From contig JAUFOR010000002.1 of assembly GCA_040285745.1 (NCBI GenBank), positions 248,001 through 312,000 on the forward strand: a DNA stretch of 64,000 bases, written 5' to 3'. The notes beneath the pieces are model-generated. The model had not been told where the DNA came from, ran no database searches, and saw only the letters and a program-made list of their open reading frames with translations. Positions 1 to 64,000 of this stretch are shown here, piece after piece (position 1 is the first letter of the stretch; each line of letters begins with the position of its first letter). The translations under genes and the position numbers were made by a program. The stretch comes from Barthelona sp. PCE. Its lineage: Eukaryota.

Positions 1-2047
1 CCAAACGTAATCTAGTGTCGTCTTTTCGGGGATCACTGTACTGACGAAGACTTTGAGCTAATGGCTGTGGTAATATGTTGTTGAGAAGGTTTGTTGCCTT
101 TTCTCCTTGTTCATTAGTCTTTTTTAAAAGAATGAGTTGTTTCTTAGATATACCCCGTACCGGTAATGGGATACAAAGAAACAAAAAGAGGTCCTGTATT
201 TGTGTGTGTGTAATGGAACGATATCCAATTAGTGCTGCTATTAAAAATGAAAAGAACAATGAGTCGATATGATTAATACTGAGGAAAATAACGAATGATA
301 GAATACAAACAGATATCAAATCATCAATCCAAGGTAGGTCATCATAAGGAATATACTTACTCAGCACTACATAACCGATGGTGTCAATTACCAACACAAA
401 ATTCAATGCGAAAACAACACGCTTCCAGGTTTTTTCCGTAGCACGGTAGTAGCGTAACAAAAGAAAAGCAAACAGAGGATAACCAATGGACAGGACACCA
501 AAACCTCCCCAAATAACTGGTGATGTATCCGTTCCCAACACAAGGTACAGGAAAAGAATGAGGAACAACAGACATAATGCAATCAAAAGGGATTTAAGAG
601 AACCAATGCGATCCTTGAAAAACGTTTGATAATCCTTAAAGGTAAATTTGGCGTTCTTCGCCATCATTGCCTCATCCTTGCGAGAAGCACGAGAACGTCG
701 ATGTAAGAGGGTTGAACGGGTTCGTTTGAGAGATTTGGGTGATATCCCACTTGTTGCTCGTGAACGCGGTCGAGTAACACTGGGTAAACCAGAAATGATA
801 CGTTTCAATCGTGGGTTAGCCATAATAGACGGTGAATCAGCGGTTAACAACATATTTGTGTTTTTCTGCACAAAAAAAGTTTGCATTGCGCCCTTTCCTT
901 TAACAGCTATTGTACCTCTCGAAAAAATTGAGAAGTGCTCAAATAATTCAACTTGTGCCTTGACAGCGGCCGAAATCTGAACATGGTCTTTTGGAGATGA
1001 AGACATCATGCGCGATGCTGTGTTAACAGTATCACCCAGAACATCGAAAAGCATTTTAGTCTTACCCAACACTCCTGCAGAAACTGTACCGTAATGAATA
1101 CCACATCTAATGACAAATGAGTAATCATTTTTCACCTTAATTGCCTCCTGACATGCAAGACAGAAAGAGAGAAGATTGACACATGGTGTTCGTTCATTTC
1201 TGAACAAACCTTTTCCAGCCATGTATATGTGAGAGACTGTCTTAATCGTTTCAATATCATAAATGGTTGCAATCTCATCGAAAGATGAGAAAACGCTGTT
1301 CAAGGCTTGTAGAGACTGAACGGGTGAGACTTGCTTACTATAGTGATCGAAGCCACAAACCTCAATGAAGCATAATGCTGCAGTACGGTCAAGATATTGC
1401 CTTGTGCCGTGTTCTAGTAACGGCTCAACCACTTCTTCCGGCATAGTACGACGGAACAACGTTTCTGAATAGCTTAACATTCTGTTTGTCGTCAACATAT
1501 CGCAAAATGTATTTCTCACTTTTCTTTCCTGTTCTCTGTACAGTAGCGCGAGTGCCACGCATGAAAAGTTTGTGAATAACCAAACAAAAACAAGATCTGA
1601 TTGGTAAAATTGCAAATATACACCCTGAAAAATGGCGCTAAATGCATACCACATAATTGCGAACCGAAACGATATGATTGGTATACTAAATAGTGAGAAT
1701 GCGACAAGTGAAGGTGCCAATAAGAACAAATGCTGCTCTGATGCGAAAACGAAATTGATAACTAATACCAATAACATAGATGTAGACACTATTGAGAACG
1801 TCGCCCATCCCTTCAACTTTGATGACAATATACTTGGGAGCGCTCCGAACAAAACTACAAAACCAATTGCAATCCACAAAATAGCTACTGATAGGTTGGA
1901 AAACTGGTTGTAAGTCTTAATAAAGTGGTATGTGAGACTTGCTATGATGATAACTACAGGAATAATCAAATGCTTAAAAGAATTTGGCTTCTTAAACTCC
2001 CTAAACGATTCTTCTTCCCGTTTCTTGAAGTTCAGGAAGAAATTCAT
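1..2047 (-). CDS. Membrane-bound class III adenylate/guanylate cyclase (TM cluster - cyclase domain - second TM cluster), 3' end probably beyond the window
   Basis: Hand translation from the ATG at 2047 gives MNFFLNFKKR..., several hydrophobic helices, then IETIKT, RCGIHYGTVSAGVLG and FDVLGDTVNTASRM, then more TM segments. It is absent from the ORF track, consistent with no stop inside the window. Confidence 0.88.
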   Translation of the reverse strand, partial: MNFFLNFKKREEESFREFKKPNSFKHLIIPVVIIIASLTYHFIKTYNQFSNLSVAILWIAIGFVVLFGALPSILSSKLKGWATFSIVSTSMLLVLVINFVFASEQHLFLLAPSLVAFSLFSIPIISFRFAIMWYAFSAIFQGVYLQFYQSDLVFVWLFTNFSCVALALLYREQERKVRNTFCDMLTTNRMLSYSETLFRRTMPEEVVEPLLEHGTRQYLDRTAALCFIEVCGFDHYSKQVSPVQSLQALNSVFSSFDEIATIYDIETIKTVSHIYMAGKGLFRNERTPCVNLLSFCLACQEAIKVKNDYSFVIRCGIHYGTVSAGVLGKTKMLFDVLGDTVNTASRMMSSSPKDHVQISAAVKAQVELFEHFSIFSRGTIAVKGKGAMQTFFVQKNTNMLLTADSPSIMANPRLKRIISGLPSVTRPRSRATSGISPKSLKRTRSTLLHRRSRASRKDEAMMAKNAKFTFKDYQTFFKDRIGSLKSLLIALCLLFLILFLYLVLGTDTSPVIWGGFGVLSIGYPLFAFLLLRYYRATEKTWKRVVFALNFVLVIDTIGYVVLSKYIPYDDLPWIDDLISVCILSFVIFLSINHIDSLFFSFLIAALIGYRSITHTQIQDLFLFLCIPLPVRGISKKQLILLKKTNEQGEKATNLLNNILPQPLAQSLRQYSDPRKDDTRLRL

Positions 2048-2238
2048 GGAATATCAAGGTTGATGGAGTCTGTAGAAAGTGTGAAAGAACTTTGAAATGG
2101 TGGCAAAAGATATTTACAACGACCAATTAATTCTATGTTGGAGAACATTGTAGAAAGTAAGGAATTGATCCAAAAAGCGTGCTGCACATTTGGAAAATAC
2201 CTGACTATTTACTGAAATGTGATCATTTCTTTTTCCAT

Positions 2239-3783
2239 TAGACTTCAGCTTATCGGGATTTAAAGTTCGGATTTTCTGCATCCCAAGTATGGGAACGGAG
2301 CCTACTCTACTAATAAATAATAAGTATTTGAAGAACTTTCCAGTCATTTATATTAGAGGGTATATTAAGAAAAATTTATTACAAGCGAGATCTATCACAG
2401 AACATGGATTTGTTTTCTATTTTCAACCCTTTTCTCTATTAATTATGTCTGATCCTTTTAGGGACATTTTGAAAATGATAGCAACTCCATTGATAGGGTT
2501 GTATGATTAATTGAGTGTATTGAATCCAAAGAAAATATTTCCCCAAACACATCGATTTGGAAGCTTTGGTGCAAAACTGACAATGGTCTAGAGTTTGTAC
2601 TTTTTGAATACACAGTTAAAAATACCAGCATCGATGTGTGGAACACAAAAATGCGAAAGATATTGCCTCTCTTACGCTATGAACCTACTTTTGATATTAT
2701 GAGTGAAAGAATCTGTAATGCACGTAGGTTGGTAAGAAAGAAAGTTAGTAATGTACGTTCAAGAACACTGACCAAATCGAAACTTGTATATGCTGGCTAT
2801 CATCTATTCAGTTTAATGCCATTGAGCCAGCATGTATCGGACAAAGAACGGTTCAAACATGTTCTATGTTCGATCAGGAACGATGATAAATTAACTTTTG
2901 TCGAAAATCTTGACATGGAAAGATTGGAGAGACTATATGTTCAGTACCTGAATGGATGCAATTCCGAAGAGGCTAAATATGCTGAGAACTTTAATCCAAA
3001 TGCTGAGCTAAATAAGTTCAACACTAATATAGGCGCTGCAACAACAAGAAATTTAACTTCAGGTATATATTACGATAGCAGAAAAGGAATATGGACATGC
3101 ACGAACGAAGAAGTCATCAGAAGTTTGAATTTTCATGGAATTTAGATCGCAAATTGTGAAAATCACTTGTTCATCCCGCCAGTCAAAGAAAAATGCAGCG
3201 TACCCAATCAACTGATTGCAAATATGTTACAATGCAATACGTATCAGATGCAGTGCTTTATGGTTTTCATATGTCAGGGTTAGAAAAATGTTCTGAAATG
3301 TTCTGCATTTTTTAATATCGTAAATCAATATCGTAATACACCAGCGGGCAATGCTGGTGTCGAAAGAGCGTTTTCTAAGATTGGACAAATGTTTAAAAAA
3401 ACACAGTATAATCTTAGCCAGATTAATGAATTAAATTTGGTATATTTGAACATGTTAAGTCACTTACCGTTCATTAGTTATGAAGATTTAGCTTTTTTAA
3501 TGAAAAATGAAGAGTGAATTTTTTTCTTCCATATTCAATGAAATAGACAGTTGTTCACTATTGTTGATGTTACATTCGCATATAAGACCTAAAAATGATA
3601 CTCAATTGTTAATGTAAAAAAATGATAAAAAATGTGGGTTCCTTTTTCTGCACTTAATATACCCTCTAATATAAATGACTGGAAAGTTCTTCAAATGCTT
3701 ATTATTTATTAGTAGAGTAGGCTCCGTTCCCATACTTGGGATGCAGAAAATCCGAACTTTAAATCCCGATAAGCTGAAGTCTA
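2239..3783. mobile_element. hAT-superfamily DNA transposon, decayed/non-autonomous, with 131-bp TIRs and 8-bp TSD TTTTCCAT
   Basis: 2239-2369 is the reverse complement of 3653-3783 with 1 mismatch, ends TAGAC...GTCTA. TTTTCCAT sits at 2231-2238 and 3784-3791. Internal hAT C-terminal motif PAGNAGVERAFS near 3340-3376. Confidence 0.93.
2505..3517 (+). pseudogene. Interrupted hAT transposase remnant (C-terminal part)
   Basis: Frame of ORF 2636-3145 continues through in-frame TAG stops to IVNQYRNTPAGNAGVERAFSKIG, matching the hAT dimerisation motif P.S.A..ER.FS. Boundaries are approximate. Confidence 0.75.
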
Positions 3784-3792
3784 TTTTCCATG

Positions 3793-4818
3793 TCATATTT
3801 TGAAACAAACTGATGTCTGTTTCATAAGATCCTTCAATTCGTCAAATAAATCGGAAATAAAGTTGGGAACCGTAAAAATATGCTCTTCTTGTGTATCTAA
3901 ATTGATAAATCGAGTTACTGGAAGTATGATGCGTGATGTGGATGTAATACATGGGCAAACCCAATCTGAAACATCTGAAAGCATCCCTTCGTTCGTTGGT
4001 GCATTCTTAGACAAGATGAACTGACTGTTTTCCAAACATGAACAAAGGCTTGAGCGCATCGTTCCACTCAACACTCCATTCTTCAAGGGACAAGTTTCAA
4101 CTATATTATCCTTTCTAAATACAAAGAAGTTACTTGAACAACCTTCCGTAAAACATCCATTTTCATCAAGAAGAACAACATCCTCACACTTCTCTGGATG
4201 TACAAATTCCTGAGCTCGTTGCAGAAGTGCTTCTCTCTCTTTGGCCCAACTTGTCAATTTGAGGTTGGGGTTGTGACGTACGTGTTGTGAATAACAAACT
4301 GTTACTGGTCTCATGCGCAACTCTGGAGCTTTCTCAATGTAAAGACCACAAAAGACTCCTTGTTTCTCGGATGATACGCCCATTAAGAACGTTATCCTCA
4401 GTGTGTCCACGTCATATGGAAGACCTTCTACACTATTTATATGTTGGAAAGCGTCATTCAAATTATTCCGAACTACATTTTCCACGTGATCAATTTGTGC
4501 AAAATCAATAAGATCATCAAAGCCTTCCAGTTCCACAGAGCAATTCTGAAGTACATATTGCATTGAACTATGTATGCGTGCAATGTGTTTCATGAAATAT
4601 AAAACATGAAAATCCAACATGCCACTATTTCTTTCAATACAAGCTAAACATGTGGTATAACATGATCTTACCGAGCTCAAAACGACCTGCTTCTTTGGTA
4701 ATTTTGTAGATATGAGCTCAGAATTGACAAAATAGTAGGAATTCATTTCTGTACTATTTGAAAATGTGTTTTCAGATGTATTGTTGCTGAATTCTGACTG
4801 TTCACGATCCCTTGTCAT
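3793..4818 (-). CDS. Class IV PLP-dependent aminotransferase family (D-amino-acid transaminase / ADC-lyase-like)
   Basis: Motifs RHNPNLK, EDVVLLDENGCFTEGCSSNFF, GVLSGTMR and ITSTSRIILPV. First ATG at 4818. Confidence 0.85.
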   Translation of the reverse strand: MTRDREQSEFSNNTSENTFSNSTEMNSYYFVNSELISTKLPKKQVVLSSVRSCYTTCLACIERNSGMLDFHVLYFMKHIARIHSSMQYVLQNCSVELEGFDDLIDFAQIDHVENVVRNNLNDAFQHINSVEGLPYDVDTLRITFLMGVSSEKQGVFCGLYIEKAPELRMRPVTVCYSQHVRHNPNLKLTSWAKEREALLQRAQEFVHPEKCEDVVLLDENGCFTEGCSSNFFVFRKDNIVETCPLKNGVLSGTMRSSLCSCLENSQFILSKNAPTNEGMLSDVSDWVCPCITSTSRIILPVTRFINLDTQEEHIFTVPNFISDLFDELKDLMKQTSVCFKI

Positions 4819-5153
4819 TGTAGAGCAATTTTTGGCCCAAAAGAAAAAAGTCGAAAACAAAAGAACAGGGAAATCAAGGTTTCATGAAATTATGCAATAA
4901 ACATTTTAGTTGATATCGAATATGTGTGACATATAGACCGATTATTCACCACGAAGACCAAGTAATCAACTGCTTACGTGGTTTTACATATGAGCCTAAT
5001 TAAGAAATTGGAACAATGTAAATTCTCCCTATAATCGCGCATAACATGTATTCTTCGATCACATTTCAATTCAAAAATGAAAAGAGCATTTTTATGAAAC
5101 TGTGTTCACAATTCTTCACCATTTCTTTCTTATACATACATTAATGATGTAAC

Positions 5154-7052
5154 ATGAGTGGGAAAAAGCGACAGCTCACATTATTCGACTGCGGGATAGC
5201 GGGCAAAAAGGAAAAGAAGAAACCTAAAAGCAAAACTTCTTCAAAAATTATCGACAGTAAGAATGCCTCACTCAACAGGCGCCGAAAAGCGTCACAGAGT
5301 GCAAATAATCCAAGAAAAAAGGTTCAAAAGACCTTAAGAATGGAGAAAAAAGTAGTACTTTCTGATGATGAAGATGGAGACGTTTGTTCAATGATCCTTG
5401 TTTCTAAAAGCGCTCCGAACATATCAAAAGAACAGCGAAGACATGCAAGAAAGAAAGCAGCATTACCTGGTGTTAGGAATTTACTTGATGATATGAAGCG
5501 GGACTCTGGGAGGGAAAGAAGGAAGGCTAAATCAAACAACAAGCTTGAGCCCATGACTGCTTGCTTTGTCCCATCATTCAAACAGTTTGAATCTTTTGCT
5601 ATCCCTAGTTTAATAATTAAAAATGATTTATCATCACAGTGGTCCATGCAAGGTATTGTATGTCCTCGTAAGACGCGGGTTTCGCTTCCTTGTGTCAATT
5701 TCACAGAAGGAATTGAGTGTGAAAACCATGAGCTCTTGGAAAACTGTACTTCACCAGATGACATTGATTCTCTTTCATCTTCACAGCGCACTGCATACAA
5801 TTCCATGGTAAAATGGATTAGAACCTTATGGAACGAAGATCAATTAAACTACAGCGAAGACGACATTGCATTCTCACCTGATGATTACTCTCTCCGTTCG
5901 TTCTTGCTATTAGGTAGTGCATCCAGTGGCAAGTCAACTCTTGTAAGGCTTTTTTGTGATCAACTGAAACTTAATGCCATAAAATTGGGTTTTGACCAAC
6001 CGAGATCAAGCGCTGCATTAAAGAATATATTATTTGACTCGAATAGTGGATCGATTCGCACGCACCGTGCCAATAAGAATGTCTTCATTGTGGAAGATAT
6101 TGATTTACACTGTGAAAAAGACAAGGGTTTCTATCAAGTATTGCGGAAATTATGCTCCTCGTCTATTAGACCTGTGATTCTCACTGCTCGCAACACACCG
6201 ATTGACTTGAAGCTGAATGTTGAAATGGTCAAGATTTCTAGTGTTGGACGAAAGCAGTTTTTTAATCGAATCATTTCCAACGTTGTTGAGCTCAATGACA
6301 TGGCAAAACGAATGTTAGGACATCTATTCAAGTTAAATATTGCTTCATTTATGATCAACGTACACTTTTGGATGTTTTACCGGTCGAAACAAGCGCTCAT
6401 TGGATCTCAGGCAGTTGATCGTAATCAAGCGTTCGATATCATTGGGCGCTTCACACGTTACAGCTCAATTCTCAATGCAAATCAAATGGCAGACCTTCTC
6501 ACAGACAATGCAGCTTTTTTTTCTTTTGATAGTGCTGTTGAAATTGATCTGATGATGTCAGCCGCTCCGAAATTGAGCGAGGAGGACATGGATATACATG
6601 ATAGGGATGTTATATTACCAACAGAGTGCGGTAGAAGTTGTGCAACAATTGCTGCTTCGGAGTTTCATACAAGAAGATCTGGAATGCAGAAGATAGAGGA
6701 ATATAACGTAGCATTCAGTTCATTCGCAGCTCACCCCAATACATTCCATGAGAACTTTCGTTTTGCAGCCTTTTCTACAAATAGACAAGAACAATTCGAA
6801 AAAATGGGTTGCTGTCGCACAATGATGTACTCAGACAGGCACAAGCTCCGTGACACATCGTCCAGGCGCCACAAACGATCCTATTTGGACTTCCATGATT
6901 CGATTCTTGATCAATTCTCTTTATCGGGTCAACGTTTGAATACTTCTCTGGAAAATTTTGTTGAAAACTTGGAACCTGGGCAGGTATTCAGTCCTGTAAC
7001 AGTGTTTAGTCCCAGAAATATTGTGCCAGACGAACAGGATGATGAAATTTAA
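5154..7052 (+). CDS. AAA+ clamp-loader-like protein, ATAD5/Elg1-like
   Basis: Basic N-terminus with a PIP-like QLTLFD. Walker A GSASSGKST. FIVEDIDL...DKGF and SIRPVILT resemble RFC1-like large subunits. Confidence 0.65.
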   Translation: MSGKKRQLTLFDCGIAGKKEKKKPKSKTSSKIIDSKNASLNRRRKASQSANNPRKKVQKTLRMEKKVVLSDDEDGDVCSMILVSKSAPNISKEQRRHARKKAALPGVRNLLDDMKRDSGRERRKAKSNNKLEPMTACFVPSFKQFESFAIPSLIIKNDLSSQWSMQGIVCPRKTRVSLPCVNFTEGIECENHELLENCTSPDDIDSLSSSQRTAYNSMVKWIRTLWNEDQLNYSEDDIAFSPDDYSLRSFLLLGSASSGKSTLVRLFCDQLKLNAIKLGFDQPRSSAALKNILFDSNSGSIRTHRANKNVFIVEDIDLHCEKDKGFYQVLRKLCSSSIRPVILTARNTPIDLKLNVEMVKISSVGRKQFFNRIISNVVELNDMAKRMLGHLFKLNIASFMINVHFWMFYRSKQALIGSQAVDRNQAFDIIGRFTRYSSILNANQMADLLTDNAAFFSFDSAVEIDLMMSAAPKLSEEDMDIHDRDVILPTECGRSCATIAASEFHTRRSGMQKIEEYNVAFSSFAAHPNTFHENFRFAAFSTNRQEQFEKMGCCRTMMYSDRHKLRDTSSRRHKRSYLDFHDSILDQFSLSGQRLNTSLENFVENLEPGQVFSPVTVFSPRNIVPDEQDDEI

Positions 7053-7070
7053 ACTCATATACTTTATTCT

Positions 7071-9629
7071 TTACTGAAAATCTCTTTTCAGAATAGATAG
7101 TGTCTTTCGTAGAGGTGATTGGTATTTATCCATGTTGAATGAACGACGTTCTTTTGGCTTTTCAGGATGATAAATCATCTTAAATCCACGTTCAACAATG
7201 TTTACGAATGAATACGCCTGTTTCACATATGTATCACACTTGTTAATCACAAGGAATTTTGATGCTTCTTCGGGTGTATTCTTAAACGTACCTGAAGGAT
7301 GGTGTAAAACTTCATTAATTATTGTACAAGTAACAAGATCATTTGCTGAACATTTTGCAACGTTACAAATGTGCTCTGGTCTATGCATGTCTGAAACACG
7401 CTTACCGATGCAATCAGCTCCAACAACACCAATTACAACATTGGTACGAGGGTGAATACATGGTTCTTTCTCAGATGGTGCTTTGAATGGCAGATCACGT
7501 GAACCGTCTGATTCAATAAGTACTGCATCAAACCAGGGGGTGAGTTCGTCGATCTCTTCGAATGAGAAACCCTTTAACGAAACATGATCTTCTTTCATTC
7601 GTTCTTGTTTAATAATACCCACAACACCGTTACAGCTGCGGATTTCACTTATGGAAGGCATGTGATCGAAGTAGTGATCGACCACACCGTCCTCAAACGG
7701 TTCTAGATTTGTGGTTGTCGTTACAAGAATACGGTTGAAGACTCTCTTCAGTTTCTTTGCAAGATAATATAACATTGTCGTTTTACCCCCTGCTCCTACA
7801 ATAGAAACTATAGGCTGATTCAGCTTCAAAAGATGATTAACAACAATTGATGCCTCGCTGTCACTATCGACTGTTGAGCTGATGCTCAATTTTTGTGTTC
7901 GTGGCGATACGAGTGAATTCAGATTTGTTTTTGCTGTCATGAGAACTGTATTTGTGGGCTTGCTGGGAGTCAAATCACTGCTGTTCACAAGGGTGTTATG
8001 CAGCTTTTTTGGTGAAACTGGAGACGATAGATCTATTCTTGAAGTCTGACTTCGAACAGAAATGGGCGATGCGCGCTGTGAATTAACAATTGATCGAGAA
8101 AGGAGCAACTTCTGTTTTGTGGCTGCAAGATCTTCATTAAACGTCTTTGTTTTGCTTAATTCAGTTTTGTAAATATTCTTCTCTCCTGTCAACTCAACGT
8201 TCTCGTTCTTCAGTCTCTTAATCTCCTTACGACATTCTCCCACAAGCTCGCTGTTGTGCTTCTTACTATCTTCAACAGATTTATGAAGTGTGGAGTTCTC
8301 AGAGTTCAGATTCCGTATGGTACGCTCATACTTCAAATCGTCCCTCTCCTTTTGTACCTCTAGTTGCTTCAGCTTACGCACCAACGTGTTATGTGTCTTA
8401 CTGATGATTTTTAACTTGTCAACAACAACAACATTCAGTTTTTGATCAGCAACAAGCTCTCCTATAATGTTGTTGATGATGTGTTCACCATGTACAACAC
8501 GGATTTCGTCCTCGGCACCTCTATGCTCTATAACACGGGACTGAATAACCTCCGAACGTGCAGAACGGGTCATTGTTGCACTTTGTTCGTCCCTCTTAGC
8601 TGATACACCCTTCAAAATGTCAAAGAGAGGTATGAGTGAACCTAGTTCATTCTCAACACTGAAATACTCCTCCTGGAGTTTATGCTGGTCACCCTTAATA
8701 TCCAACAACGCGAGTCTGACGTCATCAAGCAATTGCTGGAAACTTGCCTTTAGCTTTGAACATTTGTTAGCAATCTTAACATTTTCCACCTGTAATGTTT
8801 GTTTGTCCACCAATAAACTATCGTATTCGTTCTGTAGGTTAACATACTTCGTCTCCCATTCATCATTGGTTTCAACTGCTGTGTCTAACTTCTCCTGGAT
8901 TTCTGTCAAGTGCCCTATCATTACGCTCTCTCGTTCATGAATTGTATCATCATTCTTATAAATGACAGAAGCAATCTTTTCATCATAATTACGAATCAAA
9001 CGATCAATTTTTTCCTCATTATCTTCGTTATTCTTCTGCAATTCATTAATACGCTCATATAAGATCTTTTTATCATCCTTTAATATCTTTGTCTTGTTGA
9101 GCATCTCAACCAATTGCGTCTTTGTGTCGTTACTATCATTCATAACCATCTCTAGTGTGCTATTTAAAGAATCCAAATCAGCCAGTGAAGCAGAGTGCTG
9201 CAATTTGCTCTGTTCCAGACTTTCATCCTTCTGTGACAATTCGTCCTTTAATGAGGAAACATGCGCTTTAGTTGTCTTTAAAGCAGATTCACTTTCAGAA
9301 AGTTGTTCTTCAAGCACTTTAATACGATCTTCCAACTTTATCTTGCTGTCCCTGAGAGACTCACATTCCTCCTTTAACTTTGACTGTTTCCTATTGTATA
9401 AAGCTTTGTCATTTTGACTTATACTTACTAAATCATCGTTTGTGCGTTCCAACCGCTTAATGTGTAAAAGAAGCGTGCGGTTGTCCATTGCGTCCATTGG
9501 AACCTCATCCACGGGCTCTTTCTCCGCTTCTGATACTGCTGCTTCTAGTTTCCTGTCGTATACGAGTTCTTGAACTTGTGATAGGTTATGATCCAGCCCT
9601 GAGAGGATGTCGTCAACGACTATATCCAT
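7071..9629 (-). CDS. Long coiled-coil protein with a C-terminal YqeC-like domain (selenium-dependent hydroxylase accessory protein family)
   Basis: About 500 aa of heptad-rich sequence, then VSIVGAGGKTT, LVTTTT, LIESDGSRDLPFKAPSEKEP and VIGVVGADCIG, the YqeC signature motifs. Confidence 0.8.
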   Translation of the reverse strand: MDIVVDDILSGLDHNLSQVQELVYDRKLEAAVSEAEKEPVDEVPMDAMDNRTLLLHIKRLERTNDDLVSISQNDKALYNRKQSKLKEECESLRDSKIKLEDRIKVLEEQLSESESALKTTKAHVSSLKDELSQKDESLEQSKLQHSASLADLDSLNSTLEMVMNDSNDTKTQLVEMLNKTKILKDDKKILYERINELQKNNEDNEEKIDRLIRNYDEKIASVIYKNDDTIHERESVMIGHLTEIQEKLDTAVETNDEWETKYVNLQNEYDSLLVDKQTLQVENVKIANKCSKLKASFQQLLDDVRLALLDIKGDQHKLQEEYFSVENELGSLIPLFDILKGVSAKRDEQSATMTRSARSEVIQSRVIEHRGAEDEIRVVHGEHIINNIIGELVADQKLNVVVVDKLKIISKTHNTLVRKLKQLEVQKERDDLKYERTIRNLNSENSTLHKSVEDSKKHNSELVGECRKEIKRLKNENVELTGEKNIYKTELSKTKTFNEDLAATKQKLLLSRSIVNSQRASPISVRSQTSRIDLSSPVSPKKLHNTLVNSSDLTPSKPTNTVLMTAKTNLNSLVSPRTQKLSISSTVDSDSEASIVVNHLLKLNQPIVSIVGAGGKTTMLYYLAKKLKRVFNRILVTTTTNLEPFEDGVVDHYFDHMPSISEIRSCNGVVGIIKQERMKEDHVSLKGFSFEEIDELTPWFDAVLIESDGSRDLPFKAPSEKEPCIHPRTNVVIGVVGADCIGKRVSDMHRPEHICNVAKCSANDLVTCTIINEVLHHPSGTFKNTPEEASKFLVINKCDTYVKQAYSFVNIVERGFKMIYHPEKPKERRSFNMDKYQSPLRKTLSILKRDFQ

Positions 9630-9746
9630 GTGGTCAAAAATATAGTAAAAAAAATGAAGAAGAGGTGATAATTAAAAAACAAGTCAAAAAATTTTCAGAA
9701 CACTCAAATACTTACTTAACAACAAAATGTTTACAATATCTACCAA

Positions 9747-10403
9747 TTATTCTTCTTTGACATCTTCAATCTCTTCATCAACAATCTCATCCTCATTATC
9801 AATTGCATCTTTAATATCCTTAACATAAAGAGCAAGCTCTTCAGCCATTTGTTCAAAAGCAGGAATCTTCTCCAAAGGCATGACAAACTTAATGAAACCA
9901 CGGAAGCAATAATAAAACTCCAGAGGGAAGCCATTAACTTCGCAATCAGCCATTTCTCCTAAAACTGGATATGCCTTAGCAGGAGCAATCATGTAAGTAA
10001 GTACGTTCCTATACTTAAAAGAAAGGCTCAAAGCATCAAAGCTGTCCACCCAAACATGTCTAAACGTACCATTCTCAATGATCTCTTCAGCTATCTTTTC
10101 ATCTTCAACCAGAGTTCCAATAACACAGTCGCAGTAACCGTTCTCAGGCTTTTCCAAGTAGATTCCGAAGCCTCCTTCATTTTTAAGATCGCCTTCGGTA
10201 AGAAGAGAGCCAACCTCTTCATAGTGAGTACCAAAAGCTTTACCCATATCCTTCATAGATCCAGAGTAGAACTCGTAAACATACAGCATGCGAGGAATAG
10301 TATCATCCTCAACGTCCTTCTCACCTACACGGGTGAAAATTCCCATATACCACATGAAACCGATTGCAGCGGTTAAAATAGCAACAAATACGTATAACAA
10401 CAT
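9747..10403 (-). CDS. TEX264-like protein (N-terminal TM anchor plus GyrI-like domain, acidic tail)
   Basis: N-terminal hydrophobic helix, then YEFYSGSMKDMG, GIYLEKP, CDCVIG and FKYRNVLTYMIAPAKAYPVL. Confidence 0.7.
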   Translation of the reverse strand: MLLYVFVAILTAAIGFMWYMGIFTRVGEKDVEDDTIPRMLYVYEFYSGSMKDMGKAFGTHYEEVGSLLTEGDLKNEGGFGIYLEKPENGYCDCVIGTLVEDEKIAEEIIENGTFRHVWVDSFDALSLSFKYRNVLTYMIAPAKAYPVLGEMADCEVNGFPLEFYYCFRGFIKFVMPLEKIPAFEQMAEELALYVKDIKDAIDNEDEIVDEEIEDVKEE

Positions 10404-10676
10404 TAATAAAATTCTATTTTGATGACTTTTAACTCAATAAAGTTTGAAATAGGTGAAAAATCACAAATCAAGACTTATATTTCGAAACCCACAACGAACA
10501 GGTTTAATATCCTGTTCATAATCGTTTTTCCCTAATATTGGGTTCATTTTCACAAACAAAATCATCCAAATTATAGAAATCAACAAAAAAATGCATACTT
10601 TCAAAAATATCCCTTACCTGGCAACTTTTGCATTGCCACTCGCACTTTTACATTTTCAGAACGTGTCTGGGTCATA

Positions 10677-13600
10677 ATGAATATCCTAGAACAATTTGAG
10701 GATGAAGAAAGTTTCATTCAGTACTTTGAGGAGAGTTTCGGGGCACATTCAACCACTGTTACGTTCAGTGACATGAAGTCAGAGCCACAAAGATTCTTGC
10801 AACAACTTAAAGAAAGCGAGGATGTATTTGCAGCTTTATCAATAATTCTACGATCATCTGAGGATGCCAGTGTGCTCAGAATAGTTCTTTCTGTTCTTTC
10901 ACAAGTCATACTGGCCCACTTCGATAGCCTGGACGAAGATGATCGAGAGAAAATCGACTTGATGATTATTTCAGAAATTACCGAGAACGATTCATTAGAT
11001 GTGTTGCATAAGTCTCAACTTGTTCATCTATGTGCCAAAAACTTTTACTCCAGTATATGTCGCATAGTAGAAGACGTTGCACTTCAGAGTTTAGATGGTG
11101 AGATCACTGATGAAATTGAAGAGTTTTTTATGGAGAATGACGTTATGTTTTTGAACGATCTATTCCATTACTTCTATGATTCTTGCCAGATCGACAATGA
11201 GAAGCAGGTTGTATCGTTAATATTTTATAAGGAATTATTGAAACAATTTCAGGAAACTGGTTTCCAATCTGGTCTGGTGCACTTTTTCTGTTATAACTAC
11301 TTTCAAAAAAGATTTTTAGAAAACCTCACAAAGAGCCTGTTTGTTAACTTTGAGATAGATAACAGTGATGATATTTCTATCAAAGAGCTACACAGTAATT
11401 TCAAATTAATTTTGGAGTGTCTTACTCTAATAGTTTCATGGAACTTCGACAACAGTGCAATAGATGGTTTTACGGTGTTTCCTCAGTGGTTTAAGGAGTT
11501 TTTCAATTTTGAGCTTGTTGAAAATTTGTTGGATTTCTTTGAACAGTTTTATTTCAATCAATTTCTGATCAATTCACTGTTAAATTTCTTCATAGTACTC
11601 ATTAAGAGCTGCCTTTGGATCAAAAAGGATCTCCCAGGCCTCATTCGAGTGTTTGTCAAATTTATTTCAATTTATTTCCAATTAGGAGCGGAGTTATTAT
11701 ACTCAGATTACATAAACATATGTGTCAACATCATTGAGATATTCAGCTATTTCATTCGACACCCAAAGTTAGTCATCAATGCAGATACTGGAGAAAACGA
11801 TTTGCTTCAGTTTGTTAATTTATTGTGCGAATATGTGACACCATTAATGGTAACGATGTACTCCAACAGTATGAACAACGTGGACACAGATCTTGTTGAT
11901 ACAACGGTTCGGTTCCTCAACGATTTCGTCTGCTTCTATGGTGATTACTGCTCTTCTTCCAATGAACTCTACGATTTTGCTCGGAGCTTGTTTACAGTAC
12001 GGCTTGAGAGGCTGACAGTCACAGAGCTGAATGATGAGGACGAATACGAAGACTTTGAGCTGCAGAACGAGCAGCTCAACCTCATTGCAAATGTTATGAA
12101 TATTGCCATGACTTTAGAGCCTGTACAGACATCGATAATGGATATTATTTCAATTTTAAACGATAATGTTGAAGAGTTTGGGTACAGCGTTCAAGAACAG
12201 CTTTGTTATTGCTACGATGTTCTTTGCGCTCTTTCTGCCAAGATGAAGGTTAATGATATCACCGTGGACAAGCGGGCGAAGAACAGAAGAGGTTCACTAT
12301 CTAGCATTCTTAAGAAACCTAATAACGAGATCATTCACACTTCGCATGTTTCCTATAATACTCGGGCTCAGGTTGGACCATTTGCTAGTCCTGATTTGAA
12401 TACTCTTGACGACTTCAAGTCCACACTCTTCCTTGAAGATTTATTTGAGTTTGAAAACAACGCGTATGAAGAGTTAAGCAGTTATCTTCTCAAAAAATCG
12501 ACTCAATTAGTTGTTTCTCTCTCAAATACGCTAAATGATGATGTTCTTATTGATAGATTTGTTTGTATATTGAAGCACACACCACTCTGTGACGATACAG
12601 AGTTCCAAAACTTTAATGGTGTTAACCTCATCAACTGTTGCGTCAAAATTATCAGCAACCTTAAGAAACAAGTGCTTCCATTCGATGAAATGTTTGAAAT
12701 CATATGCTCAATGGATATCCCAAAGCTTTTTGTGTGTTTAGTCGATTATATTGCAATGTTTGGGGATTTCAAAACAGTGTATGAGTTTATCGAATACACA
12801 ACTTCAGATAATTTCGTCACAGACCAAACAATATCATATCAGCTATCTTTTTTTGCTTGTTTAGACTTGCAGGACTTTAGTGAATATGAAAATGATATAA
12901 TTGAATTGAAATCTCAGTGTTTACAGAATATATTTGAATCTTTTCAAACAAATCTACCTTCATTACGAATTATTGGATTGTTTATCGATAGTATGGATCG
13001 AAATGTTCTTTTTGAAGGATTTTTTGACTATATTGTTGAATACTTTGATTTTGTTCGTAGTGATGTGAATAGATCTTCCAGTGCACTTAACTATGACATA
13101 AATTGTTCACTTAACTCTTTTGTTATAGATATTTCAGAAACTACAATCACTAAAGTATTAACTTTCTTCACAGATCAGGACTGTGAAGTAGGTCAGGCAT
13201 TCATTAAACGCAACTTCATGTCATTCTGTCAGTTCCCGAGCTTTTTATTAGAAGTCTACAACTGTATGAATAATTTCCCAGTTGAAAACTTAGATAGTGA
13301 AATTATAGATATGATACTTTATTTCGTAAGTACTGATGTGCTCAGTTACAACTCTCTTTTGTTTTTCTGTAATATCTTAAATGGAAACCCAGAGTTATTA
13401 TTAATTGAAAATTTCCTTAAATTCGTAGTGAAGTCGATTTTTTTTGAAAATTTTTCAGAATTTGAATATCAATATCTAAGCGAGTTTTGCTTGTTTTTAA
13501 TTGAAAATTATGATGAATTTTTTGAATTTTTAACAAGTCTTTTTGTTGTGGAAGGTTATGATGATGATAATAATAATGATGATGTCAAACCTATCCCAGA

Positions 13601-13790
13601 GCAGAAATTTGAGTTCTTCATTAATAGGCAGAAAACATTTATCCAGAATAATGATCTTCATCCTAACAGTTTTTCAACAAATTTGCTTATATTCGTTAAA
13701 CATGTATCAAGTTACTTTAAATCATACGGTAACGTCAATGCAATCCGTCTAACATCGCAAGAGTTATTGGATGATGAGGATAGTCAGTAA
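10677..13790 (+). CDS. Large acidic alpha-solenoid (HEAT/ARM) protein, possibly a divergent karyopherin (exportin-4/7-like)
   Basis: 1037-aa ORF of amphipathic helices. LIVSWNF and FPQWFKEFF resemble exportin-4/7 segments, weakly. Confidence 0.45.
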   Translation: MNILEQFEDEESFIQYFEESFGAHSTTVTFSDMKSEPQRFLQQLKESEDVFAALSIILRSSEDASVLRIVLSVLSQVILAHFDSLDEDDREKIDLMIISEITENDSLDVLHKSQLVHLCAKNFYSSICRIVEDVALQSLDGEITDEIEEFFMENDVMFLNDLFHYFYDSCQIDNEKQVVSLIFYKELLKQFQETGFQSGLVHFFCYNYFQKRFLENLTKSLFVNFEIDNSDDISIKELHSNFKLILECLTLIVSWNFDNSAIDGFTVFPQWFKEFFNFELVENLLDFFEQFYFNQFLINSLLNFFIVLIKSCLWIKKDLPGLIRVFVKFISIYFQLGAELLYSDYINICVNIIEIFSYFIRHPKLVINADTGENDLLQFVNLLCEYVTPLMVTMYSNSMNNVDTDLVDTTVRFLNDFVCFYGDYCSSSNELYDFARSLFTVRLERLTVTELNDEDEYEDFELQNEQLNLIANVMNIAMTLEPVQTSIMDIISILNDNVEEFGYSVQEQLCYCYDVLCALSAKMKVNDITVDKRAKNRRGSLSSILKKPNNEIIHTSHVSYNTRAQVGPFASPDLNTLDDFKSTLFLEDLFEFENNAYEELSSYLLKKSTQLVVSLSNTLNDDVLIDRFVCILKHTPLCDDTEFQNFNGVNLINCCVKIISNLKKQVLPFDEMFEIICSMDIPKLFVCLVDYIAMFGDFKTVYEFIEYTTSDNFVTDQTISYQLSFFACLDLQDFSEYENDIIELKSQCLQNIFESFQTNLPSLRIIGLFIDSMDRNVLFEGFFDYIVEYFDFVRSDVNRSSSALNYDINCSLNSFVIDISETTITKVLTFFTDQDCEVGQAFIKRNFMSFCQFPSFLLEVYNCMNNFPVENLDSEIIDMILYFVSTDVLSYNSLLFFCNILNGNPELLLIENFLKFVVKSIFFENFSEFEYQYLSEFCLFLIENYDEFFEFLTSLFVVEGYDDDNNNDDVKPIPEQKFEFFINRQKTFIQNNDLHPNSFSTNLLIFVKHVSSYFKSYGNVNAIRLTSQELLDDEDSQ

Positions 13791-13933
13791 ATAGAAACAT
13801 AGATTATTCACCTGCAGTTTCAGAAATCATTACAAATGTTCAGCAAGTTCTGACACCTAAAATTTAACAATAATTCTGATTTGCCCACGTTCCCTAAATA
13901 TTAGAGTGAAAGAACGAAGAAAAACATGAAAAT

Positions 13934-15440
13934 TAGACTTTGCAATAACAAATTTAAATTTTCCGGTGAAAGAAACTCGCGATTAGCGAGTTGTCCAATC
14001 TTTACTAATAATAGTAAATATAAAGATGTTTACAAGTGAATTTACCAGTAGCGGAAAGAAATTTTCATTCAGTTCCATTTTTCCACCACATTCACGTTTT
14101 TCGCTTATCCTACAATTACATGATTGGTGTCAAACATAGCCAGATACGTGTACAGAGGGGAATTGATTGTTCAGGTTGCAAGCAAACCTAGATATTTTGA
14201 AAACACTTTGTATTTCACTATCCAGCACAGAAAAAGTACTGGAACAGATGCAACTGAGCGTTTCATCATCAACAACTGCTGTTTTGCAAGCAGGAAAAGC
14301 TTCACTTCCGAAAAATATGGAGTTTTTGCACATTCATCCTCATTTGAGTTATTCAACTCCCATGCTAAGGGCAAAAGTCGGGTTAAGATGGAAATAGGCA
14401 AATCACTGACCAAGAATCAAGCCCATATGGTTAGTCTTTTCATTTTCACGGTAAAACCCTATTCTGATCACATTCCATTGGCTGATCAAAGGTATGATGA
14501 TATATTCGTTCTGGAAACAGGATTTAAAACCGTATGCTGTTGAAGATCACTCATATGCACTTGTTACTGATGTAATACGTGTTGAAAGAGAATTAAGTTA
14601 TCAGTTTGGGCATCCTAGGTATTACAAAGGTTTAGGGCTCACATTATTTCACTTCTTTGTACTAATTTTTGTGCTGATTTTTTTTCTTGCAATTAAGAGC
14701 TTCAAAATTTGCAGGATGTGTTGAATGATAATCATATTCCTTCAAGATCCCCTTTAAAATCTCTAAATGAAGGAATTTTGGCTGAAATACTATCCCCTTT
14801 CGATATCCCATCACCTTATGCAAATGAACCGCCTGTTTCAGCCGCAAGATCATCATCATATGAGTTCAATTTTGATGATCAGAGTTTGCGTGAGAGGGAT
14901 ATTCGCTCAGCGCTGATTTATGGTTGCCAACATGAAGATGTGGTTGGTTTGAGTGTGATTCAAGAGATTGTCAACAAGTACAAGACGGTTCCTGCAAGCA
15001 ACGCATGTGTTGAGCGTGGATTTTCGGTGTTAAAGACTGCACATACATGCAAACAAAAAATGCTTGGCACCCAATTGCGATTTGACTGGTTTTTATACCA
15101 TGAAGTAGGTGCAGTTGCAGCACTAGCAATTGAGGATATTGAGAAAGCCATGAATATTGAAAGGGAAGCTGAATAAGTAATAAGAGGAAAACTTCATTGT
15201 TTCACAGAATAAGTATGATTGTTCACCTCATTGTTGACTGTTCTTGTTCGTTATGAGGTTTATTTAATAAAAGAGAAAAGATTGAAAATCCAAAGTTTGG
15301 CGAAATGCAAAATTTCTTTCCGCTACTGGTAAATTCACTTGTAAACATCTTTATATTTACTATTATTAGTAAAGATTGGACAACTCGCTAATCGCGAGTT
15401 TCTTTCACCGGAAAATTTAAATTTGTTATTGCAAAGTCTA
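13934..15440. mobile_element. Second hAT-superfamily element with 132-bp TIRs and 8-bp TSD ATGAAAAT
   Basis: 13934-14065 is the reverse complement of 15309-15440, ends TAGAC...GTCTA. ATGAAAAT sits at 13926-13933 and 15441-15448. Internal ORF has KTVPASNACVERGFS. Confidence 0.93.
14124..15176 (+). pseudogene. hAT transposase-derived ORF fragments with a probable intron at 14630-14697
   Basis: Removing GTTTAG...ACTAAT...TTAAG (68 nt) joins ORF 14494 in frame to ORF 14709-15176, which carries the hAT dimerisation motif. The upstream part needs a frameshift. Confidence 0.65.
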
Positions 15441-15468
15441 ATGAAAATCATTTTTTCTTCCCTTTCAA

Positions 15469-17961
15469 ATGTCAGATCCGCTTAGTGATTCGTCTATGGG
15501 CATGACGGCGATTCCGTCGCAAAATTCAGACCTGCTTTCTAATATTTCAAGCTTGACTTTAAGTGGATCCGGTTTACTATCCACTGACATCTTATCTGAT
15601 GACATGGTCAACTTCAGACCGGAGCTGGGATCAGATGTGATGTCTCTTTCACAAACACAAGAAGATCACAATGAAGAAAGACGAGCATTGCGAACACAAA
15701 ACCAATTCAGCAGAGAATTTCAAGATGTTCGTAACGCTACAGTATTCGCCACTCCGGTTTCCCTCCACGACCAGATGATGCGTTTTGCTAATTTCATTGA
15801 TAATTTTCCAAAAGTTTTGCCAGAAGATTTTCAAGCCATTGAATATCGTGAAGAAGGAAATATTACTCAGGTACACTCTACGTTGGACATCCAGGAGCGT
15901 AAATACTACATGGAAATCGCTCGTGTATTAGATGAAGGTGGTGAAGGAGTTCTGACTGTTGAAATCAATTTACATGATCTTTTCATGTTCGATCCTATCC
16001 TGTATGCCTATCTTGTCAAGTTTCCGGGTCAATTAATTGCTGGTTTTGATCGTGTTCTTGAACAGACTGCTAATTATGTTATTCCAGCTCTCAATATTGC
16101 CTGTGGAAATTTCAGATTAAAAACTCGTCCTGTTAACATGAGGGAAACCCTTTCCGTACGTGAGCTGTCACCTAAAAATCTCAGTCAACTTGTACAGGTC
16201 ACTGGTATGATTACACGTTCCAGCTCCATTATTCCAGATATTGCTGTTGTTGTTTTCAGATGTGAAGCCTGTGCTTACTCATATCGTGCAGCACCTGAAA
16301 ATGAGCGGTTTAGACCCCCTGCCCGCTGTCCTTCGTGTCGTAAAAGTCATAGTTGGAGACCATTGTACAACATTGCAACGTTCAAAACTTTGCAACTAAT
16401 AACCTTACAAGAGTCTCCAGAAAACGTGCCCCAAGGTGAGACGCCGCGCAACATCACAGTTCATCTATGGGACGAACTGGTTGAGGGGTGCAAGCCTGGT
16501 GATCGGGTCAATCTAGTCTGTATATATCGAGCAGCACAACACAGGTTAAATCCACGAACAAGAAAGATCAGAACACTCTTCCCCGTTTTCCTGGATTGCC
16601 TTGCAGTCGAAAAGGACAAGAGTGTTGCTGACTTCAGTGATGAGACATTAAGAATTAGTGATGAAGACATTGAAAGTTTCAATAGGGTTGCTGAACGTGA
16701 AGACCTCTATGACTATCTTGCAGGCAGTCTCGCACCATCAATCTTTGGCATGGAAGATGTTAAAAAGGGTCTGTTATGTATGCTTTTTGGTGGTGTAGAA
16801 AAGATGCGCAGTGGTAAGGTAGTTGGTAGACCTGAGATCAATATACTTATGGTTGGAGATCCTGGTGTTGCCAAATCACAGCTCCTACACTACGTGCATA
16901 AACTGTCGAACCGTGGAATGTATACGAGCGGAAAAGGATCAAGTGGTGTTGGTCTTACAGCTTATATCACAAAAGATCCTGAGAAGGGAGAGTTTGTGCT
17001 CGAAAGTGGTGCGTTGGTACTCAGTGACCGAGGTATATGTTGTATTGATGAGTTTGATAAACTTCCTGTGGCCACACGATCAGTGTTACATGAAGCTATG
17101 GAACAAAGGACTATATCTATCGCCAAAGCAGGTGTTGTTGCATCACTCAACTCAAGATGCTCCATTGTTGCTGCTGCCAATCCAATAGCGTCGAGATATG
17201 ACCCGAAGAAGTCTATTGTAGATAACATCAACATTGAACCAACTTTGCTCAGTCGTTTCGATCTTGTATACCTCCTCAGAGATGAGCCAAACCATAACAA
17301 TGACAGGCGCCTGGCGAGACACGTTGCTAACTTATTTGTTGACAGCGACGCAAACCGAATCCAGCATGAATTTATGCCAATTAAAGATCTGGTGCTTTAC
17401 ATATCTTACGCCAAACTCTACTGCAAACCAACACTGTCCGTTAAGGCTGGTGAAGAAATAGTTGATAGATATGTCGAAATGCGTGATCGTGGACGTTCTA
17501 GAAATACTTTAGCTGCTGCCCCTCGTCAACTTGAATCGATTATCCGTATCTCTGAGGCTCTTGCCCGACTTCGTTTGGCAGGTAGAAATGCCGATTTCGT
17601 TTCTAATCCTAACGTTGAGGATCGTAATAACGAGGTTACCGTAGCTGATGTTGAAGAAGCACATCGTTTGATGCAAGAAGCATTTTCAAAGAGTGCTTCG
17701 GATGGATATCAAGAAGTAGATATGTCCACTATATTTACTGGTCTAGCGTCCGAAGACTATAATCAAATGTACCGTATCGAACGGATTTTACCTGAATTTT
17801 TGCAATCGAGATCAGAACTATCATTAAATGAAATTGTTGGCTTGCTCCAAATGCACAACATTGACATATCTCGCTCACAGCTCGATCGTATTCTCCGACT
17901 CATTTCTTCACAGAGTGATTCTCAATTTAGTTATCGTGGCAGTTCCCTATCACTTTTCTAA
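15469..17961 (+). CDS. MCM4: DNA replication licensing factor MCM4
   Basis: Zn finger CEAC...CPSC, Walker A GDPGVAKSQ, YTSGKGSSGVGLTAYITKDPE, ESGALVLSDRGICCIDEFDK and arginine finger SRFD. Confidence 0.93.
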   Translation: MSDPLSDSSMGMTAIPSQNSDLLSNISSLTLSGSGLLSTDILSDDMVNFRPELGSDVMSLSQTQEDHNEERRALRTQNQFSREFQDVRNATVFATPVSLHDQMMRFANFIDNFPKVLPEDFQAIEYREEGNITQVHSTLDIQERKYYMEIARVLDEGGEGVLTVEINLHDLFMFDPILYAYLVKFPGQLIAGFDRVLEQTANYVIPALNIACGNFRLKTRPVNMRETLSVRELSPKNLSQLVQVTGMITRSSSIIPDIAVVVFRCEACAYSYRAAPENERFRPPARCPSCRKSHSWRPLYNIATFKTLQLITLQESPENVPQGETPRNITVHLWDELVEGCKPGDRVNLVCIYRAAQHRLNPRTRKIRTLFPVFLDCLAVEKDKSVADFSDETLRISDEDIESFNRVAEREDLYDYLAGSLAPSIFGMEDVKKGLLCMLFGGVEKMRSGKVVGRPEINILMVGDPGVAKSQLLHYVHKLSNRGMYTSGKGSSGVGLTAYITKDPEKGEFVLESGALVLSDRGICCIDEFDKLPVATRSVLHEAMEQRTISIAKAGVVASLNSRCSIVAAANPIASRYDPKKSIVDNINIEPTLLSRFDLVYLLRDEPNHNNDRRLARHVANLFVDSDANRIQHEFMPIKDLVLYISYAKLYCKPTLSVKAGEEIVDRYVEMRDRGRSRNTLAAAPRQLESIIRISEALARLRLAGRNADFVSNPNVEDRNNEVTVADVEEAHRLMQEAFSKSASDGYQEVDMSTIFTGLASEDYNQMYRIERILPEFLQSRSELSLNEIVGLLQMHNIDISRSQLDRILRLISSQSDSQFSYRGSSLSLF

Positions 17962-19080
17962 GTTTCCAATGATTTCACGCAACGATTGACACTCAAGAAC
18001 ATACCTGGAGTCGTGCTTTTTCAACATCGAAGCGATAGAAAGAGCGTGTTTCGGAAAGAAGTGTTCAGGGTTTTTGTAGTAGTTGAACAATTGTACAAAA
18101 GCAGGCAGTCCACCACCGTTGGTGACGGCCGACATATAGAGCGACCTGTAGCCTTGCCAATTTGCAGGGACCAAAGCAGCCAATTTCTCAAAATCTTTTC
18201 CTTCAATGGCCGTCTCAATTGCAGACAATTCCTCCTCTGATTTATCAAGCAATCTTGCCTGTTGTGTAGCACCAGATATACATGACTCACAGCTGCAAGG
18301 GTTAATGAATAAATGTTCCAACTCACTCTGACCCTCATCACTCATTGGAAATTCTACGTAACTAATCGTAATTTCTTCGTTAGCCTCAATTGGTCTGATG
18401 GCACGGATCTCTAACACTGATGAGTGGTTGTGATCTGAACTATGCGATCCCGAAACAGTGCTAAGAATAGCGTTTGGATTACACGAATGATTGATCATTG
18501 CGATGCGTGGGAACAGGCCCATACCAACATCTGCTAATCCAAATTGGAGCCCATGGCAGTTGGACATAACTACACCAAGATAATGAATGAAAAAATCTGG
18601 AGCAGTACCTGTTTCACCCATGCTTTTTACGGCATCAAAATTATCAACTAATTTCTTTATGTATCTGTATGCAGGCTCCACGAGCGGCATTGACTCGTTA
18701 GAAATTGAAGCAGGAACAACGCTGTTGGATAATCGATTAACAACATCTTGCAATGCTAGAGCAAGATAAATGAAGTCAATACTCAAATCTTCGATGCCGT
18801 GCTCGTCCATATACTCAGCTGCCCTTTGATACAAAGATAAAAACTCAGGTTGAGGAGTGCAAAATTTGTTTCCATCATGTAGCTCCTTTGGAAGTAAACA
18901 AACGTCACAGAAATCACCCTGCTTGTGCTTGAACAACACCTTAACAGCACTCCTTTCTCTCAAAATAACATCTCCCACTTCAAAATTCTTTTTTGCAACA
19001 GCACAACGACCCTTTGATTGATGTACTCTCAAGAACAGTTGAAACGGGCCAAAAGCTGGTTTGTTGCGTCTCTTGCTCAT
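17950..19080 (-). CDS. SET-domain lysine methyltransferase, SMYD-like
   Basis: KGRCAVAKKNFEVGDVIL, GLFPRIAMINHSCNPNA, IRAIRPIEANEEITISY and post-SET CSCESC. Confidence 0.88.
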   Translation of the reverse strand: MSKRRNKPAFGPFQLFLRVHQSKGRCAVAKKNFEVGDVILRERSAVKVLFKHKQGDFCDVCLLPKELHDGNKFCTPQPEFLSLYQRAAEYMDEHGIEDLSIDFIYLALALQDVVNRLSNSVVPASISNESMPLVEPAYRYIKKLVDNFDAVKSMGETGTAPDFFIHYLGVVMSNCHGLQFGLADVGMGLFPRIAMINHSCNPNAILSTVSGSHSSDHNHSSVLEIRAIRPIEANEEITISYVEFPMSDEGQSELEHLFINPCSCESCISGATQQARLLDKSEEELSAIETAIEGKDFEKLAALVPANWQGYRSLYMSAVTNGGGLPAFVQLFNYYKNPEHFFPKHALSIASMLKKHDSRYVLECQSLREIIGNLEK

Positions 19081-19125
19081 GAAAAAGTTATGGATAAATG
19101 TATAAAAATTGATCTTTATTAAGTT

Positions 19126-20895
19126 CTAGTCGTGTTTCTGATCAAATGCGTAACAAATGCGGAATATTGCCCACACAGATCTCCTAAAAATCTCAATAAG
19201 ACAAAATACAAGAACAATATACTCATTATCAACACCAAAGGCGTTAGGAATCAGTGAAACAACCCAACAGAATCGTCCACATGCGTCTAAGAAAATAACT
19301 AAGTAATAAACGTAAAACGGGAAGTACAACTTCTTTCTTAATGCATAGCGGACGTTTTCTTCCAAAAGACCCCAATCCTTTCTAACATCCCAGAAAAAAC
19401 AATATATTGCAGCACCTAGGGTAAAGATAAACCAGAAGAATGAATGCGAAGCAAAAAAAGATAAGAAAACTGCTATTGTTGATGTCATATATTTACCAGC
19501 ATTAACTAAGTGACTCTTATCGTGTCTTTCATCATAGAACTTCCGCAAACACTGGAAAAATCGAATTACATAAGGTGACATGGCCATGATAGCTGCAACA
19601 CGTGATTGACTGTTACACATATATGCATTATCGATGTCATTATACATTCCTGTTGAAACAAAGCATATTGAGTATCGTAAATCGATTAGAGGCTTCGATA
19701 GAGAAGTTAATACATCAGCTATGAAGTTATGTTTGAATGCAACTGTTGTAAATGGACTTCCCATACATTGTAATATAACCAATAGTATCCACATCCTTGT
19801 TGAACGGTGAAAGAACCTAAAAGGTAATAGGAGAACAATAAAGAAAAGAATAAACGCTATTGGAGGATAATAATAAAACTTGAGACCAAAGTAAGCTGGT
19901 GCTTCATCCAAGGAAAATAAATCTTTCTGCACACCAGATGTATAAAAATAAAAAGCAAAACATACACAACAGCTCATTGTTCCTGCCAACTTAAAAAGAG
20001 AACTGGGAGATAATGTTTTCGACTGATCAAGTTCGAGAACACTAACATATGGAATGTTATTCTTAATGCAAAAAAATACAATACCACCCCATAACCAAAT
20101 GAGTAAGTTGACAGAGAAAAGAAACCTGAATATCGGAAATACATCAGCAAAGTGTGATAAATGTGTGAAATTGTGTGAAGTTACCACTAACGGATACAAA
20201 ATTATTAACATGACGATGAGAAAACCTATGACAACGCCTAACTTAAAACCATTCAGTGTAAAGAACCTAGGGGCCTTTGAAAGGTCTCTTTTCATTTCTT
20301 TTCTGTTCCCATTTGTAAACTTCTTTGTGTAAACCAACTCCAATTGGGCAATTAATGAATCTACAAAGAGTAGATTAGTTGTCATATCGCTTTCTTCAAC
20401 CGCTTTACGCACCCGATCACTATCAAGCCCGCCTTCCTTCATGCAATCACATAAAAATGTAATAGCATGATAGTTAAGACGACAGAATTCCTTAATGTTC
20501 TCTAAGAACACGTATGCCTCCTTAAATCCGTCCCTGGATAGCTGTTCGTTAATACCCACCCTATGATAATGATGTAACTGCTCGTGTTTAAGTGTTGATG
20601 GAAGAAGAGGCGTATCTTCATCCTCTTCTTCGGAGCTATCTGTGTAGACGTGGTCCAGTTCCGTAATTGCGTTTGTTTTCAACGTATTCATGAAGAAACG
20701 TGATACTCTATTAATTTCATCAAATACCTCTTTCTCAAAAACGTTTATATTAACTGGTTCTGGTTGTTTAAGCATTTTTGCAAAGCGTGAAAACTGGAAG
20801 TACTTCGCTTTCCATTCCAAACGCTTAGAATCGGAATAATATCGCTGAAACTGATTGCCCTTCATCAAATTAATGTGTGCTTGCCTCTTAGGCAT
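19126..20895 (-). CDS. SPX-EXS phosphate exporter, XPR1/SYG1/PHO1 family
   Basis: SPX-like EWKAKYFQF and FCRLNYHAI. EXS motifs FIADVLTS, RFFQCLRKFYD, HLVNAGKY, WDVRKDWGL and EIFRRSVWAIFR. Likely start is the ATG at 20895. Confidence 0.9.
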   Translation of the reverse strand: MPKRQAHINLMKGNQFQRYYSDSKRLEWKAKYFQFSRFAKMLKQPEPVNINVFEKEVFDEINRVSRFFMNTLKTNAITELDHVYTDSSEEEDEDTPLLPSTLKHEQLHHYHRVGINEQLSRDGFKEAYVFLENIKEFCRLNYHAITFLCDCMKEGGLDSDRVRKAVEESDMTTNLLFVDSLIAQLELVYTKKFTNGNRKEMKRDLSKAPRFFTLNGFKLGVVIGFLIVMLIILYPLVVTSHNFTHLSHFADVFPIFRFLFSVNLLIWLWGGIVFFCIKNNIPYVSVLELDQSKTLSPSSLFKLAGTMSCCVCFAFYFYTSGVQKDLFSLDEAPAYFGLKFYYYPPIAFILFFIVLLLPFRFFHRSTRMWILLVILQCMGSPFTTVAFKHNFIADVLTSLSKPLIDLRYSICFVSTGMYNDIDNAYMCNSQSRVAAIMAMSPYVIRFFQCLRKFYDERHDKSHLVNAGKYMTSTIAVFLSFFASHSFFWFIFTLGAAIYCFFWDVRKDWGLLEENVRYALRKKLYFPFYVYYLVIFLDACGRFCWVVSLIPNAFGVDNEYIVLVFCLIEIFRRSVWAIFRICYAFDQKHD

Positions 20896-21066
20896 GTTCA
20901 ACTCCAAATGGGGGTTAATTTTGATGATACGTTGACGAACAAAATCGGTCACAACAAAAGTTGTAAGAAGTAAAAAAACTCTATACCAAAATGCTAATTT
21001 ACTATGAGCTAAAATGTGCCCTGTAGGCCATATAAGCACTATTCATGAAATCTAAAATTAAATATC

Positions 21067-22182
21067 TTAATCAAATGGTGGTAGATCTATAGAAAGTGGC
21101 AGATGAACTTTCTTATTAGAGAAAAATGGAATTACTGTGGAATTAATGCAAAATTCACCTCGCTTAACCTCATCAAGATACTGATACATCAACTCCAACA
21201 CTCCAGGTTTCCCATTAGTTTTATGGTATAAAACACTCATAAACATAAGCAACTTTCCTATTATCTCGTTCGTGTCCAACCTGCACTGTTTTGCAAACTC
21301 ATCTGTGGAAATTGAAATAATATCTTCGATGCTGTCTGAATTAGGTGATTTAACACCTATCACAAGCTGTGTGATACCAGCCAGATAAGACTGTGTCCAC
21401 CATTTGATAGCCGTTGGCCTGAAACTCCGATCTGATAATATTCGACCTCTCACTCTGCGAAAATATCGTTCTTGAACAGTTTTAATTTCCACCGTTTGTA
21501 TGTTCTCTTCATCATTTGTATCCAACGCATCAATTTCTGCAGTTAGAATAAAAGAGAACCTACCCATTCGTCGTTTATAGATAATATGCTGTGCCGCTTC
21601 AAATTGAGGAATTCCAATATTACCGTCTTCTTTTGTACAATACAGCTCAAATCTTCGACCTATAAAGTCCCCTAAGTTCTTCCCATAACCTGAACAATCA
21701 AAAGACTTGCAATTTTTCAGCTGTAAAATATTTCCCTTACGTGCAATGAGGAAAAAAGATTGTTTGTCTCTACGATCATTCATAATCAAATCAACAAATT
21801 GTGTGAGAGTACCTCTGTTACATACAATAATGGGTTCTTGATTGTTTTGCGTCTTTAAATAATCATTAATGGTTCTAAAAACATAGCCAAATGAACCTAC
21901 ACAATAGGAACTCGCTCTAGGTACCTTAAAGTATGTGTATCCCTCAACAAAGTCTTTTGTAATGTCACCCAATGGTCTAATGTCTGGACGCATAATCGGA
22001 ATGTCTTCAATTGAGCACTTCCTTGTGTGCATATATGCATTTGGTTCTTTACCGTTCTCGCGTTGGATTTCTATGATATTCATAACTTCCTCAAATGATC
22101 CAATCACCTCAATATCCCCTACATTATTAGAAACACTTCTGTCATAATTTCTGTGTGTTTGATCTATTCGTATAATATCCAT
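21067..22182 (-). CDS. RAI1/DXO/Dom3Z family decapping exonuclease
   Basis: GRRFELYCT, AEIDALD, VEIKT and KWWTQSYLAGITQLVIG. Confidence 0.85.
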   Translation of the reverse strand: MDIIRIDQTHRNYDRSVSNNVGDIEVIGSFEEVMNIIEIQRENGKEPNAYMHTRKCSIEDIPIMRPDIRPLGDITKDFVEGYTYFKVPRASSYCVGSFGYVFRTINDYLKTQNNQEPIIVCNRGTLTQFVDLIMNDRRDKQSFFLIARKGNILQLKNCKSFDCSGYGKNLGDFIGRRFELYCTKEDGNIGIPQFEAAQHIIYKRRMGRFSFILTAEIDALDTNDEENIQTVEIKTVQERYFRRVRGRILSDRSFRPTAIKWWTQSYLAGITQLVIGVKSPNSDSIEDIISISTDEFAKQCRLDTNEIIGKLLMFMSVLYHKTNGKPGVLELMYQYLDEVKRGEFCINSTVIPFFSNKKVHLPLSIDLPPFD

Positions 22183-22299
22183 GTCCCTCTAACCAGATTT
22201 AACCCTCGCACAAGTTATAAAAACTTTGTGAAAAGAGAAAGAAATGAAGTGGCACGATATTATAATCTTTACCTTTTTATACATTTTAATGAAACATAA

Positions 22300-25200
22300 A
22301 TGATGCCATCACAGGCTATTTTTAAACCTTTCGGGGATCTATCAACCATTAGTGTTGATTCAGAACTTTGTGGATTTTTTACTGCACAAACTGATTTATC
22401 AGGTATAAATACAACTCCCAGACTCTATTTGGCAGAAATTAGCGAAGGTCACTACATGATTGTGTCTGATCCAACAAATTTGTCAATCTTGTGTACTATC
22501 TTTACATTATCTTTTGATAATGCACCCGTTTCAGTGTTTTTACAATACTCTGAAACATCTGAGCACGATATATTATACACATATGAACCAAATTCACTAA
22601 AGCTGAACCATATGAACTCTCTTCTAAAAGATTTTTTCTTCTTTTCAGAGTTTGTGAACAATGAACAAACTCCATATAATGAAATTTCATTATCATTACT
22701 TTTACATAATTTTCGTAGTCTTTCTGCATTTTCTAAGCACCTAATTCCACTTTTTATCGATGGAATAGACTTTCATTCCAGTTTAGTATCATACGCATTC
22801 ATATTAGTAATGTCCACTACCTTATATGATGTCTTTTTTTCTATTGACTCGGAAAGATTAATTGGAATAGATGATGATACAATAGTGGAATATTTACTTC
22901 TAGCCAAGAAATTTTTCTTTTTTCAGAATACTTTAAAAAAAAAAGAATTCAGTGATTTTCTCAAATATGCCGATAGTGTACAGCGTATTTTCATCACAGA
23001 TGGTATTTTTAGCTTTGAAAAATATAAAGAAGCTTTTAGTCCGGAACGTATGAAGGTATTTATGTTATTTTTTAACGTTTTTCACAATTCAATTTTTAGA
23101 ATACCTTTCTTTTTCAAATTCTTTATTTATGGACTAACAAATTGTGTTGTTTTTCTCTGTAAGTGTATCATTTGCAATAAGTTATGTGATAATGATAATC
23201 AATTTTTATTTTCGTCACTCATGTGCAGTTTCCAACATTTAGCAGCATTACCTCCAATTATTTCCAACATTCGTTTGTTTATTGACAGCTGTTTAGGTCT
23301 GTTACATAAGAGCTCACTTGAATTTCAGCAAATGAAGCACGACAAAGAATTTTCTCTTATTCATGCAGGTTTTTTAGATAAATATATTAGTTATGTAGGT
23401 GAGCAATACATAACCTTTCAGAGTTTGACTAATAGAATAGTATTTTTAGGAAAATATATTGAAACGTTTAGTTTGTATGCTTCTTCAACCAAGTATATAT
23501 TAGCTCATTCTTCAGGATTACTGTCAATACTTAACTTCTCATATCTGTATCAAGTAACAGAAAATATTAAAACTTTAGATGTTCTTTTCTTTTCTTGTCC
23601 TATAAAAGTACTTAAAAAAAAGCTAAAGGTTATTTTAAATTTTATGCGAAGAATGGAGAAATGCTTTGTAGATGGAGTTGAGGAGAGCATTGCCCCCTTC
23701 AATCATCTTCAAAAGTTGCGTATCGTTGGAGGATTGGTTGCAAGTGGTATTTCTAAACCGTTGTTTCTTAAAAGTCTGTTCATGAATCTTGTTGAGAAAT
23801 TAATTTCAAGCTTTTCTTTCAGGCAGTCATACCTGTTTGGTGATCATAACATCAGCAATTTTAGTTTTAGGTCATATACATCTGAATTTTCTAAGATTAT
23901 ACCTTGCGTGATGGAGTACTACAGGTTTACTGAAACTTTCGAATTTTTCCAGTTATTTCACAACAATACTCTCATAAACAAGGACAGATTTAACACAATT
24001 AGTCATTCATACGAAAAATGGTTTCACAGATGCAATGCATTCTTTAATGTGATTCGTACCCAAATCCATCAAGTTATTGAAACGATCATTAATGTAATCA
24101 ATACAAAAGCCCCGATATTTGATTGTGGTGAACATATTTCCAATGATCTCCGGCAATTATTGAATCTCAAATTTGAGCTTCTGCCAATGAATACAATATT
24201 AATAACTAAAAGTTGTATCAATTTGACAATTTTTAGAAATGATAATGTTGAATACTCGGGTGCACAACAATTTATTTTGTTTTACCGAAGATTTCATCAG
24301 TTTTTTTCATCTTTTCAACAAATGATTCACAATGATATATCTACCTTTGATTCAACTGTTTGGAAGTATGTTAAGACGTTCTTTTATGATATATGGACTG
24401 ATTTCCAGCATTTCATTAGAGCACAGACATGGAATCATTTGCCTTCTGCTTTCCAAGAAATTCAAAAATTTGTTATTCCAATGAACCAGTTTCATATCAG
24501 AATTGCAGAAGGTTTTAATACATTTATTAAAATACAATTAAGGTTTTTAAGAGGAAAAAGTTTTCGAGGAAGTACTTCATTATTTACAAGACAGTTTGAT
24601 AATGTTGAAGATACATTCGATCATGTCAAGAACCTAGTTTTATCAGAAGCACCGCGTTTACACGCAGTATTTTTAGAATCATTGGAGTTTATTAAAGATT
24701 CGATGTTGAGAACGAAAACATTAAAAATTATCAGTTTGCATTTTTTCCTTTTGAGACGTTTAGTGATAGGTCTAAAAATGTATTACATTCAATTGTTTAC
24801 TGCTTTAAAGAATGAAATTGTTGAGTTCCAAGACAAATGTAATGAGAATATGAACAACGGTCTTTTTAAACGGAGTAGTTTAAGCTATAATTATACTGAT
24901 ATGTGTCAGAGCGATATATCTTCTGTACCTTACATGCTTGTTCGGATTGTTCGAGTTTACCTTACGTTTTATCAGCAGTTCAAAAAATTATGCAAAGAGC
25001 AATTATCTTTAAATTCTGAAGTGCTAAAAGCAATGGATAATCTTTTGTTTGAAGGAGAATTATTTGCGTGTATTCTAACCCTATATGGTTCTTTAGAGCG
25101 CAAAATGGAATATGAAAATACCTTACTTGATGCTCACAGAAAAGAATTTGACAAGATCGTTTTGAGAAAGTATAACACCGATGTTAGTTTAGAAAAAAAC

Positions 25201-28200
25201 ACAGAACTTTCATTTCCTTCATACTCATCCTTCAAAAAGAGTGCAGAGCATTATTTTACAATATCTAATCTTTTTGCAATTACTGAAGAAGAACTCAATA
25301 TAGCATTAGAAGATATCTTTAGATTTTTATTTAATAACGTATTACAAACGAGCAGAACTGTGGCTGATGAGATTTTATTTGATTATGTTTTTCTAAACTT
25401 TAAACTTTTTGTTAATTGCTATCAGACTTTTCAGTCCCCCTCTTCTCTTGATACTTTACTCCCAAGCATCTTTACAATCAATGCTTTTAGGGAGATAAAC
25501 AATAGTGAAAAGACAGTTAAGTTGAAAGATTGGTTGGAGAAAATTGAAGAAAATGATTTGTTACCAATTTGGTTTCCTTTTCATGATAGTATGTGGTTTG
25601 ATGAAGATGTTTTTGAAAGGATAATCATTCAGCTGTATATCAATCACGGTAGTGAAAAAGTTTCTAAAAGTCAATTTGGTAAAATTCTTTCTAATTTGTT
25701 CATTGATATGTTTAGTTCAAGTATTCAAACTAGTTTCAGTTCAATTGTTTACGTCTGCTTCAAGTTAATTTTTGTTGGACATCACAATTTTTATATGCAA
25801 GTAAGTAAGTTTATTTCCGATAATATTATTGTTTGTTCAAGATTTATCGAAAAACACCTTTTTTCTCATATGAAGAAGGCTGAAAAGTTGAGAAAAAAAT
25901 TTTTTAATGCAAAAATGGAGTTAAGAACTGTTAATAGAGGAATTTTTCTGAGTTCGATCCGAGAACCCGTCTTTGAAGATACAAAACTTGTGTCTTATGT
26001 TCGTAGTTCGTTTGGCTATTTGGTGAGCATCCTGGACCAACTTCGAATGTGCATTAGTGACCTGTGTAACTACAATATTCTTGCATTGGAGTTTATCAAT
26101 GCAGATTTTCGGTGTGAGGAGTTCATTACTGAGTTCAAAACATTTGCAACTGATAATTATAATAATATTTTTAACTTTTTGAAGAGATTTAATAAGTTTG
26201 TAAGTATTCTCCACATGCCCGTTTTTGCCTCAGAAACGAAAGATCATATTAAACATCTATCTAAACTTTGGAGTGAAAGCAAATCCACTTGTTCATGGCG
26301 ACATCAACCCAATTGTCCCATTTGTAGTTACATAAATATATTTGCTTCTTTTTGTGTTACTTTAGAAGAGATCATTCAGCTAGAACCAATGGAACAAACC
26401 CAAGAGCTATATTTACATCATAGCATTTGTGTATTACTGGATTTAAAATGTCAAGGATCTCATTTAACATGTGTTAAACTGTTTTGCATATATTTCTATG
26501 ATAAGGCTATGTTAACAGAAACTATTGAATGGTTTGAAAAGGAACGTGCTTTAAGTAACGAATGTCATATTTTGGAAGAAACCCTTTGCTCAATTCATCT
26601 GCCATTGTACACGATATCAGATAAGCTATATTTGCTTAATCCACATCATATTTTTGACTTTTGCAAAGAGTTTTCTTCTCGTGCACAAGTTTTGAATGAT
26701 GAATTTTTATCATTTCAATCAAAAGTCACCAGTCCAATTCTTCAAAGTTACATAGCATTGAATTTTAATGGTACATTACTACATCGAATATATGCTCGTG
26801 TGGAGCTTCTTCAGCGGTTCATTGGTTCTTTAATTCTTTTCAAGAGCATTCAAGATTATATTGTAATGTATTATCAATACATCACTGCTACCAAGTTCTT
26901 TATGGACTATTCAATTGATCCAGAGTTATTTCAGCAACTACAGGAAGAAATAGATGCATGGAACAGGTATATTGCCAAATGTATCATGACTGTACATGAA
27001 ACTTTTGAGATTTTTCATGGATCTTCACAAATGCACTTAGAAATGTTCGAAATCAATTATTTGTATATCCTAAGATCGATGAACCCCAAAGGAACCGTGA
27101 CTCTCATGAATATTCTTGGAAAATGGGATGGCTTTGAATATGAGCAAAATTTTGTAATGCATAAGTCTTTTGAGGAATGGTCATCAGATTTGTCGTTGTA
27201 TATTGAAAAATGTCTGAGTGTTATACACCCTCTTTCTGCTCAGTTCAAGATTATTCATCTGTTTCGAAATCGAGACGCTCTCCTCATCTATAGTTCATTG
27301 GTTTACGGTCTGACACTTCAGAAATGTTTGCTATCAACGTACATAAACCAGCATTTTATATTGGGACGATTTGCACCCGAAATTCATCATTTTAAAACAT
27401 CACGTAATACAATTAACGGATGTTATAACATATCCGGTGAGCTTCTGAAGTTTACCAAGCCTGTGTCTGATTTTGTTCATTTTAACGTGGATAATCCTCA
27501 ATCTAGCCTTAGTTTGCACGAAAAACTACTGTCTAATATTAATGATAGCATGCTCGATTGCTATCGCTCATTATCTTCCATTGATGTAACTAACTTACAC
27601 TATCATTATATATCTGGTGATTTCAAGCATATTCCTTCTCTTTTAGTTTTCTATAAGATTTTTGTTTATGCTACAAATATTTTTGAAACAGTTGAACAAT
27701 TTATCAATACCGATCGGACAATGTTTGAATCAATTATAACAGAATTTATTGTTCTTTTCCAAGATTTGTATGAAAATTTTGTTCACTCAATTTTCTTACA
27801 CATTTCAACAGCTGTTGGGCAATCTGATGTCTATCACTGCTTAAGGGTCATTGTGTTTGCATTACTCATGCAGATTGAGTTTGCTAAGCTGTGTATTCAA
27901 GCGGATAATGATGAAGATTTGGAAAAGGTAATGCAGAGCGGAATTTTTTGCTACGATTGTTTCGCTAAAAATAATTCTAACATTTACATAAGGCCTGAAA
28001 TCTCTGATCTATTCACAACAACTGGCGAATGTGAGTCAATATATGTGTCCTGTGGTAGACTTGTTTATGTACAATCAAAGCTAGATTTTGTTCCTCCATT
28101 CCACTCTTCTCACTGCTTCCATACAATCCCTATGGCACAAGACACTCGCATTCTTAAGGAGTTGTGTACCTGTCAGTCGTGCGACGATTTTTTTCTTGCT

Positions 28201-31200
28201 TTGTCGGGAAATAGTATCACTCATCAACTTAGCACGTTGCAATTCTTTTCATTCATCATAGGCAAACGTAACATCATCATGGAATTACGAAGTGATACAT
28301 CCTTCATCAATTTCTGCAACAGTATTGTTTTTGCTTTAAAGTCAGACTGTATGTTGTTTATAACTACATTTGACAATGGATTTCAGCAGAAGCACGAACA
28401 ATTCCTCATTGAATTGGTACATAATTTGCGTAAATGTATTGCTACCAACAACCATCAAGTTAAAGTACCAACATTTCCACACATATTTGATTCAAAGCAC
28501 GTAGCAGACGATGATCCATGCCACATTCAATTCAGTGAGACAAGTGCCATCGTCTTTGTAACGCATCCTATACATAGCATAACACGTTACCTACCTTTTT
28601 CATCTACAGTTCGGATTATTCACTGGAATGCTTCTGTAGATGTATTTAGAACAAAACTAGTATTTGCATTTGTTGGGTTTGAGACATTGGATAACATATG
28701 TTTTATTTTGACACAGTACATTAAAAGTTTTAGGGATATTTTCAATATTTCTCTGCCTTTATTCTTCCATCAAGCGATTTCTATGCTGTATGTTGAGCTA
28801 CACCATGCGCATTCCAAGAACGAGGATGCATTATACGATAGATTGCAACTATTATCATCTGTATTATACTTTATCTGCAAACTTTTTGTTAACTCAACAC
28901 ATTATCCAATGTTCCATATGGATACGACAAATGGTGAGTTTGAAAAACATACTGACATTAACGTTTTTAATACATTTCATGAGAGTTTTTTTAAATCTAT
29001 ACCTATCGTTGATATTTCTATTTTCTCCAAAATATTCCCAGTCTTTACTCCTGTGCATGACAGCTTAAAAGATTTAAAACATGGAGTTTTGTATGAGATC
29101 GATGTTAAGATTAAGGAATTTCTTTTAAGCAAGTTCAATATTGATTTCTTTTTCGAACACTATGTTGCATTGATACGAGAAATGTTTTTGATGAGTTTCT
29201 TCATGCCAGTATTATTTTTCTTCGTTAATAACAGCTGCTTTAATGTTGAAACACTCAATATTATTGAAGAACTTTACAGTCACTACCTACCTTCTGCAAC
29301 TATTTGTTTTGATATTAAAGACATCAATGATCCCGATTTCCCTACAAATTATATGAACAAATGCGACAGTATGCCGCTCTATCTCATTATGTACGATCAA
29401 ATGTTTTTTGCAAATCGCTTAAGCAACAGCTCTGGTTCTCTTTTTAGCGGCTCTGCAAATAATAGTGTTGGGACGTTTGTATCTGCTTCCGTTACATCTG
29501 GCGGCCGTTTCAGTTATTTGACGCGTGGTTATGGACAAAAACCTGCTGTGTTTCTCGTAGAATCAAGGGAACCAGTTGAAACTCGCCTAATCCAACATAA
29601 ATTCATTGAGAAACATGACGTTCATCACATAAACGGAGATACCTATCGGGGACCAATCAAGTTGTTGCCTGGTATTTTTATTAACGAATTGTCAAACTTA
29701 GAAACCAACATTAAATCACTTCTAAACACAATGCATATGTTTTTCGACAACGCTTTATCTCAAGAAATGTACTCGAAGGTTGAGCGTGTGCTTTTAGATT
29801 CATTGACGGTATTAAATGAATCTAGTAATGCTCCTGTTGATGGAACTGTGTTAAGGAGAATAGTATTCAGAAATAGAATTCATCTTTCACTTGATACTTT
29901 TTTCTATTTTCTTTGCGGTGTACTAACAACCTTTTTTAAACAACGTACTTCTGAAAACAATGTGTTAGACTTATTTTTTAATAATGCATTAATGTTAGCT
30001 CTGTTTGTTATGTTGGACCAAGATTTTTCTATTGGAGTTGAGAGAATTCATGCGCTTCTTAATGTTCACTTTGAAAAATCTCTCACAAATATAGTTCTTA
30101 ACTCTGTCATTTATGAATACTATTTATCATGTTCAACTGGTTTTTTTGTCTCATCTACACCAATATGTCTCGAAATTCTTGCTGTTGAAGTGAATAATAT
30201 GCCTTTATACGATTTGTTTCTTATTAATCCGTGTATGCTCTTCATTGAATGGTATTTACGGTGCATATTCTTCGGTGCAGAGCATGCGTTTGGGAAGTAT
30301 GTACATTGTGAGCTTAGCATTCAATCTCCACTAAAACCCAACAGTATTATTGATCTGTTACTAAGAAAGGATCAAACTTCTCACCCTATGTATAGCCTGA
30401 ATATTAGTGAGGTTCAAAAACAGCATTTTTTGCAAGATGATTTTTGCTTTGATGAAAACCATATATTGTTTGTTAATTCCTCTTCTTGTCAATTCAGTTC
30501 GTTGTATCGAAACCGGTGTATTATCATCAAAATAGATAAGTTATTACGTAAGGATTATGTTACGGCATTTATGACAACAATTTTGGATAAACGTTATATT
30601 CTTCAGAAGAGTCCAATTACCAAACACGTTATTTCTTTCTTCTCTTATGCAATTATTCAACTTTACAAAGCTTCTGTGAAGGTTGGCGTAGATTTACTTG
30701 TTCACTTTTTTATTTCTTTAGAGAAAATGTTGAATTCAAAGCTGCCAAATTATAATTGTTTGCGTATTTTTCACACATGTCTTGTTTTTGAACTTTGGAA
30801 TTTTCCCTTTAGAGACGATGTTATTGAAGATGCAATTGAGCATAGCCCCATTTGCCTGGGTGATGAGTTCATGATTTGCATAAATATTGATGTGAACAGT
30901 AATTTTGATGATAAATCGGATCGAAACAATTCAGTCATATCATTGTCTGATTTTTCTGCATATTGTGAACGTCTAGGTGGTATTTTTAAATCATTAAAGA
31001 ACAGTAATAATAACTTTCCTAAAGAGCTTTATAGAAGTTTATTTGCTTATGAATACGGCATCAACAAGCATCCTTTTGTTGTTGTTATGACTGAGTCAGA
31101 GAATTCATCATCACTTAACTCTCACTCCATTGTACTCCTTCCTATTCTTCTTCATAGCTTAACGATCCTTCAATACGATCGTCTTGTATATGATTTCTCC

Positions 31201-34200
31201 ATTGATCTGAACACATATCCATTCCCAAACAAGAACGATCCGAGTGCTAATCCTATTGCCATCATAATTCTTCAAGATTGTTTCTTGAAATTGTTGGATG
31301 ACATGTCATCTTCATCTAAACTCCTAAATTTTGTTCAAAACAAAGGTTCCGATAAGAAATTTAGATTTTTTATCATTTGCAATAATATTGATTTGTTTTC
31401 ACAACATTTAGTTCGCCACAATGACTATTTCGTTCAATTTTTTTATGATGACGTGTTCAGTTTCAGAGAACATGACTTAACTTTTGATGGAAGTAACTTT
31501 AATGATGCTGTTATGTTCAGTGGAGAGTCTCTTTTAAACCAGAATCTTGAATTTTTCAAGAATTTTGCTTTGGAGACAAAATCTGACCCTATCAAAATAA
31601 TGAGCCAGACGATACGAATATTCGAGCAAATGATAGAATTGAACGCTATTAATTGCACAAATCCATTGAAGATTACTGACTTTGTGCAATACTACTCCGA
31701 GAATGAATTTGATGACATGCCTTTTAAAAAATTTAAGTCGAAACTAGTTAACTTTTGGTCCACTCGTCTAACAAATAGCATGAATGGAATCAATGTTGAA
31801 GAAGATGACATGTTGTTTGCTAAAGAGATTAACAAAGTTTCATATAATTACGCTCATCAACAAGTTTTTAATCAGTTTAACAACCTTGGCCCAACAATTT
31901 TCTCACAGAATAGATTATTTTACCCTGCTGACAGGATGGTTGGATGTTGTGCTGCGACACCTGACATAATCACACATATTACGAGTGTTTATAAAGATCT
32001 CAAACAGTTTCTTACATTTATTATCACCTTTGAAGAATATCTTTTAAAATTAATTGATGAAAATGAAGAAAAAAGCGAAACTTTTGAGCTTGAAAAGTCT
32101 GTAATTCAACAAATAATTAATGAAAAGGTACTATGTGATCGGGCCAAGTCTAAAGATGTTTTTAACCAACTTGTTGGTCTTGAAGGACAATATTCAAAGG
32201 AAAAGAAGAAGCAACAGAAGATTATTGTCATTAGAAAGCAGCTGCAGCAGATCAAAGATACTTTTATCAAATTCATACCAATTATTGATTTGTCGATTGA
32301 AGAAATATCTATTATGACATTTTTGTTCGTTCTTTCTGAGTTCATAGTTTGCTCAACGTCGATATATGTCAATGTACATGACGTTTTGTACGAAAAACTG
32401 GAAAAAATCATAAAGTTTGATACAAGTTTCGATTTTTACAAGTGTATGGATGTTATTTTAGATATGTTAGTACCCATGACCAACAAACATCACTTTTATG
32501 CTGACTCTCACATCAAGCGTAAGGCATTTGCAATTTTCACATTTTCACAATTCTCACTGTTGTGCACTTACAACATTCCATCTGTCATCCTTGACACCAT
32601 CAAACACGTATACAGTTTTGATATTGTAGTTCTAAAGAACGGAAGTTTGCACGAAAACATGCGATTCATCTCTGAAGCTATGTATTTTGTTGAGTTGAAG
32701 AGCATTGATGATTGTGATTATTTCTTACCTCTAATCGAAGCGTTAATTGCGTGTAAGAACAACAGTATGTATAAGGAGGTTGTTTATAATGACAGAATTT
32801 TGAAGATTGCCCACGATACACGTGTGATTATTGTGATAAAGAACAGTAGTTTGGTCGACCAATTGAGCTCTCACTTTATACACTTCACAGAGTTCTTTTG
32901 CACTTTACCTATTACAACACATATACATAGTGTTCAGCATACTTTTATTGATTCTGAACCCATTAGTAAGTTCAGTTTTGTTGATCTTGTTCGTTTTTTC
33001 AATACTAATAAGCAATTCCTCAATTATGTTTATGAGACCAAGAAGGACCCTGCATGTTTAAATGTAATCAGTAGATTGCACAGAAAAATGATTGAGGCAG
33101 GAATGTTTTCAAACATAGTATCTAGTGACGTTGGTGATACAAGTATGTTCAACGCACTTGCAACATCTATTGTTGGCATCGCCCATAGTTTAGAACGAAT
33201 GCGAATCCAGTTTCTTCCAAACATGAGCTGTTTCAATACTAACACCATTGATGATCATCTGCTGATCACGAAAAAAATCTTAGCTGATGAAAAATTAGGT
33301 AGCGGATCGCTCACAACTACAACAGTATTCTCACGATTGTACCATTACATTTTGTGCCAATTCCTCTCAGTCCCTCATGATTTCCGTCTCCTGAGCTGCT
33401 TGTATTTTTGCTTACAGAATGCGCTGAGTGATGCTAGTTTCGATAATGGTCCTATCCTTGCATTGCTCAATGACGAATCAGTACAATGTGGAAGTCTTGA
33501 ATTTACTAGCTCTCTTAAAGATTTTCCGAGTTCCACTTATATCGGTTACAACAAACCTTGTATTTCAGCAATAATCAAATTATTTCATTATCTTGTGAGT
33601 GATGCACAATTGTTCAAGTATATACTTAACGAAAAAAGTACTGATTTAGTTACATCCCACCTTGTTGCGTTTATTCACGATAATTATGACTCATTTTTCA
33701 GGTATGACTCATTTGTATCAGTTATGAAATCCCGAAGCTGTGATCTTTTGGATAATTTCCACAATTACACCCATGAATATATTTTTTGGATAATAATATT
33801 GAGCCCATTGTCAAACCCACGTTATGTTTCACCATGTTCAAATGTGATCTTCGCATGGCTAACTGTTGAATATCTTCAAAAATCTGTGTCTCCTAATCTT
33901 TGTACGGCAATCTTCAGTGGTATCAGACCATCATTTGAAGTTGTTCTAAGATCTCTTGAAGAGGGATTTCTTGGCGAGATTGTCATTGCTGCCACCGATG
34001 GGTACAGTGTACCAACTTTCTCACTGATTATCCTGCTTCAGCTTAAAGAACAACGAGTATATATTGGTTTTCTGAGCGATTCATTCATGATGTTTGAACT
34101 GGATTGCTTTACTAAATATAGTCAAGTCATCATTCAAGTTACGTCCTTGGAGCAAATTGATCTTCTTTATACACTTTTGGAATACTACAATACACTTCCC

Positions 34201-35778
34201 ACAGGTAAAGCTAAGCTACTAATCACGATTCCGATGAACTGGTGTTTAAGTATTGCAAACACTGCCCTCAATGTATATCCTTTCTTATATCTAAACACAT
34301 ATTCAAATAGGGATTTTAGACAGTCTCACATAACATTCATGGAGTTGTCATGCTACATGGTAGAGTCTTTGGAAACTATCACAATTCCCATTTCAAGACT
34401 ACTACAGTGTCTGAGTTGCTTTTTCTTCATTGTAGTCACAAACTACACTTTTTGTGTTGGCATCAACTGGACTCATGTCATATCACTGGTACGGTATATA
34501 GTCGCATGCTTTGTTGAGCTCAATCCCCGGGTATCTAGTGTTCGTATTATGAGACATGTATCCACTGTGTGCAGTATTATATTTAAGATGTTCGAAAAGG
34601 TTCCTATCAACATGTGCTTTACGTTGTACAAACGCTGCATAGATTTTGCATTTGGTGCTCAACGTTTTTTTGTGAAAAACTGTCCTTTATTTAATATTAA
34701 AGACACAAACTTGCTGATTAATACACTTATGGAAAAACTTCCCTTCTTCGTATCACCAACATCAATGGACATCCTTAGTTCCTCTCCAAATGCTAACGAG
34801 GGTTGCTACATACCTGGACCATACCCAGTCATTAGCTCATTCTTTTCGTTACGGAACAGTCTGCAGTTGTGCAGTCAAAAAGGATACTTCATCCACCATG
34901 AACGATATTCTGATGTCACACTGTCGCCTCATAGTCTGTTCCATATGGTACGACAGTCTGTGATGAACCTCAACTTTATGTGCATGAAAAAATTCCTTGG
35001 TGATGAAAAAGTTTTTAAAAACGTTCCTGAAAAATCTTCTGCGCTGGTTTCATTCATTTCACGTACAACGGTTGCAAATAATATTATCAAAACACTCCCC
35101 ATGTGGGATAATAGTGTATTTTGTTTCTCTTTTGAAGATCTCCTTCAGTTCAAAGGTATGTACCGCGGTTTTCTAACCAGGTATTATGAAGTTCTCATGA
35201 ATCATAATATTCCTCAACAACAAACTCCAATTCCTCACAGTTTTGGAAGGTTTATTTCAAGTAACATGATTTTTAAACATGATTTGAACTTTGAACCTTT
35301 GAGTATTATGCTTTTTAGCACATCTTTCGATCAATTCAAATTCTTATCTTTCTTATTAAACTTTTTAAAGATCAAACAAGACAAGCAAAGCTCTACTATA
35401 GTTGAATACAAGCCATATTGTATGTTTTATTCAAGTTTGCTGTCTCCAATGCAGTTCCATGGTATTTCTCTCAACAGTAGCCACAAGTTTTCTCCAACAA
35501 CCAACCCTCAGAGATACAATTTCAAACTTGATTACAAATCAAACAGTTCACTTAATTCAGTGAGTGAAGTACCGCCATTTACGTTCTATCCTGTTGAACG
35601 AACTCTTCATAGTGACTTTACTCCACGCAAGGTGCATTCTATGACACTGCCTGTGAACCAAAACAATGCTATTGTGAAGTACGAATCCAGAGGAGCATTT
35701 TTCGAAAATTTCACAACAGAGAATCAGGTGATATCATTCCTACGCTGGATTTGTCATGAAATTTCAAAATCCTTGTAG
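22300..35778 (+). CDS. Giant 4492-aa protein, highly divergent dynein-heavy-chain-like, with a degenerate AAA1 P-loop
   Basis: Intact 13.5-kb ORF of dynein length. Degenerate equivalents of the dynein linker and AAA1 motifs fall in the expected order and spacing (see findings). Confidence 0.6.
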   Translation: MMPSQAIFKPFGDLSTISVDSELCGFFTAQTDLSGINTTPRLYLAEISEGHYMIVSDPTNLSILCTIFTLSFDNAPVSVFLQYSETSEHDILYTYEPNSLKLNHMNSLLKDFFFFSEFVNNEQTPYNEISLSLLLHNFRSLSAFSKHLIPLFIDGIDFHSSLVSYAFILVMSTTLYDVFFSIDSERLIGIDDDTIVEYLLLAKKFFFFQNTLKKKEFSDFLKYADSVQRIFITDGIFSFEKYKEAFSPERMKVFMLFFNVFHNSIFRIPFFFKFFIYGLTNCVVFLCKCIICNKLCDNDNQFLFSSLMCSFQHLAALPPIISNIRLFIDSCLGLLHKSSLEFQQMKHDKEFSLIHAGFLDKYISYVGEQYITFQSLTNRIVFLGKYIETFSLYASSTKYILAHSSGLLSILNFSYLYQVTENIKTLDVLFFSCPIKVLKKKLKVILNFMRRMEKCFVDGVEESIAPFNHLQKLRIVGGLVASGISKPLFLKSLFMNLVEKLISSFSFRQSYLFGDHNISNFSFRSYTSEFSKIIPCVMEYYRFTETFEFFQLFHNNTLINKDRFNTISHSYEKWFHRCNAFFNVIRTQIHQVIETIINVINTKAPIFDCGEHISNDLRQLLNLKFELLPMNTILITKSCINLTIFRNDNVEYSGAQQFILFYRRFHQFFSSFQQMIHNDISTFDSTVWKYVKTFFYDIWTDFQHFIRAQTWNHLPSAFQEIQKFVIPMNQFHIRIAEGFNTFIKIQLRFLRGKSFRGSTSLFTRQFDNVEDTFDHVKNLVLSEAPRLHAVFLESLEFIKDSMLRTKTLKIISLHFFLLRRLVIGLKMYYIQLFTALKNEIVEFQDKCNENMNNGLFKRSSLSYNYTDMCQSDISSVPYMLVRIVRVYLTFYQQFKKLCKEQLSLNSEVLKAMDNLLFEGELFACILTLYGSLERKMEYENTLLDAHRKEFDKIVLRKYNTDVSLEKNTELSFPSYSSFKKSAEHYFTISNLFAITEEELNIALEDIFRFLFNNVLQTSRTVADEILFDYVFLNFKLFVNCYQTFQSPSSLDTLLPSIFTINAFREINNSEKTVKLKDWLEKIEENDLLPIWFPFHDSMWFDEDVFERIIIQLYINHGSEKVSKSQFGKILSNLFIDMFSSSIQTSFSSIVYVCFKLIFVGHHNFYMQVSKFISDNIIVCSRFIEKHLFSHMKKAEKLRKKFFNAKMELRTVNRGIFLSSIREPVFEDTKLVSYVRSSFGYLVSILDQLRMCISDLCNYNILALEFINADFRCEEFITEFKTFATDNYNNIFNFLKRFNKFVSILHMPVFASETKDHIKHLSKLWSESKSTCSWRHQPNCPICSYINIFASFCVTLEEIIQLEPMEQTQELYLHHSICVLLDLKCQGSHLTCVKLFCIYFYDKAMLTETIEWFEKERALSNECHILEETLCSIHLPLYTISDKLYLLNPHHIFDFCKEFSSRAQVLNDEFLSFQSKVTSPILQSYIALNFNGTLLHRIYARVELLQRFIGSLILFKSIQDYIVMYYQYITATKFFMDYSIDPELFQQLQEEIDAWNRYIAKCIMTVHETFEIFHGSSQMHLEMFEINYLYILRSMNPKGTVTLMNILGKWDGFEYEQNFVMHKSFEEWSSDLSLYIEKCLSVIHPLSAQFKIIHLFRNRDALLIYSSLVYGLTLQKCLLSTYINQHFILGRFAPEIHHFKTSRNTINGCYNISGELLKFTKPVSDFVHFNVDNPQSSLSLHEKLLSNINDSMLDCYRSLSSIDVTNLHYHYISGDFKHIPSLLVFYKIFVYATNIFETVEQFINTDRTMFESIITEFIVLFQDLYENFVHSIFLHISTAVGQSDVYHCLRVIVFALLMQIEFAKLCIQADNDEDLEKVMQSGIFCYDCFAKNNSNIYIRPEISDLFTTTGECESIYVSCGRLVYVQSKLDFVPPFHSSHCFHTIPMAQDTRILKELCTCQSCDDFFLALSGNSITHQLSTLQFFSFIIGKRNIIMELRSDTSFINFCNSIVFALKSDCMLFITTFDNGFQQKHEQFLIELVHNLRKCIATNNHQVKVPTFPHIFDSKHVADDDPCHIQFSETSAIVFVTHPIHSITRYLPFSSTVRIIHWNASVDVFRTKLVFAFVGFETLDNICFILTQYIKSFRDIFNISLPLFFHQAISMLYVELHHAHSKNEDALYDRLQLLSSVLYFICKLFVNSTHYPMFHMDTTNGEFEKHTDINVFNTFHESFFKSIPIVDISIFSKIFPVFTPVHDSLKDLKHGVLYEIDVKIKEFLLSKFNIDFFFEHYVALIREMFLMSFFMPVLFFFVNNSCFNVETLNIIEELYSHYLPSATICFDIKDINDPDFPTNYMNKCDSMPLYLIMYDQMFFANRLSNSSGSLFSGSANNSVGTFVSASVTSGGRFSYLTRGYGQKPAVFLVESREPVETRLIQHKFIEKHDVHHINGDTYRGPIKLLPGIFINELSNLETNIKSLLNTMHMFFDNALSQEMYSKVERVLLDSLTVLNESSNAPVDGTVLRRIVFRNRIHLSLDTFFYFLCGVLTTFFKQRTSENNVLDLFFNNALMLALFVMLDQDFSIGVERIHALLNVHFEKSLTNIVLNSVIYEYYLSCSTGFFVSSTPICLEILAVEVNNMPLYDLFLINPCMLFIEWYLRCIFFGAEHAFGKYVHCELSIQSPLKPNSIIDLLLRKDQTSHPMYSLNISEVQKQHFLQDDFCFDENHILFVNSSSCQFSSLYRNRCIIIKIDKLLRKDYVTAFMTTILDKRYILQKSPITKHVISFFSYAIIQLYKASVKVGVDLLVHFFISLEKMLNSKLPNYNCLRIFHTCLVFELWNFPFRDDVIEDAIEHSPICLGDEFMICINIDVNSNFDDKSDRNNSVISLSDFSAYCERLGGIFKSLKNSNNNFPKELYRSLFAYEYGINKHPFVVVMTESENSSSLNSHSIVLLPILLHSLTILQYDRLVYDFSIDLNTYPFPNKNDPSANPIAIIILQDCFLKLLDDMSSSSKLLNFVQNKGSDKKFRFFIICNNIDLFSQHLVRHNDYFVQFFYDDVFSFREHDLTFDGSNFNDAVMFSGESLLNQNLEFFKNFALETKSDPIKIMSQTIRIFEQMIELNAINCTNPLKITDFVQYYSENEFDDMPFKKFKSKLVNFWSTRLTNSMNGINVEEDDMLFAKEINKVSYNYAHQQVFNQFNNLGPTIFSQNRLFYPADRMVGCCAATPDIITHITSVYKDLKQFLTFIITFEEYLLKLIDENEEKSETFELEKSVIQQIINEKVLCDRAKSKDVFNQLVGLEGQYSKEKKKQQKIIVIRKQLQQIKDTFIKFIPIIDLSIEEISIMTFLFVLSEFIVCSTSIYVNVHDVLYEKLEKIIKFDTSFDFYKCMDVILDMLVPMTNKHHFYADSHIKRKAFAIFTFSQFSLLCTYNIPSVILDTIKHVYSFDIVVLKNGSLHENMRFISEAMYFVELKSIDDCDYFLPLIEALIACKNNSMYKEVVYNDRILKIAHDTRVIIVIKNSSLVDQLSSHFIHFTEFFCTLPITTHIHSVQHTFIDSEPISKFSFVDLVRFFNTNKQFLNYVYETKKDPACLNVISRLHRKMIEAGMFSNIVSSDVGDTSMFNALATSIVGIAHSLERMRIQFLPNMSCFNTNTIDDHLLITKKILADEKLGSGSLTTTTVFSRLYHYILCQFLSVPHDFRLLSCLYFCLQNALSDASFDNGPILALLNDESVQCGSLEFTSSLKDFPSSTYIGYNKPCISAIIKLFHYLVSDAQLFKYILNEKSTDLVTSHLVAFIHDNYDSFFRYDSFVSVMKSRSCDLLDNFHNYTHEYIFWIIILSPLSNPRYVSPCSNVIFAWLTVEYLQKSVSPNLCTAIFSGIRPSFEVVLRSLEEGFLGEIVIAATDGYSVPTFSLIILLQLKEQRVYIGFLSDSFMMFELDCFTKYSQVIIQVTSLEQIDLLYTLLEYYNTLPTGKAKLLITIPMNWCLSIANTALNVYPFLYLNTYSNRDFRQSHITFMELSCYMVESLETITIPISRLLQCLSCFFFIVVTNYTFCVGINWTHVISLVRYIVACFVELNPRVSSVRIMRHVSTVCSIIFKMFEKVPINMCFTLYKRCIDFAFGAQRFFVKNCPLFNIKDTNLLINTLMEKLPFFVSPTSMDILSSSPNANEGCYIPGPYPVISSFFSLRNSLQLCSQKGYFIHHERYSDVTLSPHSLFHMVRQSVMNLNFMCMKKFLGDEKVFKNVPEKSSALVSFISRTTVANNIIKTLPMWDNSVFCFSFEDLLQFKGMYRGFLTRYYEVLMNHNIPQQQTPIPHSFGRFISSNMIFKHDLNFEPLSIMLFSTSFDQFKFLSFLLNFLKIKQDKQSSTIVEYKPYCMFYSSLLSPMQFHGISLNSSHKFSPTTNPQRYNFKLDYKSNSSLNSVSEVPPFTFYPVERTLHSDFTPRKVHSMTLPVNQNNAIVKYESRGAFFENFTTENQVISFLRWICHEISKSL

Positions 35779-35831
35779 TATTTTACTACTTTTCGTCAAT
35801 TCATCAAAATAAACTCTATTTACTAATAATA

Positions 35832-37805
35832 CTATTCAGCGTACAAACTGTCAATGTTTGGAACATCTTCCCAACGCATAAGTGTTGCAGAATGGCTTTT
35901 CTTGCTGAGCTTCAAAACCCAATCATGGAATGGAAAGGCGCTTGTACGATGTGCCACAGAAATAAGTGTAATACCCATAGACTTTGCGGTCTGATATATC
36001 TTCTTCTCCAATGGGAAATCAAGGGAAGCAGTTGCTTCATCAAGAATAGCATATCTTGGCATGTGGAAGAACATACGTGCAAAGCCCAGTCTTTGTTGTT
36101 CGCCCAAAGAAAGAACGTCCTCCCATTGTGTCACACTGTCCAAATCGCCAATACGTTGAGGTAAATCCTCAAGCCCAACGAGCTCGAGCACGTGCATAAG
36201 ATGCGTATTAGTATGAACGTGCTTTGAAGCCTCGAACGGATAACAAAGTTGATCTCTGAGCGATCCAACAACGATATACGGTCTCTGTGGAACGAAGAAG
36301 AGTCCACCTGGCCCAATCTTATCAGGTCGAATAACAGTTCCTCCACAGTTTCTCCACAGTCCAGCCATTACACGGAGAATTGAAGACTTGCCCGTGCCTG
36401 AAGGGCCGACGATTACGAGATGCTCTCCGTCACCGACATGGATGTTAATATCATCAATAAGACGATCGCCATCCGGTGTGTGTAGCTGAATATTCTCCAT
36501 CACAACCTCATTACCATTCTGATAGCGTGTTGCCTTTGCTGCGCGACGCTGCCTCTTTTTCTGGATGGTTGCCTCGGACGCAACAGGGACCATCTCCTTG
36601 GCAATGTGTAAACCAGTCGAATTCTTGAGAATCTCTCGATCTTCTTCAAGTCCTCGCTTTTCAAACTCATCAAGTCTGTCAATGATTTCACCGACACGGG
36701 AAGATGCACCCAATAGCGTGGAGAAATCTTGACCATAATTAAGAATCTCGGAAAGACCTCGTAACAACATGTTGATATATTGAGCCAGTTCGATAACTTG
36801 TCCAACAGCCAAGTCTTTATGGAGAACAAACACTGTGATACCTGGAATAACAAAAGAAACACACGCACCGAAGTTACTAATGAAATAATTTGAAAAATTC
36901 AAAGGAATACGACGATTAATCAGCTGTGTGAAATTTCCAACTACTTCATTCATGGAATCATCAACAATCTTTTTTTCTCTAGGCTCGCCCTTGTAGAACG
37001 CAATAGATTCTGCAAATGTACGGGCACGGACATGTACGAAACGGAAATCACCTTCCATATTATTTTGTCTGTAACTGAGCGCGATAATTGGTTTAATTAG
37101 AATCTTATTTAAAATAAAACCAAAAAGGAACCATGTAAAGGCTACAGCCAGTGCTACCCAACTTGCTTCCCTGAAAATCAATATTGCACTGCTCAAAACA
37201 GAAACGATTTGGTAATACACGCCGTCACGAACTGGTGTTCCGAAAAGTATGGAACAGAAGTCCGTAGTTACGCTTGTAGTATCTGCTGTGAGACGTTGAT
37301 CTGGGTTATCAAGAGATTCCTTTCCATGTTGCAATCTGTAATAAGCTCGATAGTTAAAATATTTTGAATGCGTTAAACCAACAACCTTTGATCTCCAATC
37401 AATAGAAAATGATTGGTTCAGAAAGATTGAAATGGTATAGAACATTGTAAAAAGTGTGCTGAGAATTAATGCTTCAATACCTGACACAACAAAACCTATT
37501 CCATTCTTTTCTTGTAGTGAGGAAACAAACCCGTTAGAAAGCTTTGCGTTATACATGCCCATCATTGCTACAATGGTTATTAACAAAAAAATTGATATGA
37601 ATTTAACAGTAGCTTTGCAAAAAAATCTTGGGAGTGCAATGCGCAATATCTTTCGCAAATGCCCCATTGCTGTACCCTTCACTGAAATGGGTGTGTCTTC
37701 CTGGCTATCTTCATCCAAATCACTGCTATCTGGGATAGTACGGTGAATTTCTGCATCTGGATCTAATAATGGTCGCATTACGGTGTGTTCGTCCTCTATT
37801 TGCAT
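35832..37805 (-). CDS. ABC half-transporter, subfamily D (ABCD4-like)
   Basis: LDNPDQRL, EGDFRFVHVRARTFAESIAFYKG, Walker A GPSGTGKSS, LSLGEQQRLGFAR and ILDEATASLD. Confidence 0.92.
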   Translation of the reverse strand: MQIEDEHTVMRPLLDPDAEIHRTIPDSSDLDEDSQEDTPISVKGTAMGHLRKILRIALPRFFCKATVKFISIFLLITIVAMMGMYNAKLSNGFVSSLQEKNGIGFVVSGIEALILSTLFTMFYTISIFLNQSFSIDWRSKVVGLTHSKYFNYRAYYRLQHGKESLDNPDQRLTADTTSVTTDFCSILFGTPVRDGVYYQIVSVLSSAILIFREASWVALAVAFTWFLFGFILNKILIKPIIALSYRQNNMEGDFRFVHVRARTFAESIAFYKGEPREKKIVDDSMNEVVGNFTQLINRRIPLNFSNYFISNFGACVSFVIPGITVFVLHKDLAVGQVIELAQYINMLLRGLSEILNYGQDFSTLLGASSRVGEIIDRLDEFEKRGLEEDREILKNSTGLHIAKEMVPVASEATIQKKRQRRAAKATRYQNGNEVVMENIQLHTPDGDRLIDDINIHVGDGEHLVIVGPSGTGKSSILRVMAGLWRNCGGTVIRPDKIGPGGLFFVPQRPYIVVGSLRDQLCYPFEASKHVHTNTHLMHVLELVGLEDLPQRIGDLDSVTQWEDVLSLGEQQRLGFARMFFHMPRYAILDEATASLDFPLEKKIYQTAKSMGITLISVAHRTSAFPFHDWVLKLSKKSHSATLMRWEDVPNIDSLYAE

Positions 37806-37839
37806 TGTTAATGTAAACTATATGGAGTAATACGATCGA

Positions 37840-37888
37840 AAAGGGTAGAAATTACTCAAACAATTCGTAACAGTGATTTCTACCCTTT
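37840..37888. repeat. 17-bp inverted repeat in a divergent promoter region
   Basis: AAAGGGTAGAAATTACT (37840-37856) and AGTGATTTCTACCCTTT (37872-37888), 1 mismatch. Confidence 0.7.
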
Positions 37889-37952
37889 CTATTCCTTTAA
37901 AATACCACGTAAACTTCAAAATTTTACAACAACCTGTGACGAAAGATACGTA

Positions 37953-39809
37953 GTGCAGGTTGATCATAGCTTGAAAGTTCTAAAGAGCGATTTTTCTTTT
38001 TTATCATTCTATTCAGGGTTGAATTGTATTTGTAGACCTCTTGCTGTGGATCACACAAGATTTGTTACCTTGTATGACAACGTTTTAGGTTTTACAATTA
38101 CTAAATGTCCACTTTCTGAAAATCTTTACTATTCTTTGGAATACAATGATTTTTTGTTTGGGCCAAGGGTACAATTCTTTGAACACCGCCCGCAACACAC
38201 ACCTTCATTTGTACCAGCTGGTGAATCCACTTTCTATGAAAAAATGGATGGGAATTTTTCCATTCTAGATAGAACGACAACATTGTCCGTCGAGGATAAC
38301 GAGATACATATGTGGAATGATGGTGCTATTGTGTATAAATTGAAGCTAAACAACTTTTTTAAATGTTTTTTTCACAAGTTCATAGTTGAGATAGATCATA
38401 GTACCGTTTATATCAAAAAGCTTGATGTCCAACCAGAGTCCATCATCCTCACCACATGCCTTGAGATAAGTAAGAAATGGGTCACCGAAAGTTTCAGCAA
38501 TGCATCATATTTTTATGTATTGGATTTTATGAACACTGATGGACCTCCAGAATATTATCAAATATCTGAGTTTGATGTCTATTACAATGAAAACGATCAA
38601 CTGTGCTCGTTAAATCTTATTAAGTTCTTTCCAGAGCTTTGTACTTGTGGATATTTGAGATGTATTCAATTTTGGTCGGTTTCAATTTCTAAAAAACGTC
38701 TGATCTTTGAGGCTGACTTCAATAACCAGTATAGTAGATGTCTTTATATTATTGATGATGGTGATTTATTGAGATTTCCAATTAACGTTGTTTATACGTT
38801 CACACCTAACATAATATTCTCAACTGAATTTGACAACTGTCATCAGTTTTTTAAACGATACCAGATATACCAGTCAAATTTGCTGTTTCATAATCATTTT
38901 ATACCACTCAACGATGTTGTTTTTTCAATCTCTGATTTATCCAAATCCTGCGCAGAATACTCTGAAGGCTCTGTGTTTTACTCAAGTGAAACCTATATTA
39001 TGATTGTTGATATTCTGAGGAAAAAAGTTTTTTATGATAAGTATGAGCATGAAAATCAACATTGTGTTGATGCTATTCAAGCAACAATCGGTGGATGTGC
39101 AGTATTCAAAAGCATGGAACAGCAGTATGTATTTTATGGAGCGTATGATACTGAATTTCCAGTAATACATGTTGCTGATGAAGTCATTTTCAGTAGTATT
39201 GATGATGAAATGGCATATATTTGTTATGAGGATGAGGATGAGGATGATTTATATGAAGGACTAACACTCACTACCACAAATTGGCGGAGTGGTGAATCTA
39301 GAAAGGAGAGATTTAGAGATCCTGAGGTGTATTTTGATATATTTTGCAGTTTTAACGGTGATACCCTGGTTTGTAAGAACTATGAGGATGAGGAAGCCAG
39401 CATGGTGTTCAGAAAGGTCAATAATATGTGGGAATTGTCGTTTACAACCAATTATCTAGTTAATCCATTCAACTGTAAGATTTTACAATTTGGTGATGAC
39501 ATGGAGGAAATTTTCTGTCAATTCCTTTCTGAAGGTCTTGCGTTGTTCAATGATGGAGTCTATGATATTTATGACAATGGTAATATTTCGAGAGTTGTTG
39601 ATTTTGCTGATTATGGAGGTGATAGTCTTGATTTTACGGTTTGTAGTAATGTACTACGTTTATTTCGCATCGACTACTCTGCTAAACGATTTCTTATACA
39701 TTCTTTTTTGTTTGACAATTCAACAATCAGGAAAATTGATGATATTGATATTATATTTGAGGATTTCTTTGCTCAATGCAGTATCCATAGGTTGAATCAA
39801 GTTGATTGA
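37953..39809 (+). CDS. Hypothetical beta-rich protein of a lineage-specific family, paralogue of 46594-48519; start codon uncertain
   Basis: 618-codon open frame beginning at GTG. Shares NP(F/Y) and the C-terminal DFFAQCSI motif (DFFTQCEI in the paralogue). Confidence 0.6.
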   Translation: MQVDHSLKVLKSDFSFLSFYSGLNCICRPLAVDHTRFVTLYDNVLGFTITKCPLSENLYYSLEYNDFLFGPRVQFFEHRPQHTPSFVPAGESTFYEKMDGNFSILDRTTTLSVEDNEIHMWNDGAIVYKLKLNNFFKCFFHKFIVEIDHSTVYIKKLDVQPESIILTTCLEISKKWVTESFSNASYFYVLDFMNTDGPPEYYQISEFDVYYNENDQLCSLNLIKFFPELCTCGYLRCIQFWSVSISKKRLIFEADFNNQYSRCLYIIDDGDLLRFPINVVYTFTPNIIFSTEFDNCHQFFKRYQIYQSNLLFHNHFIPLNDVVFSISDLSKSCAEYSEGSVFYSSETYIMIVDILRKKVFYDKYEHENQHCVDAIQATIGGCAVFKSMEQQYVFYGAYDTEFPVIHVADEVIFSSIDDEMAYICYEDEDEDDLYEGLTLTTTNWRSGESRKERFRDPEVYFDIFCSFNGDTLVCKNYEDEEASMVFRKVNNMWELSFTTNYLVNPFNCKILQFGDDMEEIFCQFLSEGLALFNDGVYDIYDNGNISRVVDFADYGGDSLDFTVCSNVLRLFRIDYSAKRFLIHSFLFDNSTIRKIDDIDIIFEDFFAQCSIHRLNQVD

Positions 39810-40018
39810 ATCCATCAGTTACCTTTCATGAATCTTTTGCTGCATAATATTGCATAATTTTTGTTAACTTTTTGTTAAAACCTCAACATCACTGATTTAC
39901 TATTTTCTAACGCAATCGATCAACTGTGAAAATGCATGAATTGAGTGTACCAACACTTTTGTGTGTTTTAACTGTCGGTTCATCTCAAAGTCTACAAAAC
40001 AAACATTAATAAAGGAAT

Positions 40019-40750
40019 TTAATCATAAATTTGAGCCATTCTATATCTCGTTTCCCATCGAAGCTGATCTCTCCTGTTATCACTGGGAATCACATAATCA
40101 TTAACCTTTCTGACTTCATTATTACGTTTACGCAATTCTTCTCTAAACTCTTCCTCTTCCCACAATGCATCTTCTTTCATTGCAGTCATCTGTCTCCTTG
40201 TCTTTGATCTTGCCTTATTCTCGCTCTCTCCAGTTAAAAATTCATCTGAACGCCATTCTTTAGAGTATTTTTGATGAGCTCGAACTGGATCATTCTTCCT
40301 CTTCTTCTTCTTCTTCTCAGGAATAATAAAACCTACTGTTGCACTCTCATACTCCTTCTTGGGGACGTCAGAGTGAGGAGCCATTGAAATTTGATTATAC
40401 AAACTTCTTGGTCTATGCTTATGACGAGGGCTTAAATATCTACGAGGTTTCCTGTTTCGAGCACTTAACGGCGCTGAGTACTCTGATCCCAAAAGACTAT
40501 CCGTTACATCTGTAAAAAATCCACTATCACTTTCGCTAATCTGTGAAAATTGCTCAGCCTTAATGTCTTCATCCGACACCTCTTCTGACTGGTTGGAACT
40601 GTGGTATGTGTCGCTTTCTCCCTCTTCCTCACTTTCAATATCTTTTTGAGGAACTATATCAGCGTGCGCATTATGTTGCATATTAGCAGGTTGTACTTTA
40701 AGCATTTGTAACAACCTTTGCAACATCTCCTTCTCTTGTAAGACCGACAT
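40019..40750 (-). CDS. HYLS1-like centriolar/basal-body protein
   Basis: KNDPVRAHQKYSKEW and DYVIPSDNRRDQLRWETRYRM match the HYLS1 C-terminal box. Probable ATG at 40750. Confidence 0.75.
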   Translation of the reverse strand: MSVLQEKEMLQRLLQMLKVQPANMQHNAHADIVPQKDIESEEEGESDTYHSSNQSEEVSDEDIKAEQFSQISESDSGFFTDVTDSLLGSEYSAPLSARNRKPRRYLSPRHKHRPRSLYNQISMAPHSDVPKKEYESATVGFIIPEKKKKKRKNDPVRAHQKYSKEWRSDEFLTGESENKARSKTRRQMTAMKEDALWEEEEFREELRKRNNEVRKVNDYVIPSDNRRDQLRWETRYRMAQIYD

Positions 40751-40820
40751 TGTAAACAAAGTACCTATGAAATGGGAAAGATTTGCGTTTTCTCGAAAAC
40801 TACACATTTCATAAAGAGAC

Positions 40821-41108
40821 ATGTCTATTGAACTACGAAATCTGAAAGTAAGCGATACTGAGCCTATTTCAAGGGACAAAGCAGCTGAACTACTCGATAA
40901 TTTTCTTGCTGAAGGTACTGGGCACTTAAATCAACAAACTGTGCAGAATTTAACCAATATTCTTAAGAACATCCAGCCCGAGGACTCTATCAAGGATGAA
41001 GATGAAGTGAATTACAGTGCGCTGGTTCAGCAAAAATCAGCTGGTGAATCAGAAAGTGAAGAGGAGAGTGAAAGTGAGTCAGAGAGTGAAAGTGATGATG
41101 AATCATGA
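40821..41108 (+). CDS. Small protein with an acidic ES-rich tail, function unknown
   Basis: 95-aa ORF with a helical core and an ESESEEES tail, filling the gap between two genes. Confidence 0.55.
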   Translation: MSIELRNLKVSDTEPISRDKAAELLDNFLAEGTGHLNQQTVQNLTNILKNIQPEDSIKDEDEVNYSALVQQKSAGESESEEESESESESESDDES

Positions 41109-41164
41109 AAGATGCATCGATATTTACTTAAAAATTCTTTAGTAGAACGCAATTAGAAAGAAAA

Positions 41165-41689
41165 TTACAATACTTCTTCCATAACCTCTTCTTCTTCAAT
41201 AAAGCGTTCCTTTTGACCGGAAGCAGTCTGTTCTTGTAACTTCCTTAGTTGTTCATTACGAATTGAACGTAATTCATCACGTTTCTGTTCCCTAGCAGCA
41301 ATTTCTTCTGCATGCTTCATTCTGTTCAACTGTTTCTTCAACTCAACCTTGTTCAGGCGGTCGATGATATGATCCTGCTCTCTTGCTTCACGGATCTCTT
41401 GGATCTGATCCATTGCACGAATTACTGTGGCGTACATTTCTGCATTGTACTTCATGGGCTTGTTGCGACGTCTCTCAAAGTTGTAAATGGCGTCATTGAC
41501 AAGATCCTTGCCCTGTGTCTTACGATAAGATTTCGTCCATCGAACCTTTCTAGGATTACGCTTCAATTTGAAGTTCTTGTGACATTTGGATCTGCAGAAC
41601 CTAAATATCTTGCCATCGTTGCGAATAAAGTTGACTCCGTGACCTGGATAGATGGGCCCTGAGCAAAAAAAACATTTTTCGATTCTCAT
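41165..41689 (-). CDS. RLP24: Ribosome biogenesis protein RLP24 (RSL24D1), L24e family
   Basis: MRIEKCFFCSGPIYPGHG, FRFCRSKCHKNFKLKRNPRKVRWTK and FERRRN. Confidence 0.93.
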   Translation of the reverse strand: MRIEKCFFCSGPIYPGHGVNFIRNDGKIFRFCRSKCHKNFKLKRNPRKVRWTKSYRKTQGKDLVNDAIYNFERRRNKPMKYNAEMYATVIRAMDQIQEIREAREQDHIIDRLNKVELKKQLNRMKHAEEIAAREQKRDELRSIRNEQLRKLQEQTASGQKERFIEEEEVMEEVL

Positions 41690-42184
41690 TTTTTGTAGGT
41701 ATCAAGTAGAGTGTAAAAAACGTGGAGTATGTACCGTAATGATAGCAAAGAGTGCTAGCTAGTACTTGATGAGTTGAAATGGGGTGAACAAACAAATGCT
41801 GCTTATATAGCGTTCTAAATCTTCTTTTAAGAGGACTCCAGAGCGATATTAGACATACTTAATGTACTGCTGTGAATGAAATACTCCAATACAGTTAAAC
41901 AACAGCTCAAAAACAAGAACTACACATTTTGTTTCTGTTAATCTACTTCATTGGTGTTTTAGTGTTTTTATCCTAGTTTAAAGTGTATTTGTATAATGTT
42001 GATCCAGTAAATTTGTTTAATATACCTTTTGTCAGTTTTCGCATAAACAAGGTTTAAATATCGCTATTAAGTTCTCAATTCGGGAGCTTTACCATCTTTA
42101 ATGATGACCATAAATACATAATGACCCCTTGTTTCTCTACTTACTCAACAGGCATTAAACGTTATAGAATTTACTACCTTTTCA

Positions 42185-42901
42185 ATGTCTTCAAAAAAAT
42201 TTTCAGGTCCTGTCATAAGCAAATCGACTGGACTCCCATCGGCACGCTCTAGCAAGCGCAAACCCCGTGAATCAAACCCTACTACATCAGCAAGACGCTC
42301 AAATCAGAAAAACACTCCTAGAACCCAGCGCAAACGTTTTAACGAGTTTACATCGTCGAGGATTGATGTCAACAAGAGGTCTGATCCATTCAGCGGACGT
42401 CCAAAGAATGGGTTTGAAGACTTTTATGAGAGTGGTGGTCTTCATTGTCGTTTACAACATGGAACACGTAACATGAAGCTTCAATGGGAGATCCCTGTCG
42501 AGCAGCAACCGTATTTCATTTTACCAATCATTACATCTGGCTTGCGCGATGACAGGCATCCATACATAACTATTGCACAAAAAGCATTTGAAGCATTTAC
42601 TAGTTCTGAAGGTGCTAGAGAACGTATCCAACCAGAAATTGTTAAAATTGTTGCAGAAATGAGGCAGAATATGTCTTCAAAATCAATGACAGTTCTGCGT
42701 GGAGTCTTCACTGCATTACAACAGCTCAGTAGAGCAGTTCAATCTGATCTTAACGAACATCTTCAAAAGATCATTGTTCCGCTGACACGTCATGCTCGTA
42801 ACAAACAATTGAATGACAGTGTTATGGAGACTCTCATGGTTCTTGCTTGTGATGATGAAGCCATGGGTATCATTAGACGCCGCTTCCCAACATTTGGATA
42901 A
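42185..42901 (+). CDS. PACRGL: PACRG-like protein
   Basis: GGLHCRLQHG..NMKLQWE and GLRDDRHPY, typical of the PACRGL branch. Confidence 0.8.
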   Translation: MSSKKFSGPVISKSTGLPSARSSKRKPRESNPTTSARRSNQKNTPRTQRKRFNEFTSSRIDVNKRSDPFSGRPKNGFEDFYESGGLHCRLQHGTRNMKLQWEIPVEQQPYFILPIITSGLRDDRHPYITIAQKAFEAFTSSEGARERIQPEIVKIVAEMRQNMSSKSMTVLRGVFTALQQLSRAVQSDLNEHLQKIIVPLTRHARNKQLNDSVMETLMVLACDDEAMGIIRRRFPTFG

Positions 42902-44050
42902 TTATTCGATAGCTTCCATTTTTGTTTCTGGCGTACTTGAACATTCTTCCTGGAGGATGGAATCAATGTTTTCGAACTGTTCAGCCACAGAAAGTTGATT
43001 GACACGAGTCCTAGAAGGTATTGGAATACTCGCTGATGTCATGGAAGCACTTGCTGAACGTATGGACAAGGTGCGCAGTAAGGGTGTCACTGCCTGTCTA
43101 CTTGCTGAATACCCGTGTATCCCGGTGTCCTTGGAGTGCCCCCGCAGAGGATGGGGGTGAATGAGCGACATAGAAGAACGGCTCTTCTCCATAGTATTTT
43201 TCTTTGCCCGTTCACGAATTACCTCACTTTTTCGTGCTTCAATAATTGTATTAACATCATCTTCATACTGTTTTCGTGTTTTAAACCCTTTTAGTGTTCC
43301 GTCAAATTCTATTGCTTCATGAGGAGTGTCATTTGTTACCAACACATATTCACTTGTTATGAATTGGGCTAACTCAAATAAATGTTCCAGAGAACTGAAA
43401 ACCATCTGTGCCAAATTCTCTCTCTTCTTCTTCGACATGTGCTTCAACTTGTTCTCACAAAAAGGACATCTCTCATTTGTTATCGTCCATTTATCACAAT
43501 ATCCCATCGCTTTCTCCAGGAATTCACTTGTTAGTGTGACATTGTAACTGTCAAAATGCTTTGCATCAAAAATCAGATCCAAGCGGGCATAAAAATCAGC
43601 AATCAATACACGAGGATCAAGATAATAACAGGTATTATTATCAACACTTATCTTTTGCAGAAACAGGTACTCATGCAATATGTCAATTATCTGGAGTTGA
43701 CGAACACAAGAATCACGGTCACGACGAATATGATCAACTGATAAGGAATGTTCAATTCTCTCTTTAGTTACAAGACCATTCAACGCATATATATCCGGTT
43801 CCCCGCTTTTCGACATGACAAACTCATTGGGACGCATTTGAAGACATAAAACACTCGATAAAATGGCTAAAATTTCAGAACGATCTATAATTACTTTCAA
43901 CTTCTGGTTGCGGGATAGATTCAGCTGTGTTTCAACGTTGGGAGGAAAGAATCGTACAAAATATGTTAAAATGAAATCTACAAAATGCTCTGAAAGCCCC
44001 AAATCTCGCCACAGGTTATAATTTTCGTCTATAAGCCAACTTCGATCCAT
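42902..44050 (-). CDS. Hypothetical protein
   Basis: 382-aa ORF starting at ATG. No motif recognised beyond a CPFC. Confidence 0.6.
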   Translation of the reverse strand: MDRSWLIDENYNLWRDLGLSEHFVDFILTYFVRFFPPNVETQLNLSRNQKLKVIIDRSEILAILSSVLCLQMRPNEFVMSKSGEPDIYALNGLVTKERIEHSLSVDHIRRDRDSCVRQLQIIDILHEYLFLQKISVDNNTCYYLDPRVLIADFYARLDLIFDAKHFDSYNVTLTSEFLEKAMGYCDKWTITNERCPFCENKLKHMSKKKRENLAQMVFSSLEHLFELAQFITSEYVLVTNDTPHEAIEFDGTLKGFKTRKQYEDDVNTIIEARKSEVIRERAKKNTMEKSRSSMSLIHPHPLRGHSKDTGIHGYSASRQAVTPLLRTLSIRSASASMTSASIPIPSRTRVNQLSVAEQFENIDSILQEECSSTPETKMEAIE

Positions 44051-44745
44051 TAAACCTTGGATTGATGTTTGAACCTTTTAAAAAGTGTTGGAAAGGGTTA
44101 ATATTGGAGAAATGATATTTTTTGAGCTTTGTTACCTTATTTTCGAGTTTTGCGGTGTGTAAATCAATTAATGTCCTCAATTGCATTGAAAAACTGTAAA
44201 AATATTGGACCAAAAGTACCTGCTCTTTTCATTAATTGGCTCAGATGATTAACGACAATTGGACATAATAATCAATACTTAAAACGTAAGAGATTGTGCT
44301 GGATATGAAAAAAAAACAAAATACAGTAAAACGTATTCTATGTCACTCACCCAGCCTCTCTTAGTTTTTGGTTTGTACAAGGTTACTCCCATTGCTTGCA
44401 GTTGTAACAGCATTTAAAATCACTAATCACGAACATAAAAAATTGATAACTGTCTCAGATGAACTAAAAAATGAGTGGGTTAAGTGAGCTTATGGGGTGG
44501 ATTCTATGATTGCAAGCTAATTTTTTGGAGTTATTATGGGGTAACAACCTGAAATGTTTTTACATTTCATATAAGAGTCACACACCTCTTACATGTGTGT
44601 AAAGATGTGTAACATAAGTATTAGAGCTATTTCACATGTTCCTTTGCACTATTATGCTTTACAAATGCTCTATTTTTGAAACACCTTCTACTTCTACTTT
44701 TCTTACTCTTTTTGTCTTGCATAGTTTAAAAGACTTGAAAGCATA

Positions 44746-46503
44746 ATGCCCCACGTTCATGAAGCAGAAGACATTGAGTTAACTCAAGAACAAATCGATC
44801 TCATTCCCGTTAGCACTCAACAAGCTATGAAGGAAAGAGGAATCGATATCAACAAGGCTTACGTACCTACAAAGACTAAGAGCTGGCTTCCTAAGAAACA
44901 CGTTTTCCCTTTCCCTGCTGGTGATTCAGTCGAAGCTGATAAGAAACTTGGCTTCATGCAAATCCTTGTCCCCATCTTTGCTATTCTGTTCCACATTTGC
45001 GTTGGTTCTGTCTACTCACTTAGTGTTTACAACAAACCCGTTGAGGAAATGAGACCCGACTTCTTGAAGGTTTCATACCTTTTCAGTATTGAAATTGCAC
45101 TCCTTGGTGCTCTTGGTGGTTTCTGGGGTACTCTTATTGAGAAACTAGGTTCTAAAGCTACTGGTTTCATTGCTGCTGTATTGTTCGGTTTGGGTAACGC
45201 TTTGTGCGGTGTGGGTTTAATGGTTGACTTACATTTCCTGTACATCTTAGGTGCCATCATTGCCGGTCTCGGTCTTGGTGCTGGTTACCTATCCCCCGTC
45301 AGTCCTCTTCTGAAATGGCACATGCGTAACCCTGGTTTGGGATCCGGCCTTGCTGTCGGTGGTTTCGGACTTGGTGCTTCCATCTCATCTCTTCTTGAGA
45401 ACTACTTCATTGGTGAATACGGTGTCGACAAGTGTTTCATCATCCTTGGTATCATCTTCTTTGTCGTCATGTTCTGTTCTTCTTTCTTCCTTTACGTTCC
45501 CCCTTACAAGGGCTGGGTCCGTGATAGGTTCCTTGATGAGAGCAAGATGTCTGAAGAAGATCAGAAGAAGAACACACAAAAGAAGTGCTGCACTGATCAG
45601 GATTGTGTTATTGGTCTTGGTGATGCTAAGTTCCTTCCCAGTGATGTCCAAATCGGTCTTAAGGATGGTCTGAAAACCCCTCAATTCGTCTTTATGTGGC
45701 TCATCCTCTTCATTAACATCTCTTGCGGTATTGGTGTTCTCTCTCAGTTATCTCCCATTGCTGAGGATATGTTTGCTATGACTGCTGACGAAGCCGCTGG
45801 TGTCGTCGCTTTCGCCTCCATCTTCAACTTACTTGGTCGTTTGGTCTGGGCTACTCTCTCCGATTACATTGGTACAAGAACTGTATATCTCCTTTACTCT
45901 GCTGGTGCTTCCATTATTTTCTTTGTCTTGCCTCTTCTCGCTGCTGCCAAGGCATCTTTTGTGTTCATGATTGTTATTGCTTTCGAATACTCATTCTATG
46001 GTGGTGGTTTCAGTACCATTCCTTCATTCTTGTTCCGTACTTTCGGTGCCAAGGCTGTTGCTGAGCTCCACGGTTATGTTCTTTCTAGCTGGGCCGTTGC
46101 TGCACTTGTTGCTCCCACTCTCGTTACGCTCTTGTCTGAATCCGCTTCTGATCTTCCTGCTGATGAGAAGTACAACACTGCTCTATTTATCTTTGCTTGC
46201 GCCCTGATTGTCGAGTTCATTCTCGCTGTTTTCTTCAAGCCTTTGACCACAAAGCAGTTCCCTCATCTTGGTCCCAAGGATGAAGAGTCCGAAGAGGAAG
46301 AGGAAGTTGTCGTTATTGAAGTTCCTGAAGATGAAGAAGTCGAAGAGACTGTCGAAGAAGCTGAAGAAGTTGTCGAAGAAGTCGAAGAGGCTGAAGAAGT
46401 TGTCGAAGAAGTCGAAGAGGCTGAAGAAGTTGTCGAAGAAGTCGAAGAGGCTGAAGAAGTTGTCGAAGAGGCTGAAGAAGCTGAAGAGGCTGAAGAATTC
46501 TAA
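44746..46503 (+). CDS. MFS transporter, oxalate:formate antiporter (OFA)-like, with a Glu-rich tail
   Basis: HICVGSVYSLSVY, GLGLGAGYLSPVSPLLKW, GLAVGGFGLG, FNLLGRLVWATLSDYIG and YGGGFSTIPSFL. Strong codon bias. Confidence 0.9.
   Translation: MPHVHEAEDIELTQEQIDLIPVSTQQAMKERGIDINKAYVPTKTKSWLPKKHVFPFPAGDSVEADKKLGFMQILVPIFAILFHICVGSVYSLSVYNKPVEEMRPDFLKVSYLFSIEIALLGALGGFWGTLIEKLGSKATGFIAAVLFGLGNALCGVGLMVDLHFLYILGAIIAGLGLGAGYLSPVSPLLKWHMRNPGLGSGLAVGGFGLGASISSLLENYFIGEYGVDKCFIILGIIFFVVMFCSSFFLYVPPYKGWVRDRFLDESKMSEEDQKKNTQKKCCTDQDCVIGLGDAKFLPSDVQIGLKDGLKTPQFVFMWLILFINISCGIGVLSQLSPIAEDMFAMTADEAAGVVAFASIFNLLGRLVWATLSDYIGTRTVYLLYSAGASIIFFVLPLLAAAKASFVFMIVIAFEYSFYGGGFSTIPSFLFRTFGAKAVAELHGYVLSSWAVAALVAPTLVTLLSESASDLPADEKYNTALFIFACALIVEFILAVFFKPLTTKQFPHLGPKDEESEEEEEVVVIEVPEDEEVEETVEEAEEVVEEVEEAEEVVEEVEEAEEVVEEVEEAEEVVEEAEEAEEAEEF
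46351..46470 (+). repeat. Coding minisatellite, four 30-bp units encoding VEEAEEVVEE
   Basis: GTCGAAGA(A/G)GCTGAAGAAGTTGTCGAAGA(A/G) repeated four times. Confidence 0.9.
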
Positions 46504-46593
46504 CTTTATCAAGTAAAATACATATTTTTGAATTTTCAATTTTCCTTTCTTTCGACTTTTTTTTACTAATTTGGGGCGATTTATTGTTATAAT

Positions 46594-48519
46594 ATGTCAC
46601 ACCATACATCTGCGGTTCCCAGGAACTTAATTTTAGAACCATTTCATGAAAGAAGAATTGTGAGTTGCAATGATGAGACCCTTAACACTCAGTCTATCAG
46701 TTTCATTGATGCAAACATGGAATCAATGATTAGAGGTCCAATTGTTGATGGGTCAAATGCTGTGGGCAAGAAAATCGGTATGCTCAAACCTACCTTGTTG
46801 GAACCCACAATATTTTATCGTTGTTTACACGAAGAAGGGTCTTTCTCCATTGTTGAGCTGTTTGAATTCAGTGACGGGGCTTTTATACTTCTTCAAAGAA
46901 ATAATTTACCCTTCAAGTTTAACTATGATTTAGATAGTTTGCTTGATAGAAGATTCGTAATTCAACGAGTTGACGAAATACATATGAAAACTTCTTATGA
47001 TATTTATATATATGATCTAAACCAAGATTCAAAAATTATCTTTTCAACTTCTTTTCAAAAACAATCATTTTGGACAGTTGTACAAGTTGGTGTTGCTTTT
47101 ATTACGACAGGACACCACTCTGTAGTAATTGATTACAGTATAATATCTTTCTCACGTGAGGGATTTCCTCATCTAATTAGGTACAGCCCATTACAGAGAG
47201 TTAAATTATGTGCTTATGATCGCTCACCAAACACACATCAGTTCATAGTTGATGAAGACTATCACTTTCTAACATACTCAGTCCAGTATAGTGCTCTAAT
47301 CAGCACACCGTTTACGACAAATAAGTATTTGCCAAAGTTGAGAAAGGTGAAGGAGTTTATACCGCTTTTTGATGTATTTATTCCACATCCCGATGCCTAT
47401 ATACGACATCCAACTGTGTATAACAATCTATGGGACTTTGTGTTGTTGAACGGAAAAACATATAGTACTGCGTATGATTCCTCCACTGGTATTTCCAATT
47501 TCTATAGAGTAACCAAGCAGACCCACAAATGCATGTTTGTTTTGGATGTCGATTCAGAGTACTTCCCACAAGTAAGAAAAGATAATAGTTCATTTGGGCG
47601 TTTTCCTATCGTGTGCGATTTTTACAACAATTCAATCATTTTTCTGCATACATCAAAGGATTTCCATCATGAAATCCTACGCAATTCACATAGATTTTAT
47701 GATTTTGATAGTAACCAATGGAGAACTGGTTTTGTCACTGAAAAATTCAGAGATTGTAATTTTTATCTTGACGGAATAGCATTAGCAACATTAGAAAGGC
47801 CTGAACATGCAAAAATTATTGAATTTTCATTCAATAATATTCATCAAGCAATTTCTTTTAAAAAAAGAAGCTTAGATTGGCAATCAACCGGAAGTCAGTA
47901 CCTTTTGTTGATTAACGGAAATCAAAATTTGATCAATTCTCATATTTCTCATCTTCATATAATTGGAAATTTCGTATATTTTGTCTCCGAGCATCGTTTC
48001 CTTACTGTTCAAATGCTGGATGATAAAGGTGAAATTTTGCAGACCAAGGAGTATACCTGTAATGAGAATATCAGAGAGGTGATCTGCAATCCATACTGTG
48101 GAACTGAGATTATTATAAATCAAAATTTTGTCATGCGATACGAAATTGAAAATGATGAATTTTGTTGCATCAAAATTGACGATAGTTGTAGCGATCCCAT
48201 TTTTATTGATGAAGGCGTCATTATTTCAGATAAAACTGCTTATATGTTGGGTATTGATGGTATTAGAACGTTTGAAATACCAGAAATTGAGGGATTTTTA
48301 TATTCACCAACTAGAGGGATTTTGGTTGGATGTACAACCGTTATTAACCACAATTTTACGATGAAAACCTTACAATTCGATAGCAGTAATGCTGAATTTG
48401 CTGTTGAAACTAGGGATGTGAGTGTAATTGATTTTTTCACTCAATGTGAGATTTCCTCCACTTTCTCTTCCTTTGGTGAATTTCCACACACACCAAAAGA
48501 GAAATTCTTGCCTTTTTAA
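46594..48519 (+). CDS. Hypothetical beta-rich protein of a lineage-specific family, paralogue of 37953-39809
   Basis: 641-aa ORF with CNPY and the C-terminal DVSVIDFFTQCEI. Confidence 0.65.
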   Translation: MSHHTSAVPRNLILEPFHERRIVSCNDETLNTQSISFIDANMESMIRGPIVDGSNAVGKKIGMLKPTLLEPTIFYRCLHEEGSFSIVELFEFSDGAFILLQRNNLPFKFNYDLDSLLDRRFVIQRVDEIHMKTSYDIYIYDLNQDSKIIFSTSFQKQSFWTVVQVGVAFITTGHHSVVIDYSIISFSREGFPHLIRYSPLQRVKLCAYDRSPNTHQFIVDEDYHFLTYSVQYSALISTPFTTNKYLPKLRKVKEFIPLFDVFIPHPDAYIRHPTVYNNLWDFVLLNGKTYSTAYDSSTGISNFYRVTKQTHKCMFVLDVDSEYFPQVRKDNSSFGRFPIVCDFYNNSIIFLHTSKDFHHEILRNSHRFYDFDSNQWRTGFVTEKFRDCNFYLDGIALATLERPEHAKIIEFSFNNIHQAISFKKRSLDWQSTGSQYLLLINGNQNLINSHISHLHIIGNFVYFVSEHRFLTVQMLDDKGEILQTKEYTCNENIREVICNPYCGTEIIINQNFVMRYEIENDEFCCIKIDDSCSDPIFIDEGVIISDKTAYMLGIDGIRTFEIPEIEGFLYSPTRGILVGCTTVINHNFTMKTLQFDSSNAEFAVETRDVSVIDFFTQCEISSTFSSFGEFPHTPKEKFLPF

Positions 48520-48995
48520 CCATGTTTTGTACGGTAACGTTCGAATAGGAAGTTCCTTTTTGAAATAATAAGAATTCATAATTCTATTATCGTATAAGTG
48601 CATTAAATGAACAAATATACATACAATAAAGTACTTTACATTGGAATACTCCATAATTTCCTTTAAAAAAAGAATTTTTTTGAAAAACAGAATTTTGAAC
48701 TTTCTTTAAACTGAGCAATATTAACCTTCAAAGCATCTTTACTGTAGCTAATCAGTGTCTTTTATGTACTTAACTCTGATGTCTAACATGACCCACCCTG
48801 GCTATGTGTAGGTACTAGGAAAAATAATACGACCAACATAACTATTGGTAATTTGAATTTCTCAATATAAAAAATTAATTAAGACTAATTTGTAAATTAT
48901 TGTGGTTTGATATAAGATTTAAAACCCAAAATATTGGAGAACATATGCATTTACACGAAAACTTGTAGAGAGTTTTTTTTTTTCAATGTTTAATA

Positions 48996-49419
48996 GTGTA
49001 ATCAGTGATTTTCTTCCCGAGTATCTTGCATGTTAAGGGTAGTTAACAAATTATTTACAAATATTTAAGTTCGATATTGTGTCGCGTATCTTCATAGTTT
49101 GGAAGTCCACACATCCATCATCGTTTGTTTGAAGTGTGTGGCTTCACTAGCTCTTGAACACCCTCCTCACGTATTTTCCCGCGTGTAACTCGTATCTTGT
49201 ATCCGTTACATATCCAACTTCCACTGAGAAGTCTGGAGGCAAAACAGGTTGTGCGATTTCATGTTTCTTAACGGCTGTTGATTCGTTTATAGCTTTCGTG
49301 AGCTGTTCTATGTGCTCACACAATTGCCCGCATTGAATTGATAAATTCCCTGAATGGGATTCATCATCAACGACCGAACCTTTTCGGTTCTTGTTGGTGT
49401 CATTTTTCTTCTTATAACT
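48996..49419. repeat. 424-bp direct repeat, copy 1 (C-terminal coding region plus 3' UTR)
   Basis: Matches 50558-50981 except for 2 synonymous substitutions. Confidence 0.95.
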
Positions 49420-50424
49420 GCCTCTCTGCTTGTTCTTAACACTGCTGTTGCCATTAAATCTACGTCTTTGTCTTGGCTTCTGTTCATACTTGTTCTCAAG
49501 GGTAAACAAACCAGTCTCAAAACCTAAATTACGCAGAGTAACATCTAACGTCGTGTCATTCTTGTCCTTAATTACACCTCCTATTCCTGCAAAAAGGTGG
49601 AAGAGTTGTTGCCACTTATCACTATCAATCTTTCCTTCAACGACTTGTTCAATAAACCACTGGCACAATTGGAAAGTAGACATCTTCCCTGCTACGATAG
49701 CCAGTCTCTCACGGTGTCCAGAATCCATAACTAACTTCTGTTCAGTGTGTAATTTTGAAATAACCTTCTCCGCCGAACTGAACTCGCCACGGTATTCGTT
49801 TTCCCCAAAGTATTCATCCATCAACACCTCATAAGTATCAGTTGATACCAAACCAAAATTGTTATTGAGTAAATTCATGTCACCTCTTGGGTATTTTGGT
49901 TCTTTGAGCATGGGCTGTAAGTACACCGTATGGTTACCATTGCTGCTGTTAACGACAGTAGCTGTCATGTTCTGGATTGTCAACATTGTAACTAGATCTT
50001 GTTCACTCGGCTCTCGATACTCCATCGTTTGTCCTGATTGAGTATTCAACAACGCTCCTAGATTAGTTGCCATCACCTGGGCCTCATATACTGCTCCTTC
50101 CACTAAAATCTCTTCTGTTTCATCAACAAATGAACAATTTTTCTTGTAATACTCGAATACTTTAGCAATTCCTAGTTTCCCAACTACATCAGTCATAACT
50201 TCACCGTTAAATACGCTTGAAAATACTGCTCTCAAGCATGACGAAAAATAAATATTGCGCACTTCTTCTGTGACCAAACTCTGTATCGTATGTTTGTCAC
50301 CAGCGGCTATGATTGCTGCATCATGCCTTGTCATCTCGTTAGTGACCTTAAATTTTTGAAATTGTTCACTATCAATAGCTGTTCTAAACTGCTCAGCTGT
50401 CATCGTCTCTACTATTGTTGCCAT
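49147..50424 (-). CDS. Orphan protein, cassette A (425 aa), possibly of mobile-element or viral origin
   Basis: Intact ORF, homologous to 50709-51977, with an identical C-terminal ~90 aa. Confidence 0.8.
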   Translation of the reverse strand: MATIVETMTAEQFRTAIDSEQFQKFKVTNEMTRHDAAIIAAGDKHTIQSLVTEEVRNIYFSSCLRAVFSSVFNGEVMTDVVGKLGIAKVFEYYKKNCSFVDETEEILVEGAVYEAQVMATNLGALLNTQSGQTMEYREPSEQDLVTMLTIQNMTATVVNSSNGNHTVYLQPMLKEPKYPRGDMNLLNNNFGLVSTDTYEVLMDEYFGENEYRGEFSSAEKVISKLHTEQKLVMDSGHRERLAIVAGKMSTFQLCQWFIEQVVEGKIDSDKWQQLFHLFAGIGGVIKDKNDTTLDVTLRNLGFETGLFTLENKYEQKPRQRRRFNGNSSVKNKQRGSYKKKNDTNKNRKGSVVDDESHSGNLSIQCGQLCEHIEQLTKAINESTAVKKHEIAQPVLPPDFSVEVGYVTDTRYELHAGKYVRRVFKS

Positions 50425-50557
50425 TGTATTTCTGTACTAGTATACTTAGTAAAATAAAAAGGAAACCTTAAAATGGTAAGAAAAAATACACCCGCATACG
50501 TCTATTCCATTCTCTGTTCAAAATCAATTACAGGATCGTCCTGATCAGGGCTAATTG

Positions 50558-50981
50558 GTGTAATCAGTGATTTTCTTCCCGAGTATCTTGCATGTTAAGG
50601 GTAGTTAACAAATTATTTACAAATATTTAAGTTCGATATTGTGTCGCGTATCTTCATAGTTTGGAAGTCCACACATCCATCATCGTTTGTTTGAAGTGTG
50701 TGGCTTCACTAGCTCTTGAACACCCTCCTCACGTATTTTCCCGCGTGTAACTCGTATCTTGTATCCGTTACATATCCAACTTCCACTGAGAAGTCTGGAG
50801 GTAAAACAGGTTGCGCGATTTCATGTTTCTTAACGGCTGTTGATTCGTTTATAGCTTTCGTGAGCTGTTCTATGTGCTCACACAATTGCCCGCATTGAAT
50901 TGATAAATTCCCTGAATGGGATTCATCATCAACGACCGAACCTTTTCGGTTCTTGTTGGTGTCATTTTTCTTCTTATAACT
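50558..50981. repeat. 424-bp direct repeat, copy 2
   Basis: Offset 1562 bp from copy 1, with sharp boundaries on both sides. Confidence 0.95.
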
Positions 50982-51977
50982 ACTCTTACGAATGCTCTTC
51001 TTACGGTAGTTCCTGTACGACTGTTCTTGTTTAGGTAAATGCCTTTCACTTTCGACACGCATCGTAAAACCCAATTTTGTGAGGAGAGTATTCAGGATTT
51101 CCGTTCCGCCTCTTGGGTCTTTCCATACACCTTCAATTCCTGAAAATGTGTGAAACACATCATCTAGCCTTTCCATAGGGAGTCCATGGTCCAACACCTG
51201 ATTTGTCAACCATTTGGACAGGCCAAATGCAGACATCTTACCCACTATAACAGCCATCTTAATCACTTGATCACTTGTGAGTTTCTTAACACCAGCATCA
51301 ACATCTAATTTGGATATAGCTCTAGCTGCCGTGTTCAGCAGATTTGCTGAGAAAGGAGCATCCTTCATGCCTAGTTCCATCAGTCTGTCATACTCAGACT
51401 CCTCGACCATTCCAAAATCATTATTCAACCTAAGAAATTCATGTTTGGTCAATCTAGGTCTCTCTCGTTGGATCACAATTTCTCGCTTTCCAGCCTGTTT
51501 CTCTTGATTAACAAGACCCTCATATAAGTTCATCATGACGTTGATGTCATTTCTATTGGCTGTTCTGTAACATACGCTCTGCCCGTCACATTCTAACCTA
51601 ACTCTCATGCTCATTATAGATTTCACAAAGAAGCACTGAGGACAATCTTTCGTCTCCTCATCATCACTGTTTACGAAACAAGATACGCTCAGAAAATCCA
51701 TTAACTCTCCAAGACTCACTTTGGTGACCATCTCATCACACTTACCCTTACCTATTAAGCCCGATAGCAGGGATCTCAAGCAAGCTGACCAAAAAATATT
51801 GCGCGTTAATTCTGTAGTAAAAATCGCATACGAATGGGACTCAACTTCTTCTGTTACCATGTCATCTTGGAATGACGTGCTCACATTGTACCTAAACTTA
51901 CGGGAAACTTTTTCATTAACAAATCTTACATATTCCTCTACTGTTGCTTTAGTGACTGTTGTGGTTGTGATTGGCAT
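50709..51977 (-). CDS. Orphan protein, cassette B (422 aa)
   Basis: Intact ORF with a divergent N-terminal ~330 aa and the same C-terminus as cassette A. Confidence 0.8.
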   Translation of the reverse strand: MPITTTTVTKATVEEYVRFVNEKVSRKFRYNVSTSFQDDMVTEEVESHSYAIFTTELTRNIFWSACLRSLLSGLIGKGKCDEMVTKVSLGELMDFLSVSCFVNSDDEETKDCPQCFFVKSIMSMRVRLECDGQSVCYRTANRNDINVMMNLYEGLVNQEKQAGKREIVIQRERPRLTKHEFLRLNNDFGMVEESEYDRLMELGMKDAPFSANLLNTAARAISKLDVDAGVKKLTSDQVIKMAVIVGKMSAFGLSKWLTNQVLDHGLPMERLDDVFHTFSGIEGVWKDPRGGTEILNTLLTKLGFTMRVESERHLPKQEQSYRNYRKKSIRKSSYKKKNDTNKNRKGSVVDDESHSGNLSIQCGQLCEHIEQLTKAINESTAVKKHEIAQPVLPPDFSVEVGYVTDTRYELHAGKYVRRVFKS

Positions 51978-52162
51978 GTGTTAAATAAACAGGAAACCCC
52001 AAAATGGATAGAAAATGAAATACACATTCTATGTTCAAAATAACTTTCATTCATTCTGATCGCCAACATTATACACTTTCAAGGTTAAAAATGTATTTTG
52101 CCAATAAAAGTGCTGAGTATAAAAATATTTCTCAACAAAAACACATTTACAAATCAGTTGCA

Positions 52163-54553
52163 TCACTTCTTTGCTCTCATTTCGAGTCTCCTCTTGGCAC
52201 TTTGGAACTCATGGTCGTTCTTCTTGGCTATTTTTTGAATTTGAGCATTAGCTTGAGCACGTTCAACAGCAAAAATCTTTTGGAGTCGTTTTCTCTCCGT
52301 TTCATCAGTTGTGTTGTTTAAAATATCATCTCTCTCCTCATCTCTTGTCTTCTCAGTGTTGAGCAAAGCAAGTAAACGCTCATTTTGACGTTGACGCAAT
52401 AGTTCAAGTTCAAGTTCACTCTCCACTTTAGCATGTCTTGATCCCTGACGTGGATCAGCAAAATAAGGTGATTTTGTGTCAAGTACTGAATGAGCACGGG
52501 AACGACGACGCTTCTTCTTACGGGTTGGTGAACTCTTCTCAGTATCATATGAACGATTTTCTAAGGAGCTTTGCGACCTCATTTCATTGGTTTGGCGAGG
52601 TGGGCGTGGCTTCCGTTTCTTGTCACTGGATATTGGAGTCGAACGTGTCTTGGTACGAGGTTTGTGTGTTGACCTTGCTTCAGGCCTGTGCTTCTGAGTA
52701 GATGTCTCAATTGCAGATGCACGTTTCTTGGGTTCAGGTAACCTATTGCGGCGTGCAGGGCTCTGTTGCTTCTCTGCACGAGGTTTTCTGGGTTCTGAAA
52801 GGCGAGAGAGTGTGCGTGCTCGCTCTTGTCGATCACGTTTAACAGGGGTACGCTTTTGAGGTGTCTTATTGGTCTCAAGCATCGCCATGGATGATACAGG
52901 TCTGTTAGGCATGTCAACTTCAATGTTTGCAAGTTCTGGTGGCAACTCCCACTTCTTTGTCCTACGCATCTTTTCGATTGCACTCTGGAGCTGCTTTCTT
53001 TGCTGGACAGTCTCCTGTTGCAACTTCTTACGCTCTTGTGCAATTTTCTTCTTCTCACGTTTCATGACGTCAACGCGTTGCATCTTACTCTCAATTTCCT
53101 TCTGTAATTGAGATCTTCGTGCCATATCACGCTTCTTCATACGCTTTACCTTCTCTGAGCGATCAATTTGCTTGAGCTTCTCGTTGACAAATTGCAGACG
53201 ACGTTCCTTCTCCAGTTCTTCTCGGTGCTCAGTTGTAGCACGGTCTTTAGCCTGTCTCTTTGCAATGATACGCTCCTTCTTTGTTTCCAATTCTTCCTGT
53301 ACACGATCATATACCTGTTTACGTTTCATTTCAGCTTCTTCAAGTTCTTGATGAATTTGCTTCTCACGTTCTTTCTTTTCACGTTCAATACGTTCAAGGC
53401 GATGATTATCTGCTTCAAGCTTTGCGTAAATACGGTTCCTACGCTGCTGTTCGAGCTCTTCTTGATGCTTTTGATGTAATTCAATTTCGCGAGCCTTAGC
53501 TTCACTCTTCTTATGCTGCTCTTCCAGATCCTTCTTTCTTTGCTCTTCAAAACGATGATGACGTTCCATGTTTTCACGCTGACGGGCAGCATATTCCATT
53601 TCAACCTTCAATCGTTTCTCTTCCTGGAATTCCCTGGCTTGTTCAACTTTACGCTGATTTTTTTCCATTTTTTCTTTGAGTTCGCGTGCCTTTTCTTTAC
53701 GCTGCTCCTCAAGGATAGCTTTGCGCTCCTCGTCGCGCTGTTGGAGCTCTGCTAAACGTTGTTGAGCCATGCGCTGTTGTTCATCCATAATCATTTGAGT
53801 TCGTTGTCTGAATTCTTCTTGGGCCTTGAGTCTTTCCTCCTCCTTCTTCATCTGTTCGAGACGCTGCTTCTTACGTTCTTTCTCCTGCTTCTGCCTGCGA
53901 ACTTGTTGTGCTTGAAATTCACGCTCAATAGCCAGCCGCTTCTCTTCTTCCTCCAGCTCCATTCTTCTTTTGCGCTCAAGATCACGCTTGAATCGCTGCT
54001 CCTCTGCCAGTTTCCTCTTCTTTGAGAGTTCTTCCTTGCGTTGACGCTCACGCTCCTCTTGACGACGCAGTCTCATTTGCTGATCCTCAAACATCTGTGC
54101 TCGTTTCATCTCGTATTCAAGCTGGCGCTGGATTTCAGCCTTTTGCCTCCTCTTAAGGGCCTCAAGGCGTTTCTTTTCAAGCTCAATTGCCGTTGTCAAA
54201 TTTGAATCATCAACTTCGGCATGGAATTCCTTGGTATCAAATTGACCTTTATGTGTGAGGGTGATATTCTCTCCCATGCCTAATATATCCGTATAGCACG
54301 CACGTGCAATCTCAATCAGCTCGTGACGTTTGCTTTCATGATGTTCAAAAATGATGTCGAGTTCATCATCGACCATTCCAACCTCGCGATATGATTCTTT
54401 TGACTCGCTGATGAGCTGTCGAGGTGAAATGCCCTCACGAAAACAAGCCTCTATACTACGCGGACTTGTAAGAATAGGTAAGACTTTGTCTGTATCATTG
54501 AAGTTCAATAACGTGATAATTTCCTTACTTTTTTGTTTGCTAGGTGATTGCAT
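52163..54553 (-). CDS. Charged coiled-coil protein (E/K/R/Q-rich), possibly cytoskeletal or flagellar
   Basis: 796-aa ORF with N-terminal LTSPRSIEACFREGI and long charged helices. Confidence 0.7.
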   Translation of the reverse strand: MQSPSKQKSKEIITLLNFNDTDKVLPILTSPRSIEACFREGISPRQLISESKESYREVGMVDDELDIIFEHHESKRHELIEIARACYTDILGMGENITLTHKGQFDTKEFHAEVDDSNLTTAIELEKKRLEALKRRQKAEIQRQLEYEMKRAQMFEDQQMRLRRQEERERQRKEELSKKRKLAEEQRFKRDLERKRRMELEEEEKRLAIEREFQAQQVRRQKQEKERKKQRLEQMKKEEERLKAQEEFRQRTQMIMDEQQRMAQQRLAELQQRDEERKAILEEQRKEKARELKEKMEKNQRKVEQAREFQEEKRLKVEMEYAARQRENMERHHRFEEQRKKDLEEQHKKSEAKAREIELHQKHQEELEQQRRNRIYAKLEADNHRLERIEREKKEREKQIHQELEEAEMKRKQVYDRVQEELETKKERIIAKRQAKDRATTEHREELEKERRLQFVNEKLKQIDRSEKVKRMKKRDMARRSQLQKEIESKMQRVDVMKREKKKIAQERKKLQQETVQQRKQLQSAIEKMRRTKKWELPPELANIEVDMPNRPVSSMAMLETNKTPQKRTPVKRDRQERARTLSRLSEPRKPRAEKQQSPARRNRLPEPKKRASAIETSTQKHRPEARSTHKPRTKTRSTPISSDKKRKPRPPRQTNEMRSQSSLENRSYDTEKSSPTRKKKRRRSRAHSVLDTKSPYFADPRQGSRHAKVESELELELLRQRQNERLLALLNTEKTRDEERDDILNNTTDETERKRLQKIFAVERAQANAQIQKIAKKNDHEFQSAKRRLEMRAKK

Positions 54554-54989
54554 CGAAATAAATTTGTTTTAAAGACTATGCTGAAAATATTTTCAAAAAA
54601 ATCGGTCAAGTTTACGGTTAAGAAACAATATTTTGGTGTGCTTTGGTGGTGTTTAGTGATAAAAACCTTCACAACCTGTCAGAATAGACTAGAAAGGGTA
54701 TGGTATTCAAAAACATGTTCTAAGGCGGTGATTCATATACTGGCTTTTTATGAAGGTATTTGGGGACACTCGAATGTTTGAAGCGTGACAAGATGCTTGG
54801 AAAAACAATTGATACATCAACCGAACATGGAATCCAGGTTTGAAGCAGCTATGTGTTTCTTCAGAAAATAACCTTTTTTTAAAGCTGCATGAGCGCACTG
54901 TAAAGGAATAATACCTCACATATGACGAGGAAATCATCATATGCTTAATACGTGTTGTTTTCATTCTTACATCCCATACCATCACATAA

Positions 54990-55780
54990 ATGCAAGAAAC
55001 AAAGTCATTGCTTAAATTCAGAAAGCCAGTGCTTGTTAGTAGCTCCCCTAAGGCCGAAAGCCACACTGAGGATATTTTAGATAGCATTCTTCCCCCCAAG
55101 TATGTTTTTTTGGGACTCAAACTCCTGTGAAAGCTTTATTGATACACACTCGATCGAAAATGAAGGTGATATTTGATGGAAAAAACTTTCATAATGATTT
55201 TTTCACACTAATTTTTAGGAAAGTGGATCGTGACGGTCAGCTTTGGGTACAATCCGTATCCAGCACCCCAGCAACCCGTTTGGAAGTTGTACAATTGCAG
55301 GATAACCTCGATTCTCTCTTGAAACAACGTCATGCCAGAGAAACTGGTATTTGTGTGGTAAGAAGAGAACTTTTCAGTCAGTTATTTGACGAACTCATTC
55401 GTCAAGTCACCATCGAATGTGCGGAAAGGGGCCTTTTATTGGTTCGTGTTCGTGACGAACTCATGCAGACATTAGAAGCCTATCAGTGCCTTTATGAGAG
55501 TGCTGTTGCATTCGGTATCAGAAAGGCCTTACAGGCTGAGCAAGGCAAAGCAGAAATGGAGGCTAATCTTGAGAAATTGTCTAACGAGAAGAGCGACTTA
55601 GAGCGCAACGTACAAGAACTAAAAGCTAAGATTGAGGCAATTGAACGTCGTGCTGCTGAGCAAAAGAACCTTTATGAGCAGAAACATGCATCAGAAGTCA
55701 GTTCTCTTAAGCACACCAACCTTCAGTTGAAGAATCAACTGGAGCAGCTCCTTGCACCATCTACTGGTGGTAAGAAGTAA
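54990..55780 (+). CDS. DNALI1: Axonemal inner-arm dynein light intermediate chain p28; exons 54990-55099 and 55219-55780
   Basis: Splicing out GTATGT...CACTAATTTTTAG (55100-55218) gives TEDILDSILPPK-KVDRDGQLWVQSVSSTPATRLEV. Also ARETGIC and FDELIRQVTIECAERGLLL. Confidence 0.93.
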
Positions 55781-55897
55781 GCCATATGTAACATATCAAC
55801 GTAAAGACGATGTAAAACCCAGCTTTTAAATTTTTTTAATTGATTACTTGTTTTCTTTCCTTTTTCGTTGCCCAAATATTTTGCAACACAAGCATAA

Positions 55898-56956
55898 ATG
55901 CGAGACATGAGAGTGAAATTCCCGAGAGATCCTGTTTTTAGATCGACAAATGAGATTATTCAATTGGCAGACACAAATTTTGAGGAGCATCGTGAATGCT
56001 ACACGCCTCTATTATCTAGTCATTTTGAGATATCATATTCTCAGTCAAAACCAGACTTTCAATTCGATGTTAGAGCTGCAGTTGATGGATTATGGGGAAA
56101 TGGTACATGGGTACAACCTAAACCACCGTATGATCCGTTTTTGGTCCCAGAATCAGAGCTATTCCTAGATATACCATTAATTGAAAACGTTGAACCAAGT
56201 CATGAATATTATTGTTTAATGAACAAATATCCAGCTTGTCCACGTCATTTTCTTTTGTTAACCAGTGATTTTATGCCTCAATTTCTGCCCCCGAACGAGG
56301 TGGAGCTACGTATGCTTCATGCATTCACAAGACATCCTGAGTACGTTGGATTCATTAATATAGGATGTGAAAGCGGTGCTTCCCAACCTCATCGACATTT
56401 TCAATTGATCAATACGGAAGTGTTCGGTAACATTGAGCACGTACCCATAGACATGGCACTACGCACATGGGATAGAGAGTTAGTACAAGGTTCTGTTGAG
56501 AAATGCACTGAATTACAATTTTTACATTGTTTTGTAGATATTCGTGATATGTCTATTGATGATATCATAACAAACTACCACATTATGATGGATAGTGTGG
56601 GCCTTCCATCCACATGGGATGCCTATAACGAGATTATCACCCCACCAAATATTGAGCATACATGGTTGAACTACAACTTCAAGATATATAAATACGTCAA
56701 TGTTCCTAGCTATAACTTCATCATGACGGGCGAGTTTATGTTGGTTGTTCCTAGAACTAGCGCTAAATCAAGTGTTTGTCCAATGAACTCGTTACCTTTT
56801 TTAGGCTCATTTTTCACTAGAGACAGGGAACAGAACGAGGCTATGAGGTTCCGCGTTGCTTCTGAGTTGCTGGCGGAGGGCTGCCCAAAGGATCTTGATT
56901 CATATCAAGCACCGGCTATTGAGTTCAATAATGTTGAAATGGTTGCTGTGTGTTAG
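55898..56956 (+). CDS. Ap4A phosphorylase / ATP adenylyltransferase (APA1/2 family)
   Basis: DPFL, LMNKYPACPRHFLL, NIGCESGASQPHRHFQ, SYNFIMTGEFMLVVPR and NSLPFLG. Confidence 0.88.
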   Translation: MRDMRVKFPRDPVFRSTNEIIQLADTNFEEHRECYTPLLSSHFEISYSQSKPDFQFDVRAAVDGLWGNGTWVQPKPPYDPFLVPESELFLDIPLIENVEPSHEYYCLMNKYPACPRHFLLLTSDFMPQFLPPNEVELRMLHAFTRHPEYVGFINIGCESGASQPHRHFQLINTEVFGNIEHVPIDMALRTWDRELVQGSVEKCTELQFLHCFVDIRDMSIDDIITNYHIMMDSVGLPSTWDAYNEIITPPNIEHTWLNYNFKIYKYVNVPSYNFIMTGEFMLVVPRTSAKSSVCPMNSLPFLGSFFTRDREQNEAMRFRVASELLAEGCPKDLDSYQAPAIEFNNVEMVAVC

Positions 56957-57068
56957 TTTCAATTAATAGATCAGTAAATAAGTATGTTCTGTGATAAATA
57001 ATTGGTTTAAATGTTTGTAAATCGAGTTTTTGATTTCATCTCACAGTTTTATTTTTATCCTTTTCAAA

Positions 57069-58857
57069 ATGGGCAAGCCTTCACGTGAGGTTATTCAAGC
57101 TATTGAAGCTGAGTTAAAGACCACTATTCCTACCGTTGATGCTGACGGAAACGAGCTTTCTAAGAAGTATGATATTTGGTAACTTTCGACACCTAACTTT
57201 AAGGCAATTCAAGCGTATTCTCAAGGCAGCCGTTAAGGAAAGACTGAAGGAATTGGAACAAGAAACCAGTCAACCTGCTCAGAACGCTCCAGTTAAGAAG
57301 GCAAAGATCGTTGCTTCCACAACCAACATTTCCGCTGACAAGTACCTGGAGTTCAGGATGGAACAGTTGAAGACTTTGAGTGAGAAGTACTCTTTCCCAA
57401 TTTACCCTCACAAGTTCGATGTTGATATGACTGTCAACGAGTACTGTGAGAAGTATGACGCCGATTTTAAGGATGGAGAATCCAATAAGGATATCTCTGT
57501 TGCCATTACCGGTCGAGTTGTTCGTATTCGTCCTTCAAGTGCTTACCTTGTTTTCATTGTCATTGAGCAGCTCGAGCAGGAGGTTCAGATCATGTGTAAC
57601 TTTCAGAATTACCGTCTCGATAAGGAAGAGACTGAAGAAGTTCGTGAGGAACGCTTCCGTGGTTTCCTTTCAAACATTTGTCGTGGTGATATCATCGGCT
57701 TCAACGGCTTCCCTGGCCGTACCCGCCGTGGTGAACTCTCTATGTTTGCTCAGGATATTACTTTCCTTGCACCCTGTCTTCAAGTTCTTCCCGATCCTCA
57801 TATTGGAGTTCGCGATGACCAAATCCGTTTCCGTAACCGTCCTCTTGACTTCATGGTTAACGTGGAGAAGCGCAAGATCATCCGTCAACGTGCTGATGTT
57901 GTTCGTTTTATTCGCAACTTCCTTGATGATCATGATTTCATCGAGGTAGAGACTCCCGTTCTAACCAACGTTGCAGGTGGTGGTCACGCCAAGCCGTTTG
58001 TTACATTCCATCACGATCTCGGTGAAGAACTCAAGATGCGTATTGCACCCGAGATTTACTTAAAGAAGCTCGTTGTTGGTGGTTTTGATCGTGTATATGA
58101 GATGGGTAAGCAGTTCAGAAATGAGTCCATGGATGCCACACACAACCCTGAGTTCACATCATGTGAGTTTTATTGCGCCTACTGGGACTACAACGATTTG
58201 ATGGACTTCACTGAAAAGATGCTTGGTGAGTTGGCTATTCGCCTTTGTGGTTCTTATGATGTGCCATTTGGTGGTGAGATCATCTCTTTCAAGCCTCCAT
58301 TCAAGCGAATTTCGTTCATTGGTCGTTTGGAGGAAATTCTTGGTTATAACCCCCTTCATTGCGATATCCAGTTGCTTGCTGATAAGGTCGCTGAGCTCGG
58401 TATTACATGTGAACCGGCTAGAACTAAATACCTCGACAAGCTTCTTGGTCACTACGTTGAGCAACATGTCAAGGAACCCGCCTTTGTCATTGATCACCCT
58501 GCTCTCATCTCTCCTCTTGCGAAGGAGCACCGTGATGACCCCGATCTCACAGAGCGTTTCGAGCTTATTATTGCCGGCCGTGAAATTGCAAACGCTTACA
58601 CAGAACTGAACTCACCTTTCATTCAGGAAGAGCGTTTCAGAGAACAGATTGCCGCAGCTCACGATGGTGACGATGAGGCTCATCCCTTTGATGAGAGCTT
58701 TATTGAGGCTCTCACACGCGGACTTCCACCAACTGCTGGTTGGGGACTTGGTGTAGATCGTCTTATCATGCTTTTGACAGGTCAGGAGACAATCAAGGAG
58801 GTGCTTTGCTTCCCCGCCATGAAGAGAATCGACGATAAGGAAGAACAACAAGAGTAA
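57069..58857 (+). CDS. KARS: Class II lysyl-tRNA synthetase; exons 57069-57166 and 57204-58857
   Basis: Removing the 37-nt intron 57167-57203 gives MGKPSRE...LSKKQFKRILK. Also YPHKF, FIEVETP, MRIAPE, FRNE...HNPEFT and GLPPTAGWGLGVDRL. Confidence 0.95.
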
Positions 58858-58869
58858 ATTTTCAAAAAT

Positions 58870-60576
58870 TTATTGTTCAGTTTCTTCTTCAGTTACAACA
58901 GCTTCTTCATCAACTACAACTTCGGACTTTTCACTAGTTTCTGAAGCGACAGACTCAGTCTTTTCTTCAACCTTATCTTCTTCTCTGTGATTCACCATTT
59001 CCTCCATTTCGGTTACGCTGGGTGTCATCTTTCTTTCTTCTTCACAGACAACGACGAGGTCTTCGTTCTGAGACTTGGTTTCGTTGGGCTTCTTTGCACA
59101 ACCGCATGCAAGAACAATAAACTGAACAATGACACCCACAAATGTTACAATGGCGGATGTGAGGAAAACGTTGTTGTATCCTTCCTTTGTGACCTTACCA
59201 GCGCTTGTATGTTGAATTGCAATTGCGTTTGACACAACAGGAGCAACACTAGATGCCAATAATCTACACATCATATTTAGTGAGAAAGCGCGTGCTGTAA
59301 TCTTCTCCTTTGTTAATCCGGTAAGTAAACGTGTGTTTTCATCAATTGCTGAGATGATGGAACTCATCAGTGAACCAACAAAGAAAGAAAAGATGATGAG
59401 CTCAATCTTGAGAGTCAATAAAGTATCAGTTGAGAGGTAAAGGGTAATATTAACACCAAACAGACCAATGATACCAATTAAAACAAGGGTGAATCCACGG
59501 AGCTTGAGGGCGATCCAAGAAGTGAGTGGCGCACCAACGGGTTGAAGTAATGAAGTAAATAGAAGGGTTGTAGCAAGGTCCCAAGTATTATCCATACCAA
59601 AACCATTGAAAGGGCTGGCTGTAGGCGAGCTGAGGAAGTAGGGAACGTTCTGCATGATTGAAAACAGTGTGTAACCAAGTGAAATACTGGTGAGACTCAG
59701 GCTAAGGTTGTATCCATCCTTCAATAAAACAACAGGGAAGATTGGATTCTCACTCTTTCGTTCAAAGATGATGAATAAAATGGTAAAGATTACGCCAACA
59801 ATAAGCGCAATAAGAGGAGTTGTTTCAAAATAACCGTCCTGATCACCAATTGTAATCCATGTAACGAGACCGGACATGCCAATCAGGAGGGTAACGATGC
59901 CAACAGCATCAATCTTATTGTTTTTGATCTTTAAACTAGGATTCTTTGGATGCATTAAGAAATAAAGAACGATAACACAGACGATCTGAATAAAACCAAC
60001 AACAACAAAACTAAGACGCCATGTGCCAAAGTACTTGGTCAATACAGCCTCAAAGATATAACCGTATGAAAGACCCCATGAGAAAGATAGGGATACAAGT
60101 GTTAAACCTGCACGTTTAAGAATACCTGAAGGAAGGTGATTGTGAATGTACGACAAGAACAGGGAAAGGGACGCAACAGATGTGCCGCTCAGGCCTCTGA
60201 AGAATAGGAAAAGACCTAGAGAATCTGTATGATTGAAACCTGCCAATAAGTTACCTGTGATAAAGATAATAGCATAGCTAAGCAGAGTAGCACGCTCTCC
60301 AAATCGGTCAGACATGGATGAAACCAAAGGATTGAAAATAAGACCGGAAAAAGTGTAGATAGTTAACATAACTGCAATTGAAGATGTACTGGCGTTAAAA
60401 TGTGAACGAATATCGTCAATGGATGGAAGGATAGAACTTTCCAGAGCCATGATTGACGATGAAAGCAAAACAAAGAGAATAACTGTGAAATATTCTTTGG
60501 GTTCATAAATGTTCAGTTTACGATTCTTGCTCAAATGATATGATTCGATTTCGTTGGCAGTAACAACACTACTCAT
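58870..60576 (-). CDS. MFS drug:H+ antiporter, DHA2-like (about 14 TM)
   Basis: SSMSDRFGER, FRGLSG, IDAVG and ERKSENPIFP, with an acidic tail. Confidence 0.82.
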   Translation of the reverse strand: MSSVVTANEIESYHLSKNRKLNIYEPKEYFTVILFVLLSSSIMALESSILPSIDDIRSHFNASTSSIAVMLTIYTFSGLIFNPLVSSMSDRFGERATLLSYAIIFITGNLLAGFNHTDSLGLFLFFRGLSGTSVASLSLFLSYIHNHLPSGILKRAGLTLVSLSFSWGLSYGYIFEAVLTKYFGTWRLSFVVVGFIQIVCVIVLYFLMHPKNPSLKIKNNKIDAVGIVTLLIGMSGLVTWITIGDQDGYFETTPLIALIVGVIFTILFIIFERKSENPIFPVVLLKDGYNLSLSLTSISLGYTLFSIMQNVPYFLSSPTASPFNGFGMDNTWDLATTLLFTSLLQPVGAPLTSWIALKLRGFTLVLIGIIGLFGVNITLYLSTDTLLTLKIELIIFSFFVGSLMSSIISAIDENTRLLTGLTKEKITARAFSLNMMCRLLASSVAPVVSNAIAIQHTSAGKVTKEGYNNVFLTSAIVTFVGVIVQFIVLACGCAKKPNETKSQNEDLVVVCEEERKMTPSVTEMEEMVNHREEDKVEEKTESVASETSEKSEVVVDEEAVVTEEETEQ

Positions 60577-60767
60577 AAGTTAAGTAGATGTGGGTATGAA
60601 AAGGATAGAATTTGGAAATACAAGGTTTTTTGTGTTATCTTCTGGTGTAGATAATGTACAGTTGTATGCATGTACAATAAAATCAATAATTTATTAAGCT
60701 AATTTGTTAGAGTTTTAGTTTACCGATACAAAAAATTGGGAAAAAAAGTTTATTAGAGTTTGAGAGA

Positions 60768-62229
<1,462 letters not shown>

Positions 62230-62429
62230 TGTACAAGTAAAGTTATATAAAAACCTTTGCAAGATATTCGTGAAAACTACACTTCCTACATCAGTTCACG
62301 CATCTTAAATTTGCGTTTAAAGACATAAAAACGCAACGCGGTTTCCTTTACTGTTGAAAAATAGTTGCAGGTATTTTTTCACTTTTCAATGCTCATCAAT
62401 ACAAACAACCATTTAAATAAGGTTTACTA

Positions 62430-63824
62430 TCACACGCTATTGCCATTATCATTCAAAAGAGGAGCAGAAACTTCACTTTCAGCATCACCATCCTTGGGAA
62501 GTACAATCTTACCAGATACAGCAAAATTGAACAGAGAAATTATGGCACCGATGGCGAAAAGCCACACAGTATGGGTATCGTTATATTCAAAAGGATCTTT
62601 AAACCAACCAAAAATAACTGCAATAATTGCAGAAAGAGCAGTCGAAATAAGCTGACCAATAACAATAGCAGCATTCAGGCAACCATTCCACACTCCAAGC
62701 TTCTCCTCACCATACAACTTGAGCATAGCAAAAGGAAGAGCATTCATTGCAGAGAAACAGAAACCACAAATAGCACCAATACTGAATGAGAAGATGACGA
62801 ACATTTTTTGAGAAATGAAGGAAGTTTTTTCAGGATCAAAGAAAATAACAACAATTACTAAAAGAACTTCACCTAAGAAACAACAGAAAAGAGAAATTGA
62901 ATAAAACCGTTGAGATCCAATGCTCTTTGCCATTCCTTCACTGATTAAAGAAGCGACAAGGGTACCAGCGCCAAGACCTGCAAGAACAAGTGCACCAGAG
63001 TTCCACTTGAAGAAAACAGAAGCTTTGAGTTGAAGAGGGAACATGGCAATCCAGCTCAGTAAAACTGTTAAGGCAATGATTTGAACTTGTTTAGGAGACT
63101 GTTTCATGTCCTTAACAAGGCCAATGATAAGGTTATCTTTCTTCTTGAATTCAGTAACAACTTCTGCTTCTTCATCCTTGAGAGGTTCTTCATTTCCAAC
63201 GAAAATTGTAATAAGAGCAAAAAAGGCACAAAGAACCATGCTTACTAAACAAACCATCTTACAACTGTCCAATAAGTCTCCTTTTCCATCACTTGTTGCA
63301 AGAACGTATGCGATAACGTTAACGGCAATGTTGGACACGCCAATGATACACGAACAAATGGCGTTACCCTTGATCTGAATGCTCTCATTAGCGGGAAGTA
63401 TATCACCGATAAGAGCACGAGCACAAGGCATGACGATGTTTAGACCGATGTTAAGAATAGTGAGTCCAACCAATACTGATACGGTTGCCCACGTGTAGTT
63501 ATCTGCATCCTTCAGCATGATTGAGAGGACACCAAGAAGGAAAATACCAATGACAATCATGATCGTTCCCCAAATAATAAAAGGTCGTCTTCTACCTAAT
63601 TTTGACTTGTGACGATCTGATAACGTACCAACAATGGGGTTAACAAGAAGGCCTGCGAGTTGGCCGATGGTGAAACTAACGTCAGCTTCCCAAGAAGCCC
63701 AGTTTAGAGCTTCTTCCAGTTTCATAACAAAGAGAAAGGTAAGAGCGAAGCTCAACTGGATGGAAACCTGGATACTGTTCAAACCAAACAGTTCACTTGT
63801 CGTGTGAGTCTTTTTATGGTTCAT
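62430..63824 (-). CDS. MFS/GPH sugar:H+ symporter, SUT/SLC45-like
   Basis: GLLVNPIVGTLSDRHKSKLGRRRPFI, PCARALIGDI, LPFAML and GVWNGCLNAAIVIGQ. Confidence 0.85.
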   Translation of the reverse strand: MNHKKTHTTSELFGLNSIQVSIQLSFALTFLFVMKLEEALNWASWEADVSFTIGQLAGLLVNPIVGTLSDRHKSKLGRRRPFIIWGTIMIVIGIFLLGVLSIMLKDADNYTWATVSVLVGLTILNIGLNIVMPCARALIGDILPANESIQIKGNAICSCIIGVSNIAVNVIAYVLATSDGKGDLLDSCKMVCLVSMVLCAFFALITIFVGNEEPLKDEEAEVVTEFKKKDNLIIGLVKDMKQSPKQVQIIALTVLLSWIAMFPLQLKASVFFKWNSGALVLAGLGAGTLVASLISEGMAKSIGSQRFYSISLFCCFLGEVLLVIVVIFFDPEKTSFISQKMFVIFSFSIGAICGFCFSAMNALPFAMLKLYGEEKLGVWNGCLNAAIVIGQLISTALSAIIAVIFGWFKDPFEYNDTHTVWLFAIGAIISLFNFAVSGKIVLPKDGDAESEVSAPLLNDNGNSV

Positions 63825-64000
63825 TATGAGAATTTAAATATACCTAAACAAGAAACGTTAAAAATTTTTTAAAGGGTGGGGTTGGTTTTGAGGTGTGAAA
63901 AGCCCAGTCAAAAATAAACTGAAAGCAAGATTGTTAAGGGATAGAAATCACAAACAATCGATATCATTCTCAAAATTCTGTGTAAATCCAACTACGGTTT

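Follow-up and report, generated by a model that had tools for sequence, protein, structure and literature searches.

Partial gene conversion between tandem paralogues leaves a near-identical, sharp-ended tract between otherwise diverged neighbours, and Giardia VSP and trypanosome VSG genes combine a variable N-terminal part with a conserved C-terminal part and 3' end. Tobravirus RNAs share their 3' ends, and nepovirus RNAs encode large polyproteins, polymerase included. In beet ringspot virus, a bipartite nepovirus, the first 60-70 nt of RNA1 and RNA2 are described as nearly identical and the 3' UTRs as 97.4-99.7% identical within an isolate (PMC12157320). The dinoRNAV elements of Symbiodiniaceae are reported as single virus-like ORFs, dispersed and in some cases incomplete, that are thought to have been inserted by host retroelements (PMC10235124). 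The retroelement HAL1 (half-L1) is described as encoding only ORF1p (PMC5753468). Here we compare with these systems a locus of the single-celled flagellate Barthelona sp. PCE that lies in a 64-kb window (the whole stretch of DNA analysed, 64,000 nt). The first-pass annotation of this DNA had described two head-to-tail genes of 425 and 422 aa, distantly homologous over their first ~330 aa, that switch abruptly and in frame to a common block. Both genes were present as intact ORFs and are made up as follows:

49147-50424, minus strand: gene A, an intact ORF of 425 aa
50709-51977, minus strand: gene B, an intact ORF of 422 aa
49420-50424, minus strand: body of gene A, a homologue of the B body with 335 codons
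50982-51977, minus strand: body of gene B, 332 codons, predicted to be mostly helical, without membrane segment and with a basic patch at its end
48996-49419, minus strand: copy of the shared block in A, 424 bp
50558-50981, minus strand: copy of the shared block in B, consisting of 90 codons, the stop TAG and 151 nt of non-coding DNA

The bodies (first ~335 residues) are 25% identical in a global alignment and 27% identical over 303 residues (E = 1e-28), and the peptide motifs quoted in the annotation are found in the alignment of A and B. Third codon positions match in only 37%. The homology between the bodies of A and B is old and the copying of the block recent. The two copies of the block, offset by 1562, are identical at 422/424 positions (99.5%), and outside the block the in-register identity drops to 14-42% per 50 bp. 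Its make-up agrees with the 90 codons, ~150 bp of 3' UTR and 2 silent differences given earlier. Both mismatches (49240/50802 and 49252/50814) are silent changes at third positions; since 51% of all changes that could occur in the block would replace a residue, two silent differences out of two (P = 0.24) are no evidence of selection. We agree with the earlier conclusion that a simple tandem duplication cannot explain the pair. The tail encoded by the block opens with basic residues, carries a short heptad repeat with Leu in position d and Ile in position a, and is predicted to form beta hairpins. The highest 19-residue hydropathy is 0.99 in A and 1.25 in B, the N-termini have no hydrophobic character, and by hydropathy neither protein has a signal peptide or membrane anchor.

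The family comprises four known proteins, namely A, B, the B-type P0008 (KAL0230054.1) and the A-type P0009 (KAL0231936.1), the latter two also from Barthelona sp. PCE, where they lie on other contigs and are shortened. P0008 (339 aa) stops at a codon that reads CGA in the window. It is identical to B at 268/284 core residues, and the 94% identity in the core as against 58% at the ends (P = 5e-11) indicates that B and P0008 diverged under selection. P0009 (214 aa) lacks the middle; it is identical to A at 108/144 N-terminal and 17/18 pre-tail residues, and its last residues, RH, correspond to the tail read after loss of 2 nt. Both relatives begin the tail at the same codon as A and B, in diverged form, and then stop. 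In these very short comparisons P0008 matches the tail at 7/11 residues (13/24 in the preceding stretch, P = 0.72) and P0009 at 4/5. Because the relatives carry a diverged, truncated start of the tail, both gene types have the tail as their own, and nothing but its near-identity in A and B is recent. The 79 tail codons beyond the stop of P0008 are stop-free in only 103/20000 shuffles. An assembly or polishing artefact that wrote one tail over the other would profit from a repeat this short and nearly exact, but we consider it very improbable, since the copies differ at two sites, homology runs on past the block, and both junctions are in frame at the codon where the independent relatives also begin the tail.

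No relative beyond the four proteins was found among 1.84 billion representatives, and only two body types among 5.8 billion clustered proteins; three protein searches (proteins of 30-744 aa) gave no third body with the tail, and viral contigs, metagenome contigs and prokaryotic genomes gave no confirmed relative. The named relatives come from an annotation done after repeat masking (PMC11316075 section 17), and masked or unannotated copies escape protein calls. The main proposal of the first-pass annotation was a programmed cassette system in which many variable bodies are recombined onto one constant tail. This proposal is not supported, with two body types only, no third protein with the tail, and a tail that is not constant across the family but diverged in its other two members. 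Of the explanations weighed here we give it the smallest chance. The switch point is indeed a fixed, in-frame codon at which the tail also starts in both relatives, and further copies may have been missed by protein calls. However, each gene has its own leader (described below), so that neither A nor B is a silent cassette, the proteins have neither signal peptide nor membrane anchor by hydropathy, and a Pfam scan of 31 window ORFs gave none of the linked enzymes whose search had been suggested, be it reverse transcriptase, integrase or recombinase. As far as annotated proteins show, the block exists in these two copies only, a result that the annotation had itself named as speaking against such a system.

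Pfam, PHROGs and PDB sequence searches of the A and B proteins were blank or at noise level, and there was no Pfam match to ORF1p/Gag families at E <= 10. Structure models reached a mean pLDDT of 31.7 from two sequences and of 43.2 from four, and with the model of pLDDT 43 Foldseek found nothing at E <= 0.001 in viral and PDB libraries. The best VIA-align hit, a pilin-like helix plus hairpins on the tail (Z 5.5, rmsd 5.2, 74 aligned), is below typical background, and Atlas gave scores of 0.85 or less only, among them a PNMA cluster at 0.82, a level often reached by shuffled proteins. Codon fit to the host is 0.007 for B and 0.028 for A, compared with 0.021-0.147 for 24 neighbours; B ranks lowest and one host gene lies below A. 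Dinucleotide ratios of A and B are mostly inside the host range. The window contains no tRNA genes.

The similarity of the two genes extends to their non-coding flanks, where the following features were delimited:

51978-52061, minus strand: leader of unit B, from GATCAG, identical to the leader of A in 71/84 aligned columns
50425-50546, minus strand: leader of unit A, from GATCAG, aligned to the leader of B
50546-50557, minus strand: last 12 nt of unit B, at the junction between units, with 7/13 ungapped matches to the bases past the block of A
48984-48995, minus strand: last 12 nt of unit A, directly past the block, with ATTAAA inside
48973-48983, minus strand: poly(A)-like run of 11 A's (A11) at the array end, separated by 12 nt from the block of copy A

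A and B are thus built alike, with a conserved leader from GATCAG, one ORF, the shared block and 12 further bases: unit B runs from 52061 to 50546 (1516 nt) and unit A from 50546 to 48984 (1563 nt), followed by A11. The array is flanked by host genes at 46594-48519 and 52163-54553. The two upstream motifs quoted earlier on the plus strand were recovered exactly at both genes; for the 25-nt motif 0.00 matches are expected and 2 occur, and for the 17-nt motif, with 3 mismatches allowed, 2.99 are expected and 3 occur. The similarity begins ~20 nt farther out than these motifs, at GATCAG (52061 and 50546), and the leader alignment, start codon included, contains two long gaps. The upstream regions of A and B align with a score of 81.5, compared with 31.5 +/- 4.9 for shuffles (0/2000 reach 81.5) and at most 43 in comparisons with the upstream regions of 17 other genes. 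Because the non-coding leaders are this similar while the bodies agree at no more than 37% of third codon positions, we conclude that the leader is conserved for function. The alignment score of the outer 20 nt of the leaders was reached by 10/1500 intergenic controls, and the 7/13 match of the unit ends, which in both units lie 12 nt beyond the block at TG and then A, by 28/1500; both values are optimistic, as the unit boundaries were picked after inspection of the data. The final G of unit B and the next A are the first bases of the GATCAG of unit A, which makes the units overlap at the junction. A11 is the longest homopolymer in the window, which has 3 A/T runs of at least 9 bases in total; it is found at unit A only, outside the coordinates of the first-pass annotation. 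A comparison with a partitivirus 5' motif was dropped, as the literature gave no support for the motif. Rfam gave 2 matches, both far under the gathering score, and the folding of leaders and 3' ends gave z values between -1.74 and +0.93. Many of the gaps between ORFs in the window are under 200 nt.

The order block, A body, block would fit a circle of 1562 bp, made up of leader, A body and block, that entered the block of B through a single crossover, or blocks that are LTRs around the A body, and the 33 nt past the block of B fold into a hairpin. Even so, we hold this to be very improbable, if by a hair less so than the artefact. The block ends are AGTTA...TACAC instead of TG...CA, the outer flanks AGAGT and TATTA differ and show no duplication, and B is fused in frame without an upstream repeat. 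The hairpin has no CRESS-type nonanucleotide, the only match to the pattern being inside the A body at 50154, and most of the 33 nt align with the leader of B itself.

The main competitor of the reading preferred below, which we nevertheless rate as rather unlikely, is that A and B are ordinary, lineage-specific host paralogues from an old tandem duplication whose 3' parts remained similar enough for repeated gene conversion while the bodies escaped; the leader would then be a common promoter and the A run chance. The hallmark of a conversion is a tract of near-identity that ends sharply on both sides and keeps the homologous register, and the block, which lies inside older homology, is such a tract. 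As repeated conversion predicts, both relatives start the tail at the same codon (7/11 and 4/5 residues), and both ORFs are intact. The stop codon overlaps AGTGAA, which resembles the polyadenylation consensus AGTRAAY of Giardia (PMC1805757); the same is seen in several host genes here. Within ~120 nt on each side of the array junctions we found no common 6-mer or longer, that is, no target-site duplication. On the other hand, a promoter that keeps 71/84 bases while third coding positions saturate is rare, and the tract takes in 151 nt of non-coding DNA, even though many ORF gaps here measure less than 200 nt. The poly(A)-like run at the array end, the low codon fit, the shortened copies on other contigs and the lack of relatives beyond the four proteins also count against gene conversion between host paralogues.

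The A run, the common 3' end and the head-to-tail array would also be accounted for by two subfamilies of a HAL1-like, non-autonomous non-LTR retroelement that encode only a Gag/ORF1-like protein and have the same 3' end as an autonomous partner, this end being what the partner's reverse transcriptase recognises; template switching or self-insertion would have produced the dimer. The dispersed, decayed copies, the heptad repeat, the basic patch and the PNMA score (at its shuffle-prone level) are compatible with such an element, as is the coding capacity of HAL1. We regard it as improbable, given that no ORF1p or Gag profile matches, there is no target-site duplication, only four annotated copies exist and the hairpin past the stop is weak (z -1.7). 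The window contains no autonomous partner with the common 3' end.

The reading that we tentatively prefer, at rather less than an even chance, is that a segmented virus or satellite so far unknown supplied two RNAs with poly(A) tails, that these were reverse-transcribed into the genome as a dimer and that recombination homogenised their 3' parts. A and B would be segments, or satellite-like RNAs, with poly(A) tails, and would belong to an undescribed RNA virus or selfish RNA from the host's protist lineage. Their leaders and 3' parts would hold replication or packaging signals and would be kept alike by recombination, which would sweep along the last 90 codons and so give two divergent structural proteins with one C-terminal domain. 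A host reverse transcriptase may have primed on the poly(A) of A, proceeded as far as the 5' end of A and there, at the GA overlap, switched to B at its 3' end and copied that RNA as well; this would yield B-A-A11. The last copying of the 424-bp tract could have occurred in RNA before insertion or by later gene conversion.

In support of an RNA origin, A11, a putative poly(A) remnant of the kind left by insertion from RNA, lies right where the array ends, and no run of this kind in the 64-kb window is longer; the two units start at GATCAG, end alike and overlap at their junction. The conserved 5' leader and near-identical 3' region that mark segmented viruses are also present, if with only 7/13 matches in the last 12 nt. 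Shortened, dispersed relatives of each type, the low codon fit and a family without relatives outside its four proteins point the same way, as do the leader conservation, the selection seen between B and P0008 and the similar layout of the two nepovirus RNAs. Retro-inserted or virus-derived origins had been among the options of the first-pass annotation and are plausible. No viral homology was found. Against an RNA origin, the searches matched the proteins to no virus protein by sequence or structure, no polymerase partner is known, and the array ends lack a target-site duplication. The A run is at A only and, with a length of 11, may have arisen by chance; the units are unlike in their last 12 nt, and a two-ended conversion tract fits better than a common terminus. 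The overlap of the stop with AGTGAA fits host transcription, the dinucleotide ratios are mostly host-like, and one host gene lies under A in codon fit. We found in the literature no in-frame coding tail common to two virus segments. Overall, the pair looks more like two RNA copies in a genome than like a gene-swapping system.

From their size, helicity and basic patch, we would guess that the A and B proteins served as capsid or nucleocapsid. A bolder version of the RNA-derived reading, for which we see a small chance, is that we are looking at fossil remains of an RNA virus or satellite of free-living metamonads, segmented and so far undescribed, whose two segments encode deeply diverged paralogous proteins given one identical C-terminal domain by a recombining 3' module (90 codons plus untranslated signals). 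These would form a new structural protein family, and the common tail could allow co-assembly. We found no described virus for the host's branch of eukaryotes in the literature. If the RNA-derived reading is true, the leader and the 424-bp block would be ready probes for a virus or selfish RNA in that branch, and the in-frame shared tail would represent an uncommon means of giving two proteins one domain; if gene conversion between host paralogues is the explanation, the locus is a tidy but ordinary case. On either reading the protein family, with its four known members, is uncharacterised.

Compared with described systems, A and B resemble Giardia VSP and trypanosome VSG genes in their variable N-terminal part and conserved C-terminal part and 3' end, but they have no signal peptide, anchor or large family, and each gene has its own leader. 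The near-identical, sharp-ended tract is that of partial gene conversion, which alone leaves the conserved leader, the A run and the shortened dispersed copies unexplained. With HAL1, as described in PMC5753468, they share a single ORF, no enzyme of their own and a poly(A) end; unlike HAL1, they gave no ORF1p match in Pfam and have no target-site duplication or shown partner, and their copy number is very low. Like dinoRNAV elements, which are non-retroviral RNA virus insertions in protists, they are single ORFs, dispersed and in part incomplete; those elements are recognised by homology to a known virus, whereas no such homology was found for A and B, and we found in PMC10235124 no dimer of two paralogous units with a common tail. 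The layout of A and B, with similar 5' starts and similar 3' regions, is that of nepovirus RNA1 and RNA2, a likeness of architecture only. In nepoviruses the common part is untranslated, whereas the units of A and B are 1.5 kb long, paralogous, and have 90 codons in common in frame.

Genes A and B are two orphan genes that share a near-identical 3' tract, the block, of which 90 codons form the tail of each protein and the rest is non-coding.

Genes A and B and the shared block (window coordinates)
49147-50424, minus strand: gene A, ORF (425 aa), head to tail with gene B
50709-51977, minus strand: gene B, ORF (422 aa), head to tail with gene A
48996-49419 (A) and 50558-50981 (B), minus strand: copies of the block, 424 bp, two silent mismatches

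The bodies of the two proteins (the first ~335 residues) are 25% identical (E = 1e-28), and the third positions of their 322 aligned codons match in 37% of cases. That both block mismatches are silent has an expected probability of 0.24 for two out of two. No further copy of the block was found within the 64-kb window. The first-pass annotation had described two divergent genes joined to a near-identical 424-bp 3' block, and the coordinates, the silence of both mismatches and the distance between the bodies were all borne out; the upstream resemblance that it reported also stands, being far above chance as 0 of 2000 shuffles scored as high. The feature is real, and we hold an artefact to be very improbable.

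Aligned from GATCAG (52061 in B and 50546 in A) as far as the start codon, the leaders are identical in 71 of 84 columns, and the alignment is interrupted by two gaps, of 17 and of 21 nt. Each unit continues for 12 nt past the block to TG and then A. The score of the outer 20 nt of the leader was equalled by 10 of 1500 intergenic controls and that of the 12-nt ends (7 of 13 ungapped matches) by 28 of 1500, values that are flattering because the boundaries were chosen after inspection. The A following the end of unit A opens an 11-base run, the longest of the 3 A/T runs of at least 9 bases in the window, and the final GA of unit B doubles as the beginning of the GATCAG of unit A. Because of these leader starts, 12-nt ends and GA overlap, we read the array as unit B (1516 nt) followed by unit A (1563 nt) and the A11 run. 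No target-site duplication was found at the array. Circle integration or an LTR geometry is a highly unlikely origin for this arrangement.

A search with A (proteins of 233-744 aa) returned A and B only and a search with B (30-231 aa) none of 232 candidates; a profile of the two bodies run against 1.84 billion representatives retrieved 3 proteins (A, P0008 and P0009) and a four-sequence profile (117-604 aa) the same four family members. These searches covered annotated proteins, those with the tail reaching up to 744 aa, and section 17 of PMC11316075 places the annotation behind P0008 and P0009 after repeat masking. P0008 (KAL0230054.1, 339 aa, contig of 2,170,504 bp) and P0009 (KAL0231936.1, 214 aa, contig of 688,707 bp) both bear the source name Barthelona sp. 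PCE and could represent either paralogues within one genome or copies carried by a close relative. P0008 is B-type, with identical residues at 268/284 positions of the core, 12/20 of the N-terminus, 13/24 before the tail and 7/11 in the tail, within which it stops; the next codon of the window there is CGA. P0009 is A-type (108/144 in the N-terminus, 17/18 before the tail, 4/5 in the tail) and lacks most of the middle. It ends in RHRK, where RH is the window tail read after a 2-nt loss; losses of 1-2 nt yield 16 distinct products, of which this is one. At the 25% identity of the bodies the tail matches have P = 0.008 (P0008) and P = 0.016 (P0009), and at 35% identity about 0.05 for both, values that are soft because the region is lysine-rich. 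From these alignments we infer that both gene types probably had the tail before the present copies became alike. The tail is genuinely coding: no more than 103 of 20000 shuffles left the 79 codons beyond the stop of P0008 free of stops. The programmed cassette system of the first-pass annotation, with variable bodies recombined onto a constant tail, is not supported by these searches, which found no third body with the tail among annotated proteins of 30-744 aa; we rate it the least probable reading of all.

Hydropathy revealed neither a signal peptide nor a membrane segment in A or B. Around the switch point each protein has a stretch of 30 residues with net charge +11, and hairpins are predicted for the tail, which also contains a short heptad repeat. 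In codon fit to the host B scored 0.007 and A 0.028, where 24 neighbours ranged over 0.021-0.147; dinucleotide ratios were mostly host-like. With structure models of mean pLDDT 31.7 and 43.2, Foldseek searches of the viral and PDB libraries yielded no match at E <= 0.001 and VIA-align nothing above Z 5.5. Scans of Pfam, PHROGs, PDB sequences, Atlas and contigs with the family proteins gave either no match or matches no better than noise. Gag or nucleocapsid identity, an option of the first-pass annotation, gained no support from these searches and stays a candidate; the shared tail might drive co-assembly of the proteins.

The window, eukaryotic DNA of a flagellate, is gene-dense and poor in introns, and Pfam analysis of 31 ORFs from it identified alpha-tubulin, an axonemal dynein light chain, PACRG, an MCM subunit and lysyl-tRNA synthetase. 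Seven of ten window proteins could be placed, all on a single NCBI contig (2,128,580 bp) and all in clusters without any other member. An 852-aa ORF (7071-9629, minus) carries a complete YqeC domain (Pfam, E 4e-35), a family that we take to be bacterial and tied to selenium-dependent hydroxylases; lateral transfer is possible for this ORF. An uninterrupted 4492-aa ORF (22300-35778, plus) gave nothing above the Pfam cut-off, an MFS transporter has a glutamate-rich C-terminal tail coded by a tandem repeat (46332-46496, plus), and an Ap4A phosphorylase gene lies at 55898-56956 (plus). A decayed 1545-bp DNA transposon (2239-3783) has 131-nt terminal inverted repeats (99%), an exact flanking 8-bp duplication TTTTCCAT and interrupted transposase-like frames without Pfam match, ending in a PAGNAGVERAFS motif that is presumably hAT-like; a class IV aminotransferase gene (3793-4860, minus) ends 9 nt from it. 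A second decayed element of similar size (about 13907-15467; 159-nt inverted arms, 92%) has the C-terminal motif in common with it (tblastx 48% over 31 residues, E 1e-5), and one arm reaches the MCM gene start (15469).

Recent copying of a tract between two already similar 3' regions is well supported as the explanation of the block identity, since the two sharp block ends lie inside older homology. The most probable origin of the locus is retro-insertion, as a dimer, of two related RNAs whose 3' module was homogenised by recombination. Reverse transcription would have carried polyadenylated RNAs into the genome, switching template once along the way. The conserved non-coding leader, A run, junction overlap, shortened dispersed copies and lack of relatives argue for such an RNA-insertion origin; a HAL1-like element is improbable. 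Segments of one virus have been described with common leaders and near-identical 3' parts (PMC12157320), and insertion of RNA-virus genes via retroelements has been proposed in other protists (PMC10235124). That A and B are segments of an undescribed virus or satellite is the reading we favour over each of the others, though at less than even odds. Against a foreign origin, AGTGAA overlaps the stop codon of A and B and is close to the Giardia polyadenylation signal AGTRAAY (PMC1805757), and AGTAAA/TGTAAA-type motifs are weakly enriched near the stop of host genes (12/25 there, 6/25 further out). Such motifs at or just after the stop of window genes are possibly a Giardia-like polyadenylation signal. 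Host paralogues with partial gene conversion are a close rival of the retro-inserted dimer, although on balance unlikely.

Among the papers listed in mostly non-subscription literature on Barthelona and viruses, the species name, metamonad endogenous viral elements and segments whose C-termini are identical, we found no description of the locus or its layout, and the word "viral" is absent from the main text of PMC11316075. Retro-inserted virus genes, shared segment ends and partial conversion are each known singly; the novelty lies in their coming together with a domain that is shared in frame within an orphan family.
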